Below, one piece after another: positions 1 to 64,000 of a DNA stretch of 64,000 nucleotides. The DNA lies in the NCBI GenBank assembly GCA_031270465.1, contig JAISXP010000088.1, positions 667 to 64,666 on the forward strand, in the 5' to 3' direction. Made by a program: the position numbers and the translations under genes. The number at the start of each line of letters is the position of its first letter. Position 1 is the first letter of the stretch. Under the pieces are notes generated by a model. It searched no databases. It had not been told where the DNA came from and saw only the letters and a list, made by a program, of their open reading frames with translations. This DNA comes from Tannerella sp. (GTDB taxonomy: Bacteria > Bacteroidota > Bacteroidia > Bacteroidales > Tannerellaceae).

Positions 1-266
1 TGCAACGCCTCGATGACAACGGGAAATTGTCCGGGGTTTTGCAAATACAAGCCCATGTACGCACACGTTTCATAGCCAATCATGGAACTGTCCAGCAAAA
101 ATTCGGAGCCTTTGATAACTCCTGCATTCATCAGTTTCTGGATTCGCTGGTGAATGGCGGCTCCCGAAACATTACATTCCCTCGCTACTTCGAGGAATGG
201 TTTTCGTGCATCATTAGCAATCCGTTTCAGGATTTCTCTGTCTAATTCGTCCAATCTGTAATGCAT
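1..266 (-). CDS. Lrp/AsnC family transcriptional regulator (N-terminal part; the gene continues past the left window edge)
   Basis: Absent from the ORF track because it has no stop in the window. The reverse complement from the ATG at 266-264 reads MHYRLDELDREILKRIANDARKPFLEVARECNVSGAAIHQRIQKLMNAGVIKG..., a typical AsnC-type HTH. Track ORF 27..245(+) is its antisense shadow. Confidence 0.8.
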   Translation of the reverse strand, partial: MHYRLDELDREILKRIANDARKPFLEVARECNVSGAAIHQRIQKLMNAGVIKGSEFLLDSSMIGYETCAYMGLYLQNPGQFPVVIEAL

Positions 267-308
267 AGTGAGTATTTATTAGATGTTATATTTTCTTCAT
301 GCCGGTTG

Positions 309-316
309 CAAAATTA
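309..316 (-). promoter_or_regulatory. Bacteroidetes-type -7 promoter box (TAnnTTTG)
   Basis: Minus-strand TAATTTTG, 42 nt upstream of the AsnC-like ATG. Confidence 0.5.
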
Positions 317-420
317 GTATTTATTTTGGAATATATTTCCCTGTCCGTTTTTTTATGTTGTTTTTTTATCTTTTTTATGTTGATTCTTTCCTGTTGGCGG
401 CAGGAAAGCGCCGATTTTTA

Positions 421-540
421 TACTGCGCGCGGCATAAACCTGTTCATTGGCACAAGGGCATTTCCTGCCGAAAACCCTTGAATCTTTGAATTTTTGAACT
501 TTAAATTCAATACACAAAACCATGCCGTACACAGTATAAT
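421..540 (-). repeat. Copy A of a ~120-bp dispersed intergenic element with inverted-repeat ends
   Basis: The reverse complement aligns by eye with 35881..36006. Shared blocks are TATACTG..ACGGCATG.TTTTG.G.ATTGAATTTA.AGTT.AAA..TTCAAA and ATGAACAGGTTTAT.CCGCGC.CAGT. The ends TACTGTGTACGGCAT / ATGCCGCGCGCAGTA are inverted repeats. Confidence 0.7.
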
Positions 541-580
541 TATGTTTTGCTTTGGATTTTTGAGACTTTGAGATTTGCAT

Positions 581-616
581 AAAAAACGAGGTTGCCCTCT
601 TTCCGGACAACCTCGC
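581..616 (-). terminator. Rho-independent terminator downstream of exbD
   Basis: On the minus strand, an 8-bp stem CGAGGTTG/CAACCTCG (587-594 / 608-615) is followed by a T6 run (586-581), 26 nt after the exbD stop. Confidence 0.65.
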
Positions 617-641
617 TTCAATATTGTGAACGCACTCGATC

Positions 642-1109
642 TCAGTCAACTCGTTTTCTTGCGGAATAGCTGATTTTAAGCGCATAAGCTTTACGTAGCG
701 CCTGTTTGAGGTCTGTCACCAGTCCCATCTTTGTCTCATAATCACCTTTGATGGAGACCGTCATAAAGGGTTGGTCTTCCTCTTTCATACTCGATCTTTC
801 CTGTGCGATGTATGAACCGACTTCCGATACTTCGGCGAATTGATCATTCAACTGGAGGCGTGGCTCGGTACCCATTTTTGCCGCAAACTCCGATGTGGGT
901 TTACCGACATAGATGAACGTCACCAGCGATTTTTTCTCTAACTTCTGGAGTTCTGTAGCCTGAGGCACCCTGAACTGCACCTTGAGGGTCACTTCGCGCA
1001 TGGTCGTTACCATCATGAAAAAGAACAGGATTGCGAAAACCAGGTCAGGCAATGACGATGTATTCAATTCGGGCATTCCGCGTCCGCCCGCTTTATTAAA
1101 TTTTCCCAT
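642..1109 (-). CDS. exbD: Biopolymer transport protein ExbD/TolR
   Basis: 155 aa with a single N-terminal TM segment (LPDLVFAILFFFMMV) and an ExbD-like periplasmic domain. It lies in an exbB-exbD-exbD cluster. Confidence 0.85.
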   Translation of the reverse strand: MGKFNKAGGRGMPELNTSSLPDLVFAILFFFMMVTTMREVTLKVQFRVPQATELQKLEKKSLVTFIYVGKPTSEFAAKMGTEPRLQLNDQFAEVSEVGSYIAQERSSMKEEDQPFMTVSIKGDYETKMGLVTDLKQALRKAYALKISYSARKRVD

Positions 1110-1699
1110 TACTTTCTATCTCCATAGTTTTTAGGCTCGGCTTCCGATATCTTTTGCGGATAAATCATCTGCACCGCCTTTTGCTGTTCTTCTTGCAGTT
1201 CGGCAAAAGCCTTGCCCCATTTGTCTTTAGATACTTCATCGCGAAGTTCGTTGTATGCCGCGGCCAGTTCGTTCTGTACGTCAATATATTTCTGATACTG
1301 CGTACCACGGTCGTTCATCAGTGAAATGACATGCGGTTTGCTTGTCTTCACCAGTCCGAAGAACGGAACATCCTCTTCTACTCTTTCCGGCAGGCTCGGG
1401 TCGTCATCACGGTTCGCGATAAATTCTTTTGCCTTTTCTCTCAAATCGCTTAGTTCCACATATTCGCCTGCGCACAATACCTGATTGTATGTATTGAGCA
1501 GGATAGGCAAAATGTTCCTCTTCTTGATATCGAGTTCATCTTTTTTAGTCTCGTTATTAGGCGGTTGTGGCAGACGCCTTGCCAACCCCTGGTCGGTATC
1601 CATTGACGTCGTCAACAGAAAGAACAGGAGTAGCATAAACGCAATATCGGCAGAAGAAGTAGCATTTACTCCGGGAACTTTTCTTTTTTTATTACCCAT
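1109..1699 (-). CDS. exbD: Biopolymer transport protein ExbD/TolR (second copy)
   Basis: 196 aa. The N-terminus SSADIAFMLLLFFLLTTSM is typical of ExbD. Its stop overlaps the start of the downstream exbD. Confidence 0.85.
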   Translation of the reverse strand: MGNKKRKVPGVNATSSADIAFMLLLFFLLTTSMDTDQGLARRLPQPPNNETKKDELDIKKRNILPILLNTYNQVLCAGEYVELSDLREKAKEFIANRDDDPSLPERVEEDVPFFGLVKTSKPHVISLMNDRGTQYQKYIDVQNELAAAYNELRDEVSKDKWGKAFAELQEEQQKAVQMIYPQKISEAEPKNYGDRK

Positions 1700-1723
1700 T
1701 TTTCTTCCTCTTTTTTTTAATGG

Positions 1724-2197
1724 CTATTTTTTGAATACCGTTTTAATCGAACCCGCAATCATTGCCAATACACACAATATTAGCATTATGTATGCGGAAT
1801 ACAACCACATGTCGGATACTTTTAACCAAAAATCGGTATTGAAATGGGCTGAATCCACATTGATATTGGGCAACTTCGTTATGTCGCCGATTGCAAACGT
1901 GATACCCAGAAGGCCCACAAAGGCGATAATGACGGCTAATGACCCGAGAGCGGCTTTAGGTTTTGCCTTGAGGGACGACAGGAATTGAAATATTCCGAAA
2001 ATAAGCATCCCTGCAATCGTAATAATTACAAGCGCATAGCACCAGTACAGCAGCAGTGACGTATAAATCGGCGCTTTAATTTCTGCGGCCGGGTCTTCAA
2101 CTCCGCCCAGATAGAAAAAACCCAATACGACTACCGTGATTACTGTACAAAGGATTAGTATCCAGCTTGAAAATCTCCTTATTTTTGTTACGGCCAT
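1724..2197 (-). CDS. Hypothetical multi-pass membrane protein within the exbBD cluster
   Basis: 157 aa with about four hydrophobic segments. No motif recognised. Confidence 0.55.
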   Translation of the reverse strand: MAVTKIRRFSSWILILCTVITVVVLGFFYLGGVEDPAAEIKAPIYTSLLLYWCYALVIITIAGMLIFGIFQFLSSLKAKPKAALGSLAVIIAFVGLLGITFAIGDITKLPNINVDSAHFNTDFWLKVSDMWLYSAYIMLILCVLAMIAGSIKTVFKK

Positions 2198-2202
2198 GGC
2201 TT

Positions 2203-2940
2203 TTACTTTTGATATTTCACATTGTATTTGATAATTATGTCAAGCAGAGTGATGGAGGCGTCTTCCATTTTGTTCAGGATGGCTTCCAGTTTGCTCAACA
2301 GATAATTATAAAATACTTGCAGGATAAGGGCTACAATCAGACCGCCCACGGTCGTGATCAACGCCACTTTCATACCGCCGGCCACAACAGTCGGGCTGAT
2401 GTCGCCCACGCGTTCGATTTTGTCGAATGCCATCACCATACCTACCACCGTTCCAAGGAATCCCAGTGACGGAGCCATGGCGATAAACAGCGTAACCCAC
2501 GACAAGTTCTTTTCGAGCAGACCGCCCTGTACGCCGCCGTATGAAATGATGGATTTCTCCACGATGTCGACGCCCTGGTCAATTCTCAACAGTCCCTGAT
2601 AGGCAATCGATGCAATCGGACCTCTCGTATCGCGGGCGATGGCTTTGGCCGATTCCACGTCGCCTTTGTCTACAAGCGCCGACTCTATGCCTTCCAGCAT
2701 CTTTTTAACGTTAGTGTCTGCCAGATTCAGATAGATAATACGTTCCAGCACAAATGCCAAACCCAAAATCAATGCGATGGCAACCGTACTCATAAAGTCC
2801 GCACTACCTTCAATAAATTTGGTTTTAAGAGCCTGATGCATACTCTCACCTTCAATAGCAGCAACTTCCTGCGCAAACATGGCAACAGAAGTTCCAAGTG
2901 CGCACAATACCAAGAGTGTTTTTGTAAATAACTTTTTCAT
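2203..2940 (-). CDS. exbB: MotA/TolQ/ExbB proton-channel family protein
   Basis: C-terminal motif MAPSLGFLGTVVGMVMAFD...GGMKVALITTVGGLIVA. The start was moved to the ATG at 2940 (MKKLFTKTLLVLCALGTSVAMFAQ signal-like N-terminus) rather than the track start at 3015. Confidence 0.9.
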   Translation of the reverse strand: MKKLFTKTLLVLCALGTSVAMFAQEVAAIEGESMHQALKTKFIEGSADFMSTVAIALILGLAFVLERIIYLNLADTNVKKMLEGIESALVDKGDVESAKAIARDTRGPIASIAYQGLLRIDQGVDIVEKSIISYGGVQGGLLEKNLSWVTLFIAMAPSLGFLGTVVGMVMAFDKIERVGDISPTVVAGGMKVALITTVGGLIVALILQVFYNYLLSKLEAILNKMEDASITLLDIIIKYNVKYQK

Positions 2941-3030
2941 AGCGTTTGAAAATTTAATAAATAATTCAGTTTCGTTTTTTATTGTTAATAATTTAATTTG
3001 TTCATCTCTAATCATTTGCAGTATATACCG

Positions 3031-3118
3031 CGGAGAAAGCGGGATTCGAACCCGCGATACGCTTTAGGCATATACACGCTTTCCAGGCGTGCCTCTTCAA
3101 CCACTCGAGCATCTCTCC
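3031..3118 (-). tRNA. tRNA-Ser (anticodon GGA)
   Basis: The reverse complement is GGAGAGATGCTCGAGTGGTTGAAGAGGCACGCCTGGAAAGCGTG...GCGGGTTCGAATCCCGCTTTCTCCG. It has a 7-bp acceptor stem, an anticodon stem CACGC/GCGTG with loop CTGGAAA, a long variable arm and a GGTTCGAATCC T-loop. No CCA is encoded. Confidence 0.9.
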
Positions 3119-3275
3119 TTTTATAGTTCTTTGAGCATCGTCTCGAAAACGAGTGCAAATTACGTAAAAAATATACCATACCAACTTTTTCAGTGTACAA
3201 ATATCAGTTTTTTACTCGAAAGAAAAGGCAACTTAAACAAAAAAAATGCACCCCCGATGAAAATTTCTTTTTGGT

Positions 3276-4061
3276 TCATAAGCTATTCATTTGAATATTA
3301 AACAGTTCAAGAGTATTTTTTTTTGTGCCTTCTGCGACGCTTTCCAGACTGATTTCGAGGATGGAGGCCAGTTTTTTGGCCGTTTCCCACAAAAAAAACG
3401 GTTCATTCCGTTTCCCCCGGTACGGTGAAGGCGCCAGATAGGGGGCGTCTGTTTCCAAAAGCAGCATTTCGATCGGCGTACGGCCGATGATTTCAGGCAA
3501 GTGAGATTTTTTGAACGTCAGTATGCCGTTTATTCCTATTTTAAAGCCATTCAACCGCCTGATTTCGTCAAGGTCGGACTGTGTCCCGTCGAAACAGTGG
3601 AAGACGCCTTTCAGTCGGCCTGCCCCGACTTTGTGTATGGAGTCAAGCACTTCGGCAAAAGCATTCCGCGTGTGGATGGCTACGGGCTGGCGCAGGTCGA
3701 TGCTCCAGCGCAATTGCTCCTCGAACACGGCTTTCTGCTCTTTCAGACGGCTTTTGTCCCAGTACAGATCTATTCCTATTTCTCCAATTCCGCAATAATT
3801 CCATTGAGCAAGCGCCGATTCGACCGCTTTCAACTGTGCAGCATACGCATGGTCGACGCTCGTCGGGTGCAATCCCATCATCGGGAAGGCAAAACCGGGT
3901 TCCGCATCGCACAGTTGCAGCAGCGGCGCGATTGTCGATGCGTCGATGTTCGGCAACAGCACGGCTTCTATTCCCGATTCTTTGGCGGCACGAATCGTCT
4001 GTTCGCGGTCTCCGTCGAACGCATCCAGATATAAATGTGTGTGTGTATCAATTATCTTCAT
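3276..4061 (-). CDS. TatD family metal-dependent hydrolase
   Basis: N-terminus MKIIDTHTHLYLDAFDGDR and LLETDAPYLAP near the C-terminus. Confidence 0.9.
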   Translation of the reverse strand: MKIIDTHTHLYLDAFDGDREQTIRAAKESGIEAVLLPNIDASTIAPLLQLCDAEPGFAFPMMGLHPTSVDHAYAAQLKAVESALAQWNYCGIGEIGIDLYWDKSRLKEQKAVFEEQLRWSIDLRQPVAIHTRNAFAEVLDSIHKVGAGRLKGVFHCFDGTQSDLDEIRRLNGFKIGINGILTFKKSHLPEIIGRTPIEMLLLETDAPYLAPSPYRGKRNEPFFLWETAKKLASILEISLESVAEGTKKNTLELFNIQMNSL

Positions 4062-4070
4062 GCCTGGAAT

Positions 4071-5054
4071 TTATGATTCGCGCTTCATCAGGCGCCTGCT
4101 TACATCGCGTATGACGGTGAGGCGTTCTGCCGGTACGCCTAAACTGTCCAGATCGGTCATTGCTTTATCATAATAGTACGCGATTCTGTTTTCCGTCAGT
4201 TCCTTTATCTGCAACCGGTCGTACAGGGAGGTGATGGCCGCTATTTTTTCGGCGGGCGTAAAGTCGCCCGACACAGACCGGCAGTAACGGTTGATGACGT
4301 CTTTCTGTTCTGCGGATGCCTGTTTCAATGCATGTATGAGCAGGAAAGTCTTTTTGTTGCAGAGGATATCGCCTCCGATGTTTTTCCCGAATGTCTGAGG
4401 GTTTCCGTATACATCCAGTAAATCGTCCTGCAATTGGAAAGCCAGTCCGAGGTGCAATCCGAAACGGTACAATTTTTCTGCTTCGACGTTTGGCGCGCCT
4501 CCGACGATCGCCCCCGATTTGAGGCAACATGCCAGCAGGACGGCCGTTTTCAGACGTATCATTTCGATGTATTCGGCTTCCGTCACTGCTTCACGCGCTT
4601 CAAATTCCATGTCGAACTGTTGTCCTTCGCAGATTTCGATGGCGGTTTGTGTGAAAAGCGAAAGTATTTCCCGAAGATAGGGCTGGGGGGTTTCGCCTAT
4701 CAGACGATAAGCCGAAATGAGCATGGCGTCACCTGACAGGATGGCCGTGTTGCGGTTCCATTTTTTATGTACGGTCGGACGGTTTCGCCGGATGTCGGCT
4801 TCGTCCATCAAGTCGTCATGTAGCAGAGTGAAATTATGGAAAATCTCCAGTCCCAGCGCAGTCGGCAGGACTTTATCTACCGATTCGCCATACAAATCGC
4901 ATGTCATCAGCACGAATGCCGGCCGGATACGTTTGCCGCCGTTGGCGAGAGTGTATTTTATCGGGTCGAACAGCCTTTGGGCGCGACTCGCAAACACCAG
5001 CTGCCCAATGGCGCCGTCGATGACTTGTAATATTTGTTCAAATGACAGCATCAA
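4071..5054 (-). CDS. Polyprenyl diphosphate synthase family protein
   Basis: Contains both aspartate-rich motifs, LLHDDLMDEADIRRNRPT and QLQDDLLDV. Confidence 0.9.
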   Translation of the reverse strand: MMLSFEQILQVIDGAIGQLVFASRAQRLFDPIKYTLANGGKRIRPAFVLMTCDLYGESVDKVLPTALGLEIFHNFTLLHDDLMDEADIRRNRPTVHKKWNRNTAILSGDAMLISAYRLIGETPQPYLREILSLFTQTAIEICEGQQFDMEFEAREAVTEAEYIEMIRLKTAVLLACCLKSGAIVGGAPNVEAEKLYRFGLHLGLAFQLQDDLLDVYGNPQTFGKNIGGDILCNKKTFLLIHALKQASAEQKDVINRYCRSVSGDFTPAEKIAAITSLYDRLQIKELTENRIAYYYDKAMTDLDSLGVPAERLTVIRDVSRRLMKRES

Positions 5055-5080
5055 CCTCGCAATTATGTGTATACCACATT

Positions 5081-5110
5081 AAAAAAAGGTCGCACAAGCG
5101 ACCTTTTTCT
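5081..5110 (-). terminator. Hairpin terminator between the TonB-family gene and the polyprenyl synthase gene
   Basis: AAAAAAA-GGTCGC-ACAA-GCGACC-TTTTT. The stem is flanked by A and T runs, so it could work in either direction. It lies 47 nt downstream of the TonB-family stop on the minus strand. Confidence 0.6.
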
Positions 5111-5156
5111 TCGTAAATAATCTTTAATATCAAAATATTTATGGAAAACAAAAACC

Positions 5157-5849
5157 TTATTGCAATCTAAAATTAACCGGTATGGTAAACTTCACGCGTA
5201 CCGGTTTACCTCTCTGTTGGCCTGGTTGCCACTTCGGCATGGTACTGATCACACGCATAGCTTCCTTGTCGAGCGAAGCATCAATACCGCGTACGACCTC
5301 AATGTCTACAATGGAACCGTCCTTGTTTACGACAAATGAACATGTTACACGTCCCGCTATGCCGTTTTCCTGCGCTACAACCGGATATTTCAGCGCTTTC
5401 GTGATGAAACTCAACATCGCGGCCTGTCCGCCGGGAAATTCGGGCATCTTTTCTACTACCTGGAAAATATGCTGTGCGTCTTCTTCCTCTTCCTCCACGA
5501 CAGCAGGCGGAACGTATGTTTGCACTTGTGCATCTCTTTGGTTATCTTCCGAAGACAGGATGTCAACCTGATCAATGTTTGCATCATCTTCCACGATATT
5601 CAATACCTCTGCAACTTCCTGCACAGGTGGCGGCGGTGGCGGCGGTGGTGGCGGCTCGTTTTGCGTAGTCATTTCAATTTCATCCTCGACGATAATGTCG
5701 GCAATACCTTCATTTTTCGAGATGTTCAGTTCTTTTTGCCCCCATTCAAAGCCAACGAACAAAACGGCCAGGCCTACGACCAAACCCATCAAGAGACCAG
5801 TAGCTTTGGTCTTCTCCAAGTCTGCTTTAGACGATTTCTTAATTTCCAT
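5157..5849 (-). CDS. Energy transducer TonB family protein
   Basis: An N-terminal TM anchor, a run of 11 prolines, and a C-terminal TonB-like domain (PEFPGGQAAMLSFI...VVNKDGSIVDIEVVRGID...). Confidence 0.85.
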   Translation of the reverse strand: MEIKKSSKADLEKTKATGLLMGLVVGLAVLFVGFEWGQKELNISKNEGIADIIVEDEIEMTTQNEPPPPPPPPPPVQEVAEVLNIVEDDANIDQVDILSSEDNQRDAQVQTYVPPAVVEEEEEDAQHIFQVVEKMPEFPGGQAAMLSFITKALKYPVVAQENGIAGRVTCSFVVNKDGSIVDIEVVRGIDASLDKEAMRVISTMPKWQPGQQRGKPVRVKFTIPVNFRLQ

Positions 5850-5884
5850 AGCTTTTCTAATTATATAAATGTTCTACTCGGTAG

Positions 5885-5892
5885 CAAAGATA
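5885..5892 (-). promoter_or_regulatory. Bacteroidetes-type -7 promoter box (TAnnTTTG)
   Basis: Minus-strand TATCTTTG, 35 nt upstream of the TonB-family ATG. Confidence 0.5.
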
Positions 5893-6065
5893 TGAATAAA
5901 TTTAATCCGATGTACGGAAAAATGAAAAAAAAATTGTGATTTCACTTTTTTTTAGAAATAAAAAAAGAGGAAACCGGATATACCTTTTTCAGGATTTCTT
6001 CGTTATTGATATAATCGACGGCATGCATGCGGTCGCAATAATGCGTGCTTTTGCGCGTTTTATGA

Positions 6066-7082
6066 TTGGAAATGAGGATGAAACATATAAGATCGACTGT
6101 TTTTTTGTGGCTGTTTCCACTGCTGCTTTGGGCGCAGGAAGGCGACCGGGTATTTGCGTTTTTGCGCTATCCGTCGTCTTCGCACATCAATGCTCTGGGA
6201 GGACATTCCGTTTCGCTGATAGCGCGCGACCCTTCGCTGATTTTCCACAATCCGGCATTGCTGGGTGGCGAAATGGATGGAATGGCGAATTTGAATTACA
6301 TGAATTACTATTCGGATATCAACGTGGGTAGCGTCGCTTTTACGAAAGCGCTCGGCGAAAGAAGTGCGTGGGGTGCAGGAGCAGCCTTCATCAACTACGG
6401 TAACATGAAGGAGGTAAGCGCCGAAAATGCGGTTTTGGGAAGTTTTTCGGCCAAAGATTTGAGCGTAAACGGATTTTTTTCGTATGACCTGACGGATAGC
6501 TGGCGTGGAGGCGTTTCGCTCAAAGTGCTTTACTCGAATCTTGCCGAGTATACGTCGTTCGGCATTGCCGTCGATGCGGGACTGAGTTATTACGATCCGG
6601 AAAGGGAGTTTTCGTACGGACTGGTTATAAAGAATGTCGGGGCGCAGTTGAAAGGATATGATTCCCGGCGCGAAAAAATGCCGTGGGATATCCAGACGGG
6701 AATCACGAAAAAGATGGCTCATGCGCCGATACGTGTTTCGGTGACGGCCATGTATCTGAATCGCTGGAAGTTCAAGTATGTGGATGCCACATTGACGGCG
6801 CAGGAAACGGACGACACGTTTGTGCAGACGCTTGCGAAGCATCTGGTTTTTGGCGTGGACTGGATTCCTTCCGAAAACTTTTGGCTTGGGGCAGGGTTTA
6901 ATCCGAAGACCGGCTTGGATATGAAATTGCGGGACGGTGGAAACGGTTTGAGCGGCTTTTCCATGGGCGCAGGCCTGAAAGTCAGCCGTTTTGATGTGAG
7001 CGCTTCCGCGGCGCGCCATCATCCGTCGGCCTATTCGCTGATGTTGAGCGTTTCAACGACCCTGTTCGGTTCCGAACCTTGA
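6066..7082 (+). CDS. porQ: Type IX secretion system protein PorQ-like (outer-membrane beta-barrel)
   Basis: Signal peptide, then FAFLRYPSSSHINALGGHSVSLIARDPSLIFHNPALLG, which matches my recollection of the PorQ N-terminal motif. The position directly upstream of cmk matches the arrangement I recall for Porphyromonas. An alternative start is the ATG at 6078. Confidence 0.65.
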   Translation: MEMRMKHIRSTVFLWLFPLLLWAQEGDRVFAFLRYPSSSHINALGGHSVSLIARDPSLIFHNPALLGGEMDGMANLNYMNYYSDINVGSVAFTKALGERSAWGAGAAFINYGNMKEVSAENAVLGSFSAKDLSVNGFFSYDLTDSWRGGVSLKVLYSNLAEYTSFGIAVDAGLSYYDPEREFSYGLVIKNVGAQLKGYDSRREKMPWDIQTGITKKMAHAPIRVSVTAMYLNRWKFKYVDATLTAQETDDTFVQTLAKHLVFGVDWIPSENFWLGAGFNPKTGLDMKLRDGGNGLSGFSMGAGLKVSRFDVSASAARHHPSAYSLMLSVSTTLFGSEP

Positions 7083-7110
7083 TTTTTGCATATTATTTTA
7101 ATGTACGCGC

Positions 7111-7833
7111 GTGAAGAGAATAAATGTAGCTATTGACGGTTTTTCGTCCTGCGGAAAAAGTACGATGGCAAAAGACCTGGCTTGCGAGGTGGGCTATACG
7201 TATATAGACAGTGGCGCGATGTATCGTGCAGTGACGCTTTATGCGCTTCGGAACCGGTGTTTTGACGGCGACGGTGTGAACGAAGCAAAGTTGCGCGACG
7301 ATATTGCGAAGATAGACATTGCGTTTGAAGTGCATTCCGGAACGGGACGGACAGAAACATATCTGAATGGCGAGCATGTGGAAAACGAGATACGCAGCAT
7401 GGAAGTGGCTGCCCGTGTGAGTCTGATTGCGTCGGTGAGTTTTGTTCGCCGCGTACTGGTGGTCAGGCAGCAGGCGATGGGACGCGACAAAGGCGTGGTG
7501 ATGGACGGACGCGACATCGGGACGGTCGTGTTTCCCGATGCCGAGCTTAAAATCTTTGTGACGGCTTCGCCTGCCATTCGTGCACAGCGTCGCGTGGACG
7601 AGTTGAAAATGAAAGGAATGCAAGTCCCGTTCGAAGAGGTGCTGAATAATGTCAGGGAACGCGACCGGATGGATATGACCCGCAGGGAAAGTCCGTTGAC
7701 GAAAGCTGCCGATGCAATTGAACTGGATAATTCATATATGACCGTTCGGGAACAGCAAATCTGGCTGCTGGAACAGTTTAATCGTGTGGCGGGAAATACG
7801 GAAAGGTATGATCGAGGTGACGATAGACAGTAA
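7111..7833 (+). CDS. cmk: Cytidylate kinase
   Basis: INVAIDGFSSCGKSTMAKDLA...YIDSGAMYRAVT. Confidence 0.92.
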   Translation: MKRINVAIDGFSSCGKSTMAKDLACEVGYTYIDSGAMYRAVTLYALRNRCFDGDGVNEAKLRDDIAKIDIAFEVHSGTGRTETYLNGEHVENEIRSMEVAARVSLIASVSFVRRVLVVRQQAMGRDKGVVMDGRDIGTVVFPDAELKIFVTASPAIRAQRRVDELKMKGMQVPFEEVLNNVRERDRMDMTRRESPLTKAADAIELDNSYMTVREQQIWLLEQFNRVAGNTERYDRGDDRQ

Positions 7834-8683
7834 TTCGGGGTTCTGCTTCGGCGTAGTCAAGGCCATACAGAGCGCCGAGCGTGAACTGGAAAATACGGAC
7901 GAACTGTGCTGCCTCGGCGACCTTGTGCATAACAGCCTGGAAATGGAACGTCTGCGGCTGCTGGGACTCAGGACTGTCCGGCACGAAGACTTGCCGCAGT
8001 TGAAAAACCGTACCGTATTGCTCCGGGCGCATGGAGAGCCGCCCTCGACCTACCATCTGGCCAGACAGCATCACATTAAAATCGTCGACGCTACCTGTCC
8101 GGTGGTGCTTCAGTTGCAGCACCGTATCAGTCAGTGCTATCGTGAAACCGAAGGCGCTTCCGTTCAGTTGGTTATCTACGGAAAAAAAGGACATGCCGAA
8201 GTGAATGGGCTGGTGGGACAGACGGACGGTACGGCTATCGTGGTCGAGAAAATGGAAGACCTCGATATGCTTGACTTCGGGAAAGACATCATTTTGTTTT
8301 CGCAGACAACCAAGCCGTTAGACGGATTCAGGGAAATGGTGGACGTCATTACCCGGCGCGTTTTGCCCGGCGTGACGTTTCGTTACTACGATACGATATG
8401 CCGTCAGGTTGCCAATAGGTTGCCCGGTATCCGGGCGTTTGCGGCAAGGCACGACAGGATATATTTTGTTGCAGGAAAGCAAAGTTCGAACGGCAGGATA
8501 CTGTTCGAGGAATGTCGCCGCGCCAATCCGGACGTGATTTTCATCACCGAAGCCGCCGAAATCACCGAGCCGCTACCGCCGGGCATCCGCAGCGTGGGCA
8601 TCTGCGGCGCCACCTCGACACCCAAATGGCTGATGGAGGAGGTGGAGAAGCGGATACGGGAGATTATACTGTGTATGAAATGA
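7808..8683 (+). CDS. ispH: 4-hydroxy-3-methylbut-2-enyl diphosphate reductase
   Basis: MIEVTIDSNSGFCFGVVKAI...LVHN...TCPVV...SSNG. The start was set at the ATG at 7808, which overlaps the cmk 3' end by 26 nt. Confidence 0.9.
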   Translation: MIEVTIDSNSGFCFGVVKAIQSAERELENTDELCCLGDLVHNSLEMERLRLLGLRTVRHEDLPQLKNRTVLLRAHGEPPSTYHLARQHHIKIVDATCPVVLQLQHRISQCYRETEGASVQLVIYGKKGHAEVNGLVGQTDGTAIVVEKMEDLDMLDFGKDIILFSQTTKPLDGFREMVDVITRRVLPGVTFRYYDTICRQVANRLPGIRAFAARHDRIYFVAGKQSSNGRILFEECRRANPDVIFITEAAEITEPLPPGIRSVGICGATSTPKWLMEEVEKRIREIILCMK

Positions 8684-8694
8684 TTTGTTTTCTT

Positions 8695-10350
8695 TTACAT
8701 TGGTATGTCAACAGAACATATTTCGGAAAGTTTTTCTCTTGTCAAATTGACCTCTGTTGACAAGCGATTTGCCTGCCTTTCAATAGTTTTCTCAAATAGA
8801 TTCCTGACAAAACGCGCATTGCCGAAATGCTTGTCTTTATTGGCGGCTGTTTTCTCCAGATATTCCTTCAGCGGCGCTATTGCATCTTTGGCAATAGTGT
8901 AATCGAATTGCCTTAGAATCAATTCAAAGATTTGATACAATTCTTCGGCGGAATAATCGGGAAATTCAATATAGCGATTAAAGCGCGATTGCAGTCCGGG
9001 ATTCGAATCAATAAAATTCTGCATCTCTCTCGAATATCCGGCAAGAATTACAACCAGTCTGTTACGGTTGTCTTCCATGCGTTTAAGCAGGGTTGCGACG
9101 GCTTCTTTTCCATAGTCATTTTCACTGTTGGAAATCAGCGAATATGCCTCATCAATAAACAAAATGCCATCCAGGGCGGTATCTATTATTCTGTTCGTTT
9201 TTATTGCCGTTTGCCCAACATATTCGGCAACCAAACCGGAACGGTCTGTTTCAACCAAATGACCTTTGGCAAGTATGCCAAAACTTTTGTAAATATTAGC
9301 TACGATACGCGCAACCGTTGTTTTACCCGTTCCCGGATTACCTGTGAAAACGCAATGATATGATACGGAAGATGTCTTTAATCCTTTTGCTTCTCTTGCC
9401 TGCTGAATCTTGATGAAATTAGCTAATGTTTCAATTTCTTCTTTTACGGATTTCAATCCGATTAGAGAATTGAGTGTTACCGTTTTTGGTGTTTCCTGCA
9501 TACTGTATTGCTTGCTCTGCGTTGAAAGATTTGCAGATTGTTGTTCTTCTTCGTTTGAGATTACAACATTACCTTCAACTGAAGGCTTTTGCGATAAATG
9601 TAATATTTTGCTCAACCATTCTGCCTCCCTTTCATGCACCATGCCATCCGCTTTGGCGGTTAAAGAGGCATAACGATACAGCATCACAAGATATTTTTGC
9701 CTTTGGTCAGCGTCATAATCTGCTAATATTTTGGGAAGTAAAAAAACACCCTCTACTGTTGGATTTTCTTTAATGGCGGTTTCAATTTGCTTTCCAAAAT
9801 CGGTTATTGATTGATATATATCGTCGGTCAATGTGGACAAATGGGCGTATTCAAACTTGCTCCGTAGCCCCAAAGTACGGGCATAGAAATAGAATAGTCC
9901 GAAGCCTTCCCTGCTTTTCAAATCCAGTTCATGCCCCAAATCAATGAAGCACCTTGTCATATCAATCCAAAACAGCGCTTTTATTTGATCTTTTATTCCT
10001 TTTTTTTCGCCATCAAGAATAAATCCTATATTCGTCCCTTCTTCAAATATTTTAAGAAATACAGGATTGCTTGACAAATCCTCATATAACGAAATTATTT
10101 TTTCAACTTCCTGAGTAACACTTGTAAAATAAGTCCTGGATATTTCACGGCCTGTAACATTCGCTACTCCGCTCACCCGATTATTGCGCGTTGGTTCTTT
10201 CTTTTGTCGTGCGGCAATAGATATTGTAATGATAAAAACAAAAAAGCCTATCCCCCAGGCTGTATCATAAATAAATATAATCACGCCTATAAAAATCACT
10301 ACTATCCAGAGGACAATCAATCCCAAGCAACTGTCGTCACTGTTAGACAT
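8695..10350 (-). CDS. Membrane-anchored AAA+ ATPase of the CbbX/SpoVK type
   Basis: Two N-terminal hydrophobic segments. Walker A is FTGNPGTGKTTVAR and Walker B is GILFIDEAYSL, followed by NPGLQSRF. The pre-ATPase linker LIGLKSVKEEIETLANFIKIQQAREAKGL is typical of this family. The gene is much more AT-rich than its flanks. Confidence 0.85.
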   Translation of the reverse strand: MSNSDDSCLGLIVLWIVVIFIGVIIFIYDTAWGIGFFVFIITISIAARQKKEPTRNNRVSGVANVTGREISRTYFTSVTQEVEKIISLYEDLSSNPVFLKIFEEGTNIGFILDGEKKGIKDQIKALFWIDMTRCFIDLGHELDLKSREGFGLFYFYARTLGLRSKFEYAHLSTLTDDIYQSITDFGKQIETAIKENPTVEGVFLLPKILADYDADQRQKYLVMLYRYASLTAKADGMVHEREAEWLSKILHLSQKPSVEGNVVISNEEEQQSANLSTQSKQYSMQETPKTVTLNSLIGLKSVKEEIETLANFIKIQQAREAKGLKTSSVSYHCVFTGNPGTGKTTVARIVANIYKSFGILAKGHLVETDRSGLVAEYVGQTAIKTNRIIDTALDGILFIDEAYSLISNSENDYGKEAVATLLKRMEDNRNRLVVILAGYSREMQNFIDSNPGLQSRFNRYIEFPDYSAEELYQIFELILRQFDYTIAKDAIAPLKEYLEKTAANKDKHFGNARFVRNLFEKTIERQANRLSTEVNLTREKLSEICSVDIPM

Positions 10351-10487
10351 ACCGTTATTACTGTTTTTTTACTGTCGTCATTACTTATTTCCAAGGCATA
10401 TCCCAAGTCGTATTTTTTCAGCAAATACTCGTAAAACGGGTGGTCTATCGCATCCATACAAGGCAGAAATTCTTAAGAATAAATCCA

Positions 10488-11273
10488 TTAAACTGCCGAA
10501 TCCGATTCTCCCATAGGCGGAATGGATGGTTCTTCGTCCGTTTTTTTGCCGTTTTTGCGACGGGTGGCGCGGGCTTTGAGGTTGCGGTTGTAGTACCGGT
10601 TCAACTGTTCCAGTTCATTTATCAGCGGGGCATAATCCAGTTCTTCATATAGATACGCGCTGTATTGCAGTGCGTCGAAGAACTGCGACAGCGCCTTCGA
10701 ACAGTCTTTGCGCAGAGCGGTGATGTCGATACGTTGCGCTTCGCTTAACCCGGCGATGTATTCGCGGAAAAGCGTTTCATATTCATGATTGGCGGCAAAC
10801 AGGCGCGAGACGACCGGCGTCAATCCGAAGGCGGCGAAAGCGACCTGCACGGCCTGGTTTCCATTCACTTCGGTTTCGAGCATTTGCAGTCGTTCCGTTT
10901 CCGCCGCGCGCGAGACCGAGGCTATTGTCCGGCTCTGATACTTGGACAGCAATGCGTCAAGCACTTCATAATGCGGATGTGTTTCCGGTAAATCTGCTGT
11001 CTCAAATCCCTTTACGACTTTGTTCAGGACACTGATTAGCCGGTCGCGTTCATATTCCACCTTGCCGGCAGCTGCCAGTTTACTGTTTTTACGCAGATAA
11101 ACCGTCATCTGTTCTATCGACGGGCGAAACGTGAGCAGTTCGCCGTAGCTTTTATCCAGATGGAGTTGTTTCATGTCATGTTTTTCGCAGATGTTGAGCG
11201 TTTGCTCGTAGATTACGGGAAATTCGTCGTTTCTCAATGCGGTGTAGCGTACACGTTCAATTTTAATTTTCAT
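10488..11273 (-). CDS. Hypothetical protein, DUF6261-like
   Basis: 261 aa and predicted all-helical. The N-terminal ...ALRNDEFPVIYEQTL... and the overall pattern resemble my recollection of the Bacteroidetes DUF6261 family. Not verified by HMM. Confidence 0.55.
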   Translation of the reverse strand: MKIKIERVRYTALRNDEFPVIYEQTLNICEKHDMKQLHLDKSYGELLTFRPSIEQMTVYLRKNSKLAAAGKVEYERDRLISVLNKVVKGFETADLPETHPHYEVLDALLSKYQSRTIASVSRAAETERLQMLETEVNGNQAVQVAFAAFGLTPVVSRLFAANHEYETLFREYIAGLSEAQRIDITALRKDCSKALSQFFDALQYSAYLYEELDYAPLINELEQLNRYYNRNLKARATRRKNGKKTDEEPSIPPMGESDSAV

Positions 11274-11365
11274 ACCGATTTGTTTTTAGAGTTAATAGCT
11301 TGCTTTATTTTATTTGGATTGTCTGTTTCGGTTTAGCGGACAGCCGGTTTCGGAATCGCAGGTTG

Positions 11366-11587
11366 TTTTCTGCAATGCAGAAACGGTGCAAAAGTAAAAA
11401 ACATGTTTTCTGCAATACAGAAACGGGCAAAAAAGAAAAAAGCACGTTTTCTGCAATGCAGAAATGAGCAAAAGAGAAAAAGGCGCGTTTTCTGCAATGC
11501 AGAAACGGCCAAAAGGAAAAAAGGCGCGTTTTCTGCAACACAGAAACAGCTGTAAAGGGAAAAACGTGTTTTCTGCATTGCGGAAAC
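11366..11587. repeat. Tandem array of six 40-41-bp units, each with a TTTCTGCA(A/T)TGCAGAAA-type palindrome and a purine-rich spacer
   Basis: TTTTC unit starts fall at 11366, 11406, 11447, 11488, 11529 and 11569. The spacers are homologous to each other (e.g. CGG.CAAAAG.AAAAAAGGCGCG). Confidence 0.9.
11389..11396 (-). promoter_or_regulatory. Bacteroidetes-type -7 promoter box (TAnnTTTG) inside the gene-proximal repeat unit
   Basis: Minus-strand TACTTTTG, 115 nt upstream of the DUF6261-like ATG. The equivalent position in the other units is degenerate (TCTCTTTTG, TTCTTTTTTG, TTCCTTTTGG). Confidence 0.45.
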
Positions 11588-11758
11588 CAGGTGTTTTTGC
11601 GCCTTCCGTCATTAAGTTATGCATTATTTGCATCGTCATCTCTTTTTTTGTTTATTATTAAATCAAACGATGTAAAGGTACGTATATTTTTTAGTTTTCA
11701 CCAAACGGAAAGCAAAAAAACACGTATTGCAAACAAAGTTTAACGTTTCGAATATTTT

Positions 11759-13246
11759 TCAGTAAGGCACGGGCGACGGGTCGGCCTGTCCTCTGATGCG
11801 CGACGAAAATTCGCGGACGGGCTGGTCGTCGTCGAGATTCATAAATTTGGCATATTCGCTTCTGAAACGCAGGGTTACCTCTCCCGTAGCGCCGTTACGA
11901 TGCTTCGCCACAATTATTTCCGCCATTCCGATCAGCGAATTGCCTTTTTCGTCTTCGAAGATTTTGTAATACTCCGGACGATGGATAAAGCAGACCATAT
12001 CCGCATCCTGTTCGATGGCGCCCGATTCGCGCAAGTCGGCCAGTTGCGGACGTTTGCCTTCGCTCTTCTGGCCGGCCTGATTTACGCGGCTTTCGATGTT
12101 GCGGTTCAACTGCGAGAGGGCGATAATCGGGATATTCAACTCTTTAGCCAGCGATTTGAGCGATCGCGAAATGATGCTGACTTCCTGTTCGCGGCTGCCG
12201 AAATACATGCCGCTGGCGTTCATCAGTTGCAGATAGTCGATGAAGATACTCTTCACGCCATGTTCGCGCACCAGTCTGCGCGCCTTCGTACGCAGTTCGA
12301 ATATCGAGAGGCTGGGCGTATCGTCCACATAGATCCGGGCGTCGTACAGGTCTTTGAGTTTAAAATCCAGCTGTTCCCATTCATACTGGTCGAGCTGACC
12401 GTTCTTGATTTTCGTGGCGGATATTTCGGTTACGTTCACAATCAGACGGTTTACCAGTTGCACATTGCTCATTTCAAGTGAAAACATGGCTACGGGTGTC
12501 CCATGTCCCACCGCCATGTTTTTGGCCATGGACAGTACGAAAGCCGTTTTTCCCATAGCCGGTCGGGCGGCGATAATGATAAGGTCGGAGTTCTGCCATC
12601 CCGACGTGATTTTATCCAGATCCGTAAATCCGCTGCTCAGGCCGCTCAGGCCTTCCTTCCGCGCGGCGGCTTTCTGTATCAGGTTGAGGGATTGCTTGAT
12701 GATCGGATTGATCTGAATGGCTTCATTTTTGATGTTTCGCTGCGAGATTTTGAAGAGTTCTCCTTCCGCTTCCTGCATCAGCTCTTCGACGTCGATGGTT
12801 TCGTCGAACGCCTTGCCCTGTATCACACCCGTATAGCGTATCAGTTCGCGAGCGAGGAATTTTTGGGCGATGATGTTTGCATGATATTCCAGATGCGCCG
12901 TACTTGCCACTTTCCCTGTCAGTTGCGAGATATAGAACGGTCCGCCGACCGTTTCCAGCTGGCCGTTTTTACGCAGTTGTTCTACGACGGTGAGCATATC
13001 TATCGGCATCTGGCCGACAGCGAGGTCGACAATCGCCTGATATATCAGCTCGTGTATTTTCTCGTAAAACGATTCGGGCTTGAGTATTTCGCTGACGACG
13101 AAATAGGCGTCTTTTTCGAGCATGATGGCGCCCAGCACCGCTTCCTCAAGTTCTCTGGCTTGAGGTTGCAGTCTGCCGATATCCGATACTTGTACGACGA
13201 CGGGCGCTTTCCTGCCGGCCGTCCCTCTCATTTGTTTTTCTGCCAT
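11759..13246 (-). CDS. dnaB: Replicative DNA helicase
   Basis: LQPQARELEEAVLGAIMLE..., Walker A ARPAMGKTAF, and IFIDYLQLM. Confidence 0.95.
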   Translation of the reverse strand: MAEKQMRGTAGRKAPVVVQVSDIGRLQPQARELEEAVLGAIMLEKDAYFVVSEILKPESFYEKIHELIYQAIVDLAVGQMPIDMLTVVEQLRKNGQLETVGGPFYISQLTGKVASTAHLEYHANIIAQKFLARELIRYTGVIQGKAFDETIDVEELMQEAEGELFKISQRNIKNEAIQINPIIKQSLNLIQKAAARKEGLSGLSSGFTDLDKITSGWQNSDLIIIAARPAMGKTAFVLSMAKNMAVGHGTPVAMFSLEMSNVQLVNRLIVNVTEISATKIKNGQLDQYEWEQLDFKLKDLYDARIYVDDTPSLSIFELRTKARRLVREHGVKSIFIDYLQLMNASGMYFGSREQEVSIISRSLKSLAKELNIPIIALSQLNRNIESRVNQAGQKSEGKRPQLADLRESGAIEQDADMVCFIHRPEYYKIFEDEKGNSLIGMAEIIVAKHRNGATGEVTLRFRSEYAKFMNLDDDQPVREFSSRIRGQADPSPVPY

Positions 13247-13265
13247 AATTTCTTTGTTGGGGATG

Positions 13266-13273
13266 CAAAAGTA
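13266..13273 (-). promoter_or_regulatory. Bacteroidetes-type -7 promoter box (TAnnTTTG)
   Basis: Minus-strand TACTTTTG, 19 nt upstream of the dnaB ATG. Confidence 0.5.
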
Positions 13274-13337
13274 ATGGTTTCCCGAGAGCCTTCCATCATC
13301 GGAAAAGGAAAACTTATCAACGATGTATCAACCTGCA

Positions 13338-15728
13338 TCAGTTGAAAAACTCGTCTAAACCTGAAGGCCTGATATTTTCCGGCATTTCTTCGTCCGGCGA
13401 GTCGCAGATACGGATAAAGTTTTCGGGCACATCAAATGTTTCCGTTTCCAGATAGCCCAAAGTCTTGTCAGCAAATACTTTCTGCATGAACATGGCAAAA
13501 ATGGGCAAGGCCATGCTTGCACCCTGTCCTTCGGACATCCGGTCGAAGCGTATGGACGGGTCTTCGCCGCCCACCCAGCAGCCTGCAACCAGATTGGGAG
13601 TGAATCCCATGAACCATCCGTCGGCATGATCCTGCGTCGTACCGGTCTTGCCTCCCATCGGGGCTTTGATGCCGTAGCGGAAACGTACGCGGTTGCCCGT
13701 TCCACCGTCGATGACGCTGCGCAGCATGTAGAGCATCTTGTATGCCGCTTCTTCCGTCAGGACTTCGTTCATTGCGGGGGCAAACGAGGCGATCGTATTG
13801 CCGTACGGACCTTCGATGCGCGTGACGTACAGCGGTTCAATGCGAATACCCTTATTGGGGAAGGCGGTATATGCACTCACCATTTCGCTCACGGAAATGT
13901 CCGGCGTCCCGAGACACATCGCCACGACCGGGTCGACCGGGCCTTTCACTCCGTAAGAACGCAACATGCGTGTCAGCGTGTAGGGCGAAAGGTGCTTCAT
14001 CAGATAGGCTGTCACCCAGTTTGACGACTGCTGCAGTCCCCACTGGATAGTGACCTCTTCGCCGACTCTTTTTGGGTTTGAATTGTTTGGCGACCAGATG
14101 ATGCCGTTTTCGTCGACTAATTCCTGCGGAACGTGCAGCATTTTGTCGCAGGGGCTGAATCCTTCGATCATGGCCAGCGAATAGAGGAACGGTTTCATGG
14201 TCGAACCAATCTGTCGGCGGCCTGTCGTCACCATGTCGTATTTGAAATAGTTGTAGTCGATTCCTCCGACGTATGCCTTGACATGCCCCGTGCGCGGATC
14301 CATCGCCATAAAACCCGTCCGCAGAAAACTTTTGCAGTAGCGGATGGAGTCTATCGGCGTCATAACCGTATCTATCAGTCCCTTCCAGCTGAAGAGTTGC
14401 ATTTCGACAGGGATATTGAATATCCTGTTGATTTCGGCCTCGCTCTGGCCTGCATTTTTCAGCGCACGGTAACGGTCGCTCTGGCGGATTGCACGCGCCA
14501 TGATTCCTTCGATGTTTTCGTTGGATTCCGTGCCGGCAAACGGCGCCTTTGTGCGTCCCTGTTTTTCTTTGAAGAACGAGGGTTGCAGCGTCTCCTTCAT
14601 GTGTGCCGTTACGGCGTCTTCGGCATATTGCTGCATGTGAGAATCGACGGTCGTGTATATTTTCAGGCCGTCGGTATATATATTGTACGTAGCGCCATTC
14701 GATTTTCTGTTCTTGTTACACCAGCCATACAGGGGATTTGTTTCCCATGCCAGCGAATCGTCGGAGAACTTTTGCGCCTGCCATGCGGCATAATCGCTTC
14801 TGACGGGTTTTTTTGCTGTCAGCGTCAGGCGAAGATATTCGCGAAAGTAGGGAGCCAGGCCATCCTTATGGTCTATTCGCGTGAAATTGAGGTTTAAGGG
14901 AATGTTCTTAAGAGAATCGCATGTGGCGCCGGAGAGGTATCCGGCCTCTTTCATCTGCTGCAATACCATGTTGCGGCGTTCGAGGGAGCGTTTGCCGTAA
15001 CGGACGGGATTGTAGTAAGAAGGATTCTTGCACATGCCGACCAGCATGGCTGCTTCTTCGATTTTCAGGTCGGCGGGTGTTGTCCCGAAATATACGCGCG
15101 CAGCCGACTGAATGCCGACGGCATTGTAAAGGAAATCGAACTTGTTAAGGTACAGGTTGATGATTTCCTCTTTCGTGTAGTAGCGTTCCAGACGTACCGC
15201 AATGACCCATTCGATGGGCTTTTGCAGCAGGCGTTCCACCAGCGTTTCTACGTGTGGCGAATACAGTTGTTTGGCCAACTGCTGCGTAATGGTACTTCCT
15301 CCGCCGCCGCTTCGCTGCAACAGGATGCCGCGCTTTACGATCGCCCTGAACAGTCCTTTGGCGTCTATCCCGCTGTGTTTCGTGAAACGCTTGTCTTCGA
15401 CGGCGATCAGGGCTTTCACCAGGTTGGGAGACAGGTCGTGATAACTCACGTAGAGACGATTGTCCCTGATGAACGAGAACATCCCAAGCATCTTGCCGTC
15501 TGACGAGATGATTTGCGAAGCGTACTTGTCAATCGGGTTTTCGAGTTGTTCGATGGGCGGGACATAGCCTATCGCCCCCGTGGATATGGCCGTAAAGACG
15601 CCAACAATGGTTGTCAGGCAGAGCAAAAAAACACTCCAAATGGTGAAGATGATGTATTTACGCCATTTGACAGGGAAGCGATAATGCATCCGCGTCTCAA
15701 GGGATTTTAAGTATTTTGCCTTATCCAT
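13338..15728 (-). CDS. Penicillin-binding protein 1A (bifunctional transglycosylase/transpeptidase)
   Basis: Glycosyltransferase-51 motifs (AVEDKRF..H.GID, GGSTITQQLAK) and the transpeptidase motif GSTMKP. Confidence 0.9.
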   Translation of the reverse strand: MDKAKYLKSLETRMHYRFPVKWRKYIIFTIWSVFLLCLTTIVGVFTAISTGAIGYVPPIEQLENPIDKYASQIISSDGKMLGMFSFIRDNRLYVSYHDLSPNLVKALIAVEDKRFTKHSGIDAKGLFRAIVKRGILLQRSGGGGSTITQQLAKQLYSPHVETLVERLLQKPIEWVIAVRLERYYTKEEIINLYLNKFDFLYNAVGIQSAARVYFGTTPADLKIEEAAMLVGMCKNPSYYNPVRYGKRSLERRNMVLQQMKEAGYLSGATCDSLKNIPLNLNFTRIDHKDGLAPYFREYLRLTLTAKKPVRSDYAAWQAQKFSDDSLAWETNPLYGWCNKNRKSNGATYNIYTDGLKIYTTVDSHMQQYAEDAVTAHMKETLQPSFFKEKQGRTKAPFAGTESNENIEGIMARAIRQSDRYRALKNAGQSEAEINRIFNIPVEMQLFSWKGLIDTVMTPIDSIRYCKSFLRTGFMAMDPRTGHVKAYVGGIDYNYFKYDMVTTGRRQIGSTMKPFLYSLAMIEGFSPCDKMLHVPQELVDENGIIWSPNNSNPKRVGEEVTIQWGLQQSSNWVTAYLMKHLSPYTLTRMLRSYGVKGPVDPVVAMCLGTPDISVSEMVSAYTAFPNKGIRIEPLYVTRIEGPYGNTIASFAPAMNEVLTEEAAYKMLYMLRSVIDGGTGNRVRFRYGIKAPMGGKTGTTQDHADGWFMGFTPNLVAGCWVGGEDPSIRFDRMSEGQGASMALPIFAMFMQKVFADKTLGYLETETFDVPENFIRICDSPDEEMPENIRPSGLDEFFN

Positions 15729-15742
15729 AAAGAATGTTGTAT

Positions 15743-16570
15743 TTACGCTGTTCGGTAAGCTTCGTCATCATCTGTTTCGCGCGGCGCTTCCTTGACGAAA
15801 AACGCGCTCATTTCGTACAGTCCGTATAAAGGCAGGAATACGACAGACAATGTAAACGGGTCGCCGCTGGGCGTAATGAATGCCGCTGCAACCAGCAATC
15901 CCACAATTGCATATCGCCTGTATTTGCGGAAAAACGAACGGTTAATCATCCCCACTTGCGACAGCAGCCACGAGAGCAGAGGCATCTCGAACACAACTCC
16001 CATGATGAATATCATCATCAGGAAACTGTCCATATACGATTCTAATGAAACCTGCGGCGTGATGGCCTCGCTCAAGTTGTATGTAGCCAAAAAGCGCAAC
16101 GTCATCGGATACACGACGAAATAACCTACGAGACATCCCGCGAAAAACATGATGGTGCCGAAGAAAAAGACCCAGCGCACGCTTTTTTGCTCATGGTCGT
16201 ACAGAGCGGGGCGAACGAATTTCCATATCTCATACATCAAATAAGGAAACGTAAGCACTACCGCCAACCAGAACGACGACGACATGTGTGTGAAAAACTG
16301 CGTCGCCAGTTTGATTTGCACAATTGTAATTCGGAACGTATCGTCGCAGAAATCCGGAAAAAACGGCAAATTAATAGCCATCCTGCACATCCACTGATAT
16401 GTGACGAAATCGGACGAACACGGTGCCATTACTACATGGTCAAACAGATAACGCATGGAAAAGAATCCGCCGATAGTAAAAAGAAGAAGTGCAAGAATAC
16501 AGCGAAACAATGTCCAGCGCAGATCTTCCAGGTGATCCCAGAAGGACATTTCATCTTGTGACTGCGACAT
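15743..16570 (-). CDS. tatC: Twin-arginine translocase subunit TatC
   Basis: MSFWDHLEDLRWTLFRCI..., with about six TM segments. Confidence 0.9.
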   Translation of the reverse strand: MSQSQDEMSFWDHLEDLRWTLFRCILALLLFTIGGFFSMRYLFDHVVMAPCSSDFVTYQWMCRMAINLPFFPDFCDDTFRITIVQIKLATQFFTHMSSSFWLAVVLTFPYLMYEIWKFVRPALYDHEQKSVRWVFFFGTIMFFAGCLVGYFVVYPMTLRFLATYNLSEAITPQVSLESYMDSFLMMIFIMGVVFEMPLLSWLLSQVGMINRSFFRKYRRYAIVGLLVAAAFITPSGDPFTLSVVFLPLYGLYEMSAFFVKEAPRETDDDEAYRTA

Positions 16571-16582
16571 CTCGGTTACGGC

Positions 16583-16804
16583 TTACTGCTTGTCGGAATC
16601 GCCTAACTTAATATCGTCTTCGATGCCTTTTACCCCTTCCTTGAAATTCTTAACTCCTTTGCCGAGACCTTTCATCAACTCGGGAATTTTCTTTCCGCCG
16701 AAAAGTAACAGGATGATAATCGCAATGATAATAATTTCGCTCGTCCCAAGAGGTCCCAGCAGTCCAAGATGGACAATTCCGTTTAAACTCATTAACAGGT
16801 TCAT
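16583..16804 (-). CDS. tatA: Twin-arginine translocase TatA/TatE family subunit
   Basis: 73 aa containing [34 protein letters not shown]. Confidence 0.85.
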
Positions 16805-16888
16805 ATTTTTCAGATTAAAATAAACTTAATATTTGCGTGCAAAGATACGATTTAAAATGACACGGTCATGTTTTTTCTGCAAAATTAT

Positions 16889-16896
16889 TACTTTTG
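16889..16896 (+). promoter_or_regulatory. Bacteroidetes-type -7 promoter box (TAnnTTTG)
   Basis: TACTTTTG, 28 nt upstream of the fabD ATG. Confidence 0.5.
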
Positions 16897-16924
16897 CACC
16901 GAGATAAAATAAATTGAAGATTGA

Positions 16925-17806
16925 ATGAAAGCGTATGTATTCCCCGGACAAGGGGCACAATTTGCAGGAATGGGTAAGGCGTTGTACGAGCAAAACCCTT
17001 TAGCCAGAGAGTTTTTTGAGAAGGCGAACGATATTTTGAAGTTTCGTATCACGGATGTAATGTTTGCCGGAAGCGACGAGGATCTGAAACGGACGAAGGT
17101 CACGCAGCCCGCCGTATTCCTGCATTCGGTCATTCTGGCCAACACACAGGGCGACGATTTCGCGCCCGACATGGTCGCCGGCCATTCGCTGGGCGAATTT
17201 TCGGCACTGGTTGCGGCGAAGGCTCTATCATTTGAAGAGGGACTGATTCTGGTCGCCAAACGCGCCAACGCCATGCAAAAGGCATGTGAAATAACGCCGT
17301 CGACGATGGCGGCCGTGCTGTCGCTGCCCGACGAAACGGTAGAACGGATCTGTTCGGAAATAACGGACGAAATCGTGGTCTGCGCCAACTACAACTGCCC
17401 GGGGCAGGTAGTGATTTCGGGCACGGAGGCAGGCGTCGGCAAGGCTTGCGAACAGTTGCTTGCGGCAGGCGCCAAACGCGCAATGAGGCTGAACGTCGGC
17501 GGAGCCTTCCATTCGCCGCTCATGGAACCGGCGCGCGTCGAACTGGAAGAGGCCATCCGGTCGGCAATTTTCGACGAACCGGTCTGTCCCATATATCAGA
17601 ACGTCAATGCCAGAGCGGAAACGAAACCCGAAGCCATCCGCAGCAACCTGATTGCGCAACTCACGTCGCCCGTGCGCTGGACACAAAGCGTGCGGAACAT
17701 GATTGACGACGGCGCTACGCACTTTGTCGAATCAGGCCCCGGCAACGTGCTGCAGGGACTGATAAAAAAGATAGACCCGAATGTTTCGGCAGAAAGTTTT
17801 CAGTAA
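16925..17806 (+). CDS. fabD: Malonyl CoA-acyl carrier protein transacylase
   Basis: FPGQGAQFAGMGK...GHSLGEFSALV...GAFHSPLM. Confidence 0.95.
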   Translation: MKAYVFPGQGAQFAGMGKALYEQNPLAREFFEKANDILKFRITDVMFAGSDEDLKRTKVTQPAVFLHSVILANTQGDDFAPDMVAGHSLGEFSALVAAKALSFEEGLILVAKRANAMQKACEITPSTMAAVLSLPDETVERICSEITDEIVVCANYNCPGQVVISGTEAGVGKACEQLLAAGAKRAMRLNVGGAFHSPLMEPARVELEEAIRSAIFDEPVCPIYQNVNARAETKPEAIRSNLIAQLTSPVRWTQSVRNMIDDGATHFVESGPGNVLQGLIKKIDPNVSAESFQ

Positions 17807-17809
17807 GTC

Positions 17810-18337
17810 ATGAGTCTGATATACGACAACAATACGCTGGAATTTGTCAAGGTAGCGCTGGAATTCTGCACCTCGATGGAAAGGATTCACGAACACGACA
17901 TGTTTTCGTTTGTCAACAATACGACGAAAATACTGCCTCTGCTGTACGTGAAAGCGACGCTGCTTCCCGAAGTTGACGCGCCGGATGACGCCGAAACGAG
18001 GCATTTCATCACGGAAGATACCTACGAAGCGCTGCGCAGCCGCATCGCCGGTCTGCTGGGTGAACACGACAGCTATCTTGAAACGTTCGCGCCCGACATG
18101 CAGTACAGCGACACGCCGGTTGCCGCATTCGTTTCGGAAAATATTGCCGACATTTATCAGGATCTCGGAGACTTTATCGCCCTGTTCCGGCAGGGCTACG
18201 AGGAAACGATGCTGATAGCCCTGTCGCAGTGTGTTGAGAGTTTCCGTCTCTACTGGGGGCAGTCGCTGCTCAATGCACTGAAAGCGCTCCATTCCATTCG
18301 TTATAACGAAGATATATGTCCGGGGAAAGAGAAATGA
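17810..18337 (+). CDS. DUF5063-like protein
   Basis: 175 aa. Its position just upstream of a 3'-5' exonuclease gene matches my recollection of DUF5063 synteny in Bacteroidales. Not HMM-verified. Confidence 0.6.
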   Translation: MSLIYDNNTLEFVKVALEFCTSMERIHEHDMFSFVNNTTKILPLLYVKATLLPEVDAPDDAETRHFITEDTYEALRSRIAGLLGEHDSYLETFAPDMQYSDTPVAAFVSENIADIYQDLGDFIALFRQGYEETMLIALSQCVESFRLYWGQSLLNALKALHSIRYNEDICPGKEK

Positions 18338-18915
18338 ATTTTCAGCCGTCCATCACAAAGGAAGAAGTCGCCCGCCTGCCGGTAGAAATGTACCGGGGGC
18401 AAATCGTTGTTGTCGACAACCGGAGGATGATTGATGGAGCGATGGCGCGCCTGTCGTCGAGCGACATCGTGGGATTTGATACCGAGACGCGGCCGAACTT
18501 TACGAAAAACCAGCATCATAAAATCGCGCTGGTACAGCTTGCACTGAACGATGTGTGCTATCTGTTCCGCATCAACCGTCTGGAGGGTTTTCCTCCGCAA
18601 CTGATCGATTTTATCAGTGACGGGAAGGTGATAAAGGTGGGTCTTTCGCTTCAGGACGATTTTCATTCCATACGCAGACGCACAGCCATCGAGCCGGCCA
18701 GTTTCGTCGACCTGCAAAAGATGGTGCCTGCGTTTGGAATTTCGGACATCAGTCTGCAGAAGATTTATGCCATCCTGTTCGGAAAGAAAATATCGAAAAA
18801 GTCGCGCCTGAGCAACTGGGATGCCGACACGCTGACCGAAGCACAGATGCAGTATGCGGCGCTGGATGCATGGACATGTCTGCAGATTTATCAATTCCTG
18901 AATCTGCAGAAATGA
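18316..18915 (+). CDS. 3'-5' exonuclease domain protein (RNase D / DnaQ-like)
   Basis: IVGFDTETRP...ALVQLA...QMQYAALDAW. It overlaps the upstream gene by 22 nt. Confidence 0.8.
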   Translation: MSGEREMNFQPSITKEEVARLPVEMYRGQIVVVDNRRMIDGAMARLSSSDIVGFDTETRPNFTKNQHHKIALVQLALNDVCYLFRINRLEGFPPQLIDFISDGKVIKVGLSLQDDFHSIRRRTAIEPASFVDLQKMVPAFGISDISLQKIYAILFGKKISKKSRLSNWDADTLTEAQMQYAALDAWTCLQIYQFLNLQK

Positions 18916-20096
18916 ACGTCGGCAGGATATTTCTCAAACCTCGAAAGGAGGAGTCTCTGCTGCGGTTTCATCCGTGGGTTTTTTCCGGCGCGATCGCGTC
19001 CGTGAGCGGACAGGTGGAGGACGGCGATGTGGTGGAGGTTCATGATTCCGCCGGCCGTTTCCTTGGCGTCGGGCATTACCAGGTGGGGAGCATCGCGGTG
19101 CGGATACTCTCGTTCCGTCCCGAGACGGTCGACCATGGTTTCTGGACGCGCCGTCTGCGCTCTGCATACGATGTGCGGCGCACGCTCGGACTGTGCACGG
19201 CCGGCAATGATACCTTCCGGCTCGTATACGGCGAAGGCGATATGCTGGCGGGTCTGGTTGTCGACATGTATGGACAGACGGCGGTCATGCAGGCACATTC
19301 CGTCGGGATGCATCGCGCGCGGACGGCCGTGGTGGCGGCGCTGAAAGAAGTGCTGGGCGATGCGCTGCAGCACGTCTATTACAAGTCGGAGGGCACTTTG
19401 CCGTTCAAGGCTGCGCTCGGACAGGAAAACGAATATCTGCTGGGCGGGGAAGAGAACGATGCGGTGGCGACCGAAAACGGTCTGCGGTTCCACATCGACT
19501 GGCTGAAGGGGCAGAAGACGGGATTCTTCGTCGACCAGCGCGAAAACCGTGCGCTGGTGGAACGGTACGCTCACGGCCGTTCCGTGCTGAACATGTTTTG
19601 CTACACGGGCGGCTTCTCCGTATATGCCATGCGCGGGAATGCCGTCGCCGTACATTCGGTAGACAGTTCGGCCAAAGCCGTTGCCATGACGGAAAAGAAT
19701 GTCGAACTGAATTTCCCCGACGATGCACGCCACAGCGCGTTTGCTGCGGATGCGTTCGACTTTCTCGAAGCGACGGGCGACTGCTACGATCTGATCGTGC
19801 TCGACCCGCCGGCCTTTGCCAAACACAGGAACGTCCTGCGAAACGCCCTGCAGGGTTACCGCAAGTTGAATGCCGTCGCCATCGGGAAAATCAGACCGGG
19901 CGGCATCCTCTTCACGTTTTCATGCTCGCAGGTCGTATCGAAAAACGATTTCCGCCTGGCCGTCTTCAGCGCCGCCGCCCGGACAGGACGCCATGTACGC
20001 ATACTCCACCAGCTGACGCAGCCCGCCGACCATCCCGTCAGCATCTGCCATCCCGAAGGCGAATACCTCAAGGGGCTGGCGCTGCTTGTGGAATGA
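18912..20096 (+). CDS. rlmI: Class I SAM-dependent 23S rRNA m5C methyltransferase RlmI-like
   Basis: PUA-like N-terminus (FHPWVFSGAI) and a SAM-methyltransferase core (VLNMFCYTGGFSVYA...DLIVLDPPAF). The start was set at the ATG at 18912, an ATGA overlap with the upstream stop. Confidence 0.8.
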   Translation: MNVGRIFLKPRKEESLLRFHPWVFSGAIASVSGQVEDGDVVEVHDSAGRFLGVGHYQVGSIAVRILSFRPETVDHGFWTRRLRSAYDVRRTLGLCTAGNDTFRLVYGEGDMLAGLVVDMYGQTAVMQAHSVGMHRARTAVVAALKEVLGDALQHVYYKSEGTLPFKAALGQENEYLLGGEENDAVATENGLRFHIDWLKGQKTGFFVDQRENRALVERYAHGRSVLNMFCYTGGFSVYAMRGNAVAVHSVDSSAKAVAMTEKNVELNFPDDARHSAFAADAFDFLEATGDCYDLIVLDPPAFAKHRNVLRNALQGYRKLNAVAIGKIRPGGILFTFSCSQVVSKNDFRLAVFSAAARTGRHVRILHQLTQPADHPVSICHPEGEYLKGLALLVE

Positions 20097-20238
20097 CAGG
20101 GTCGAGCTAAAAAAAAATTTGTTTTCAGTATTATGTTTGTTTATGATTAATTGGAAACACATCACGCGGTTTCATATAATAACGGCACCGGTAACAGCGT
20201 TTGAAAATAAAGACATAATCAGTCCGGAAATAAATGAT

Positions 20239-20246
20239 TATTTTTG
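20239..20246 (+). promoter_or_regulatory. Bacteroidetes-type -7 promoter box (TAnnTTTG)
   Basis: TATTTTTG, 50 nt upstream of the MBL-fold gene ATG. Confidence 0.45.
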
Positions 20247-20296
20247 CGCGGAGAAAAACTGAAGTATTATCATTTTCCGACATATTAAAGTAAAGC

Positions 20297-21100
20297 ATGA
20301 AACTATCTTTTCTGAGTTTGGCAAGCGGAAGCAGCGGAAACTGCTATTATCTGGGCACATCCGAATACGGCATCCTGATCGATGCGGGCATCGGCATACG
20401 GCAGATAAAAAAGGCGCTGAAGGATAAAGGCATCGATTTCGAGCGAATCGTGGCCGTGCTGGTGACGCACGACCATGCCGACCATATCAAGACGGTGGGC
20501 TGTCTGGGCGAAAAATACAATATTCCGATTTATGCTACCGAACGTGTACACGACGGCATCGACCGGAGCCGCTACGTGGAAGAGACGCTCTATCAGTCGC
20601 GCAGGATCATCGAAAAGGAAAAACCCTTCGCGATTCGCGACCTGCGTATCGAAGCCTTCGAGGTGCCGCACGACAGTTGCGACAATGTGGGTTATATGAT
20701 TGAATGTGACAGTCTCCGGTTTACGATTGCTACGGATGCGGGCTTCGTTTCCGATACCGTCGTCCGGTATCTCTGCTGTTCCAATTATCTCGTACTCGAA
20801 GCCAACTATGATGAAGAGATGCTGCAGCAAGGGAACTATCCCGAATTTCTGAAGGAGCGCGTTTCGGGCAGGTACGGCCACCTGAGCAACCGCGAGGCTG
20901 CCGAATTTCTTGCAACCTTCTATACGCGGGAATGGAAAGCCGTATGGCTGTGTCACCTGAGCCGGGAAAACAACCATCCCGAACTGGCCTACAAAACGGT
21001 AGACCTGCGTCTGTTGCAGGAAGGCATTCGCGTCGGAAAAGATTTGCTGCTGAACGTGCTGAAGCGGATGACGCCGTCGGACGTGTTTGAGTTGGAGTAG
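20297..21100 (+). CDS. MBL-fold metallo-hydrolase
   Basis: Contains the LVTHDHADH motif. The N-terminus is LASGSSGNCYYLG. Confidence 0.85.
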   Translation: MKLSFLSLASGSSGNCYYLGTSEYGILIDAGIGIRQIKKALKDKGIDFERIVAVLVTHDHADHIKTVGCLGEKYNIPIYATERVHDGIDRSRYVEETLYQSRRIIEKEKPFAIRDLRIEAFEVPHDSCDNVGYMIECDSLRFTIATDAGFVSDTVVRYLCCSNYLVLEANYDEEMLQQGNYPEFLKERVSGRYGHLSNREAAEFLATFYTREWKAVWLCHLSRENNHPELAYKTVDLRLLQEGIRVGKDLLLNVLKRMTPSDVFELE

Positions 21101-21155
21101 CGCCCGTTCCTGCATCTCTTTTCCGGAAAGCAAAAGCAGTCTGCGTGCGAACGGT

Positions 21156-22181
21156 CTACAGCATTTTCAGGATTTCGTCAATATCCATGCCCGTGATTCC
21201 AGATATTTGTTCTGCCGGGAATTTTTCTTTCGACAATCTTTTCACTATCTCCCGAAGCACCGCCTCTTTCTCCTGAATGGCGGCATCTTTTTCCTGAATG
21301 GCCGCGTCTTTCTCCTGAATGGCGGCTTCCTTTTCCCGAAGCGCCGCTTCCTGCTCCCGGATGACGGCATCTTTCTGTTCGGCTATCTTTTTTTCGGCCG
21401 ACCGGACAGTATTCAGGTAGTCCCAGTAGTGTTTTTGCGATTCACGGTAGGCATACCGTTCCGCTTCGTCCAGCTGCTCTATCTCCGCAATGCGGAATAG
21501 ACGCCTGAATACCCGCTCGCGGAGGGCTTTCGGACGGTCGTCCAGCAGAGCGAGATTCTTGAACACGTACATCCACTTGTCCAGCAGTGTCTCCAGTTCC
21601 GCCTCGCTCTTCGTGAACTTCGGCAGTTCCAGATAAATGTATGTCAGCTTGTCGTAAAAGACCTTCCCCGTTTCGGTATCCGACAGCTGTACATGATGGA
21701 GCCAAGGATACGGCCTGAGGCCTCCCCCGTCGTCCCTGAACTCGAAATTCAGTATCCCGATCATGTATACTCCATTCAGTTCGAAGTTCCATTCCTGGCC
21801 TTTTTTCGCCTGCTCCTGTATCGGGAAGGTGGAATAGTAGACGCTTCTGTCCTTGAAAAACTCCTGGTAAGAGCGCTGCATCTCCACGATAAACTTCTCG
21901 CCCCCGTCCGTTTCGCAGTATATGTCGTACACTGCGCTGCGGTCTGCTTCGCTTCGTCCCAGCTGTGCGGGATTCATGTAGCGCAGCGTCCGTATGCTGT
22001 CGTCTTTCCGGAGCAGCACAGGGAGCAGTTCCTGAAGGACGTCCTTGTTGGCTTCGGTGCCGAACAGTTTCTTGAAGCCGAAATCGGTATGCAGGTCAAT
22101 GTACCGTGCACGTCCTTCCGGCAGTACCGGCGCGGCGGGCTGGCTTGCCGGTTTTGTCCGTGAGTTCCGTCTGGTGGTCAT
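21156..22181 (-). CDS. Rpn family recombination-promoting nuclease / PD-(D/E)XK putative transposase
   Basis: YIDLHTDFGFKKLFG...DIYCETDGGEKFIVEMQ...YYSTFPIQEQ. The true start is taken at the ATG at 22181 (MTTRRNS). The track's 624-aa ORF runs on into the antisense of queA. Confidence 0.8.
   Translation of the reverse strand: MTTRRNSRTKPASQPAAPVLPEGRARYIDLHTDFGFKKLFGTEANKDVLQELLPVLLRKDDSIRTLRYMNPAQLGRSEADRSAVYDIYCETDGGEKFIVEMQRSYQEFFKDRSVYYSTFPIQEQAKKGQEWNFELNGVYMIGILNFEFRDDGGGLRPYPWLHHVQLSDTETGKVFYDKLTYIYLELPKFTKSEAELETLLDKWMYVFKNLALLDDRPKALRERVFRRLFRIAEIEQLDEAERYAYRESQKHYWDYLNTVRSAEKKIAEQKDAVIREQEAALREKEAAIQEKDAAIQEKDAAIQEKEAVLREIVKRLSKEKFPAEQISGITGMDIDEILKML
21266..21370. repeat. Five tandem 21-bp units inside the Rpn-family gene
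   Basis: Units start at 21266, 21287, 21308, 21329 and 21350 (CTTTCTCCTGAATGGCGGCAT and variants). They encode the heptads REKEAAIQEKDAAIQEKDAAIQEKEAV. Confidence 0.85.
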
Positions 22182-22210
22182 ATCTTCTGTTTTGTTTGTT
22201 CTTTGAACTG

Positions 22211-22218
22211 CAAATATA
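22211..22218 (-). promoter_or_regulatory. Bacteroidetes-type -7 promoter box (TAnnTTTG)
   Basis: Minus-strand TATATTTG, 29 nt upstream of the Rpn-family ATG at 22181. This supports the shortened start. Confidence 0.5.
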
Positions 22219-22267
22219 ACATGTTTGCTGCAAACTTCGTTCAAAAAGAATACGGAATCTTGAATCT

Positions 22268-23485
22268 TCACAGCAGCAGCGAACAGTCGCCATAACTCAG
22301 GAAGCGGAAATCGTGGCTGAGGGCATAATCGTAAATGCGTCGCCAGTCGTTGCGGACGAACGCGGAAACGAGCAGAAGCAGGGTGCTTTGCGGCTGGTGG
22401 AAGTTGGTGATGATGCCCCGTACGATTTTGAAAGTGTATCCGGGAGCAATCAGCAGCCGTGTTTGCGCGACGAGGCGGTCGGTTTGCCGTCTGTCCAGAT
22501 AATCGAGGATGTGTTGCAGCGCTTCGCGCGTGGAAAGACTGCGGGTGCAGTTTTCGTATGGCATCCACTGTCCGACCTGCAGGTCGCTCTCCGTCGCTTC
22601 CGGGTTTCCGGAGAGGATTGCGCCGATGCAGTAGAGGCTTTCCAGCGTGCGCACGGAAGTCGTTCCAACGGCAATGACAGGCGCTTCGTGACGCAGCAGC
22701 CGGGCGATCGTATGGCGCTGTACGGAGAAATGCTCGGCATGCATGTCGTGTCCTCCGACCATTTCGCTCCGCACGGGTTTGAACGTTCCCGCGCCCACAT
22801 GCAGCGTCACTTCTTCGCGGGTGAAGCCTTTTTTCTCCATGGCCACGAGCGTGTCGGACGTGAAATGCAGGCCTGCCGTCGGCGCGGCTACCGAACCTTT
22901 TATTTTGGCGTAGACGGTCTGGTATGTCTGCATGTCGGCCTGTTCCGTTTCGCGGTGCAGGTAGTGCGGGATGGGCAACACACCTGCGGCATCCAGCAGG
23001 TCGGCAAACGTGCATGACGGATGTTCCCACGAGAACGTAATCAGATGGCCGTCACCGCGGGTTTCTTTCCGTTCGGCAGTCAGCCGTACGGTTTCGCCCT
23101 TCAGTTGCACGGTTTGTTGAAGCAGTCCGCCTTTCCACTTTCTCAGATTCCCGACCAGACACAGCCAGGTGCACTGCCGCGTCTGCCGGAAAGCGAGCGC
23201 ATAGTCGTGCGGCTCGGCCGGTTCGAGGCAGAAAATCTCGATATGTGCGCCCGTTTCTTTCCTGAACGGCAGCCGCGCCTGAATGACGCGCGTATTATTG
23301 AAAACGAGCAGCGCACCGGCGGGCAAGTATTCCGTCAACTGTCCGAAATGAGCTTCGCCGATTTCGCCGTTTCTGTATACCAGCAGCTTCGACATGTCGC
23401 GCTGCGGAAGCGGATATTTTGCAATCCGTTCGTCCGGCAGGTCGTAATCGTAGCCGGAGATTTGAATATTCTTTGGATTCGTCAT
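22268..23485 (-). CDS. queA: S-adenosylmethionine:tRNA ribosyltransferase-isomerase
   Basis: YDYDLPDERIAKYP...AAPTAGLHFT...VGTTSVRTLES...NFHQPQSTLLLLVSAF. Confidence 0.9.
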   Translation of the reverse strand: MTNPKNIQISGYDYDLPDERIAKYPLPQRDMSKLLVYRNGEIGEAHFGQLTEYLPAGALLVFNNTRVIQARLPFRKETGAHIEIFCLEPAEPHDYALAFRQTRQCTWLCLVGNLRKWKGGLLQQTVQLKGETVRLTAERKETRGDGHLITFSWEHPSCTFADLLDAAGVLPIPHYLHRETEQADMQTYQTVYAKIKGSVAAPTAGLHFTSDTLVAMEKKGFTREEVTLHVGAGTFKPVRSEMVGGHDMHAEHFSVQRHTIARLLRHEAPVIAVGTTSVRTLESLYCIGAILSGNPEATESDLQVGQWMPYENCTRSLSTREALQHILDYLDRRQTDRLVAQTRLLIAPGYTFKIVRGIITNFHQPQSTLLLLVSAFVRNDWRRIYDYALSHDFRFLSYGDCSLLL

Positions 23486-23570
23486 TTCTGAAAATACTGT
23501 CTTCTTGAATCTGTCACCCGATACAGGAGTTTTCCCCGGTCATTCGGCGATGAAATCCGGGGATGTCGAT

Positions 23571-26500
23571 TTATAGCCGGTCCTGTTCTTTTCTTGTTAT
23601 CAGAAAAAAAACGATGACCCCCATCCCGACACCCCAGACATACGGATTGCCGAGCGGAGAAGCCGTCTTGTGCATGATATGCGAATGTTCGGACTGTTCG
23701 GTCTGCACTGCGGTTACAGGCGTATCTTCAAACGAAAATTCGCCAATCAGAACGCCTTTGCCTCCCCTGCCTACTGCGCTGCTGTCCTGAAAGGTGATCA
23801 GCCGGCGTTCTTCGCGTCCGCTGCTGTAGTACAGGAATATTTCGGCCATGATAGTGGTCGGGCCGGAGAGCGTCAACTGGGTTTCGCCGAAAAAGTTCGT
23901 CATAATCGTATACTTTCCGTCGATGGCCTTTTTCAGCAGGAACTGTTCCGGGCCGTAGCCTCGCGTGAAGTCGCGACTCAGGCGGCCTCCCGTTTCGGTA
24001 CGGTTGTGGTTGTAGTCACACTTTTCGCCGTCCGGGTCTGTTACCCACAGGTCGATGTCGGTATTGTCTTTGTTCCAGTTGATGACGACGCGGATGTCTA
24101 CCGGCAGTCCGGCCAGGATTTTCGGATTGATTTCGTCGAGATTCAGCCTGCTGCCGTGTCGGGAGACCAGGTTGTTGATTTCGCAGACAATGATTTCTTC
24201 GATGCCGGCGATGCGTTCTGCGGCTTCGGGCGTGTAAGACTTCGTCAGCACGCCGTACAGGCAGTCGAGCGCTTCCTGCCAGCGCGCGTTGTCCTGCAGG
24301 GCGAGCGCATGATCGCGGTGGCTCTGCGCATCCATCGGGCGCCATTCCTTTATCTTTCCGGTGATGAACAGTTCGGCGGCGTATTCGCCTCGTTCCTTTA
24401 GCTTGTAGGCCAGCGTGCGAAACAGTTCGGCGTTTTCCGGCGCGAGGTCGGCAAGACAGCTCAGTATCAGCAGGCCTTTGTCGTCCTGTCCTCGCGAGTA
24501 GAAGAAGTTCGACGCGTCGAAGAAGAAGGCCGGCGTTTCGGCATACGTCTCGCGCAGGACAAGATATGTGGCATAGGGGTCGGAGGCGGCTTCGAGACGG
24601 CGGATATAATCCCGGTCGACTTTGATGTCCGGGATTGTGATTCCCGATTGAGCAGGCTTTCCGTCCGCAGACAGCATCTGATTTTTGTTTCTCCTGTATG
24701 CTGTTTCGCGGTACAGGGGCGGAGGAGGAGGCTCTGCCGAGATTTCCACTATCTCCATTTCTTCGACCACTGTCGGGGCGACATAACCCTGTCGGGGGCG
24801 GGCGCTACTTACGTCTTCCGACGAGGCCAGTTCGTCGGAAGACGGGACGGCGCGGCGTTCCTTTTCGGGCTGGGGATATTTTTTCTTCCGGGTGAAATCC
24901 GTGTTCCACCATGCTTTCAGGTCGTCGGTCATGGCGACGGAGCGTTCGAGCAGGTCGTTGATGCGTTCTTCCTTTTCCAGCCGCCGGGCCTTTGCAAGGC
25001 TGTTGTATTCGTCGAGCAGTTCGTCGGGAGGCGTAATTTCGTACCGCACGTAATCGGTCACGTTTTCCAGTACAATCAGGCTTGTATTGCGTGTGACAAG
25101 TCCGAACTGCTTGCCCAGACGTTCGATTTCATCCCTGTGACGGTCGTAGTTCACGTCCAGTTCGGCGATTTTCTTTTGCGCCCAGACGCGGTATATATCC
25201 ACATCGGAGGCTGTGTGTTTCAATTTTGTTTTTTGTTTCACGGTCACGTTCCCGTTGCGGCCGAAGAGCAAGGTCAGTTCTTTCTGTCCTGCGCGGACGA
25301 TTCCGGCTACCGAAATGTGACCGTTCACCTCCGTGGGAATCGAGGGATAGACTTCCGACACGGCGTTTTTTTCTTCGATGCCCAGGAAATGCAGGTCGTT
25401 TTGCGAGAGCTGCCCGAAAGCTTCGTCGACCGATGAGGCGGACAAGTTCACAAACTTTCCGCCCGTGCGGCTGCCGAGGGCTTTCAAGGCGCTGTAGTCG
25501 GCTTGCAGCGAAGAGGCGATGCAGTGAACCGGCCGGCGGATGGATACGCTGCCGTCGCCGAACGTGGACATCCCTTCGGTAAAAAACAGGTATTCGCCGG
25601 CAGAAAATTCCCTGTCGTCGAGTTTGCTGAAATCCGTGCCGCCGTCGTACACCACATTCAGGAGATACGTTTTCAGCTCGCTCCAGTCGCCGTTTTTGAT
25701 TATAAAGGTTCGTGCTTTCCGGTACGATATGTTCAGCAGTCCCAGTTCGACTGTCAGGTTCTGTTTGTGGCTGATGATTTTTCCCAGCAAGTCGAGTTCT
25801 TTCTCTCTGTCGCGCTGCAGTCCGCTCAGCGAACTGTCCCAGATGACGCCAAGCGTGTTGCTCCACGTTTTCGCTTTTCCCCCGTCCTGCTGCTGACAGG
25901 CGTTGATGAGGAAATACGACGAGCCGTCCGTATTTTTCTGCAGGATGACTTCGGGGACGCGCATGTCTTTCGGCAGGTTGACCGTCAGAGCGCTGTTCGG
26001 TCGGAAACCGTTTTTGTGCATGGATGCTTCGTAGATGTGTTCGTAGCCGGCGAACGAAAAACTGTGGTCGGGCTGTTCGACAAGCCGTGGTCGCAGGACG
26101 GCATTATACACCTTCATCCGCAGGGAAAATGATGCGATGCTTTGCGGATATTTCAGGGGCAGGCGATACTGCATCTCGCGGCTGTTGCGAAACTGGAGCG
26201 TTTCTTCATAGCTCACGCGGACGGTACGGATTTTTCCGGCGTTGAGCGGATAGATGCGGGAGCGAAAGTTGTTTCCTCCCACTCGCTCCAGCAATCCGGG
26301 GTCGACGTTGCGGCGCTCGATGCTTTCGAACACCTCCGTCGCTCTGTCGGCCGGTACGGGTACGGCATCGCGCAGACGGCCGTCGATGTCGATCGCATAC
26401 CCGCTTACGGTTACGCCTTCGGGCATCGGAAACGTCAGCTCGCCTTCGAGGATGCGGGTCGTATGATTGCGGAAATCCATCGTCATTGTCGTGACGGCAA

Positions 26501-26660
26501 TGTTACCGAATACTTCCACTTCGATATTCATCCGTTCGAGCGTTATCGACGCGTCGGGGATGTTTTTATCCGATGTTTTCATGACCGGCATCTGTGCCGG
26601 CAGTTCCGCCGCCGCCAGCCATCCGGTTATCACCGTATACAGAAAAATGTATCGTCTCAT
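23571..26660 (-). CDS. Large secreted, C-terminally anchored protein with VIT-like, vWA-like and DUF2135-like regions
   Basis: The start is set at the ATG at 26660 (MRRYIFLYTVITGWLAAAELPAQ signal). The N-terminal region VEVFGNIAVTTMTMDFRNHT...GELTFPMPEGVTVSGY is VIT-like. A DSSLSG MIDAS-like motif is present. The C-terminal DIDLWVTDPDGEKCDYNH...RGYGPEQF is DUF2135-like. There is a final hydrophobic segment WGVGMGVIVFFLI. Confidence 0.7.
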   Translation of the reverse strand: MRRYIFLYTVITGWLAAAELPAQMPVMKTSDKNIPDASITLERMNIEVEVFGNIAVTTMTMDFRNHTTRILEGELTFPMPEGVTVSGYAIDIDGRLRDAVPVPADRATEVFESIERRNVDPGLLERVGGNNFRSRIYPLNAGKIRTVRVSYEETLQFRNSREMQYRLPLKYPQSIASFSLRMKVYNAVLRPRLVEQPDHSFSFAGYEHIYEASMHKNGFRPNSALTVNLPKDMRVPEVILQKNTDGSSYFLINACQQQDGGKAKTWSNTLGVIWDSSLSGLQRDREKELDLLGKIISHKQNLTVELGLLNISYRKARTFIIKNGDWSELKTYLLNVVYDGGTDFSKLDDREFSAGEYLFFTEGMSTFGDGSVSIRRPVHCIASSLQADYSALKALGSRTGGKFVNLSASSVDEAFGQLSQNDLHFLGIEEKNAVSEVYPSIPTEVNGHISVAGIVRAGQKELTLLFGRNGNVTVKQKTKLKHTASDVDIYRVWAQKKIAELDVNYDRHRDEIERLGKQFGLVTRNTSLIVLENVTDYVRYEITPPDELLDEYNSLAKARRLEKEERINDLLERSVAMTDDLKAWWNTDFTRKKKYPQPEKERRAVPSSDELASSEDVSSARPRQGYVAPTVVEEMEIVEISAEPPPPPLYRETAYRRNKNQMLSADGKPAQSGITIPDIKVDRDYIRRLEAASDPYATYLVLRETYAETPAFFFDASNFFYSRGQDDKGLLILSCLADLAPENAELFRTLAYKLKERGEYAAELFITGKIKEWRPMDAQSHRDHALALQDNARWQEALDCLYGVLTKSYTPEAAERIAGIEEIIVCEINNLVSRHGSRLNLDEINPKILAGLPVDIRVVINWNKDNTDIDLWVTDPDGEKCDYNHNRTETGGRLSRDFTRGYGPEQFLLKKAIDGKYTIMTNFFGETQLTLSGPTTIMAEIFLYYSSGREERRLITFQDSSAVGRGGKGVLIGEFSFEDTPVTAVQTEQSEHSHIMHKTASPLGNPYVWGVGMGVIVFFLITRKEQDRL

Positions 26661-26714
26661 AATGTTGTTGTTTTTTATTGAACAGGTTTCAATTCCGTTG
26701 TTATATATACACTG

Positions 26715-26722
26715 CAAAGATA
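26715..26722 (-). promoter_or_regulatory. Bacteroidetes-type -7 promoter box (TAnnTTTG)
   Basis: Minus-strand TATCTTTG, 54 nt upstream of the VIT-like ATG at 26660. Confidence 0.5.
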
Positions 26723-26987
26723 CGACTTGAAAGCAATTTCCATAAGGGTGCATTTCAGATTATCGCTTTTTTTTTTCAGGCACGCGAAATAAACAGCATG
26801 TAACGGTTCGATTCCATGTCCCGTAGAGACATAATGCTGGTAGAAAATGCGTGCCCCACACCCCGCTCCCGTCCCGTCAGGGACGAATGTGTTGGGAAAT
26901 CCACATTTCGACCCGTCAGGGACACGTTTTTTTGCAAAAAACACTATCTTCGCACCATATACATAAAATATATACATATACCTGACG

Positions 26988-28052
26988 ATGAAAAATGAAT
27001 ATAATGTACTGGGACTGATGTCGGGCACATCGCTCGACGGTCTGGATATGGCGCTGTGCCGTTTTGAAAAGCTGCCCGAACGCTGGATGTACGAGGTGAT
27101 TGCCGCCGAAACGCATCCCTATTCCGGCGAGCTGCAGTCGCGGCTGGCGAAAGCGACGGATATTCCGGCATACGATTTTGTGAAGCTGGACGTCGAGCTG
27201 GCCGCGATGATGGCCGCTGCAGTCCGTGCGTTCCTCGCGAAGCAGACGGTCAGACCCGACTTTCTGGCATCGCACGGGCACACGACGTTTCACCAGCCGG
27301 CGCTGGGCGTCACTTCGCAAATCGGGAACGGCGCCACGCTGGCGTCGCATACGGGTATTACGACGGTTTGCGATTTCCGTACGCGCGACGTGGCGCTCGG
27401 CGGACAGGGCGCACCGCTCGTGCCCATCGGCGACGAACTGCTCTTCGGACACTACGACGCATGTCTGAATCTCGGTGGATTCTCCAATATCTCGTTTCGC
27501 CGTGCAGGCCGGAGGGTCGCTTTCGACGTCTCGCCGTGCAACATGGCGCTGAACTTCCTTGCCCGACAGCTGGACATGTCCTTTGACCGTGACGGGGAAA
27601 CAGCCCGCAGCGGCAGGGTAGACCGCAGGCTTGTGGAGGCACTGAATGCGCTGGATTTCTATCACCGGCGCGGAGCCAAATCGCTGGGAAGGGAATGGTT
27701 CGATGCCGTATTCCGTCCCTGTCTGGAAGCGGCGCCTCTGTCCGTTCCCGACAAACTCCGCACGCTGACGGAGCATATTGCCGTACAGATTGCCCGCGCC
27801 TCGGACGGGACAGCGGGCGAAACCATGCTTGTGACGGGAGGCGGGGCGCGAAACGTCTTCCTGACAGAACGGCTGCGCGAACTCGGCAGCAGGACGGTCG
27901 TCATTCCCGATATGCAGACTGTTGACTTCAAGGAAGCCATCATCTTCGCCTTCCTGGGCGTTCTGCGCATGAGGGGCGAGACAAATTGCCTGCGCGATGT
28001 GACCGGCGCAGACGCCGACAGTTGCGCCGGAGCGGTGTATCTGGCCGGATGA
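26988..28052 (+). CDS. anmK: Anhydro-N-acetylmuramic acid kinase
   Basis: GLMSGTSLDGLDMAL...GNGATLA...RDVALGGQGAPLVP. Confidence 0.9.
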   Translation: MKNEYNVLGLMSGTSLDGLDMALCRFEKLPERWMYEVIAAETHPYSGELQSRLAKATDIPAYDFVKLDVELAAMMAAAVRAFLAKQTVRPDFLASHGHTTFHQPALGVTSQIGNGATLASHTGITTVCDFRTRDVALGGQGAPLVPIGDELLFGHYDACLNLGGFSNISFRRAGRRVAFDVSPCNMALNFLARQLDMSFDRDGETARSGRVDRRLVEALNALDFYHRRGAKSLGREWFDAVFRPCLEAAPLSVPDKLRTLTEHIAVQIARASDGTAGETMLVTGGGARNVFLTERLRELGSRTVVIPDMQTVDFKEAIIFAFLGVLRMRGETNCLRDVTGADADSCAGAVYLAG

Positions 28053-28066
28053 ACGGGACGGCGGAG

Positions 28067-28150
28067 AGAATCATTGATTCCGGACGGAATCCGGCCCCAG
28101 TTCCGAACAGAATCATTGATTCCGGATGGAATCCGGCCCCCGTTCCGTAC
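28067..28150. repeat. Two tandem 42-bp units in the convergent anmK/yitT intergenic region
   Basis: AGAATCATTGATTCCGGACGGAATCCGGCCCCAGTTCCGAAC followed by AGAATCATTGATTCCGGATGGAATCCGGCCCCCGTTCCGTAC. Each contains the hairpin GATTCC-GGAY-GGAATC. Confidence 0.85.
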
Positions 28151-28152
28151 CG

Positions 28153-29025
28153 TTATCTTATCGGTTCGAACCCTTCGCCGTAGACGCCTCGCACGGCGCT
28201 TTGCGATATGAAGGCGTTGTGGTCAATGGATTTTATCAGGCGGAAAATGGAGATGCTCTCGCGGCTTTTGGCCAGCAGAACGACGATCTTGACGGGCTCT
28301 TTCGTGTATCCGCCCTGCCCGTCCAGGATGGTGCAGCCTCGGCCGAGGTCGCGGATAATGCGTTCGGCGATTTCTTCGTATTTCTGCGTGAAGATGAAGA
28401 ACTGTACGGACTGCGTGTTTGCGTTCAGCACCTTGTCGAGGATATAGTTGTTGAAAATCATCTCGACGAATCCGAAGACGATTTTGCTGACGTCGTGAAA
28501 AAGGAAGTACGATGATCCGATGATGAAGAAGTCGCAGAACAGCAGCGTCCGTCCGATGGAGATGTGGCGGTATTTGTGCACGATGGCGCCGATGATGTCG
28601 GTGCCGCCGGTGCTGCCGTTAGACGAAAAGATGATTCCCAGCCCCGTGCCGCAGAGCGCGCCGCCAATCAGGATGGACATGAACGGCTCGCCCTCGATGA
28701 CGGGACGGCCGCCCAGCAGCCATTCGAAGAACATCAGCGAAAAGGTGAGCGACACGACGCCGAAAATCGTATTGAGCATGAATCTCATGCCCAGCATCCT
28801 GTATGCCAGGAAGAGCAGCGCCACGTTTATCACGGCGTACGAGAGCGATACCGGTATCCCGGTCATGAAGAACAGCAGCGAGCAGATACCCGTCACTCCG
28901 CCGGGCACTATCTCGTTCGAGAGGATAAAGCCGTTGAACCCGAAGGCGTATATCAGCGTCCCGACGAGGATGAAGATATAGTCGCGGAGGGGATGATAGA
29001 TTTTGTACAGCGGATTGCTTTTCAT
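28153..29025 (-). CDS. YitT family membrane protein (with DUF2179-like C-terminal domain)
   Basis: FILVGTLIYAFGFNGFILSNEIVPGGVTG...GSTGGTDI. Confidence 0.85.
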   Translation of the reverse strand: MKSNPLYKIYHPLRDYIFILVGTLIYAFGFNGFILSNEIVPGGVTGICSLLFFMTGIPVSLSYAVINVALLFLAYRMLGMRFMLNTIFGVVSLTFSLMFFEWLLGGRPVIEGEPFMSILIGGALCGTGLGIIFSSNGSTGGTDIIGAIVHKYRHISIGRTLLFCDFFIIGSSYFLFHDVSKIVFGFVEMIFNNYILDKVLNANTQSVQFFIFTQKYEEIAERIIRDLGRGCTILDGQGGYTKEPVKIVVLLAKSRESISIFRLIKSIDHNAFISQSAVRGVYGEGFEPIR

Positions 29026-29031
29026 AATGGT

Positions 29032-31848
29032 TCAGAGCACGATGTTGACAACCTTTCCGGGCACGACGATGATTTTTTTCGGCGTTTTGCCGTCCGTCCA
29101 CCTGGCCGAATTTTCGTGCGCGAGCACGGTCTTTTCGACTTCTCCGCGCGGCATGTCGACAGGCAGTTCGAGGCTGAACCGCGTCTTCCCGTTGAAGGAG
29201 ACGGCATACGTTGCCGTGTCTTCCTTCAGGTACGCTTCGTTGTATGCGGGAAAGACGGCGTCGCAGACCGTCGTGTCGTGTCCCAGCCTGTGCCATAACT
29301 CTTCGGCAACATGCGGTGCGAAAGGCGACAGCACCACGACGAAATCGGACAGCACCGCGCGCCTGTTGCACTTGAGCGCCGTCAGCTCGTTGGCGCATAT
29401 CATGAAGGCGGCGACCGACGTGTTGAAAGAGAACGATTCGATGTCCTGCCCCACTTTTCGGATCAGCTTGTGGATGGCCTTCAGTTCGCCGGCCGCGGGC
29501 GGTTCGTCGGAGACGGTGAAGACATCGCCGCGGAAGAACAGGTTCCAGAACCTGCGCAGGAAGCGCGAGACGCCGTCGATGCCGTTCGTATCCCACGGCT
29601 TGGACTGCTCGATGGGGCCGAGAAACATTTCGTACAGTCGCAGGGTGTCGGCGCCGAAACGCTCGATCACGTCGTCGGGATTGACCACGTTGTACATCGA
29701 CTTCGACATCTTCTCCACCGCCCAGCCGCAGACGTATCGCCCGTCTTCAAGTATAAATTCGGCGTCGGCGTATTCGGGATTCCAGTTCCGGAATGCTTCC
29801 AGGTCGAGGATGTCGCCGGAGACGATGTTGACGTCGACGTGAAGGGGCGTCACGTCGTAGCCGTCCTTCAGTCCGAAGGAAACAAACGTGTTCGTATGCT
29901 TGATCCGGTAGACGAAATTGCTCCGCCCCTGAATCATTCCCTGGTTGATCAGTTTGCGGAACGGTTCGTCGTCGGCCACGCAGCCGAGATCGTAGAGAAA
30001 TTTATTCCAGAAGCGGCTGTATATGAGATGTCCGGTAGCATGTTCCGTCCCGCCGACGTAGAGGTCGACGTTTCGCCAGTAAGCATTGCAGGCTTGCGAG
30101 AGCAGCCGTTCGCTGTTGTGCGGGTCTTCGTATCGCAGATAGTAGGCCGACGAGCCGGCGAATCCGGGCATCGTGCATAGTTCGAGCGGATAGATTTCGT
30201 CGCGTGAAGATATGCGTGCCGTTTCGACGACTTTTCTGTTTTTGGCATCCCATGCCCACACGGCAGCGCGTCCCAGGGGGGGTTCGCCCGTTTCGGTCGG
30301 CAGGAACTTGTCTACTTCCGGCAGTTCGACGGGCAGGTCTTCCGTTGCCACGGGGCAGGGCATCCCGTCTTTGTAATAAATCGGGAAAGGCTCGCCCCAG
30401 TAGCGCTGGCGGCTGAAAATGGCGTCGCGCAGGCGATAGTTGACCCTGGCCTGTCCCAGCCCGTGCGATGCGATGTATTTTCCGGCTTCGCGGATGGCGT
30501 CCTTCACGGTCAGCCCGTTCAGGAAACCGGAGTTGATCATGATGCCTTCCTTTGCGTCGAAGCTTTCAGTCGAGATGTCCGCTCCTTCAATCAGCGGGAC
30601 GACGGGCAGGTCGAAATGCCGTGCAAAAGCGTAGTCGCGGCTGTCGTGCGCCGGTACGGCCATGATGGCGCCTGTGCCGTAGCCGGCCAGGACGTAGTCC
30701 GAAATCCAGACGGGGATGGTTTCGCCGTTCACGGGATTGACGGCGTGCGAGCCGCTGAAGACGCCTGTCACCCGGCGGTCGGCAATCCGTTCGCGCTCGG
30801 TGCGTCGTTTGACGGCTTCCAGATAGGCGTTCACTTCGCTTCTCTGTTCGGGCGTGACGACGGCCTCGACGTATTCCGATTCGGGTGCAAGAACCATGAA
30901 AGTTACTCCGAAGATGGTGTCGGGGCGGGTGGTGAAGACTTTGATGCACGTCTCTTGTGGGGAGTAGCCGGGGGCGAGGCGAAAAACCATCTCTGCTCCT
31001 TCGCTTCGTCCGATCCAGTTGCGCTGTGTTTCTTTCATCGAATCCGTCCAGTCGAGGTTGTCCAGTCCGTCGAGCAGTCGCCGGGCGTAGGCCGAAACGC
31101 GCAGGCTCCACTGCCGCATCCTGCGCTGTTCGACCGGATGGCCTCCTCTGACGGAGAAGCCTTCGCTCACCTCGTCGTTGGCCAGTACCGTTCCCAGCGC
31201 GGGGCACCAGTTCACCACCGTGTCCGCCAGATATGCAATACGGCAGTTCATCAGCGTCTCCTGCTTTACTCTCTCCGGCATGGCCTTCCATTCTTCGGCG
31301 GTGAAATGGAGTTCTTCCGTGCAGGCGACATGCAGGTCGTGCGAGCCTTGCCGTTCAAAAACTTCGACGAGTTCGGCAATCGGACGAGCCTGCTGCGCGT
31401 CGAGGCAGTAGTACGATTCGAACATTTGTATGAAAGCCCACTGCGTCCATCTGTAGTAGTCCGGATCGCAGGTGCGGACTTCGCGCCCCCAGTCGAAACT
31501 GAAGCCCGTCTTGTCCAGCTGCTCGCGGTAGCGGCGGATATTCTCTTCCGTAGTGATGGCCGGATGCTGTCCGGTCTGGATGGCATACTGCTCGGCCGGC
31601 AAGCCGTAGGCGTCGTAACCCATGGGATGCAGGACGTTGAACCCGCGCAGCCGTTTGTAGCGAGAATAGATGTCGGACGCGATATATCCCAGCGGATGAC
31701 CGACATGCAACCCCGCACCCGACGGATACGGAAACATGTCCAGCACGTAGTATTTCGGTTTGTCCGCTCTTTCCGTCACCGTGTACACACCGTTTTCGCG
31801 CCACGCTGTCTGCCATTTTTTTTCGATTTCTCTGAAATTGTATTCCAT
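29032..31848 (-). CDS. leuS: Leucine--tRNA ligase
   Basis: 938 aa. [16 protein letters not shown] (HIGH region) and a KMSKS motif ([10 protein letters not shown]). Confidence 0.97.
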
Positions 31849-31896
31849 TATATAATTCTATCTTTTCAATCCTGTAAGTGTTTCAAGAAAACGGCG

Positions 31897-31904
31897 CAAA
31901 ATTA
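31897..31904 (-). promoter_or_regulatory. Bacteroidetes-type -7 promoter box (TAnnTTTG)
   Basis: Minus-strand TAATTTTG, 48 nt upstream of the leuS ATG. Confidence 0.45.
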
Positions 31905-32011
31905 CATGAAAAACTCGGGTTTTCCAAGCGGGCGATAAAAACGGGTGCATTTCAATGCGACAAATTGAAATGCCTCCGTTTTTTATCGTCGCCTGTTCGG
32001 ACTTTTTGTCG

Positions 32012-32019
32012 TACATTTG
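32012..32019 (+). promoter_or_regulatory. Bacteroidetes-type -7 promoter box (TAnnTTTG)
   Basis: TACATTTG, 36 nt upstream of the queF ATG. Confidence 0.45.
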
Positions 32020-32055
32020 TCCCCGTGTGCTTGCAAACCACGTTAAAAACAGGAA

Positions 32056-32520
32056 ATGAAAAAAATGAACCCCAAAGAAACATTCACGGCACTGGGCCGT
32101 AAGGTTGATTACAAGTCGGACTACGCGCCGGAAACGCTGGAAACGTTTGCCAACAGGCATCCGGAAAACGATTACCGCGTACGCTTCAACTGCCCGGAAT
32201 TTACAAGCCTGTGTCCGATTACCGGACAGCCCGATTTTGCGACCATCGTGATCGACTATATCCCCGACCTGCGGTTAGTCGAAAGCAAAAGTTTGAAACT
32301 GTATCTGTTCAGTTTCCGCAATCACGGCGCATTCCACGAAGATTGCGTCAACCTGATCATGAAAGACCTGATTCGTGTGATGGATCCGAAATATATCGAA
32401 GTGACAGGCCTTTTCGTGCCCCGCGGCGGCATCAGCATCCATCCGTACTGCAACTACGGACGCCCCGGGACAGGATACGAAACGCGCGCCGTACAGCGAC
32501 TGCTCGGTCATCAGACTTAA
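32056..32520 (+). CDS. queF: NADPH-dependent 7-cyano-7-deazaguanine reductase
   Basis: [17 protein letters not shown]...[21 protein letters not shown]. Confidence 0.9.
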
Positions 32521-32616
32521 TGTCTTTTTGTCGCATTGCCTGCGCATTTTATTACGGAATTATTACCGCACGGAAAAAATATTGCGCCCCAGGCCTCTTC
32601 TCTGGCGGTTTATTTT

Positions 32617-32624
32617 TATTTTTG
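32617..32624 (+). promoter_or_regulatory. Bacteroidetes-type -7 promoter box (TAnnTTTG)
   Basis: TATTTTTG, 20 nt upstream of the ATG at 32645 chosen as the histidine kinase start. Confidence 0.45.
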
Positions 32625-32644
32625 CGACGGCAAACAGGATAAAT

Positions 32645-34042
32645 ATGGAAAAGCAAATCAGAATAGTTTGGCTATTGTCTCTGGTATCGGCCATTCTGGC
32701 GACAGGCGTGCAGGGATACTGGCTGTATAATCAGTATGCCTTTGTAGTTGATTCCTGCGCGCAGGAACTGGCGGAAAAGATTCTGGAAGCGGGCGAAAGG
32801 GAATTTGAAATCCGCCGGACAAAGGAGAATGCGGCAACTCAGTACGTCATCCAGCAACATACGATGTATGGTAAAAACGACAGCCTGCAGCCTTTTCGCA
32901 CGCAGAGGATACTGATTTCGATGAACCGGCACGACACGGTGAAACTGACGCATCTGAAGTTATATTGGGATTCCCGCATTTCCGAAAAGGAACTGCGCGC
33001 GGGACTCGACCGCGCCGTCGCAGACCTGGTATGCCCGTTCCGGCAGGAACTGCTGGATTCCCTCCTTGCGACGGAATTGCCCGACCTGCGATACACGGTT
33101 TCGCCCTGGCACGAGGACGATTCCGTGCGCTACGTCTCGCACTGGGAACGGAAAGGCCGCCTGCTTCGACCGCAGGTTGAGGTCTGCTACGCCAGCAATC
33201 CGCTGGAGAAAAAAGGGATAGTCATACGCGCACTCATTCCGGGTCAACCGGTTTTCCGGCGAATGGCTGTGCAGTGGGCGCTGGCCTGCGGGCTGATTAT
33301 GCTGCTTGCAGGCTGCTTCGTCTTCCAGATAAAAACCATCCTGAAGCAGAAGAAGACAGGCGAATTGCGCGAGCATTTTGTCAATACGATGATACACGAA
33401 CTGAAACGTCCGGTGCAGACGCTCAAAACGTTTGTTGCGTTTCTGGGCGACAGGGAGATGCGCAGCGACGAACACGCTACGGAGCAGGTCTCGCAGGATG
33501 CCATGTTTGAACTCGACAACTTGTCGGTCTACCTGAACAAACTGAAAGACATGCTTCGCGCCGACAGCGAGGCCACGGCGCTGAACCGCACGCGCTTCGA
33601 CCTGCCTGCACTGATCGGGAAAATCGTCCGTCTCACCCCCGTGCCGGCCGGAAAAACCGTGCGGTTCTCCACATCCTGCGAGATGGGCGAATCCGCACTT
33701 GTCGAGGCCGACCCCGTACATATCGCCAACGTGCTGAACAATCTGGTAGAAAATGCCGTCAAATATTCCGGACAGGAGGTCGACATCGAAATAAAAGCCT
33801 CGCGAAAAGGGAAAGGAATAAGCCTGACCGTATCCGACAGCGGCATAGGCATCCCACCGGCCGAACAGGATAAAGTATTCGCCAAATTCTACCGCGGCGC
33901 CAATCTGCCCGAAAAGGATATGCCCGGCCTGGGACTGGGACTGAGCTACGTCGCCCTGATAGCCAAAGCCCATCAGGGCGACGTCTCCCTGAACAGCCGG
34001 CCGGGAAAAGGAACATCGGTCACTTTATTCATCCCCCAGTGA
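32645..34042 (+). CDS. Sensor histidine kinase
   Basis: H-box FVNTMIHELKRPV and an HATPase_c domain (NLVENAVKY...VSDSGIGIP...GLGLGLSYV). The start was moved to the ATG at 32645 (MEKQIRIVWLLSLV TM segment). Confidence 0.85.
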   Translation: MEKQIRIVWLLSLVSAILATGVQGYWLYNQYAFVVDSCAQELAEKILEAGEREFEIRRTKENAATQYVIQQHTMYGKNDSLQPFRTQRILISMNRHDTVKLTHLKLYWDSRISEKELRAGLDRAVADLVCPFRQELLDSLLATELPDLRYTVSPWHEDDSVRYVSHWERKGRLLRPQVEVCYASNPLEKKGIVIRALIPGQPVFRRMAVQWALACGLIMLLAGCFVFQIKTILKQKKTGELREHFVNTMIHELKRPVQTLKTFVAFLGDREMRSDEHATEQVSQDAMFELDNLSVYLNKLKDMLRADSEATALNRTRFDLPALIGKIVRLTPVPAGKTVRFSTSCEMGESALVEADPVHIANVLNNLVENAVKYSGQEVDIEIKASRKGKGISLTVSDSGIGIPPAEQDKVFAKFYRGANLPEKDMPGLGLGLSYVALIAKAHQGDVSLNSRPGKGTSVTLFIPQ

Positions 34043-34728
34043 AACCGGAACTGAAGATACTCTTTGCCGACGACGACCTGAAATATTCTCTGGTACTGAA
34101 ACGGTTCCTGGAAAAAGAAGGATACGATGTGACCTACACGGGCAACGGCCTGCTGGCGCTGGAACAGTTCAACCGGACAAAGCCCGACCTGGTGCTGCTC
34201 GACATCAACATGCCCGGCATGAACGGCTTCGAGGTGGCCGAAAAAATCAGAGAAAAAGACAGACGCACGCTGATATTCTTCCTCACCGACCTCTCGGACA
34301 AAAACGCCCGGCTGAAAGGATTCGGTCTGCATGGCAACGACTATCTGGCCAAGCCGTTCTATCCCGAAGAACTGATTGCACGCATCAGAGAGCGTTTCGG
34401 CGCGACAGCGGACACGGCCGGAGAAGAAACCTGCACCTTCGGCGAAACGGTATTCAACTACAGCGCCAACGAACTGCGGACGGGCAACAGCAAGACTCTG
34501 ATCACCTCGCGCCAGGCGGACATACTCCGAATGCTTGCCGCAAACCTCAACGCCGCCGTCAGCCGCGAAGCCATCCTCTCGTCCGTCTGGGGCGACGCGT
34601 CCTATGCCAACTCCCTTGCGCTGAACGTCCAGATATCATACCTCCGCAAAGCGCTGAAAAACGACTCCTCCGCAGCCATCGTGTCGCTGTCAAAAAAAGG
34701 ATACATGCTGAAGACAGACGAGACCTGA
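34039..34728 (+). CDS. OmpR-type response regulator transcription factor
   Basis: Receiver domain (ILFADDD...LVLLDINMPGMNG...KPF) plus a winged-helix C-terminus. The GTG start overlaps the kinase stop (GTGA). Confidence 0.9.
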   Translation: MKPELKILFADDDLKYSLVLKRFLEKEGYDVTYTGNGLLALEQFNRTKPDLVLLDINMPGMNGFEVAEKIREKDRRTLIFFLTDLSDKNARLKGFGLHGNDYLAKPFYPEELIARIRERFGATADTAGEETCTFGETVFNYSANELRTGNSKTLITSRQADILRMLAANLNAAVSREAILSSVWGDASYANSLALNVQISYLRKALKNDSSAAIVSLSKKGYMLKTDET

Positions 34729-34831
34729 GCGTCCGCAGAAAAGAGAAACGGAAAACCGGCAACAAGACAGTTAAAAGATTCAAAGATACAAAGATTCTAT
34801 TTTTCCCCTTTTATTTTCCACGCAAATTTCA

Positions 34832-34839
34832 TATCTTTG
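34832..34839 (+). promoter_or_regulatory. Bacteroidetes-type -7 promoter box (TAnnTTTG)
   Basis: TATCTTTG, 65 nt upstream of the ATG at 34905. Confidence 0.45.
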
Positions 34840-34904
34840 TCGGGAATTTATAACCGTGATACCGATGCTATTCGACAGGCCGGTATCAAATATATTAATG
34901 TATT

Positions 34905-35477
34905 ATGAATAGAAAAAGTTTATTGAAGATTGTTTGCGCATGTCTACTCTGCGCAAGTTGCAGTGTGCCGGTGTTTGCACAAACCGCCTTTGCGAAAGGC
35001 GATAAGGTGATTAATCTGGGAGTGGGTCTGCCGACCTATCTGGGCGGACGCGGTTACTCCATAAGCATGCCCCTCGTTTCAGGCTCGTTCGAATACGGCA
35101 TCGTCGACAACTTGATCGACGGAAAAGCATCGATAGGCATTGGCGGCTATCTGGCATACACGGCCAACAAGTATGAATACGGACCCGACTACGGACACAA
35201 GTATTCTTACTTTATCATAGGAACACGCGGCGCATTCCACTATTCGCCCATTCCGAAACTGGATACGTATGGCGGCGCCATGTTCGGTTACAACGTAGTC
35301 GGCTCGTCTGCCTACGGCGCTCACTCGGACTGGAGCAGCTACAAGGTCAACGGCAGCGAAATAGGCTATTCGATTTTCGTCGGCGCACGCTATTTCTTTG
35401 CAGACAACATGGCGGTATTTGGCGAGATGGGCTACGGTATCGCACCTATAGAAGCAGGTATATCGTTCTCGTTCTGA
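34905..35477 (+). CDS. Small outer-membrane beta-barrel protein (function unknown)
   Basis: Signal peptide ending VFAQ, alternating Gly/aromatic beta-strand pattern, and a C-terminal ...GISFSF. Confidence 0.6.
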   Translation: MNRKSLLKIVCACLLCASCSVPVFAQTAFAKGDKVINLGVGLPTYLGGRGYSISMPLVSGSFEYGIVDNLIDGKASIGIGGYLAYTANKYEYGPDYGHKYSYFIIGTRGAFHYSPIPKLDTYGGAMFGYNVVGSSAYGAHSDWSSYKVNGSEIGYSIFVGARYFFADNMAVFGEMGYGIAPIEAGISFSF

Positions 35478-35484
35478 ACCGGTT

Positions 35485-35784
35485 TCAGTCTATATAGACC
35501 GGAAGAGACGGATCGCGGCGCAACTTGTCTATCAGCCGGATTTGTTCCGGCACGATGCGGTCCGGCGAAAGAGGAGACAGATTGTCCGGGGCAAAGAACC
35601 CTTTGTCGAGGATATCGAATGTTTTCGTAAATTCACCTCCGGTTATTTCGTAAAGTATAAACAGTTTGTAGATGTAAAACGGGCTGGCGGGATGTGGATG
35701 GCAGCGTTTGTCCATGACCGCCAGCAACCGTCCGACACCGGGATATTTGTTCTTTTTACATAAATAAACGGAACGAATACGGTG
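35485..35784 (-). pseudogene. 3' remnant of a NUDIX hydrolase-like gene
   Basis: The open frame of about 99 codons reads ...PGVGRLLAVMDKRCHPHPASPFYIYKLFILYEITGGEFTKTFDILDKGFFAPDNLSPLSPDRIVPEQI. This resembles only the C-terminal half of Nudix_N_2-type NUDIX proteins. No Nudix box or N-terminal half is present upstream. Confidence 0.4.
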
Positions 35785-35803
35785 TTATTTCACGATAATA
35801 AAT

Positions 35804-35811
35804 TACTTTTG
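35804..35811 (+). promoter_or_regulatory. Bacteroidetes-type -7 promoter box (TAnnTTTG)
   Basis: TACTTTTG, upstream of the M64 peptidase gene. It is 37 nt from the track start at 35849 and 169 nt from the ATG at 35981. Confidence 0.5.
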
Positions 35812-35880
35812 CTGCGGGAAATATTCTTTCCCGTATATGTAAATTTTATTGACTATGAAAAAGATGCGATTTCAGAAAGA

Positions 35881-36006
35881 ATATACTGCACACGGCATGA
35901 TTTTGCGCATTGAATTTAGAGTTAAAAGATTCAAAAATTCAAAGACGCAGAGGTTTTCAACAGGAGCACTCCGTGTGTTGATGAACAGGTTTATCCCGCG
36001 CTCAGT
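35881..36006 (+). repeat. Copy B of the ~120-bp dispersed element (see 421..540)
   Basis: Aligns with the reverse complement of 421..540. It contains the ATGAACAGGTTTAT.CCGCGC block that supplies the likely M64 start codon. Confidence 0.7.
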
Positions 36007-37291
36007 CTGTTTGGCGCGCCTTCGGACGGTGGCAGCCATGTTCTGTCTTTGCGTCGCGCCTGTTTTGGCGCAGACGGATTTCGATACTTATTTCGAAGCG
36101 AAAAGCCTGCGTGTCGATTTTGCGCTCAGCGGCAACACATTCACGCAGTCGGCCGCCCTGCAGCAATTGCGTGAAGAACCGGTTTGGGGCGGCCCCGTGA
36201 AAAATCTGACCGATACGTTCGGATATGGAGGATATTATATCAGAGCATTTGACGGGGAAACGGGTAATCTGATTTATTCCAGAGGATTTAATACGCTGTT
36301 CGAAGAATGGCGTACGACGGATCAGGCGAAGACGGAAACACAGTCGTGGACAAACAGCATATCGGTTCCCTACCCGAAAAAGGCAATTGTGCTGGAGTTG
36401 CTGGCGCGCGACCGCGCCTCCAACCTGTTCTCTCCACTGATGCGGTTAGATGTCGATCCGGAAAGCATTTATATCGATCGCAGTCCGCTGAAAGACCTGA
36501 CCGCGGAAAAGATTCATTACAGAGGCGACCCCGCCGGAAAAGTCGATTTGGTCTTTGTTCCCGAAGGATATACCGCCGCCGAGATGGATAAATTCGGCAA
36601 AGACGCCGCCCGCTTCGCCCGGGCACTGTTCGAAACGCCACCTTACGATACCCGACAGGACGACTTCAATATCTGGGCTGTCCGTCTGCCTTCCGAAGAA
36701 TCGGGTGTCGACATATCGGGCAAAGACATATTCAAAAATACGGCGCTCAATGCCGGTTTTTATACCTTCGGCATCGAACGTTACCTGACAACGGCCGACA
36801 TGAAATCCATTCGCGATGCAGTATGGAACGTGCCTTGCGACGCCATCTTCGTGCTGGTCAATTCCGAGATTTACGGCGGCGGAGGGATGTACAATTTTTA
36901 CGCCGTCGGTACGGCCGACAATCCGCGTACGATTCGCGTGTTTGTGCACGAACTGGGACACAGCTTTGCCGGACTGGCAGACGAATATTTTCAGTCGGAA
37001 GTGGCATACAACGACTTCTATAACCTTGAACTGGAACCGTGGGAACCGAACATCACTACGCTGGTCGACTTTGCATCCAAATGGCAGGACATGCTCTCGC
37101 CGGGCACACCTGTTCCAACGCCGGCAGAAGCTCCCTATATAGACGGAACGGGCGTGTTCGAAGGCGGCGGATATGTGGCGAAAGGCATTTACCGCCCTGT
37201 CGACCATTGCACAATGCGCGACATGGCGCCGTTTTGTCCCGTCTGCCGCCGCGCTATTCTGCGGATGATTGACTTCGTAGCCGACAAATAG
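35981..37291 (+). CDS. M64 family (IgA-peptidase-like) zinc metallopeptidase
   Basis: VHELGHSFAGLADEY zinc motif. The start is placed at the ATG at 35981 (MNRFIPRSVCLARLRTVAAMFCLCVAPVLAQ signal). The track start at 35849 would read through the repeat element. Confidence 0.85.
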   Translation: MNRFIPRSVCLARLRTVAAMFCLCVAPVLAQTDFDTYFEAKSLRVDFALSGNTFTQSAALQQLREEPVWGGPVKNLTDTFGYGGYYIRAFDGETGNLIYSRGFNTLFEEWRTTDQAKTETQSWTNSISVPYPKKAIVLELLARDRASNLFSPLMRLDVDPESIYIDRSPLKDLTAEKIHYRGDPAGKVDLVFVPEGYTAAEMDKFGKDAARFARALFETPPYDTRQDDFNIWAVRLPSEESGVDISGKDIFKNTALNAGFYTFGIERYLTTADMKSIRDAVWNVPCDAIFVLVNSEIYGGGGMYNFYAVGTADNPRTIRVFVHELGHSFAGLADEYFQSEVAYNDFYNLELEPWEPNITTLVDFASKWQDMLSPGTPVPTPAEAPYIDGTGVFEGGGYVAKGIYRPVDHCTMRDMAPFCPVCRRAILRMIDFVADK

Positions 37292-37588
37292 ATTTCAGCC
37301 GCTTACATATTTTTGCGGTTTTTTATCTGTTTTTAAACCGTTATATCCGAAGAAAAAAACTACTTTTACCATTAATTTAAAAAGATAATCGCGTTTTGGA
37401 TTTTCGAAAATCCGGTATGCTGCATGATTGTTTAAATACAATACGCACATATTCAGACAGATTGATATGTATTTATGCACCTTTGAAGCATATATTTTGT
37501 TGGCCGGATACGAACAGGAAGAGATGAAAAAGTTGCGGATTTCGGAACGCCCAAAATTTTGCGAGTTGTTGTTTTAAAATATATTATT

Positions 37589-38452
37589 ATGAAAACAAGA
37601 GAAAAAGCGAATCTCGCTAAATGTATGACGATGAAAGGCTTCTGTCTGCTGTCTTTTTTCTTTCTGCCGACTGTGGCAGTCTCTCAACTCCCTGAAATTG
37701 AAATGACTTTTGTGAAAGGTGGCTCGTTCGTGATGGGTTGCACTCCCGAACAGGGAAGTTATTGCAACAGCGACGAGCAGCCGGTTCATCAGGTGACGGT
37801 AAGCGATTTTTACATCGGCAAATACGAAGTCACGCAAGTCGAATGGGAGGCGGTGATGGGCAGAAACCCGTCGTATTTTCGCCCGCTGAATTGGGAAGAC
37901 ATGGAGGCTTATGTAAAGAAAATCAATGAACGCAGCGGCACAAACTACGCGATTCCGACCAGGGTGCAATGGGAAAAAGCGGTTTTGCCGGTAGAATGCG
38001 TATCGTGGAACGGAGTGGCAGAGTTTATCCGCCGCCTGAATGAACTGACCGGCAAGGACTACCGCCTGCCTACGGAAGCGGAATGGGAATATGCCGCGCG
38101 CGGCGGAGTGGCAAGCCTCGGCTACAAATACAGCGGCAGTAACACCCTGAAAGAAGTCGCCTGGTACGGCTACAATTCCGACGGACAGACACATCCCGTA
38201 GGCACAAGACAACCCAACGAACTGGGCATCCACGACATGAATGGAAATGTATGGGAATGGTGCAGCGACTGGTACAACAGATACGCAGACTATCCGCAAA
38301 CCGACCCGAAAAGCTCCGTATTCGGTTCCAGCCGGGTGTTTCGCGGCGGCAGTTGGAACAGCATCGTGCAACGCATCTCGATTCGCTCATACGCCTCGCC
38401 CGACGACTGTCGCAGCAATCTCGGATTTCGCCTTGCATGCAATTCAAAATAA
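37589..38452 (+). CDS. Formylglycine-generating enzyme (SUMF1/EgtB/PvdO) family protein
   Basis: YRLPTEAEWEYAARGG...HDMNGNVWEWCSDWY...RGGSW...GFRLA. The start is uncertain; ATGs occur at 37589, 37625 and 37631. Confidence 0.85.
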   Translation: MKTREKANLAKCMTMKGFCLLSFFFLPTVAVSQLPEIEMTFVKGGSFVMGCTPEQGSYCNSDEQPVHQVTVSDFYIGKYEVTQVEWEAVMGRNPSYFRPLNWEDMEAYVKKINERSGTNYAIPTRVQWEKAVLPVECVSWNGVAEFIRRLNELTGKDYRLPTEAEWEYAARGGVASLGYKYSGSNTLKEVAWYGYNSDGQTHPVGTRQPNELGIHDMNGNVWEWCSDWYNRYADYPQTDPKSSVFGSSRVFRGGSWNSIVQRISIRSYASPDDCRSNLGFRLACNSK

Positions 38453-38491
38453 TGACGCTATGATAATAACAACATTTAAAAAGTATTTCTT

Positions 38492-39352
38492 ATGAAACGC
38501 CTGATTCATGTTTTGGTAATATTCGCCTCAATCGCATACCCGTTTAACGGGCGGGCGCAAACGCCTGATATCAAGATGGTATTTGTGAAAGGCGGAACCT
38601 TTGCGATGGGATGTGTTCTCGAGCAGGGTAATGATTGTTCGCCGGACGAAAAGCCTGTGCACCAAGTGACGGTAAGCGATTTTTATATCGGCAAATATGA
38701 AATCACACAAGCGGAATGGGACGCCGTGATGAACAGTAATCCGTCGTATTTCACGCTGGCGCCTTCGAACTGGAAAACGATGAAAATATTTATGACCGGC
38801 GTCAACAAATTCAACAGGACAAATTATGCTGTCCCGACTGAAACGGAATGGAACAGGGCAAGCGTCATCGACGGGTTGCCCGTAGAACAGGTTAACTTAA
38901 TTGAAGTGCAGGAATTTATTCGCCGTCTGAATGAGATGACAGGGAAAAGTTACCGTTTGCCTACGGAGGCGGAATGGGAATATGCCGCGCGCGGCAGAGC
39001 GGCAGGCAGGAATTATAAATACAGCGGCAGCGACGAAGTGGGTGACGTAGCATGGTATGGTAACAATTCCGGCGGCAAGACACATCTGGTGGGCACGAAA
39101 AAACCCAATGAATTAGGCATTTACGACATGAGCGGAAACGTAAGCGAATGGACCGGCGACAAGTATGGCAACTACGGCGGCAGCCCGCAAACCAATCCGA
39201 AAGGCGAGACTTCCGGCAACGACATTGTGTTTCGCGGCGGTGGCTGGAATGCCGGTTCTCAACTCGTGCGTGTGACGATTCGCTTTCGCAGACCGTTTTA
39301 CATCACCGGCGATCCGTTCATCGGCCTCCGCCTTGCCTGCGATCCGGAATAG
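38492..39352 (+). CDS. Formylglycine-generating enzyme family protein, divergent tandem paralog
   Basis: Colinear with 37589..38452 (VKGGTFAMGC...PVHQVTVSDFYIGKYE...YRLPTEAEWEYAARG). Several core positions differ (GNVSEWTGDKY, PVEQVNL, GLRLA). Confidence 0.8.
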   Translation: MKRLIHVLVIFASIAYPFNGRAQTPDIKMVFVKGGTFAMGCVLEQGNDCSPDEKPVHQVTVSDFYIGKYEITQAEWDAVMNSNPSYFTLAPSNWKTMKIFMTGVNKFNRTNYAVPTETEWNRASVIDGLPVEQVNLIEVQEFIRRLNEMTGKSYRLPTEAEWEYAARGRAAGRNYKYSGSDEVGDVAWYGNNSGGKTHLVGTKKPNELGIYDMSGNVSEWTGDKYGNYGGSPQTNPKGETSGNDIVFRGGGWNAGSQLVRVTIRFRRPFYITGDPFIGLRLACDPE

Positions 39353-39364
39353 TCTTGCGGCAGG

Positions 39365-41236
39365 TCATTCATATTCGGACAGTTCGAGCCACCGGTCGGT
39401 TTTCCGTTCGACGGTTTCGATGATTTCGGCAATGCGGGTCGACTGGCGTGTGAGTTCGTCGACGGACAGATTGCCGCTGCTCAAGGCAGTCTCCAGTTGC
39501 GTTTTCTCGGCCTCGAGCGCAGCGATTTCCGTTTCGAGCGATTCCAGTTCGCGACGTTCGCGGTACGACAGTTTTTTCTCTTCTTTCCTGTCCGGCCGTA
39601 CGGGGGGCGTTTCTCTTACCTCCGGTGCGCTTTCCTTCTTCTTTTCGCGGTCTGCATTTTCTTTCCATTCGCGATATTGCGTGTAGTTGCCTGGAAAGTC
39701 CTGTATATTTGCCTCTCCGTGAAAAACAAGAATATGATCTACGACTTTGTCCATAAAATACCGGTCGTGCGAGACGACGATCAGGCATCCTTTGAACGAC
39801 CGGAGATATTCTTCGAGCACGTTGAGCGTAACGATATCGAGGTCGTTCGTCGGCTCGTCGAGTACCAGAAAGTTCGGGCTGCGCATCAGCGTCGTGCAGA
39901 GATACAGCCGCCGTTTTTCTCCGCCGCTCAGTTTGTGAATGAAATGATGCTGCCTGTCGGGCGCGAAGAGAAAATGACTCAGAAACTGTGATGCGCTCAG
40001 TGTCCTGCCGTTGCCAAGCGTCACATATTCTGCAATATCCTGCACGGCATCAATCACTTTCAGGTTGTCGTCGAACGCCTGCCCGTCCTGACTGTAGTAA
40101 CCGAAGCGAACGGTTTCGCCGATGTCGAAGCGTCCGCTGTCGGGCGAGATTTCGCCTGTCAGCATCTTGACAAAGGTAGATTTGCCTGTCCCGTTGCTAC
40201 CGACGATACCCAGCTTTTCGTAACGTGCAAACGTATAGTTGAAACCGTCCAGTATGCGTGTTTGGCCGAAGCGTTTGCAGACGTCGATCGCTTCGAAGAT
40301 TTTCGATCCGATATAGGCGGATTCGACATGCAGCCGCATGTCGCCCGTTTCCTGTTTCCGGCGCGCCTTTTCTTCCAGTTCATAAAACGCGTCGATGCGG
40401 TATTTGGCTTTCGTACCGCGCGCCTGCGGTTGGCGGCGCATCCATTCAAGTTCTCTGCGCAGCAGATTATTCGCACGTTCGGTTTCTGCCCGGTCGGCGG
40501 AAAGGCGTTCTTCCCTCTTTTCAAGATAATGGCTGTAGTTCCCCCTGTAACGGTAAAGCGAATGACGGTCTATTTCGATGATTTCGTTACAGATGCGATC
40601 AAGAAAATAACGGTCATGCGTGACCATCAGCAGTCCGGCGCCGGACTGGTTCAGATAAGCTTCCAGCCATTCAATCATTTCGAGATCGAGATGGTTGGTC
40701 GGCTCGTCCAGCAAAATCAGTTCAGGCTCGGTAATCAGCACATGTGCCAGTGCCACCCGCTTGACCTGTCCGCCGGAGAGAGCGCCCATTTTGGCATCGA
40801 AGCAGTTTATTTTCAGTTGCGAGAGAATTTGTTTTGCTCTGCGTTCGCAGTCCCATGCCTTTTCGCTGTCCATGCGGACGGCCAGCGCTTCCAGTCGCTG
40901 CACATCTTCCGAAGCGACGGCCGCTTCGTATTCGGCAATCAGGCGTACGACGGGGTTCGTCGACGAGAAGCATGTCTCCAGCACAGTCAATTCCGCCGGA
41001 TAGCAGGGCGACTGTTCGAGGTATCCGACGCGCAGGTCGTTACGGAATGTCACACTGCCTTCGTCCGCACTTTCCTTTCCCGCGATGATGTTCATCAGTG
41101 TGGTCTTGCCCGCACCGTTTTTTGCGATCAGTCCCGTTTTCTGTCTTTGTGAAATACCGAAGGTGATGTCGTCGAAAAGCAGCAAATCGCCATAGCGCTT
41201 GCTCAGTCTGTCTACCTGTAGATAGCCGGTTTGCAC
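39365..41236 (-). CDS. ABC-F family ATPase (Uup/YbiT-like, no membrane domain)
   Basis: Two ABC cassettes (GLIAKNGAGKTTL ... LSGGQVKR ... ILLDEPTNHLD; GIVGSNGTGKSTF ... LSGGEKRR ... LVLDEPTNDLD) and a C-terminal coiled-coil tail. Confidence 0.9.
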   Translation of the reverse strand: MQTGYLQVDRLSKRYGDLLLFDDITFGISQRQKTGLIAKNGAGKTTLMNIIAGKESADEGSVTFRNDLRVGYLEQSPCYPAELTVLETCFSSTNPVVRLIAEYEAAVASEDVQRLEALAVRMDSEKAWDCERRAKQILSQLKINCFDAKMGALSGGQVKRVALAHVLITEPELILLDEPTNHLDLEMIEWLEAYLNQSGAGLLMVTHDRYFLDRICNEIIEIDRHSLYRYRGNYSHYLEKREERLSADRAETERANNLLRRELEWMRRQPQARGTKAKYRIDAFYELEEKARRKQETGDMRLHVESAYIGSKIFEAIDVCKRFGQTRILDGFNYTFARYEKLGIVGSNGTGKSTFVKMLTGEISPDSGRFDIGETVRFGYYSQDGQAFDDNLKVIDAVQDIAEYVTLGNGRTLSASQFLSHFLFAPDRQHHFIHKLSGGEKRRLYLCTTLMRSPNFLVLDEPTNDLDIVTLNVLEEYLRSFKGCLIVVSHDRYFMDKVVDHILVFHGEANIQDFPGNYTQYREWKENADREKKKESAPEVRETPPVRPDRKEEKKLSYRERRELESLETEIAALEAEKTQLETALSSGNLSVDELTRQSTRIAEIIETVERKTDRWLELSEYE

Positions 41237-41246
41237 GTGTGGGGTA

Positions 41247-42743
41247 CTATCTGTTCTGTTCTTTCAGGATGACATCGTGCGCACCGCCTTCCACGATGCT
41301 TGTCGACGAAACGAGCGTAATCCGGGCATTCTTTTGCAGCGTCTTGATGGTGGTCGCTCCGCAACTGCACATCGTCGCCTTGATTTTTCCCAGCGTGACG
41401 GCCATGTTGTCTTTCATTTTACCTGCATAGGGGACATAGCTGTCGACGCCTTCCTCGAACTTGAGTATTTCCGTCTCGCCCATGTCGTAGCGTTGCCAGT
41501 TTTGTGCGCGATTGGAACCTTCGCCCCAGTATTCCTTGACGTAGTTGTTGCTGATGCGGAGCGTTTTTGTCGGCGATTCGTCGAAACGTGCAAAATAACG
41601 TCCCATCATCAGGAAATCGGCGCCCATTGCCAGCGCCAATACCATGTGGTAGTCGTGCACCAGTCCGCCGTCGCTGCAAATCGGGATGTAAATGCCTGTC
41701 TCCCGACAGTATTCGTCGCGCGCCTGTACTACGTCTATCAGGGCTGTGGCCTGTCCGCGCCCGATGCCTTTCTGTTCGCGGGTGATGCAGATGGAACCGC
41801 CGCCAATGCCTACTTTGATAAAGTCCGCGCCAGCGTCGACCAGATAGCGGAAACCTTCGCTGTCGACCACATTCCCTGCGCCGATATACGTTTTGTCGCC
41901 GTATTGCTGTTTCACCCAGGCCAGCGTCTCCTTTTGCCACTCGGAATAGCCGTCGGACGAATCGATGCACAGGACATCCGCGCCCGCGTCGATGAGTGCG
42001 GGGACACGTACCCTGTAATCGCGCGTGTTGACTCCTGCGCCTACGAGCAGTTTTTTTGTCCTGTCCGACAGTTCTTCGGGATTGTTGCGGTGGCTGTCGT
42101 AGTCCTTGCGGAAAACAAAGTATACCAGATGGCCGTCGCTGTCGATGATGGGAAGCGCATTGAGTTTATGCTCCCACAGTATCTGGTTGGCTTCACTGAG
42201 CGGGATGCCCGACTGGCCGTAGATTAATTTGGAAAATGGCGTCATGAAATCCCTGACTTTCATGCTCAGGGGGTCTTTCTCGATGCGATAGTCGCGGCTG
42301 GTGACGATGCCGGCCAGTTTTCCGTTCGACGTGCCGTCGTCCGTCACGCCAATCGTCGAATGTCCGGTCGCCTTCGCCACCCGGATCACGTCGGCCAGCG
42401 TCTGCTCCGGCTTCACATTTGCATCGCTTATCACAAATCCGGCCTTGAACTTCTTCACTCTCCGCACCATTTCGGCCTGATCTTCAACAGGCTGAGAACA
42501 GAAAATGAACGAGAGGCCGCCGTTGCGTGCCAGTTCGATGGCAAGCTCCGTACCGGACACGGACTGCATTATCGCCGAAACGAACGGTATGTTCAACTCA
42601 ATATCCGGCGTCTCGCCAAAGGCGTGTTTGACGAGCGGCGTTTTTAAATTTACGTTGGACGGGATACATTCTTTGGTCGTCAGACCGGGAATCAACAGAT
42701 ATTCCCCAAAAGTTCTGGATACGTCATTCAAGTATATTGCCAT
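41247..42743 (-). CDS. guaB: IMP dehydrogenase family protein
   Basis: 498 aa. LIPGLTT...[13 protein letters not shown], a CBS pair region, the catalytic loop [13 protein letters not shown], and GEGS. Confidence 0.8.
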
Positions 42744-42776
42744 ATATCTCTTTGTTTACGGGTCGAAATAACGGTG

Positions 42777-42784
42777 CAAAAGTA
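42777..42784 (-). promoter_or_regulatory. Bacteroidetes-type -7 promoter box (TAnnTTTG)
   Basis: Minus-strand TACTTTTG, 33 nt upstream of the guaB ATG. Confidence 0.5.
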
Positions 42785-43005
42785 CGAAGATTTCACGTAA
42801 AAAAGAAAAAAGCGCATACATTTCAGGGACAACGCATAAAAAATAAAATAATTTGACAGTTGTCAACAAAAGAGTGCAATTCGGGATGTCGCACCAAACA
42901 CATCTCTTAATAATTTTTATTCAAGCTGTTAGAATGATATATTTTTTATAATAATTCCAAATAATGCATCTGTAATGCAATTATTTTGGTGATAAAGTTG
43001 TATGT

Positions 43006-43829
43006 ATGAAAAAAAGGCTCTACATCGCGCCCCGAATTGAACGAAGAAAGATATAGCGATGCCTCCGAAGGAAACGGCCTGCTGTCGCATTCTTGCGAGA
43101 GCAGGCTTGTTTTTCTCCCTCTTTGCTTCTCGACAAAATAAAGTCCTGAGAGAAGATATCGGACAGGGCGGCTCGATGGCACGTTTCACCATAAACGGCA
43201 ACCATCTCTACACGGAGGACAACTCCAGACTGCATGAGTTCGACATCTCCAGGACGGACAATCCGGTTTATTTGCCGCAGAAAGTGCAGTATATGGAGGC
43301 AGGCATTGAAACGGTTTTCTCGATGGACACGCTTCTGTTCATCGGTTAACAGATCGGCATGTATATATATTAATGTAATACGCGACGGTTTTCCGCAGCA
43401 AATCGCATACTAACCGCATATCACCGCCTGCGATCCGGTCGTCGCTTCGGACTGTCATGCGTACGTGACGCTCAATTCCGAAAACGTATGGGGTGCGGAC
43501 GCGCCTCCAACGAATTGCGCGTGTACGACATTTCCGACCCCTACAACCCCGAACTCGCGCATACGGAGAGACTTTTGGGACTCCGGGGACGCTGGGGACG
43601 CTGGGGCTACAACCTCGAACTCGCGCATACGGAGAGGGGATTCATGCATCCGCGCGGTCTGGGCATCGACGGCAACCGGCTGTTTATCACTGGCTGCAGG
43701 TCAGTGCAAAAGGTTGACGGCGTTCCTTGTACCGGCGCTGTCCGGGATACTTTTCTGCGGCGCAATCGCGCTGAAAGTGACCGGACTGATTCTGATGCTG
43801 TTTTCAAAAAGAAAGTGATAGTCCCTTGA
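43006..43829 (+). pseudogene. Disrupted LVIVD-repeat beta-propeller lipoprotein gene
   Basis: The ATG at 43006 is closed after 16 codons. Homologous-looking pieces then lie in different frames: GGSMARFTINGNHLYT...LHEFDISRTDNP, FIG*QIGMYIY*, ACDPVVASDCHAYVTLNS, NELRVYDISDPYNPEL. A 30-bp direct repeat occurs at 43541 and 43607 (a 66-bp duplication). Confidence 0.6.
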
Positions 43830-43871
43830 ATTTTTTATCTCATTTTTTGTACCGTTAGAAGGAAGTTTTTC

Positions 43872-43879
43872 TATCTTTG
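43872..43879 (+). promoter_or_regulatory. Bacteroidetes-type -7 promoter box (TAnnTTTG)
   Basis: TATCTTTG, 41 nt upstream of the ECF sigma ATG at 43921. Confidence 0.5.
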
Positions 43880-43920
43880 TTCGCCGATATTTACTCATTA
43901 CCTTTGAAAAAAAAGCAGAC

Positions 43921-44502
43921 ATGATTACACCCGGCGAAATCTTCTCGAAATCGGATTTCGGTACGTTTTATAATACCTACTATAAGCGTTTCATCCGTTA
44001 TGCCTGTTACTATGTGGACGATGTCCGGACGGCCGAAGACCTCACGCACGACGCGATTCTGTACTGCTGGGAAAACAGAAGCAAACTGCCTCCCGATACC
44101 GACATGCTGGGATACGTCCTGTCGGCCATCAAGAACAAATGCCTGAATCACCTGAAGCACTTGCAGATCGAAGCCGAATACGGCCGGCAGTGTATCGAAC
44201 TGTACGAATGGGAAATCAATGCGCGTATCATGACACTCGAAGACGAGCATTACAACGACATTTTCGCGAACGAAATCAAGCGTATCGTGCGAAGCGCGCT
44301 GGCACAACTCCCCGAGCAGACGCGCCACATCTTCGAACAGCACCGCTTCAAATTCAGGTCGCGACGGGAAATCGCCGACGAGTTGGGCGTCTCGCTGCAA
44401 AAAGTCGACTATCATATCAACAAGGCTACCCGACATCTGTACAATGAGTTGAAAGACTATTCACCCCTCTTTGTCATTTTTTTTCAAATTTTTTTCGGTT
44501 AG
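43921..44502 (+). CDS. ECF RNA polymerase sigma-70 factor
   Basis: Region 2 (YKRFIRYACYYV...AEDLTHDAILYCWE) and region 4 (REIADELGVSLQKVDYHINKA). Confidence 0.9.
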   Translation: MITPGEIFSKSDFGTFYNTYYKRFIRYACYYVDDVRTAEDLTHDAILYCWENRSKLPPDTDMLGYVLSAIKNKCLNHLKHLQIEAEYGRQCIELYEWEINARIMTLEDEHYNDIFANEIKRIVRSALAQLPEQTRHIFEQHRFKFRSRREIADELGVSLQKVDYHINKATRHLYNELKDYSPLFVIFFQIFFG

Positions 44503-44558
44503 CGTTTGGGATTTTCGGTCTCTGAGTTGTTCTACTGTTGGAACCAAAACCAAATGGG

Positions 44559-45494
44559 ATGAAGATAGACCGTCATCTGCTTGTCCGTTATTTTCTGGGA
44601 CGCTGTTCCTCAGAAGAGAAGGAAATCATCCGCCTGTGGCTGGAAAGCGGCGAGGCGCACCGGCAAACGTTTGTCCACGAGCGCATCCGCTTTGATGCGT
44701 CCGTGGCGATGAGTGAAACCGGCCTTCCGCAGCAACAGCCCGTCCGTGCGAAAAGCGTCGCTTTGACCCTGCTGAAAGCAGCCGCCGTCGTCCTGCTGCT
44801 GGTCGGCAGCAGCTACTTCTTCAATCTTTATCGTACTCTGCCGGTGAAATCCGCCATGCAAAGCCTTTACGTCCCGCCGGGAAACCGGGCGTTCCTCACC
44901 CTGCCGGACAGCAGCAGCGTATGGCTGAATTCCAATTCGACGCTCAGCTATCCGGCTGCGTTCGACGGTAAGGCGCGGACGGTAGAACTGGATGGCGAAG
45001 CCTATTTCGAAGTCGCGAAACGCAACGGACAATCCTTTGTCGTGAAAACCGAAAAGTATCACGTCGAAGCGTTGGGAACCTCCTTCAACGTCGACGCCTA
45101 CGCCGGCAAACCGGATTTCTCCACCACCCTGTACAGCGGAAAAGTGATTCTCTACAACGAACAGAGCCACGAACCTCCGCTCTGTCTCAATCCCGGAGAA
45201 TCGGCTGCACTGACCCACGATTTGCTGCAGGTATCGCCCATTAAAACAGGCGATTCTCACTGGCGCGAAGGACTGATTGTCATCGAAGACCGCACGTTTG
45301 AAGAAATCATGCAGCTCTTCGAAAAATATTTCGGACAGCAGATTGTTGTCGAAAACAACAGGGTAAAAACGCTCAGCTACCGCGGCAAACTCCGCATAGC
45401 CGACGGCGTCGAACATGCTCTCAGAGTGTTGCAAAAAGATTTTCGTTTCGCTTACCGGCGCGATGAGGATCTGAATATCATCCGTATCCATTAA
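44559..45494 (+). CDS. FecR family anti-sigma factor
   Basis: Single TM segment (LLKAAAVVLLLVGSSYF) and a FecR domain (LPDSSSVWLNSNSTLSY...ELDGEAYFEV). The start is placed at the ATG at 44559. Confidence 0.9.
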   Translation: MKIDRHLLVRYFLGRCSSEEKEIIRLWLESGEAHRQTFVHERIRFDASVAMSETGLPQQQPVRAKSVALTLLKAAAVVLLLVGSSYFFNLYRTLPVKSAMQSLYVPPGNRAFLTLPDSSSVWLNSNSTLSYPAAFDGKARTVELDGEAYFEVAKRNGQSFVVKTEKYHVEALGTSFNVDAYAGKPDFSTTLYSGKVILYNEQSHEPPLCLNPGESAALTHDLLQVSPIKTGDSHWREGLIVIEDRTFEEIMQLFEKYFGQQIVVENNRVKTLSYRGKLRIADGVEHALRVLQKDFRFAYRRDEDLNIIRIH

Positions 45495-45711
45495 CATGAA
45501 AATTTTTCAGCCATGAAAGTAAACCTGGACTCCAGTTGATGAAAGAAAAAAGAACCGGCAGCGCAGCAACGCTTACCGGCTCATAACAGGCGCATTCTGA
45601 GAGAATATACCTATTTACTAATAAAACACTTACAAAGATATGAATAAAATTTTTATACCGGAGATATTATTGCGGAGTAATATCGGCAAATGTCTCCATT
45701 TTAACAAAATT

Positions 45712-48700
45712 ATGAAACTGACGATTTGTTTTTGGCTTCTGTTTTCCGGTCTTGTTTTTGCCGGAAACGCCAATTCGCAAAACGCAAGGGTAAGCCTGAA
45801 CATACAGCAGGCGCTACTCAAGGATGTATTGGAAGAGATTGAGCGGCAGACGGATTACCTCTTTATTTCGAACACGGAGGTCAATCTGGAGCGCAAAGTC
45901 TCCGTACGTGTAAAGAACATGCCCGTGCGCGAAGTGCTCGACCGGCTGTTCAAAAATACCGACCTCTCCTACGAAGTGGAAGGCGTCAACGTGATCATTA
46001 CGAAAAGAGACGCTCTGCCCGAAACGATTGTCGCACCACAGCAAACAGGTAAACGCATCTCCGGCACGGTAGTCGACGAAAAAAACGAGCCGGTCATCGG
46101 GGCGAATGTCCTCGAAAAAGGCGTGGCGACAAACGGCACCGTGACCGATGTGAACGGGTATTTCTCGCTGACGGTGGCGGACAATGCCGTCTTGCAAGTC
46201 TCCTTTATCGGATATATCACGCAGGAAATCCCGGTAAAAAAGCAACTGAATTTTACTGTCACACTGGCGGAAGATCTACAAAAATTAGAAGAAGTTGTTG
46301 TTGTCGGTTACGGCACTCAAAAGAAAGTAAATCTTACCGGTTCAGTGTCCAGTGTCAATTCGGATTTGTTGGATAGCCGTCCCATTACTCAGGCTTCTCA
46401 AGCTCTTTCCGGACTGGCAGCCGGTGTGACGGTTCGTCAATCAAGCAGTCGTCCGGGCAGTGATGGAAGCACTATTCGTATTCGCGGCTTGGGAACCTTT
46501 TCCAGTGCAGGTTCCAGTCCATTGGTATTAATTGATGGTATGGATGCTTCTTTCGATGATATTGATCCTGCTAATATCAAGTCGATTTCTGTGTTGAAAG
46601 ATGCAGCCTCCGCCTCTATTTATGGTACCAGAGCTGCCAATGGAGTAATTCTGGTAGAAACCAAAAAGGGACAACAAGGTAAAATCCAGATTAGTTACAA
46701 CAACTATTTTGGATGGCAAAAAGTAAGCGAATTACCAGATTTTGTCGACTCCTGGGAGTATGCCGTACTACGAAATGAAGCAAATAAGAATCAAGGACGA
46801 GGGATCACTTATACGGAGGAAGAAATTGAGCTTTTCAGGAGCGGATCGGATCCGGACAACCATCCGAATGTTCCCCATTTGAAAAATCTCCTGACATCTA
46901 ATTCCGGTTTTCAGACGAACCATAATGTAAGTTTTACTGGAGGCAATGATAAAATACAATATCTTTTTTCTACCGGATATTTATATCAGGATGGCGTTGT
47001 TACGAAGAACTATTACGACAGATATAACTTCCAGCTGAATATTGATAACCAATTGCTTAGTAATCTAAAGATTCATACTAACATTGGCGGATATGCGTCT
47101 GACCGGCACGAGCCTCGACATGGTGATGGCGATATGACGAATATGATTAATTTCGCAGTACGTGAAGGGCCTCAGTTCGCAGGAAAAAAATTGGACGGAA
47201 CATTTGGCTATCAAGACAACTACTCGCCAGAGGCATGGCTGGATAGTGAATCGTTTATGAGGTATCGCAAAAATCAATTTATGGGAAGTGCTGAGCTTGA
47301 ATGGGAAATCCTTTCAGGATTATCGGTCAGCGGAAAAGCTGGATATAAACACTATAATCGTCTGCAGAAGGACTTTGTGGCAAAAGTGGAATTCGATGAA
47401 TATAAGACTTATGCGCCAAACAAACTTTACATTGATAACGAATTCATCAACTTAGTTCAATTGCAGGCTTTAGCTCATTATAACAAAGCATTTGGATATC
47501 ATAAATTGGGCGTTTTGTTGGGAGTCTCGCAAGAAGAATATAAACAGGAATGGTACAAAGCTTATCGTCAGAATTTTCCGAATAATTCTTTATATGAGTT
47601 GGACGCCGGCAGTAAAGACGGGATGAGCAACGAAGGTTCCGGGCAGGAGTATGGGTTGCGTTCGTTTTTGGGAAGGATAAATTATTCATATAAAGAGCGC
47701 TATTTGGCGGAAATAAATGCTCGTTATGACGGAACGTCCCGTTTTCCGAAAAATAACAGATGGGGACTGTTTCCTTCCGTATCATTAGGATGGCGGATTT
47801 CAGAAGAAAGCTTTATCCAGGACAATGCGGCATGGATTGATAATTTAAAACTCAGGGCTTCATGGGGACAGTTAGGAAACCAGAATATTGGTTATTATCC
47901 CTATCAAAGCGTGTTGAGTAATCAGAATTATACGTTTGGAGGGACGGTTGCGTCTGGTTTAGCCACAGTCAACTATGTAAACAGGGATATTTCATGGGAG
48001 ACAACAACGATTACCGATATTGGAATAGATTTCTCTTTTATGGATGGGTTATGGGATATTACGATGGATTATTTTGTTAAGAAAACAAGTGATATTTTAT
48101 ATGGTGTAGCCAGTTCTGCAGTATTAGGTTTATCTACATCCGAAAGTAATAGTGCGGATGTTAGTAATAAGGGTTTTGAAGTTATGGCTTCATACAGCCC
48201 CCGTATTGGAGGATTTAAACTATGCATAACTCCCAATTTCTCTTATGTAAAAAATGAGGTAACTAATTTGGGAGGGGGTATTACTGCTGATTATGGAAAC
48301 AATTTGTTTGTAGGACAGCCGATTAATGCGATTTACGGATACGTGGCAGATGGTTTATTCGTGGACCAGGCCGATATTGACAGCTATGCCAGTCAACCCT
48401 ATAGCGCAGAACGTGGTTTTGTAAGATATAAAGACTTGGACGGCGATGGTGTAACAGATGCAGGTAACGATCGGAAAGTGTTGGGTAGTACGATGCCTAA
48501 ATATACTTATGGATTGACTTTGTCAGCTGATTACAGGAATTTTGACGCTGTGATTATTCTGCAGGGATTAGGAGGGCATAAACAAAGATTAGGATCTTAT
48601 CAGGGATATGCTTTTTATAATAGCGGACAGATTCAGGCTTGGCAAGCTGATAATCGTTGGACGGAAGAGAATCCCGACAGAAACGCGGCTTATCCGAAAT

Positions 48701-48975
48701 TAACATCACTCAATGATAATGCAGGAACGATTATGACTTCTACTTATTGGATCCGGAATGCATCTTTTTTACGCGCAAAAAATATTCAAATTGGATATTC
48801 ACTACCTCAAAGTATGCTGGAGAAGATTAAATTAAGCCAATTCAGGGTATTTTTCAGTGGACAAAACTTATTCTGTATTAATTCTTCTTATCCGGGTTGG
48901 GATCCTGAAATCAGTTCAGGAAACTTTTATCCGGTCACCGCGACTTACACTTTTGGGCTTAATATCAAATTTTAA
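45712..48975 (+). CDS. SusC/RagA family TonB-linked outer-membrane transporter with N-terminal STN signalling domain
   Basis: STN domain (VSLNIQQALLKDVLEEIERQTDYLFISN...VNVIITK), CarboxypepD_reg domain (ISGTVVDEKNEPVIGANVLEKG...GYFSL), plug (VVVVGYGTQKK...IRIRG) and a C-terminal ...YTFGLNIKF. Confidence 0.92.
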   Translation: MKLTICFWLLFSGLVFAGNANSQNARVSLNIQQALLKDVLEEIERQTDYLFISNTEVNLERKVSVRVKNMPVREVLDRLFKNTDLSYEVEGVNVIITKRDALPETIVAPQQTGKRISGTVVDEKNEPVIGANVLEKGVATNGTVTDVNGYFSLTVADNAVLQVSFIGYITQEIPVKKQLNFTVTLAEDLQKLEEVVVVGYGTQKKVNLTGSVSSVNSDLLDSRPITQASQALSGLAAGVTVRQSSSRPGSDGSTIRIRGLGTFSSAGSSPLVLIDGMDASFDDIDPANIKSISVLKDAASASIYGTRAANGVILVETKKGQQGKIQISYNNYFGWQKVSELPDFVDSWEYAVLRNEANKNQGRGITYTEEEIELFRSGSDPDNHPNVPHLKNLLTSNSGFQTNHNVSFTGGNDKIQYLFSTGYLYQDGVVTKNYYDRYNFQLNIDNQLLSNLKIHTNIGGYASDRHEPRHGDGDMTNMINFAVREGPQFAGKKLDGTFGYQDNYSPEAWLDSESFMRYRKNQFMGSAELEWEILSGLSVSGKAGYKHYNRLQKDFVAKVEFDEYKTYAPNKLYIDNEFINLVQLQALAHYNKAFGYHKLGVLLGVSQEEYKQEWYKAYRQNFPNNSLYELDAGSKDGMSNEGSGQEYGLRSFLGRINYSYKERYLAEINARYDGTSRFPKNNRWGLFPSVSLGWRISEESFIQDNAAWIDNLKLRASWGQLGNQNIGYYPYQSVLSNQNYTFGGTVASGLATVNYVNRDISWETTTITDIGIDFSFMDGLWDITMDYFVKKTSDILYGVASSAVLGLSTSESNSADVSNKGFEVMASYSPRIGGFKLCITPNFSYVKNEVTNLGGGITADYGNNLFVGQPINAIYGYVADGLFVDQADIDSYASQPYSAERGFVRYKDLDGDGVTDAGNDRKVLGSTMPKYTYGLTLSADYRNFDAVIILQGLGGHKQRLGSYQGYAFYNSGQIQAWQADNRWTEENPDRNAAYPKLTSLNDNAGTIMTSTYWIRNASFLRAKNIQIGYSLPQSMLEKIKLSQFRVFFSGQNLFCINSSYPGWDPEISSGNFYPVTATYTFGLNIKF

Positions 48976-48995
48976 TTATCTTAAAAGGAATTTTT

Positions 48996-50621
48996 ATGAA
49001 TACAACAATAAAAAAAACAGTGAACATTATATCATTTATAATTGTTTTAGTACTCCCATTACAAGGATGTTCGGATCTCTTTGACAAAAATCCGTTGAGT
49101 CAACCTTCCGACGGAACCTTCTGGAATAATGAAAACGATGCTTATATGGCATTAGTCGGTTGTTATAATATCGGAGGAGAATGGAGATCTCAATGTTTCT
49201 GGAATCCAGACGGTGTGATTTATCTGGACTTGATGGCAGGAAACGGTTCCGAAAAAGAGTCGAGAACCGATGATGTTACGAATGGAAATTTAAATTCAAA
49301 TAATTGGGTAACAGCCAGCTATTATAATCAGGCATACGAAAAAATTGCTCGTTGCAATAATTTTCTGGAACATATTGACGAAGTAGACATGGATGCCGAA
49401 AAAAAAGCCGAGTTTGCCAGCGAAATCCGCACACTTCGAGCTTATACCTATTTGAATCTGGCATTATATTTCGGAGATGTTCCCCTGACTACCAAAAACC
49501 TGACATTGGAAGAAGCAAATACGATTGTACGTACGCCTCGTAGTCAGGTCTGGGATTTTGCTGCGGCAGAATTGGAAGAAGCTGCAGTTGGTTTGCCTTG
49601 GACGCGCAGTAATACCGAAAATGGACGTATTACTGCAGGAACAGCGCTATCTTCTTTAGGAAGAATACAATTAGCTCAAAAAGACTGGGTTGCTGCCGCT
49701 GCTACCTATAAAAGGATCATTGATTCTAAAGCGCATATCATAGAAATGGTGCCGTTTGTAGAATTATTCTATTCTTCTAATGAGCTTAGCAGGGAGTTTA
49801 TTTACGCGACCCAATATACAGCGGATACTTACGCACATGTATTCACTGTATATGTTTTTCCGGAGAAATGGGGAGGATGGCATCAATATTCACCCTATAA
49901 TGAGTTTGTAAAAGATTTTCTATGTATAGATGGCCTTCCCATAAAAGAATCGCCTCTGTATAATAAGGATTTTCCGTATGAAAATCGAGATCCGAGACTT
50001 CTTCAAACAGTCATGATTGATGGCTATACTGAATTTAGAGGTGACACTTATGTTTCTTATCCGGGATCCGGCGCTCCGGATGACGTAACGAAATATATAC
50101 AGTGGAGCGGTTATTCCATCCGGAAGTTTATGGATCCGGAAATGAATGCCGACTTGTATAATTCAGGGAATAATTTTAGCTTAATCCGTTATGCGGAAGT
50201 ATTATTGAGTTATTTAGAAGCAAAGTTGGAAGCTGGGGATATGATAGACCAGGAATTATTGAATCTTACGATCAATCCGATTCGCCAGCGAGCCGGTATG
50301 CCGGGTGTGACGGAAACGGATCGGGACAAACTCCGGGAAATTGTGCGTCGTGAACGTCGAATAGAACTGGCATTTGAAGGCGTACGTTATTTTGATGTGT
50401 TGCGATGGGATATCATTGCGGACGAACTGGAAAACCGTCAGTTTACGGGTATGAAAGTGGCAACCAGTCCTTCTACAAATACAACAAATTATGAGGTAGA
50501 TGATGAAGGTTATATCCTTTATAAGAAAACGAACTTTAAAAGAGGTATAAATGAGTTATGGCCTATTCCTCTTTCTGAGATAGAAATTAATCCGAATATG
50601 AGGCAAAATAATGGATATTAA
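48996..50621 (+). CDS. RagB/SusD family nutrient-uptake outer-membrane lipoprotein
   Basis: Lipoprotein signal (LPLQGCSD), and RAYTYLNLALYFGDVPL...ERRIELAFEGVRYFDVLRW. Confidence 0.92.
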   Translation: MNTTIKKTVNIISFIIVLVLPLQGCSDLFDKNPLSQPSDGTFWNNENDAYMALVGCYNIGGEWRSQCFWNPDGVIYLDLMAGNGSEKESRTDDVTNGNLNSNNWVTASYYNQAYEKIARCNNFLEHIDEVDMDAEKKAEFASEIRTLRAYTYLNLALYFGDVPLTTKNLTLEEANTIVRTPRSQVWDFAAAELEEAAVGLPWTRSNTENGRITAGTALSSLGRIQLAQKDWVAAAATYKRIIDSKAHIIEMVPFVELFYSSNELSREFIYATQYTADTYAHVFTVYVFPEKWGGWHQYSPYNEFVKDFLCIDGLPIKESPLYNKDFPYENRDPRLLQTVMIDGYTEFRGDTYVSYPGSGAPDDVTKYIQWSGYSIRKFMDPEMNADLYNSGNNFSLIRYAEVLLSYLEAKLEAGDMIDQELLNLTINPIRQRAGMPGVTETDRDKLREIVRRERRIELAFEGVRYFDVLRWDIIADELENRQFTGMKVATSPSTNTTNYEVDDEGYILYKKTNFKRGINELWPIPLSEIEINPNMRQNNGY

Positions 50622-50955
50622 AAATGAAAGAAAGGCTGAAATAATATAAAAGAGGGTGTGGTCGGAAGTATTTTCGTCTGATGGCAATCCGGCCAATTCC
50701 CTGCTGTATCGGAATCCAGCCTGTAAAAGCAAGTCTCCCAGCTTGCATATCCTGCAAATCGGGGACTTTGCTTTTTAAGGAAAGAATTTGAATATAATGT
50801 AGCATTTTTTCTGTACGTTCGAGACGGTTGTCATTCGGTTACAAAGGACGCAGAGGATTTAACCTGCCACAATAAACGGACACGACCGCCCCTCAACCAA
50901 ATCTTGAAGAAGTGCAGTATGAAATTAAGAATTGAAAACTAAAAACACAACAAAC

Positions 50956-51678
50956 ATGTTTTACGTAAGAATCAACAAAATCAAAGTCTTCAACAACCGC
51001 GAAGGCTTTCTGGGGCTCTTCAACCGAGCAGAAATGCGCATTTACGGCCATGTCGCCGGCTATTCTATCGGGGCAGTCCCCTCTGTCCCACCTATCCCTC
51101 CGCTGACTCCGGCAGACCTGATCGACCTGGACGACAACGCCCGCAGGCAAAAACTGCTGGACGCCGTCCTATCCGAAGCCGGCCGGTTTACCCAGAGCCA
51201 CAGCCTCGAAATCAACGGCATAAAAGACAATCAAACCCTGATTTTCGACGAAGCGGGGCTGGTGCTCTATCAAAGCGAAACGATCCCCGACAATCTGCAT
51301 TTGCAGGTATGGGTCATCGAATCGGACGAAGACGTGCGGAAATTTGCTTTGGATGCCGAAAAGGTAATGCAGAGCGACGCTTTTAAGGGACTTGTCGCCT
51401 CCGTAGGCGCCGTTTTAGCCGAGACGAATCCGCTGCTGACCAGCGCCATTGGTGTGGGCGGCGTAGCGGTCAGTCTGCTGCGTCAGAAACTGAAAGCCAA
51501 CCGCGACGACCTTGTCGGCTACTGGCAAGCGACACTTAACCGTGCAGAACACTATCCGCACGGTACGCGCGACCGGCAGGACGTGTACGACAGCACCGGC
51601 AACATACAGCTGGATTACACACTGTTCGGATTCGACAAAACCGTCGCTCCGGACAGTGAATCAATCATTAACAATTAA
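50956..51678 (+). CDS. Hypothetical protein (no recognisable domain)
   Basis: 240 aa from the ATG at 50956 (MFYVRINKIKVFNNREGFLG...). The track start at 50932 is a TTG. Composition is host-like and GC-rich, and the frame is long and uninterrupted. Confidence 0.55.
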   Translation: MFYVRINKIKVFNNREGFLGLFNRAEMRIYGHVAGYSIGAVPSVPPIPPLTPADLIDLDDNARRQKLLDAVLSEAGRFTQSHSLEINGIKDNQTLIFDEAGLVLYQSETIPDNLHLQVWVIESDEDVRKFALDAEKVMQSDAFKGLVASVGAVLAETNPLLTSAIGVGGVAVSLLRQKLKANRDDLVGYWQATLNRAEHYPHGTRDRQDVYDSTGNIQLDYTLFGFDKTVAPDSESIINN

Positions 51679-51690
51679 CCATTATTTCTC

Positions 51691-51905
51691 ATGGATTATT
51701 TTTTGACAGACAACCATTTGACCCCTGATCCCGACGATCAGACGGCGATTCCGACGAACATCCTTTCGTACACTGACGAATCGTCATGCTGCCTTCGCTG
51801 CCTTCCGGCACGTATACGCTGGAAGTCCGCACTCATTACACCAGCAATTCCAAACCCGGGAAGCAACTCCGCAAGGCACAGTTTGCAAAGCCGCTGAACA
51901 TATAA
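51691..51905 (+). pseudogene. Internally deleted, frameshifted relic of a DUF4469-type gene
   Basis: Frame 1 reads MDYFLTDNHLTPDPDDQTA.... Frame 2 (51786..51905) reads MLPSLPSGTYTLEVRTHYTSNSKPGKQLRKAQFAKPLNI*. These match my recollection of the N- and C-terminal ends of ~250-aa Bacteroides DUF4469 proteins. The middle is missing. Confidence 0.5.
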
Positions 51906-51989
51906 TGACTGCGACGGGTGAAAAGTGTTGCCAGCTCGCCATCTCCGGTGAGACCGGCACACTTCACGGGCGATCATCCCGGAGCCGGC

Positions 51990-52104
51990 GGCAGTGCGCC
52001 ACTAATGTTGATGGCAGTGCGCCACTAACGTTAATGGCAGTGCACCACCAATATTGATGGCTGTGTACCACTAACGTTGATGGCAGTGTGCCGCCAACGT
52101 TGAC
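51990..52104. repeat. Five tandem 23-bp units
   Basis: Units start at 51990, 52013, 52036, 52059 and 52082. The first unit is GGCAGTGCGCCACTAATGTTGAT, and later units diverge progressively. Confidence 0.9.
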
Positions 52105-52240
52105 GACAATATCCGCCGCTGCCGCAAGCGATACCCGGGTTAATTCTTTTTTATGAGATGTTATTGTTTTTGAGCCTGTATCCTGTCCGGGAAACAGCCC
52201 CTCCCGTCAACCTGTTATTCAGTCATTCGAAAAAAATGCT

Positions 52241-52248
52241 TAACTTTG
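52241..52248 (+). promoter_or_regulatory. Bacteroidetes-type -7 promoter box (TAnnTTTG)
   Basis: TAACTTTG ends 6 nt before the ATG at 52255, which implies a leaderless or near-leaderless mRNA. Confidence 0.45.
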
Positions 52249-52254
52249 CGCACG

Positions 52255-53505
52255 ATGACAACAGGACAAACACAACAATTTGAAGTGATGGCGCCGGCGG
52301 GATCGTACGAATCGCTGATGGCAGCCATTCAGGGAGGTGCCGATTCCGTCTATTTCGGCATCGAAGGGCTGAACATGCGCGCCCGCTCATCCAATAATTT
52401 CACGACGGATGACTTGCGCCGGATCGTATCCATCTGTCGCGAGCACGAAACAAAAAGCTACCTGACAGTAAATACGGTGATTTATGACAAAGACATTCCC
52501 CTGATGCAAAAGATCATCGATGCCGCAAAGGAAACGGGCGTTTCCGCCATCATTGCGGCCGATGTGGCGGCAATGAGCTATGCAAACCACATCGGGCAGG
52601 AAGTACATCTCTCTACCCAGTTGAACATTTCGAATCTGGAAGCGCTGAAATTTTACGCCCGCTTTGCCACCGTGGTGGTGCTGGCGCGCGAACTGAATCT
52701 GGAACAGGTGCAGGTCATACACAAGGCCATCCGGGAACAGCAGATCAAAGGCCCCGACGGCCGGCTGATACGCATCGAAATGTTTTGTCACGGTGCACTC
52801 TGCATGGCGATCTCGGGCAAATGTTATCTGAGTCTGCACGAAATGAACGCTTCCGCCAACCGTGGCAACTGCATGCAGATTTGCAGGCGGGGCTTCACTG
52901 TGAAAGACCGGGAAACGGACATCGAAATGGAAGTAGACAACGAATACATCATGTCGCCCAAAGACTTGAAAACCGTTCATTTCATCAACAAAATGGCAGA
53001 TGCGGGCGTCCGTGTCTTCAAGATCGAAGGACGTGCCCGCGGGCCGGAATACGTGCGCATCGTCACGGCATGTTACAAAGAAGCCCTCCAGGCCTGGCGC
53101 GACGGCGTCTTCAACGACGACAGGATCAAAGCCTGGGACGAACGCCTGCGTACCGTCTTCAACCGCGGTTTCTGGGACGGCTACTATCTGGGGCAGCGTC
53201 TGGGAGAATGGAGCAGTCGCTACGGCTCGCAGGCAACCCGGCAGAAAGAATACGTCGCCCGCGGCATCGGCTATTTCGGACAAATCGGCGTGGCGGAATT
53301 CGAAATGGAATCCGGAGAGTTAAACGCGGGCGACGAAATACTGATAACAGGACCAACAACCGGAGCTTTTTTCATGACGGCAGACGATATCAGGGTCGAC
53401 CTCAAACCTGTCTCCCGCACAGGAAAGGGCGAACGCTTCTCCATTAAAACGCCCGAAAAGATACGTACATCCGACAGAATGTATAAATTTGCACCAAAAA
53501 ACTGA
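52255..53505 (+). CDS. Peptidase U32 family protein
   Basis: FEVMAPAGSYESLMAAIQGGADSVYFG...CHGALCMAISGKCYLS...E.RARG. The start is taken at the ATG at 52255. Confidence 0.85.
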   Translation: MTTGQTQQFEVMAPAGSYESLMAAIQGGADSVYFGIEGLNMRARSSNNFTTDDLRRIVSICREHETKSYLTVNTVIYDKDIPLMQKIIDAAKETGVSAIIAADVAAMSYANHIGQEVHLSTQLNISNLEALKFYARFATVVVLARELNLEQVQVIHKAIREQQIKGPDGRLIRIEMFCHGALCMAISGKCYLSLHEMNASANRGNCMQICRRGFTVKDRETDIEMEVDNEYIMSPKDLKTVHFINKMADAGVRVFKIEGRARGPEYVRIVTACYKEALQAWRDGVFNDDRIKAWDERLRTVFNRGFWDGYYLGQRLGEWSSRYGSQATRQKEYVARGIGYFGQIGVAEFEMESGELNAGDEILITGPTTGAFFMTADDIRVDLKPVSRTGKGERFSIKTPEKIRTSDRMYKFAPKN

Positions 53506-53512
53506 CCGGACA

Positions 53513-53905
53513 ATGAAAGAATACCGTTTCTACATGGACTTAAAGGTGCGAGATTACGAATGTGACTTGCAGGGAGTGGTAAACAATTCCAACTATCAGC
53601 GATATATGGAACATACGCGCCACGAATTTCTGGAATCGCTGGGCGAAAACTTCGGCGCGATGCACGAAAGAGGCATTGATGCGTTTGTATCGCGCGTAGA
53701 CATCCGGTTCAGGACGCCGTTGCGCAGCGGCAACCGTTTCCGTTCATGCCTGAACACGCGGAAAGACGGCCCCAAATTAGTATTCGAACAGGATATTTTC
53801 CGTCTCCCCGACATGACGCTGGCTGCCTCGGGGCGAATCGAATCGGTGGTCGTCGAAAACGGCAGACTGACGCGCGGCGAATATTTCGATAACATGCTCA
53901 CGTAG
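53513..53905 (+). CDS. Acyl-CoA thioesterase (4HBT / YbgC-like hotdog fold)
   Basis: VRDYECDLQGVVNNSNYQRYMEHTRHEFL. The start is at the ATG at 53513. Confidence 0.8.
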   Translation: MKEYRFYMDLKVRDYECDLQGVVNNSNYQRYMEHTRHEFLESLGENFGAMHERGIDAFVSRVDIRFRTPLRSGNRFRSCLNTRKDGPKLVFEQDIFRLPDMTLAASGRIESVVVENGRLTRGEYFDNMLT

Positions 53906-53917
53906 GACGTAAGACAA

Positions 53918-55042
53918 ATGGCCGAAGATAAACGCATATACCTGATAGGACTGACACAGTTGAAAGGCATCGGCGACATGCTTGCCCGCCAGTTGCTGCA
54001 TTATTTCGACAACGAAGCGCAGGAAGTTTTCGCCGCAAAGAAACAGACGCTCGAAAAAATACCCGGTATAGGCGCTGTCAAGGCGGAAGCCATCATGCAG
54101 TCGAAAGCGGAAGCGCTACGGAACGCCGCGAAAGAACTCGCTTTCGTGGAAAAAAAGAAACTCCGCCTGTTTTCGATTACGGACGAAGACTATCCTGTCC
54201 GTCTGTGCGAATGTCTGGATGCTCCGGTTGTGTTTTACTATACGGGCAGCGCCGATTTGAATGTGCAGCGTGTGCTGAGCATCGTCGGGACGCGCAGCGC
54301 TACCGATTACGGCGAAAAACTGACGGGACTGCTGCTGAAAGAACTGTCGGAAATGTTTTCCGGACTGCTTGTTGTCAGCGGCCTGGCGTACGGCATCGAC
54401 ATCTGTGCGCATCGGAGCGCCGTGAAATTCGGATTGCCGACCGTGGGCGTGCTGGCGCACGGTCTGGACAGACTTTATCCCTCTTCGCACCGCAAGACGG
54501 CCATCGAAATGCTTGAACAGGGCGGAGGCCTGCTGACGGATTTTGTCAGCGGAACAGTTCCCGGCCGCGAGAATTTCCTGCAGCGCAACCGTCTGATTGC
54601 AGGACTGTCGGATGCGACCATCGTCGTCGAATCGGCCGAAAAGGGCGGAGCGCTGGTTACGGCCGACATCGCGCTCTCGTACGGACGGGAGGTTTACACT
54701 TTCCCCGGACGAGTCTCCGACCGCTATTCGGAAGGATGTAACCGGCTGATACATACAAATAAGGCCGGACTGATAACCTCCGCCCGTGACCTCGTGGAAG
54801 CGCTTAACTGGGATTTGAAAGGACGGAAACAGGCTTCGCAACAGCCCTGCCTCGCGTTTGCAAATGAACTGCCACGGTCGCCCGTGCTGGATGTGATTGC
54901 CGAAAAGAAACAGATTCAAATCAATGAACTGTCTCTGCTGCTGGATATTCCCGTACATCAACTGTCGCCCGTGCTGTTCGAACTGGAACTTGCGGGATAC
55001 ATCCGGGCCATTCCCGGAGGCGCTTACAGACTGAATTTTTAA
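53918..55042 (+). CDS. dprA: DNA-processing protein DprA
   Basis: VGTRSATDYG...SGLAYGIDICAHR...QRNRLIAGLSDATIVVESAEKGGAL. Confidence 0.9.
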   Translation: MAEDKRIYLIGLTQLKGIGDMLARQLLHYFDNEAQEVFAAKKQTLEKIPGIGAVKAEAIMQSKAEALRNAAKELAFVEKKKLRLFSITDEDYPVRLCECLDAPVVFYYTGSADLNVQRVLSIVGTRSATDYGEKLTGLLLKELSEMFSGLLVVSGLAYGIDICAHRSAVKFGLPTVGVLAHGLDRLYPSSHRKTAIEMLEQGGGLLTDFVSGTVPGRENFLQRNRLIAGLSDATIVVESAEKGGALVTADIALSYGREVYTFPGRVSDRYSEGCNRLIHTNKAGLITSARDLVEALNWDLKGRKQASQQPCLAFANELPRSPVLDVIAEKKQIQINELSLLLDIPVHQLSPVLFELELAGYIRAIPGGAYRLNF

Positions 55043-55073
55043 AATCGGTTTTGTGAATATTTACGGATAATGC

Positions 55074-55081
55074 TAACTTTG
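55074..55081 (+). promoter_or_regulatory. Bacteroidetes-type -7 promoter box (TAnnTTTG)
   Basis: TAACTTTG, 47 nt upstream of the ATG at 55129. Confidence 0.5.
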
Positions 55082-55128
55082 CCCCCGGAATTTATCAGAT
55101 AAAAATAAAAACAACAAAAACGCCCGGT

Positions 55129-56790
55129 ATGAAAATCAATCTGCGAATAAGAGAGCGGAAACTGCAACTGTTTTTCCTCGCATACATATTAATGCTTGTC
55201 CCGACGATCAGCCTCGTCGCCCAGAACATTCCGGCCGGCGCCGTAATACCGGGCATATTTGCAAGCATCGGACTGTCTGCCGTGATTTTTATTCTTACGA
55301 CATTCATGGCCACGAAGTGTTTGCGCATCTTCTATTTCGTGCTGCTGGCCGTCACGCTGATTCCCGGCGCAGTTTTGCTTGGCTATTTGCTGTTTGCCAA
55401 AGTACTGCTTTCCGAAGGTTCGCTGATGACTCTGTTCGAAACAAACGCCGACGAGTCAAAAGAGTTTATCGTCCACTACATGAATCCGTGGATTACCCTG
55501 GGAATGGCGCTGTATATTCTTGTTCCGGCGGTATTCATTTTCAGGATGAAGAACAAGGCGCGTCCCGGCATAAGAGAACATAAGAAGACATTTACCGCGA
55601 GCCTTCTGCTTCTTTTTCTGTTTCTGGCAGTCGAGCCGGTTGCTCAACACATATATTTTGTTGACTTCTATCGCATTTTCGCCGATTATAAAATACGTAT
55701 GGCCACGGAGGAGAAGGCCATCGATTCGCGGCAGAAGCAGCCGTTCGATGTTGTCCTGTCCGAAGACGAAGCGCCACAGACGCTCGTCGTGGTGATAGGC
55801 GAATCGTTAACGCGCCATCACATGTCGCTGTACGGATACGGACGCGATACCAGCCCGTTGCTGACAGCGCGTAAACAGTCGCTGACGGTGTATCGGGATG
55901 TCGTTTCGCCACAGGCACATACAATACCCGTGATGCGTTCCATCCTGACTTTTGCCGACGAAATGCATCCCGAATATCTGACTGCCCGTCCGTCGCTGTT
56001 CGAACTGTTCAATCGCGCGGGATACGAAACATGCCTGATAAGCAACCAGCCGCTTGGCGAAAGCGGTTCAAGCTACGAGCCGTTTTTGCGACTGGCAAGC
56101 CGCACAACAGACCTGTCCGGGACGGACGAGCCGGACGGCGTGCTGCTGGAAACACTCGAACAGGCACTGAAAAGCGACAGACGCAAACTGATAGTCATTC
56201 ATCTGATGGGTAGCCATACGGTATACAAATTTCGTTATCCCCCGTCGTTCAATCGTTTCAATCATCTCGTCCAGCCGCTTCCCGGACAGAAAGACCGGTT
56301 GACGACAAACGCGCTGGAAACAATCGATCAATATGACAATTCCGTATTGTACAACGATTTTGTCATCGCCGGCATAATAGATCTGATGGAGCGGAAAAGC
56401 GAACCGTCGGCAATGATATATTTTTCCGACCACGGTGAAGAAGTGTTCGACTTCCGCAATTTTACGGGACATGCTTTCGAAAAAATATCCGTCTACATGT
56501 GCGAAGTACCGTTTATCGTCTGGATCTCCGACGAGTTCGGCAGGAAACGCAAAGATTTGATTTACGAAGAAGAACGTCCTTTCTCCACAACAGACGCGCT
56601 CCACAGCCTGGCCAACATGGCAGGGCTGAATTTCGAAGGGTACGACGCAAGCCGGAGCCTGTTTTCGCCTCACTTTGTCCCTCACAAGCGAAACGTAGGC
56701 GATTTGACATACGACGACGTAAAAATACGGACGGCGGAAGAAAAAATAAAAGAAAGCGCCAGCCGTGCGCGGGAGGAACAGGGGCTTTGA
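55129..56790 (+). CDS. Phosphoethanolamine transferase-like membrane sulfatase-family protein
   Basis: About five N-terminal TM segments followed by a sulfatase domain (LVVVIGESLTRHHMSLYGYGRDTSP...IHLMGSH..Y). Confidence 0.75.
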   Translation: MKINLRIRERKLQLFFLAYILMLVPTISLVAQNIPAGAVIPGIFASIGLSAVIFILTTFMATKCLRIFYFVLLAVTLIPGAVLLGYLLFAKVLLSEGSLMTLFETNADESKEFIVHYMNPWITLGMALYILVPAVFIFRMKNKARPGIREHKKTFTASLLLLFLFLAVEPVAQHIYFVDFYRIFADYKIRMATEEKAIDSRQKQPFDVVLSEDEAPQTLVVVIGESLTRHHMSLYGYGRDTSPLLTARKQSLTVYRDVVSPQAHTIPVMRSILTFADEMHPEYLTARPSLFELFNRAGYETCLISNQPLGESGSSYEPFLRLASRTTDLSGTDEPDGVLLETLEQALKSDRRKLIVIHLMGSHTVYKFRYPPSFNRFNHLVQPLPGQKDRLTTNALETIDQYDNSVLYNDFVIAGIIDLMERKSEPSAMIYFSDHGEEVFDFRNFTGHAFEKISVYMCEVPFIVWISDEFGRKRKDLIYEEERPFSTTDALHSLANMAGLNFEGYDASRSLFSPHFVPHKRNVGDLTYDDVKIRTAEEKIKESASRAREEQGL

Positions 56791-56911
56791 CACAATTATG
56801 CCTGCAAATTTCGCATTTATGTAATTTTTAACACATAAATCATAGGGTTTTCGGCGCCCAAACAATCATGTATGTAAACGAAAGAATTATTCACCCATAA
56901 AAAAAACGACA

Positions 56912-58180
56912 ATGAAAACAAAACATTTGATGGCCATGTCGCTGGCGTGTATACTGTTTGTTCTTGACGGACTGCATACTGCCGTGGCGCAGAACGGCGA
57001 AGATTATTTTACGGTTTCAGGCATCGTGAAAGACGCCCGAAGCAAGAAGGAAATGGAGTATGTCAGCGTCTCGGCCGTGGGAACGAGTATCGGCACGGTC
57101 ACGAACGAAGACGGCGCTTTTACACTCAAACTGAGCAATACCACCGAGGTAAAGGAAATTGAATTCTCGTGCATCGGGTACTACAATGCACGCATCACCA
57201 TTACGGGCAGGAACATGAAGGAACAAACGTATCTCATCATTCCCGAATCGTTCCAACTGAGCGAGATAGAGATATTCAGTTGGAAAAATCCGCGCGACCT
57301 GATCATGGCTGCGCTGGACAAACGGCCCGACAACTATCCCGCGCAGCCGAACCTGCTGACGGGCTTCTATCGCGAAACGATTCAGAAGCGGCGCAAGTAT
57401 ATCAACATCTCCGAAGCAGTGATGCACGTCTACAAAAGCCCGTACACGACGAATGCGTCGAGCGACCGTATCCGCATCCTCAAGGGGCGCAAATTAGTCA
57501 GCCCGAAAATGAGCGATACGCTGAACGTGAAACTGCTCGGCGGCCCCAACATGGCCGCATACGTCGACATTGTCAAGAATCCCGACATACTGCTCGACGC
57601 CGAGATGCTGCAATACTTCTCGTACAAGATGGGCGAAACCACCTCCATCGACGGACAACTGCAGTTCGTCGTCCACTTCGAGCCGCAGGCGGCGCTTCCC
57701 TGGCCGCTTTATTCGGGAACGTTCTACATCGACCGCGAGACACTGTCCTTCACGCGCGCCGAATTTAGCATGGACATGAAAGACAGACTCAAGGTCATCG
57801 ACCTTATATTGAAGGAAAAACCCGCCGGACTGCGTTTCACCCCCGAAGAAGTATCCTATATCGTCACATACAAGCAGCGCAACGGAAAGACCTGCCTGAA
57901 CTACATCTATAACAAAATAAGGTTCAAGTGCGACTGGAAACGCCGGCTGTTCGCAACCAACTACACCGTGGTGGGCGAAACGGTGATAACGGACAATCAG
58001 ACCGAAAACGTGGAAAGAATCCCCGCACGGGAAGCATTCTCCATGCGCCAGTCGCTTAGCCAGGAGGTCTCCGCATATTTCGACGACGATTTCTGGGGAG
58101 CCTACAACATCATCGAGCCGACCGAATCTTTGGAAAATGCAGTAAGCCGGTTGATGAAACAGCAGAACAAATCAAAATAA
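56912..58180 (+). CDS. Carboxypeptidase-regulatory-like domain protein (STN-less paralog of 59639..61195)
   Basis: Signal peptide, then a CarboxypepD_reg domain (FTVSGIVKDARSKKEMEYVSVSAVGTSIGTVTNEDGAFTLKL). A ~300-aa uncharacterised domain follows, beginning LLTGFYRETIQKRRKYINISEAVMHVYKSPY. Confidence 0.75.
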   Translation: MKTKHLMAMSLACILFVLDGLHTAVAQNGEDYFTVSGIVKDARSKKEMEYVSVSAVGTSIGTVTNEDGAFTLKLSNTTEVKEIEFSCIGYYNARITITGRNMKEQTYLIIPESFQLSEIEIFSWKNPRDLIMAALDKRPDNYPAQPNLLTGFYRETIQKRRKYINISEAVMHVYKSPYTTNASSDRIRILKGRKLVSPKMSDTLNVKLLGGPNMAAYVDIVKNPDILLDAEMLQYFSYKMGETTSIDGQLQFVVHFEPQAALPWPLYSGTFYIDRETLSFTRAEFSMDMKDRLKVIDLILKEKPAGLRFTPEEVSYIVTYKQRNGKTCLNYIYNKIRFKCDWKRRLFATNYTVVGETVITDNQTENVERIPAREAFSMRQSLSQEVSAYFDDDFWGAYNIIEPTESLENAVSRLMKQQNKSK

Positions 58181-58186
58181 AAGCCG

Positions 58187-58194
58187 TACATTTG
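58187..58194 (+). promoter_or_regulatory. Bacteroidetes-type -7 promoter box (TAnnTTTG)
   Basis: TACATTTG, 29 nt upstream of the ECF sigma ATG at 58224. Confidence 0.5.
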
Positions 58195-58223
58195 TTTCGC
58201 TCGAAATAAAATGTGACGCAGCC

Positions 58224-58778
58224 ATGCTAAACGACTTTTTGCTGTTCGGAAAGATAAAAGACGGCGACATAAAAGCTTTCGAAACGCTCTTCCGCCTCTA
58301 CCATGCCCCGTTGTGCCTCTACGCATCGGGCATCACGGGGCGGCGCGACGTGGCGGAAGACATCGTTCAGGATCTCTTTTATCTCATCTGGAAAACGCGC
58401 GCGACGATGCAGATACACCGCTCGGTCAAGAGCTACCTGTACGGCGCGGTCAAAAACCGGTCGTTGCTGTATCTGGAACACATGCTGGTTCGCGAACAGT
58501 ACGAAGCGCTCGCGCTGAACGAAACCGATACGGCCGCCGAACCGGATCCGCACGAACAGATGGAGTATGCCGAACTGGAAGCCGTCGTCGAACGGACGCT
58601 GGCCGGACTGCCCGAACGGCGGCGGCGCATCTTCCGCATGAACCGCATGGAAGGACAAAAATACAGCGAAATAGCCGGACGGCTCGCCATTTCGATCAAA
58701 ACGGTCGAAGCCGAGATGGCCAAAGCCTGCCGGCAGCTGCGACACGATGTTGAAATATATTACAAAAGCAAATCATGA
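58224..58778 (+). CDS. ECF RNA polymerase sigma-70 factor
   Basis: Region 2 (FETLFRLYHAPLCLYA...AEDIVQDLFYLIW) and region 4 (YSEIAGRLAISIKTVEAEMAKA). Confidence 0.9.
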   Translation: MLNDFLLFGKIKDGDIKAFETLFRLYHAPLCLYASGITGRRDVAEDIVQDLFYLIWKTRATMQIHRSVKSYLYGAVKNRSLLYLEHMLVREQYEALALNETDTAAEPDPHEQMEYAELEAVVERTLAGLPERRRRIFRMNRMEGQKYSEIAGRLAISIKTVEAEMAKACRQLRHDVEIYYKSKS

Positions 58779-59632
58779 TTAGAGAATATGAACAAATGAT
58801 GACTGACCGCGCGTGGGACAGTCTGCACGAGCGGCTGTCGCGCGACGGCCTGCTCCCCGCCACCCCCACATCTCCACCATCCGTCACGCGCACATGGCTT
58901 CGTCCGGCCGGCATCGCTGCCATGCTGGCCATCGTCGCCATGCTCGGGTGGCGGGCGATGCGGCAGCAAGACGGCACGACGCACGACATGCGCGTCATGC
59001 ACAACGAAGAAAGCGGCTCCACGCTGGTATCCATGCTCGAAGACGGCTCCGTCGTCTACCTCTCAGGCGAAACGTCTATCCGCTACCCGCACCGCTTCGA
59101 CGAAGGCCGGCGCGAAATCACCCTCCGCGGCGACGCTTTCTTCGACATCAACAGCAACCACGAACGGCCGTTCGTCATCGACACCGAACCGGCCACGGTC
59201 GAAGTGTCGGGCACCGCCTTCGGCATACGCAACAGCGACCACCAGACCTTCGCACTCACCGTGCGTCAGGGCGAGGTCAGAGTGACTCTGAAAAAGAACC
59301 GCCAGACCGCTCTCGTTCAGGCCGGACGCACGGCACGGCTGCAAGCCGGACGCCTGATATTGACGGACAGCGGTGCACAAGCAGCGGACGATGACCTCAT
59401 GCAGCGCATCCATTTCAAGGACGAACGCCTCGTCGACGTGGCACACATCCTCAACAGGCACACACGGCCGGTGCAGATCGAAATCGACCCCGAACTGGCA
59501 GACCGGAGGCTGACGGTAGCCTTCGCCGGCGACGATGCACACACGATGGCACGGCTCATCTGCCTCGCACTCGGACTCCGGCTTTCGCAGAGCGGACAGA
59601 CCATATACATTCAACCGGATGCCAGCGACTGA
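58775..59632 (+). CDS. FecR family anti-sigma factor
   Basis: ATGA overlap with the sigma gene. TM segment (PAGIAAMLAIVAMLGW) and a FecR domain (LEDGSVVYLSGETSIRY...TLRGDAFFDI). Confidence 0.85.
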   Translation: MIREYEQMMTDRAWDSLHERLSRDGLLPATPTSPPSVTRTWLRPAGIAAMLAIVAMLGWRAMRQQDGTTHDMRVMHNEESGSTLVSMLEDGSVVYLSGETSIRYPHRFDEGRREITLRGDAFFDINSNHERPFVIDTEPATVEVSGTAFGIRNSDHQTFALTVRQGEVRVTLKKNRQTALVQAGRTARLQAGRLILTDSGAQAADDDLMQRIHFKDERLVDVAHILNRHTRPVQIEIDPELADRRLTVAFAGDDAHTMARLICLALGLRLSQSGQTIYIQPDASD

Positions 59633-59638
59633 CCGGCG

Positions 59639-61195
59639 ATGATGCACTTCCTCACCCGCAGCATTGCCGCGTGCTTACTGACGCTCATCTGCGTCGTGAA
59701 TGTACGGGCAGAGGGAGACGGTGACACACCGCCTCTCGATCGACGCATACGCCTTGCCGCCCGTAAAGGCACCGTCTATCGCCTCCTGAAAGAAGTCTCC
59801 GCACAATCCGGATTCCTGTTCATCTACGATAGCCGCACCGTCGACAACGACCGCCGCTCAAGCATTGCCAAAGGCGAATACACTCTGCGCGACGCCATCC
59901 TCATCATCACCCGCAAGCCCGCCCTGCAAATCGACGTCCAGGGCAACTACATCCTCCTGCGCCCGGCCGCCACCGGCAGCCCTCCGCCGCCGGCCACCAC
60001 CGAACCGTCCGGCACGGCAATCATCCAGGGCTCGCTGCATGACCTCGAGACCGGAGAACCCGTCGTATACGCAACCGTCAGCCTGATAAATACTTCCATC
60101 GGCACCGTTACCAACCACAGCGGCCGGTTCCGCCTCACCGTGCCCGACTCGCTGCGCTACGCCGACGTGAGGTTCTCGCACATCGGATACGAGAGCCGCG
60201 AAACAGGCGTCGCCCTCCTCGACGGACAGACGGTCGACTTCGCCCTCGAACCTAAAGTCGTCCCCCTGCAGGAAATAGAAATACGGCGAATCAATCCCCT
60301 CCGCGAAATACACGACATGCTCGACCGCCGCAGCGAAAACCATCCGCAGACGCCTACCGGCCTGACCACCTTCTACCGCGAAGGCATCGAACACCGCCGG
60401 CGCGTCATCGACCTCTCCGAAGCCGTACTGGAAATATACAAAACAGGATACGGCGCCGATGCCTCCGGCGACCATGTCCGCCTCGTGCGAAAGCGACATG
60501 TCTCCCGCGTGCAGCCCGGTGACACCATCCTGCCCAAAATGAAGTCGGGCATCAGATCGTGCCTTATCCTCGACATCATGAAGGAACTCCCCGAATTTAT
60601 CACCCCGGACGACGGCACACGCTACGACTACGTGCACGAAGACATCCGCACAGTCGACGATCGCCTCGTCAACGTCATATCTTTCAAACAGAAACCGCAT
60701 ATCGACGAACCGCTCTTCACCGGCGAACTTTTCATCGACGACCGTCGCAAAGCGCTCGAGGAAATACGCTTTCAGGTCAGCCCCGAACATGCCGGCAAGG
60801 CTACCAACCTCTTCGTCGACCGCAAGGCGCACCATCTGAAACTCACCCTCCGCCAGGCAGCATACATCGTCTCCTACAAACCTCTTCACCCCGCATCGCC
60901 ATACTATATCAGCCACGTGCGAGGCGACATCATTTTCAGAGTAAGAAAAAAAGGACACCTCTTCAGCACACCGCTGCACTTCTGGTTCGAAATGGTCACG
61001 TGTCGCACCGACACCGCCGGCGTCCGCCCCATCCCGCGCGCCGAAAGACTCGCGACCGGACAAATCTTCGCCGACACCGCGCATGACGGCGACGAAGACT
61101 TCTGGGAAAATTTTAACATCATCCTCCCCGAAGAAAAACTCATGGAAGCAATCATCAGCAGTCTTAGCGAAGCCGTTGTGCAGGCCGGACAGTAA
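59639..61195 (+). CDS. Stand-alone STN plus carboxypeptidase-regulatory-like domain protein (no TonB-dependent barrel)
   Basis: Signal peptide, then an STN-like domain (GTVYRLLKEVSAQSGFLFIYDS...NYILLRP) and a Pro-rich linker. Next comes a CarboxypepD_reg domain (IIQGSLHDLETGEPVVYATVSLINTSIGTVTNHSGRFRL). The final domain is paralogous to 56912..58180 (LTTFYREGIEHRRRVIDLSEAVLEIYKTGY). Confidence 0.8.
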   Translation: MMHFLTRSIAACLLTLICVVNVRAEGDGDTPPLDRRIRLAARKGTVYRLLKEVSAQSGFLFIYDSRTVDNDRRSSIAKGEYTLRDAILIITRKPALQIDVQGNYILLRPAATGSPPPPATTEPSGTAIIQGSLHDLETGEPVVYATVSLINTSIGTVTNHSGRFRLTVPDSLRYADVRFSHIGYESRETGVALLDGQTVDFALEPKVVPLQEIEIRRINPLREIHDMLDRRSENHPQTPTGLTTFYREGIEHRRRVIDLSEAVLEIYKTGYGADASGDHVRLVRKRHVSRVQPGDTILPKMKSGIRSCLILDIMKELPEFITPDDGTRYDYVHEDIRTVDDRLVNVISFKQKPHIDEPLFTGELFIDDRRKALEEIRFQVSPEHAGKATNLFVDRKAHHLKLTLRQAAYIVSYKPLHPASPYYISHVRGDIIFRVRKKGHLFSTPLHFWFEMVTCRTDTAGVRPIPRAERLATGQIFADTAHDGDEDFWENFNIILPEEKLMEAIISSLSEAVVQAGQ

Positions 61196-61796
61196 TGCAC
61201 CCCGTGCAGGGCAAAACACGCATCCTGTGAATAAAAAATAATTACACACAACAGACAAGCCGGCAAAAATCTGTCAGTCAATCATGAAAGCCCGTCGCCA
61301 CACCCATATCCGCAGGCCGTTTGCCGTTGCGGCATCACTTTTTTTTTCGATACCCGCTTGCCGTTTTAAAAAAAAGCACTATCTTGCGCCCGATTTGAAA
61401 CAGACAGGACAAAAAAATGATTTCGAACATGAAAAATATCAACGCCGGCGACGCACTCCTCCCCTCTCGCCTCTCCGGATGTAAAAAAACGCTAATGGGG
61501 GGGGGTATTTTACTGTGTTTCAATAAGATAAGATACAATATACCTTGTGCACGGAGGACATGCAGTGCATCGTCCGGCCGCCAACAAGGAAACTCTGTTT
61601 TCTGTTCACTCATTATTTTTTATGTATTTGCCCGGGAAAGAGACCTTCAAAGTCTCTTTCCTGCGGCTTTTGCCGTGCATCCGCGTGCGGTACGGTCGGC
61701 CAGTACGGTTAAAAATGTAGAACCAGACAAATATATCTACTATCTATTTTAGTATCAATGAAAAGTTTTAATGTTTAATCACAAATTAATTTATGT

Positions 61797-64000
61797 ATGA
61801 AAGAAAAAGAAAAATTCAAAACAGAAAGAAGTCTGTCCGGCCGCAGGCGAATGACATGGGCGATTGCCCTGCTGGCAAGTTTCAGCATGACGACCGCATT
61901 CGCACAACTGACGGTGAAGGGTAAAATCCTCGACGAAACGGGCGAAACGGTTATCGGTGTCAACATCCTCGAAAAGGGGACACTGAACGGGACCGTATCC
62001 GACATGGAAGGAAACTACTCGATTACCGTACAAGACGGGCAGCGGGCAGTACTCCAGTTCTCGTACGTGGGTTACAATACGCTCGAAGAAGACGTCAACG
62101 AGCGCAGCGAACTCAACGTCACGCTCGAACCGTCGGTAGTAAACCTCGGCGAAGTGGTAGCCATTGGTTACGGTACGCAGACGCGCCGCCAGATCACAGG
62201 CTCGGTAGCCAACGTCTCGGAAGAAAACTTCAACAAGGGTATCACACGCGATGCGGCAGACCTGCTGCAGGGCAAGGTGGCCGGGCTTACCATCACGAGC
62301 GGCTCGGGCGACGTCACCCGCGGCAGCCAGATCCGCCTGCGCGGTACTTCCACCCTGCAGAACGACCAGGGGCCGATGATCGTAATCGACGGCATTCCGG
62401 GCGGCGACATGTCGACCGTCGCGCCTTCGGACATCGAATCGATCTCCGTCCTCAAGGACGCTTCCTCGCAGGCCATCTACGGCTCGCGGGCAGCCGGCGG
62501 CGTCATCCTGATTACCACCAAGCGCGGATCGGGAATGAAATCGCAGATTACGTACGACGGATATGCTTCGGCAGACTTCGTCGCCAACAAGCCTCACCTG
62601 CTTAGCGCCACCGAATGGCGCGACGTCAACCGCCAACTCGGCAAAGACGTCAGCAGTTTGGACCGCTACGGAGCCGAAACCGACTGGCTGGGCGAAATGC
62701 TGCGCACCGGCTTCTCGCAAAATCATGCCGTCTCCATGTCCGGCGGAGGCTCGAAAAACAACTACCGCGCCTCGTACACCTACCTGGATCGCAACGGCAT
62801 CGCACGCGACAACTACATCACGCGCCACAGTTTCCGCTTCCAGTTCCAGCAGCGCGCCATCAACGACCGCCTGCGCATCGACCTCACCGGCTCGGCTTCT
62901 CTCTCCGACATGCGATTCCCCTTCCGCGACGACTTTGTCCTCGCCTACAACCTGCCGCCGGTTTATCCCGTCAAGGTGGATGGCAACTGGTTTACCGACA
63001 TGTTCGGGAACTACGACCAGGGCAATCCCGTCCAGAATCAGGATGAAAACTACAATCTCAGGAAGCACAACTACTTTTATGGCGCCGGCAATGTGCAATT
63101 CGATATCATGGAAGGGTTGAACGCGAAAGCACATTTATATAAGAGTGTGTTTAGCAGTGACCGCAGCCAGTGGTTAGCCCCGACAAACTCCCGCGGACGC
63201 GGAACCAATGGTCAGGCCGAGAGGGAAGCCTCCACCATGGAGCGCGACTTGATGGAGTGGACATTTAATTACAACAAAGAGTTTAACAACAAACATTCGG
63301 TCGACGCCATTGCCGGTTATTCCTGGGAAATCAATACATACCAGAACCAGTATTCCCAAGCGACCGACTTTGCCGTTACTTCGATGGGCGCCAATAATAT
63401 CCAGAGCGGCAACACGCTCAAGGTGGGCGAGGTAACCTCTTCTAAAAACGAGTACAAACTGATATCGTTCTTCGGTCGCGTCCATTACGGCTATGCCGGC
63501 AAGTACATGGCTACGGCCACGGTTCGCCGCGACGGTTCTTCCAAGTTCGGCGCGAACCACAAGTGGGGTCTCTTCCCCTCCGTCTCCGCCGCATGGGGCA
63601 TCACGCAGGAAGACTTCCTGAAAGACGCAAGCTGGATCAACGACCTGAAACTGCGTGTCGGATACGGCGTAACGGGTAATCAGGATGGTCTCCAGCCCTA
63701 CAAGACGCTCGAACTTTATGAAGCCTACGGCACCTATTACAACAACGAATCGGAGTCCATTGCCTATCGCGTTTCGCAGAATGCCAACCCCAACCTGAAA
63801 TGGGAAGAAACCGCCATGTTGAACATCGGACTGGACTTCTCCCTCTTCAACGGGCGCTTGGGCGGAACGATCGAATGGTACGACAAACGGACCACGGACA
63901 TGATCTACCGCTACGCCGTGCCAACTCCGACCTTCGTATACGACCGCATCTATGCCAACGTGGGCGACATGCTCAACACCGGTATTGAGTTGCTGCTGAA
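61797..64000 (+). CDS. SusC/RagA family TonB-linked outer-membrane transporter lacking an STN domain (partial; continues past the right window edge)
   Basis: Absent from the ORF track because it has no stop in the window. My translation from the ATG at 61797 is open to 64000: MKEKEKFKTERSLSGRRRMTWAIALLASFSMTTAFAQLTVKGKILDETGETVIGVNILEKG...VVAIGYGTQTRRQITGSV...IRLRGTSTL.... Track ORF 61791..63134(-) is its antisense shadow. Confidence 0.9.
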   Translation, partial: MKEKEKFKTERSLSGRRRMTWAIALLASFSMTTAFAQLTVKGKILDETGETVIGVNILEKGTLNGTVSDMEGNYSITVQDGQRAVLQFSYVGYNTLEEDVNERSELNVTLEPSVVNLGEVVAIGYGTQTRRQITGSVANVSEENFNKGITRDAADLLQGKVAGLTITSGSGDVTRGSQIRLRGTSTLQNDQGPMIVIDGIPGGDMSTVAPSDIESISVLKDASSQAIYGSRAAGGVILITTKRGSGMKSQITYDGYASADFVANKPHLLSATEWRDVNRQLGKDVSSLDRYGAETDWLGEMLRTGFSQNHAVSMSGGGSKNNYRASYTYLDRNGIARDNYITRHSFRFQFQQRAINDRLRIDLTGSASLSDMRFPFRDDFVLAYNLPPVYPVKVDGNWFTDMFGNYDQGNPVQNQDENYNLRKHNYFYGAGNVQFDIMEGLNAKAHLYKSVFSSDRSQWLAPTNSRGRGTNGQAEREASTMERDLMEWTFNYNKEFNNKHSVDAIAGYSWEINTYQNQYSQATDFAVTSMGANNIQSGNTLKVGEVTSSKNEYKLISFFGRVHYGYAGKYMATATVRRDGSSKFGANHKWGLFPSVSAAWGITQEDFLKDASWINDLKLRVGYGVTGNQDGLQPYKTLELYEAYGTYYNNESESIAYRVSQNANPNLKWEETAMLNIGLDFSLFNGRLGGTIEWYDKRTTDMIYRYAVPTPTFVYDRIYANVGDMLNTGIELLL

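Follow-up and report, generated by a model that had tools for sequence, protein, structure and literature searches.

RseB/MucB of the sigmaE–RseA system carries a LolA-like domain in the periplasm, is encoded in an ECF sigma/anti-sigma operon and couples envelope lipid/LPS status to proteolysis of the anti-sigma. It lacks STN, NTE and TonB box and acts with RseA instead of a FecR. For the ECF-sigma/anti-sigma polysaccharide utilisation loci (PULs) of Bacteroides the SusC-type transducer model has been summarised (PMC7782687), and a Gly-Thr self-cleavage site has been described for FecR/FoxR (PMC9249621). The proteobacterial PUMA3 system (VreA–VreI–VreR) of Pseudomonas aeruginosa, which controls many virulence genes, contains an STN without a beta-barrel: VreA, which is mostly soluble in the periplasm, measures 23 kDa and has a C-terminal domain that is TolA/TonB-CTD-like; the genes of an ECF sigma and of a FecR-like regulator accompany it in the order vreA-vreI-vreR (PMC2729926).

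The window (the whole 64 kb stretch of Tannerella sp. DNA analysed in this work) contains two sigma/FecR loci. Locus 1 (43921..50621) is canonical, as an earlier note on this DNA had described it: its SusC carries an STN (44.7 bits) and SusD is the next gene. Locus 2 is a four-gene unit, A – ECF sigma – FecR anti-sigma – B, which is a self-contained cassette of gut Bacteroidales. Like the SusC-type transducers, exemplified by locus 1, it has an ECF sigma and a FecR beside a protein with an STN, an NTE and a TonB-box strand. Unlike them, it has no plug, 22-strand barrel, SusD or PUL context, a predicted LolA-like domain of B stands at the position of plug and barrel, an STN-less paralog is encoded 5' of the sigma, and the FecR is shorter, with both FecR_C and STN diverged.

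When B is set beside VreA as described, the two have in common an STN, the lack of a barrel and the company of an ECF sigma and a FecR-like regulator. The signal peptide of B is without lipobox or beta-signal. VreA, in contrast, has no NTE, LolA-like domain or paralog, and the second and third domains of B are the NTE and the LolA-like domain, not a TolA/TonB-CTD-like one. As an idea, an STN receptor without a barrel is not new, VreA being its conceptual precedent.

Architecture of the cassette

The coordinates that the earlier note gave for the open reading frames of A, sigma, FecR, B and the following SusC are correct, and HMM searches bore out the gene order and domains that it had read for locus 2. 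The features of the region are listed here.

56843..56870, + strand: promoter-like motif TAGGGTTTT-N11-CAATCATG, 41 nt 5' of the gene A ATG
56912..58180, + strand: gene A, 422 aa, STN-less paralog; signal peptide at the N-terminus (from sequence)
57008..57256, + strand: A NTE/CarbopepD_reg, residues 33-115 (domain annotation)
57257..57274, + strand: A TonB-box-like LSEIEI, residues 116-121 (alignment)
57284..58066, + strand: A LolA-like domain, about residues 125-385 (remote fold likeness)
58082..58132, + strand: A C-terminal motif DxxFWxxYNIIEPTESL, residues 391-407, conserved in the family
58224..58778, + strand: ECF sigma factor of the Bacteroidetes FecI-like type, 184 aa (TIGR02985, 165 bits; Sigma70_r2 and r4_2)
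58775..59632, + strand: FecR-type anti-sigma, 285 aa (PF04773, 58 bits); predicted parts are a cytoplasmic stretch of about 42 residues, one TM helix (about 43-60), FecR domain 80-169 and FecR_C-like region 212-279
59210..59215, + strand: FecR Gly146-Thr147 site, invariant
59639..61195, + strand: gene B, 518 aa, STN-bearing paralog; signal peptide at residues 1-24 (sequence reading)
59744..59962, + strand: B STN, diverged, residues 36-108, followed by a Pro-rich linker (residues 109-125, from sequence)
60014..60265, + strand: B NTE, residues 126-209 (domain annotation)
60266..60283, + strand: B TonB-box-like LQEIEI, residues 210-215 (alignment)
60296..61012, + strand: B LolA-like domain, residues 220-458 (remote fold likeness)
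61091..61141, + strand: B conserved motif DxxFWxxFNIILPEExL, residues 485-501, with the C-terminal helix next
61316..61345, + strand: terminator-like hairpin with T-run, about 120 bp past the B stop, likely the end of the cassette transcript
61797..64000, + strand: STN-less SusC/RagA-type TonB-dependent transporter, truncated at the window end, judged to be outside the module

A and B prove to be paralogs, with 30% identity over a length of 380 aa (E=7e-54), and end, as had been claimed, in the same domain of about 300 aa; in each of them some 300 aa are without a Pfam family. A has the architecture of B minus the STN, and its CarbopepD_reg_2 match (residues 35-119) scores 53 bits. In the same relatives A is better conserved than B (60-70% vs about 50% identity). 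All members of the A family are about 420 aa long, and the only name they bear is 'carboxypeptidase-like regulatory domain-containing protein'.

Pfam matches in B were obtained for STN (60-110) and CarbopepD_reg (129-213), the former under the gathering score (16.3 vs 28.4 bits, E=0.0088). The STN that the earlier note had assigned to this protein is backed by several other results. STN was matched by 48 of 66 members of the B family (best E=1.4e-7), and an HMM of the B-family N-terminus, run against 1,940 ORFs, found only the 85 B proteins and the STN of three sigma/FecR-linked SusCs, one of which is the window's canonical SusC (E=9.9e-5). By BLASTP, residues 28-188 of B are colinear with STN plus NTE of the locus 1 SusC, which here comprise about its first 190 residues (29% identity, E=6e-12). 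In the AlphaFold model of B the STN matches the FecA signalling domain (1zzv, TM 0.67) and, by Foldseek, the NTE matches a SusC NTE (9hfj, TM 0.82). The STN of the putative receptor B is diverged but real, and the order signal peptide–STN–linker–NTE–TonB-box-like strand follows that of the periplasmic N-terminus in SusC-type transducers. The STN, the presumed contact module, is located, as the earlier note had it, on a separate family without barrel or plug, with an STN-less paralog, beside an ECF sigma and a FecR.

In both paralogs the NTE is followed by a TonB-box-like strand, LxE[VI][VI][VI], which aligns on the SusC sequences 'LEEVVV'/'LGEVVA' and on the experimentally defined TonB box of Bt1763, VDEVVV. 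Counting the window together with 83 related loci, E212 is present in 84/84 B proteins and Q211 in 81/84, and L116 is found in 80/81 A proteins of the corresponding set. That the strand has been retained suggests engagement of TonB by A as well as by B.

The cassette sigma, which shares 28% identity with that of locus 1, is FecI-like as in systems of the FecA–FecR–FecI type, and its partner is an anti-sigma of the FecR type that spans the membrane once, has its FecR domain in the periplasm and carries the Gly-Thr site, V-x-G-T-x-F being invariant in 82/82. The FecR_C of the cassette is diverged (16.6 bits vs a cut-off of 24.4); since the STN of B is sub-threshold as well, the predicted contact pair is a diverged one.

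The shared C-terminal domain

The models show a beta-rich domain with about 11 long antiparallel strands. All of its best Foldseek matches are in the LolA superfamily: NE2245 (3buu), DUF1329 (4z48), 3bk5, RseB (2p4b), LolA3 of P. gingivalis (9tp6) and LolA (8cgm). E values go down to 2e-6 and probabilities are 0.96-1.0, but TM is only 0.30-0.43 with an rmsd of about 10-12 Å, the likeness is remote and one of fold only, and RseB matches weakly in structure (TM about 0.25). Unlike these proteins, the A/B domain is larger (about 300 aa), has DxxFWxxFN as a conserved motif at the C-terminus and is joined in one chain to NTE and STN. A search of the PDB gave no sequence relative of the domain, and no Pfam family was matched above the cut-off; Pfam LolA_like (PF17131) scored 15.5 bits in A against a cut-off of 30, with further faint matches in 4 of 17 domain sequences and in P0361, and by sequence the domain does not fall in the LolA superfamily. 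These results suggest a remote LolA-superfamily-like fold.

Among the best 150 matches to the domain almost only the classes of ~420 and ~520 aa were seen, the exceptions being fragments and two odd proteins; at 50% identity the domain has 2,397 representatives. The most conserved motif (DxxFWxx…) is in a low-confidence region of the model. Among the residues that A and B share as invariant, many are charged (FYRE, D, K, R), which would be atypical of an acyl-chain cavity.

A plug followed by a 22-strand outer-membrane barrel was also considered for A and B and was rejected: neither protein matches Plug or TonB_dep_Rec, with TIGR04056 they score 37 and 29 bits where the cut-off is 368, and the predicted fold is LolA-like. 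The cryptic TonB-dependent barrel that the earlier note had considered for the end of B was thus not found.

Conservation of the cassette and of its surroundings

Of the 80 Bacteroidales species genomes with the cassette, 75 have the complete unit in the order A–sigma–FecR–B; of the other five loci, three end at a contig edge (L008, L045, L079) and two lack only the FecR match (L063, L082). The range comprises Tannerella, Dysgonomonas, Parabacteroides, Bacteroides, Phocaeicola, Prevotella, Muribaculaceae and Rikenellaceae. Beyond the cassette itself, no family of neighbouring genes was shared by more than 7 of 83 loci. In the window an EptA-like lipid A modifier gene is located directly 5' of the cassette; it is not conserved elsewhere.

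At the place equivalent to that of the motif in front of gene A, TAGGG-N15-17-GATC was found in 57 of 76 cassette loci, in other genera, and from the sites of those loci the fuller consensus TAGGGTWTT-N11-CGATCWTA was derived. The copy in the window has two mismatches to the consensus and is the sole site in the 64 kb at up to three mismatches. In metagenomes 120 exact matches were obtained, and an A-like gene follows 77 of these. By sequence, the motif appears to mark almost only the cassette, and this near-restriction, together with the position 5' of A, suggests autoregulation; the motif is a candidate ECF-sigma-dependent, autoregulated promoter, its sigma presumably being that of the cassette. 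The metagenome search was for the exact motif, and since even the window site departs from it at two positions, a search of this kind would miss targets with a diverged motif at other places in the genome.

The SusC at 61797 is an ordinary STN-less SusC and falls, with its NTE, TonB box, plug and barrel, in the full-length family (TIGR04056, 628.8 bits vs a cut-off of 368; SusC_RagA signature, 65 bits; NTE 40-121, Plug 130-236). The HMM search detected no STN in it at E<=0.1, in agreement with the earlier note, and the stretch upstream, closed off by an in-frame stop at 61776-61778, is too short to hold one. B and this gene are separated by 601 AT-richer bp containing the hairpin, which is weak evidence, as such sites in the region are not above the shuffled expectation. 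No cassette motif precedes the gene at up to three mismatches, and no SusC–SusD pair is conserved beside the regulator as in a polysaccharide utilisation locus. The survey that the earlier note had proposed, for sigma/FecR with a barrel-less STN protein and an STN-less SusC, gave a SusC within 600 bp 3' of the cassette in one of about 80 loci. The relatives nearest to the window cassette (87%, 72% and 61% identity) have at this place PorV (encoded on the opposite strand), PurL and a gene for a 3-keto-disaccharide hydrolase. The cassette is independent of SusC, which, being missing beside even the closest relatives, is only a neighbour and not a third component.

Possible modes of signalling

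Taking into account that the signalling head of SusC is kept and that the pore is replaced by a lipid-carrier-like domain, the cassette has the look of a non-transporting sensor, which was one of the two interpretations in the earlier note and is the one that fits the data. The best explanation, towards which we lean slightly, is a barrel-less sensor of the cell-surface-signalling type, probably autoregulated. B would be an exported receptor without transport, whose LolA-like domain binds an envelope or periplasmic, probably amphipathic, ligand and whose STN touches the diverged C-terminal domain of the cassette FecR. As in cell-surface signalling, this contact would start a proteolytic cascade on FecR, the Gly-Thr site of which is kept, and free the sigma, which would act on the promoter-like motif 5' of A and yield more A, sigma, FecR and B. 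A would be an STN-less output or partner protein, and both paralogs may engage TonB through the TonB-box-like strand.

An RseB-like mode, which we consider unlikely although it deserves some weight, would make the cassette an envelope-stress sensor after the manner of sigmaE–RseA–RseB and not a FecA-like activator: B, and perhaps A, would shield the periplasmic part of FecR from cleavage until an envelope intermediate (LPS, lipoprotein or lipid) builds up, occupies the LolA-like domain and displaces B. Such a mode is consistent with the presence of E. coli RseB (2p4b) among the Foldseek matches (E=8.6e-5), with the lack of conserved nutrient-uptake neighbours, with a regulon apparently confined to the cassette and, though it is not conserved, with the EptA-like gene in the window. 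However, TM for RseB is only 0.22-0.25, and the STN, NTE and TonB-box parts are typical of activating transducers; the data do not separate activation from protection.

Enzymes with a LolA-like fold have charged invariant residues such as those shared by A and B. A and B could be mainly effectors, for instance carriers or enzymes in the periplasm that handle a compound of envelope or dietary origin, with the STN of B only feeding product or occupancy back to the sigma and signalling coming second to the biochemical role. The better conservation of A and its place as the first gene after the conserved motif are in line with this, but no catalytic motif or enzyme family match was found in them, and we regard the proposal as improbable, though sequence alone cannot tell it apart from the sensor described first.

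Still less probable is that the C-terminal domain is a beta-barrel of small size in the outer membrane, or serves an unlinked barrel as a plug in trans, which would make A and B membrane transport parts. The long antiparallel strands and a TonB-box-like strand preceding the domain, as it precedes the plug of SusC, would suit such a role, and porins do occur far down the Foldseek list; their probability is below 0.3 and TM 0.12-0.20, against the values obtained for the LolA superfamily. Moreover, both proteins end in an amphipathic helix without a C-terminal aromatic beta-signal, and no conserved partner barrel is encoded nearby. The other interpretation in the earlier note, a three-component sensor in which B lends its STN to the SusC at 61797 under control of the sigma, agrees with the same-strand adjacency in the window and with one further locus (L024, SusC about 530 bp 3') but is largely refuted by synteny, and with the intervening gap and hairpin, the missing motif and the lack of any recurring neighbour family we give it hardly any credence.

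A further reading is put forward as a doubtful proposal only: A and B would be TonB-coupled proteins of the periplasm and not transporters of the outer membrane, and in them the signalling head of SusC has been rebuilt onto a LolA-like client-binding domain, forming an envelope-surveillance or carrier system. If this is true, the cassette would be a functional counterpart of sigmaE–RseA–RseB, and the pmf-driven TonB machine would act on B, as a soluble or peripherally bound sensor, and equally on A, the inducible partner that has no STN.

Domain composition of the cassette and the STN of B

The ORF positions given in the earlier note matched ORFs in the window exactly. The cassette consists of four genes:

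56912..58180, (+): gene A; 422 aa, signal peptide, CarbopepD_reg_2/NTE at residues 35-119, then about 300 aa without a Pfam family
58224..58778, (+): ECF sigma factor, Bacteroidetes-type (TIGR02985, 165 bits)
58775..59632, (+): FecR anti-sigma factor (PF04773, 58 bits; FecR_C 16.6 bits only)
59639..61195, (+): gene B; 518 aa, signal peptide, STN at residues 60-110, Pro-rich linker, NTE at 129-213, then the same domain of about 300 aa as in A

In public annotation, A and B appear only as 'carboxypeptidase-like regulatory domain-containing protein', 'membrane protein' or 'hypothetical protein'. The C-terminal domain they had been said to share was recovered by alignment: with 30% identity across 380 aa (E=7e-54) the two proteins are paralogs. 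The sole Pfam match in the 300 aa of A beyond the NTE was a faint one to LolA_like (15.5 bits). As had been claimed, the sigma/FecR/SusC/SusD locus at 43921..50621 (locus 1) is canonical, with the STN on its SusC scoring 44.7 bits and the FecR_C domain of its FecR 45.1 bits.

The STN that the earlier note placed on B spans the full Pfam model, and in the window protein it scored under the gathering threshold (16.3 vs 28.4 bits). Among 66 B relatives, 48 matched PF07660 at E<=0.05 (best 1.4e-7). A B-family HMM, built from residues 30-112 and run on 1,940 ORFs drawn from the window and the retrieved loci, recovered the 85 B proteins; its other matches were confined to STN regions in three SusCs linked to sigma/FecR (locus L044, E=2.7e-7; the window SusC at 45640, residues 53-126, E=9.9e-5; locus L023, E=8.4e-4). 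Residues 28-188 of B are colinear with the STN and NTE of the locus 1 SusC (29% identity, E=6e-12). The AlphaFold2 model of B (mean pLDDT 83.6) matched the FecA signalling domain (1zzv, TM 0.67), as well as PilQ N0 and DotD, and its middle domain matched the crystal structure of a SusC NTE (9hfj, TM 0.82). Relatives, family HMM, colinear alignment and model match are four independent results, by which the domain is a diverged but genuine STN. The STN precedes the NTE both in B and in the locus 1 SusC (45640..48975; STN 75-120, NTE 140-221); Gray et al. 2021 state that in SusCs the NTE precedes the STN (PMC7782687).

The C-terminal domain of A and B

Pfam searches found neither a Plug nor a barrel in the C-terminal domain of A or B, and nothing reached the cut-off; LolA_like was the sole recurrent match, faint and present in four of 17 sequences. 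No sequence relative was found in the PDB, where profiles of the whole family and of the C-terminal domain gave NTE matches or noise only. The domain-only model (pLDDT 79.6, pTM 0.79) predicts helices inserted among about 11 long antiparallel strands. The top PDB matches of this model all belonged to the LolA superfamily: NE2245 (3buu, E=2e-6), DUF1329 (4z48), 3bk5 and E. coli RseB (2p4b), with P. gingivalis LolA3 (9tp6) and LolA (8cgm) and E. coli LolA (6f3z) as further members. The lipid-binding sheets of lipovitellin and MTP were also among the structural matches, and porins matched with a probability of <0.3. The end of B is thus not the cryptic TonB-dependent barrel that, according to the earlier note, would have refuted its claim. 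Because the likeness to LolA is remote (TM 0.30-0.43) and neither a PDB sequence relative nor a Pfam family was found, the domain is, as modelled, a previously undescribed family of about 300 aa with a LolA-like fold. A link to DUF5686 was dropped: faint PF18939 matches occurred in four of 66 B proteins and one of 17 domains, and ten further members had none.

By exhaustive profile search the domain has 2,397 representatives at 50% identity, 558 of them at E<=1e-30. Almost all of the best 150 of the 2,397 were either A-type, at about 415-435 aa, or B-type, at about 505-540 aa; fragments and two odd proteins made up the remainder. The metagenomic representative P0361 (901 aa) contains an STN, an NTE and two tandem LolA-like domains; since neither is clearly A-type or B-type, it was not taken as Rosetta-stone evidence for an A–B pair. 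P0384, which resembles A with an unrelated C-terminal region attached, was left out, as it may be a gene-call fusion.

Gene neighbourhood and the downstream SusC

A search of 185,579 species-representative genomes gave relatives of B in 245, and 80 species-genome loci were kept for synteny. The named organisms among these were all Bacteroidales: termite-gut Tannerella MAGs, Dysgonomonas, Parabacteroides distasonis, P. goldsteinii, P. gordonii, Bacteroides graminisolvens, Phocaeicola sartorii, Prevotella, Muribaculaceae and Rikenellaceae. The order A – sigma – FecR – B on one strand, with sigma and FecR abutting or overlapping, was present in 75 of the 80 loci and also in two full-length metagenome contigs (L001 and L003); of the remaining five, three end at a contig edge (L008, L045, L079) and two lack only the FecR match (L063, L082). 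When all neighbouring ORFs were clustered, every family besides the four cassette genes occurred in at most 7 of 83 loci, and the survey of the neighbourhoods found no TonB, barrel, LPS or Lol genes as conserved neighbours. The Tannerella sp. MAG Gsp477_bin28 contains two cassettes (L006 and L015), with B proteins that share 72% and 53% identity with the window B; therefore the cassette can be multi-copy. Directly 5' of the window cassette lies a gene for an EptA-like, envelope-modifying phosphoethanolamine transferase (55129..56790, (+); Sulfatase PF00884, 135 bits, plus EptA_B_N), which is not kept beside the cassette in other loci. The DprA (DNA processing protein A) gene at 53918..55042 (+) has no relation to the cassette finding.

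The following features lie 3' of B:

61316..61345, between B and SusC: terminator-like hairpin and T-run (weak evidence)
61797 onward, (+): ordinary SusC/RagA (TIGR04056, 629 bits), NTE at residues 40-121, Plug at 130-236

That this SusC lacks an STN, as noted earlier, was borne out by the domain search and by the B-family STN HMM run on the 1,940 ORFs, neither of which gave a match, and its N-terminus cannot extend further, given the in-frame stop at 61776-61778. The gap of 601 bp between B and SusC (61196..61796) has 43% GC, vs 57% in the cassette and 56% in SusC, and its only ORF is a junk-looking one of 111 aa. Rfam gave no match in 56000..64000, gap included, and a generic scan for sigma-70 promoters and terminators showed no excess over the shuffled expectation. 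Among the 80 loci, only one (L024) had a SusC within 600 bp downstream of the cassette; in the closest relatives the gene 3' of the cassette encodes PorV (other strand; relative at 87% identity), PurL (72%) or a 3-keto-disaccharide hydrolase (other strand; 61%). These observations speak against a three-component sensor that includes the SusC at 61797. Of the earlier reading, the barrel-less, non-transporting sensor is supported and the partnership with this SusC is not: the conserved unit is the four-gene cassette A – sigma – FecR – B, with SusC outside it.

Proposed signalling, candidate promoter and significance

The best-supported reading is that B would be a non-transporting receptor of the cell-surface-signalling type. 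Its LolA-like domain would sense a periplasmic or envelope ligand and its STN would contact FecR; FecR would then be processed and sigma released, and induction of the cassette would yield more of the STN-less paralog A. B could act either in an activating, FecA-like mode or in a protective, RseB-like mode. The modelled fold suggests an amphipathic ligand; however, many of the residues invariant in both A and B are charged (FYRE, D63, R71, D80, K100 and others), unlike a typical acyl-chain cavity.

Several features of a TonB-dependent transducer are retained. In both A and B the strand directly after the NTE aligns on the SusC TonB box (B 'PLQEIEI', A 'QLSEIEI', SusC 'KLEEVVV' and 'NLGEVVA'); in Bt1763 the TonB box is experimentally VDEVVV, immediately after the NTE (PMC7782687). 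In B from the 83 related loci and the window, Q211 is kept in 81/84 and E212 in 84/84 sequences, followed by three residues that are V or I in nearly every case; for the matching set of A proteins the counts are 80/81 for L116 and 73/81 for E118. The model of B places this strand within a predicted unstructured linker from the NTE to the LolA-like domain. This TonB-box-like strand suggests that TonB may engage both A and B. On the anti-sigma side, V-x-G-T-x-F with Gly146-Thr147 is kept in all 82 cassette FecR sequences, Gly-Thr being the self-cleavage site of FecR (Gly181-Thr182) and FoxR (PMC9249621). The C-terminal, presumably STN-contacting domain of the cassette FecR is as diverged from Pfam as the STN of B, which would fit a specialised, co-evolved pair. 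The cytoplasmic part of this FecR, ahead of the TM helix, is about 42 residues long (N-terminus, 58775..58900), about 37 residues shorter than in the FecR of locus 1, and the length of the protein, about 283-285 aa, is constant across genera.

The most conserved motif of both families, DxxFWxx[FY]N[IV]IxPxExL, lies in a low-pLDDT tail of both AlphaFold models; near-invariant across 81-84 sequences, it may serve to bind a partner or to form a lid:

61091..61141: B residues 485-501
58082..58132: A residues 391-407

About 40-70 nt 5' of the A start codon, TAGGG-N15-17-GATC was found in 57 of 76 cassette loci from different genera, and these sites gave the fuller consensus (C)ATAGGGT[AT]TT-N11-CGATC[AT]TA. 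At <=3 mismatches the 64-kb scan found a sole site, and thus none 5' of the SusC at 61797:

56843..56870: promoter-like motif TAGGGTTTTCGGCGCCCAAACAATCATG, 2 mismatches

Further conserved words, e.g. 'AGTACAA' and 'TTATTCACC', lie between the motif and the A ATG (56871..56911; 5'UTRs of L001-L083). An exact-match scan of metagenome contigs gave at least 120 motif sites.

Context of metagenome motif sites (of the 120 matches listed)
A-like gene next: 77 (median 72 nt to match)
One unrelated sequence, recurrent: 15
Contig ends within 400 bp: 14
Singletons: 14

Among the matches listed, no further target family recurred. AGCTTTCTTAGGGTATTGCAGACAAGCACGATCATATCC, an exact match to the promoter pattern in at least 15 human-gut contigs (L091, L097, L098, L100, L101 and others) with no A-like gene after it, was set aside as a probable chance match, multiplied by the abundance of its host. 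With its two-part layout and CGATC-type downstream element, the motif resembles ECF promoters. We infer that the motif is the sigma factor's own promoter; the operon, whose first product is A, would then be autoregulated.

SusC-type transducers of ECF-controlled PULs have parts in common with the cassette; plug, barrel and SusD, which define them, were tested for and are absent, and the cassette therefore lies outside that family. As to whether the architecture is already in the literature, full-text searching found no description of it, the sole precedent found being VreA of P. aeruginosa (PUMA3), a mostly soluble 23 kDa protein with an STN and a TolA/TonB-CTD-like domain, encoded with the sigma factor VreI and the FecR-like VreR (PMC2729926). 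A barrel-less STN receptor thus already exists as a concept; the cassette differs from PUMA3 in the sensor domain, the NTE and the TonB-box-like strand in canonical position, the paralog pair and the gene order. RseB, a LolA-like protein governing an anti-sigma factor, is a functional analogue whose structural match to the cassette domain is weak.

The usual view of FecR-linked ECF sigma factors is that they regulate SusC/SusD nutrient uptake. Bacteroidota have about 20 ECF sigma factors per genome (PMC7826278). The cassette shows a widespread FecR-type system untied to any transporter, in which the signalling half of a TonB-dependent transducer (STN, NTE, TonB-box-like strand) is naturally split from the transport half. 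It is a clean system to probe the role of the enigmatic NTE domain, lets one ask whether TonB acts on non-barrel proteins, and defines a candidate promoter usable in reporter assays. Widespread and uncharacterised, it is found in culturable gut species, with Parabacteroides distasonis, P. goldsteinii, Dysgonomonas mossii and Phocaeicola sartorii among its culturable carriers.
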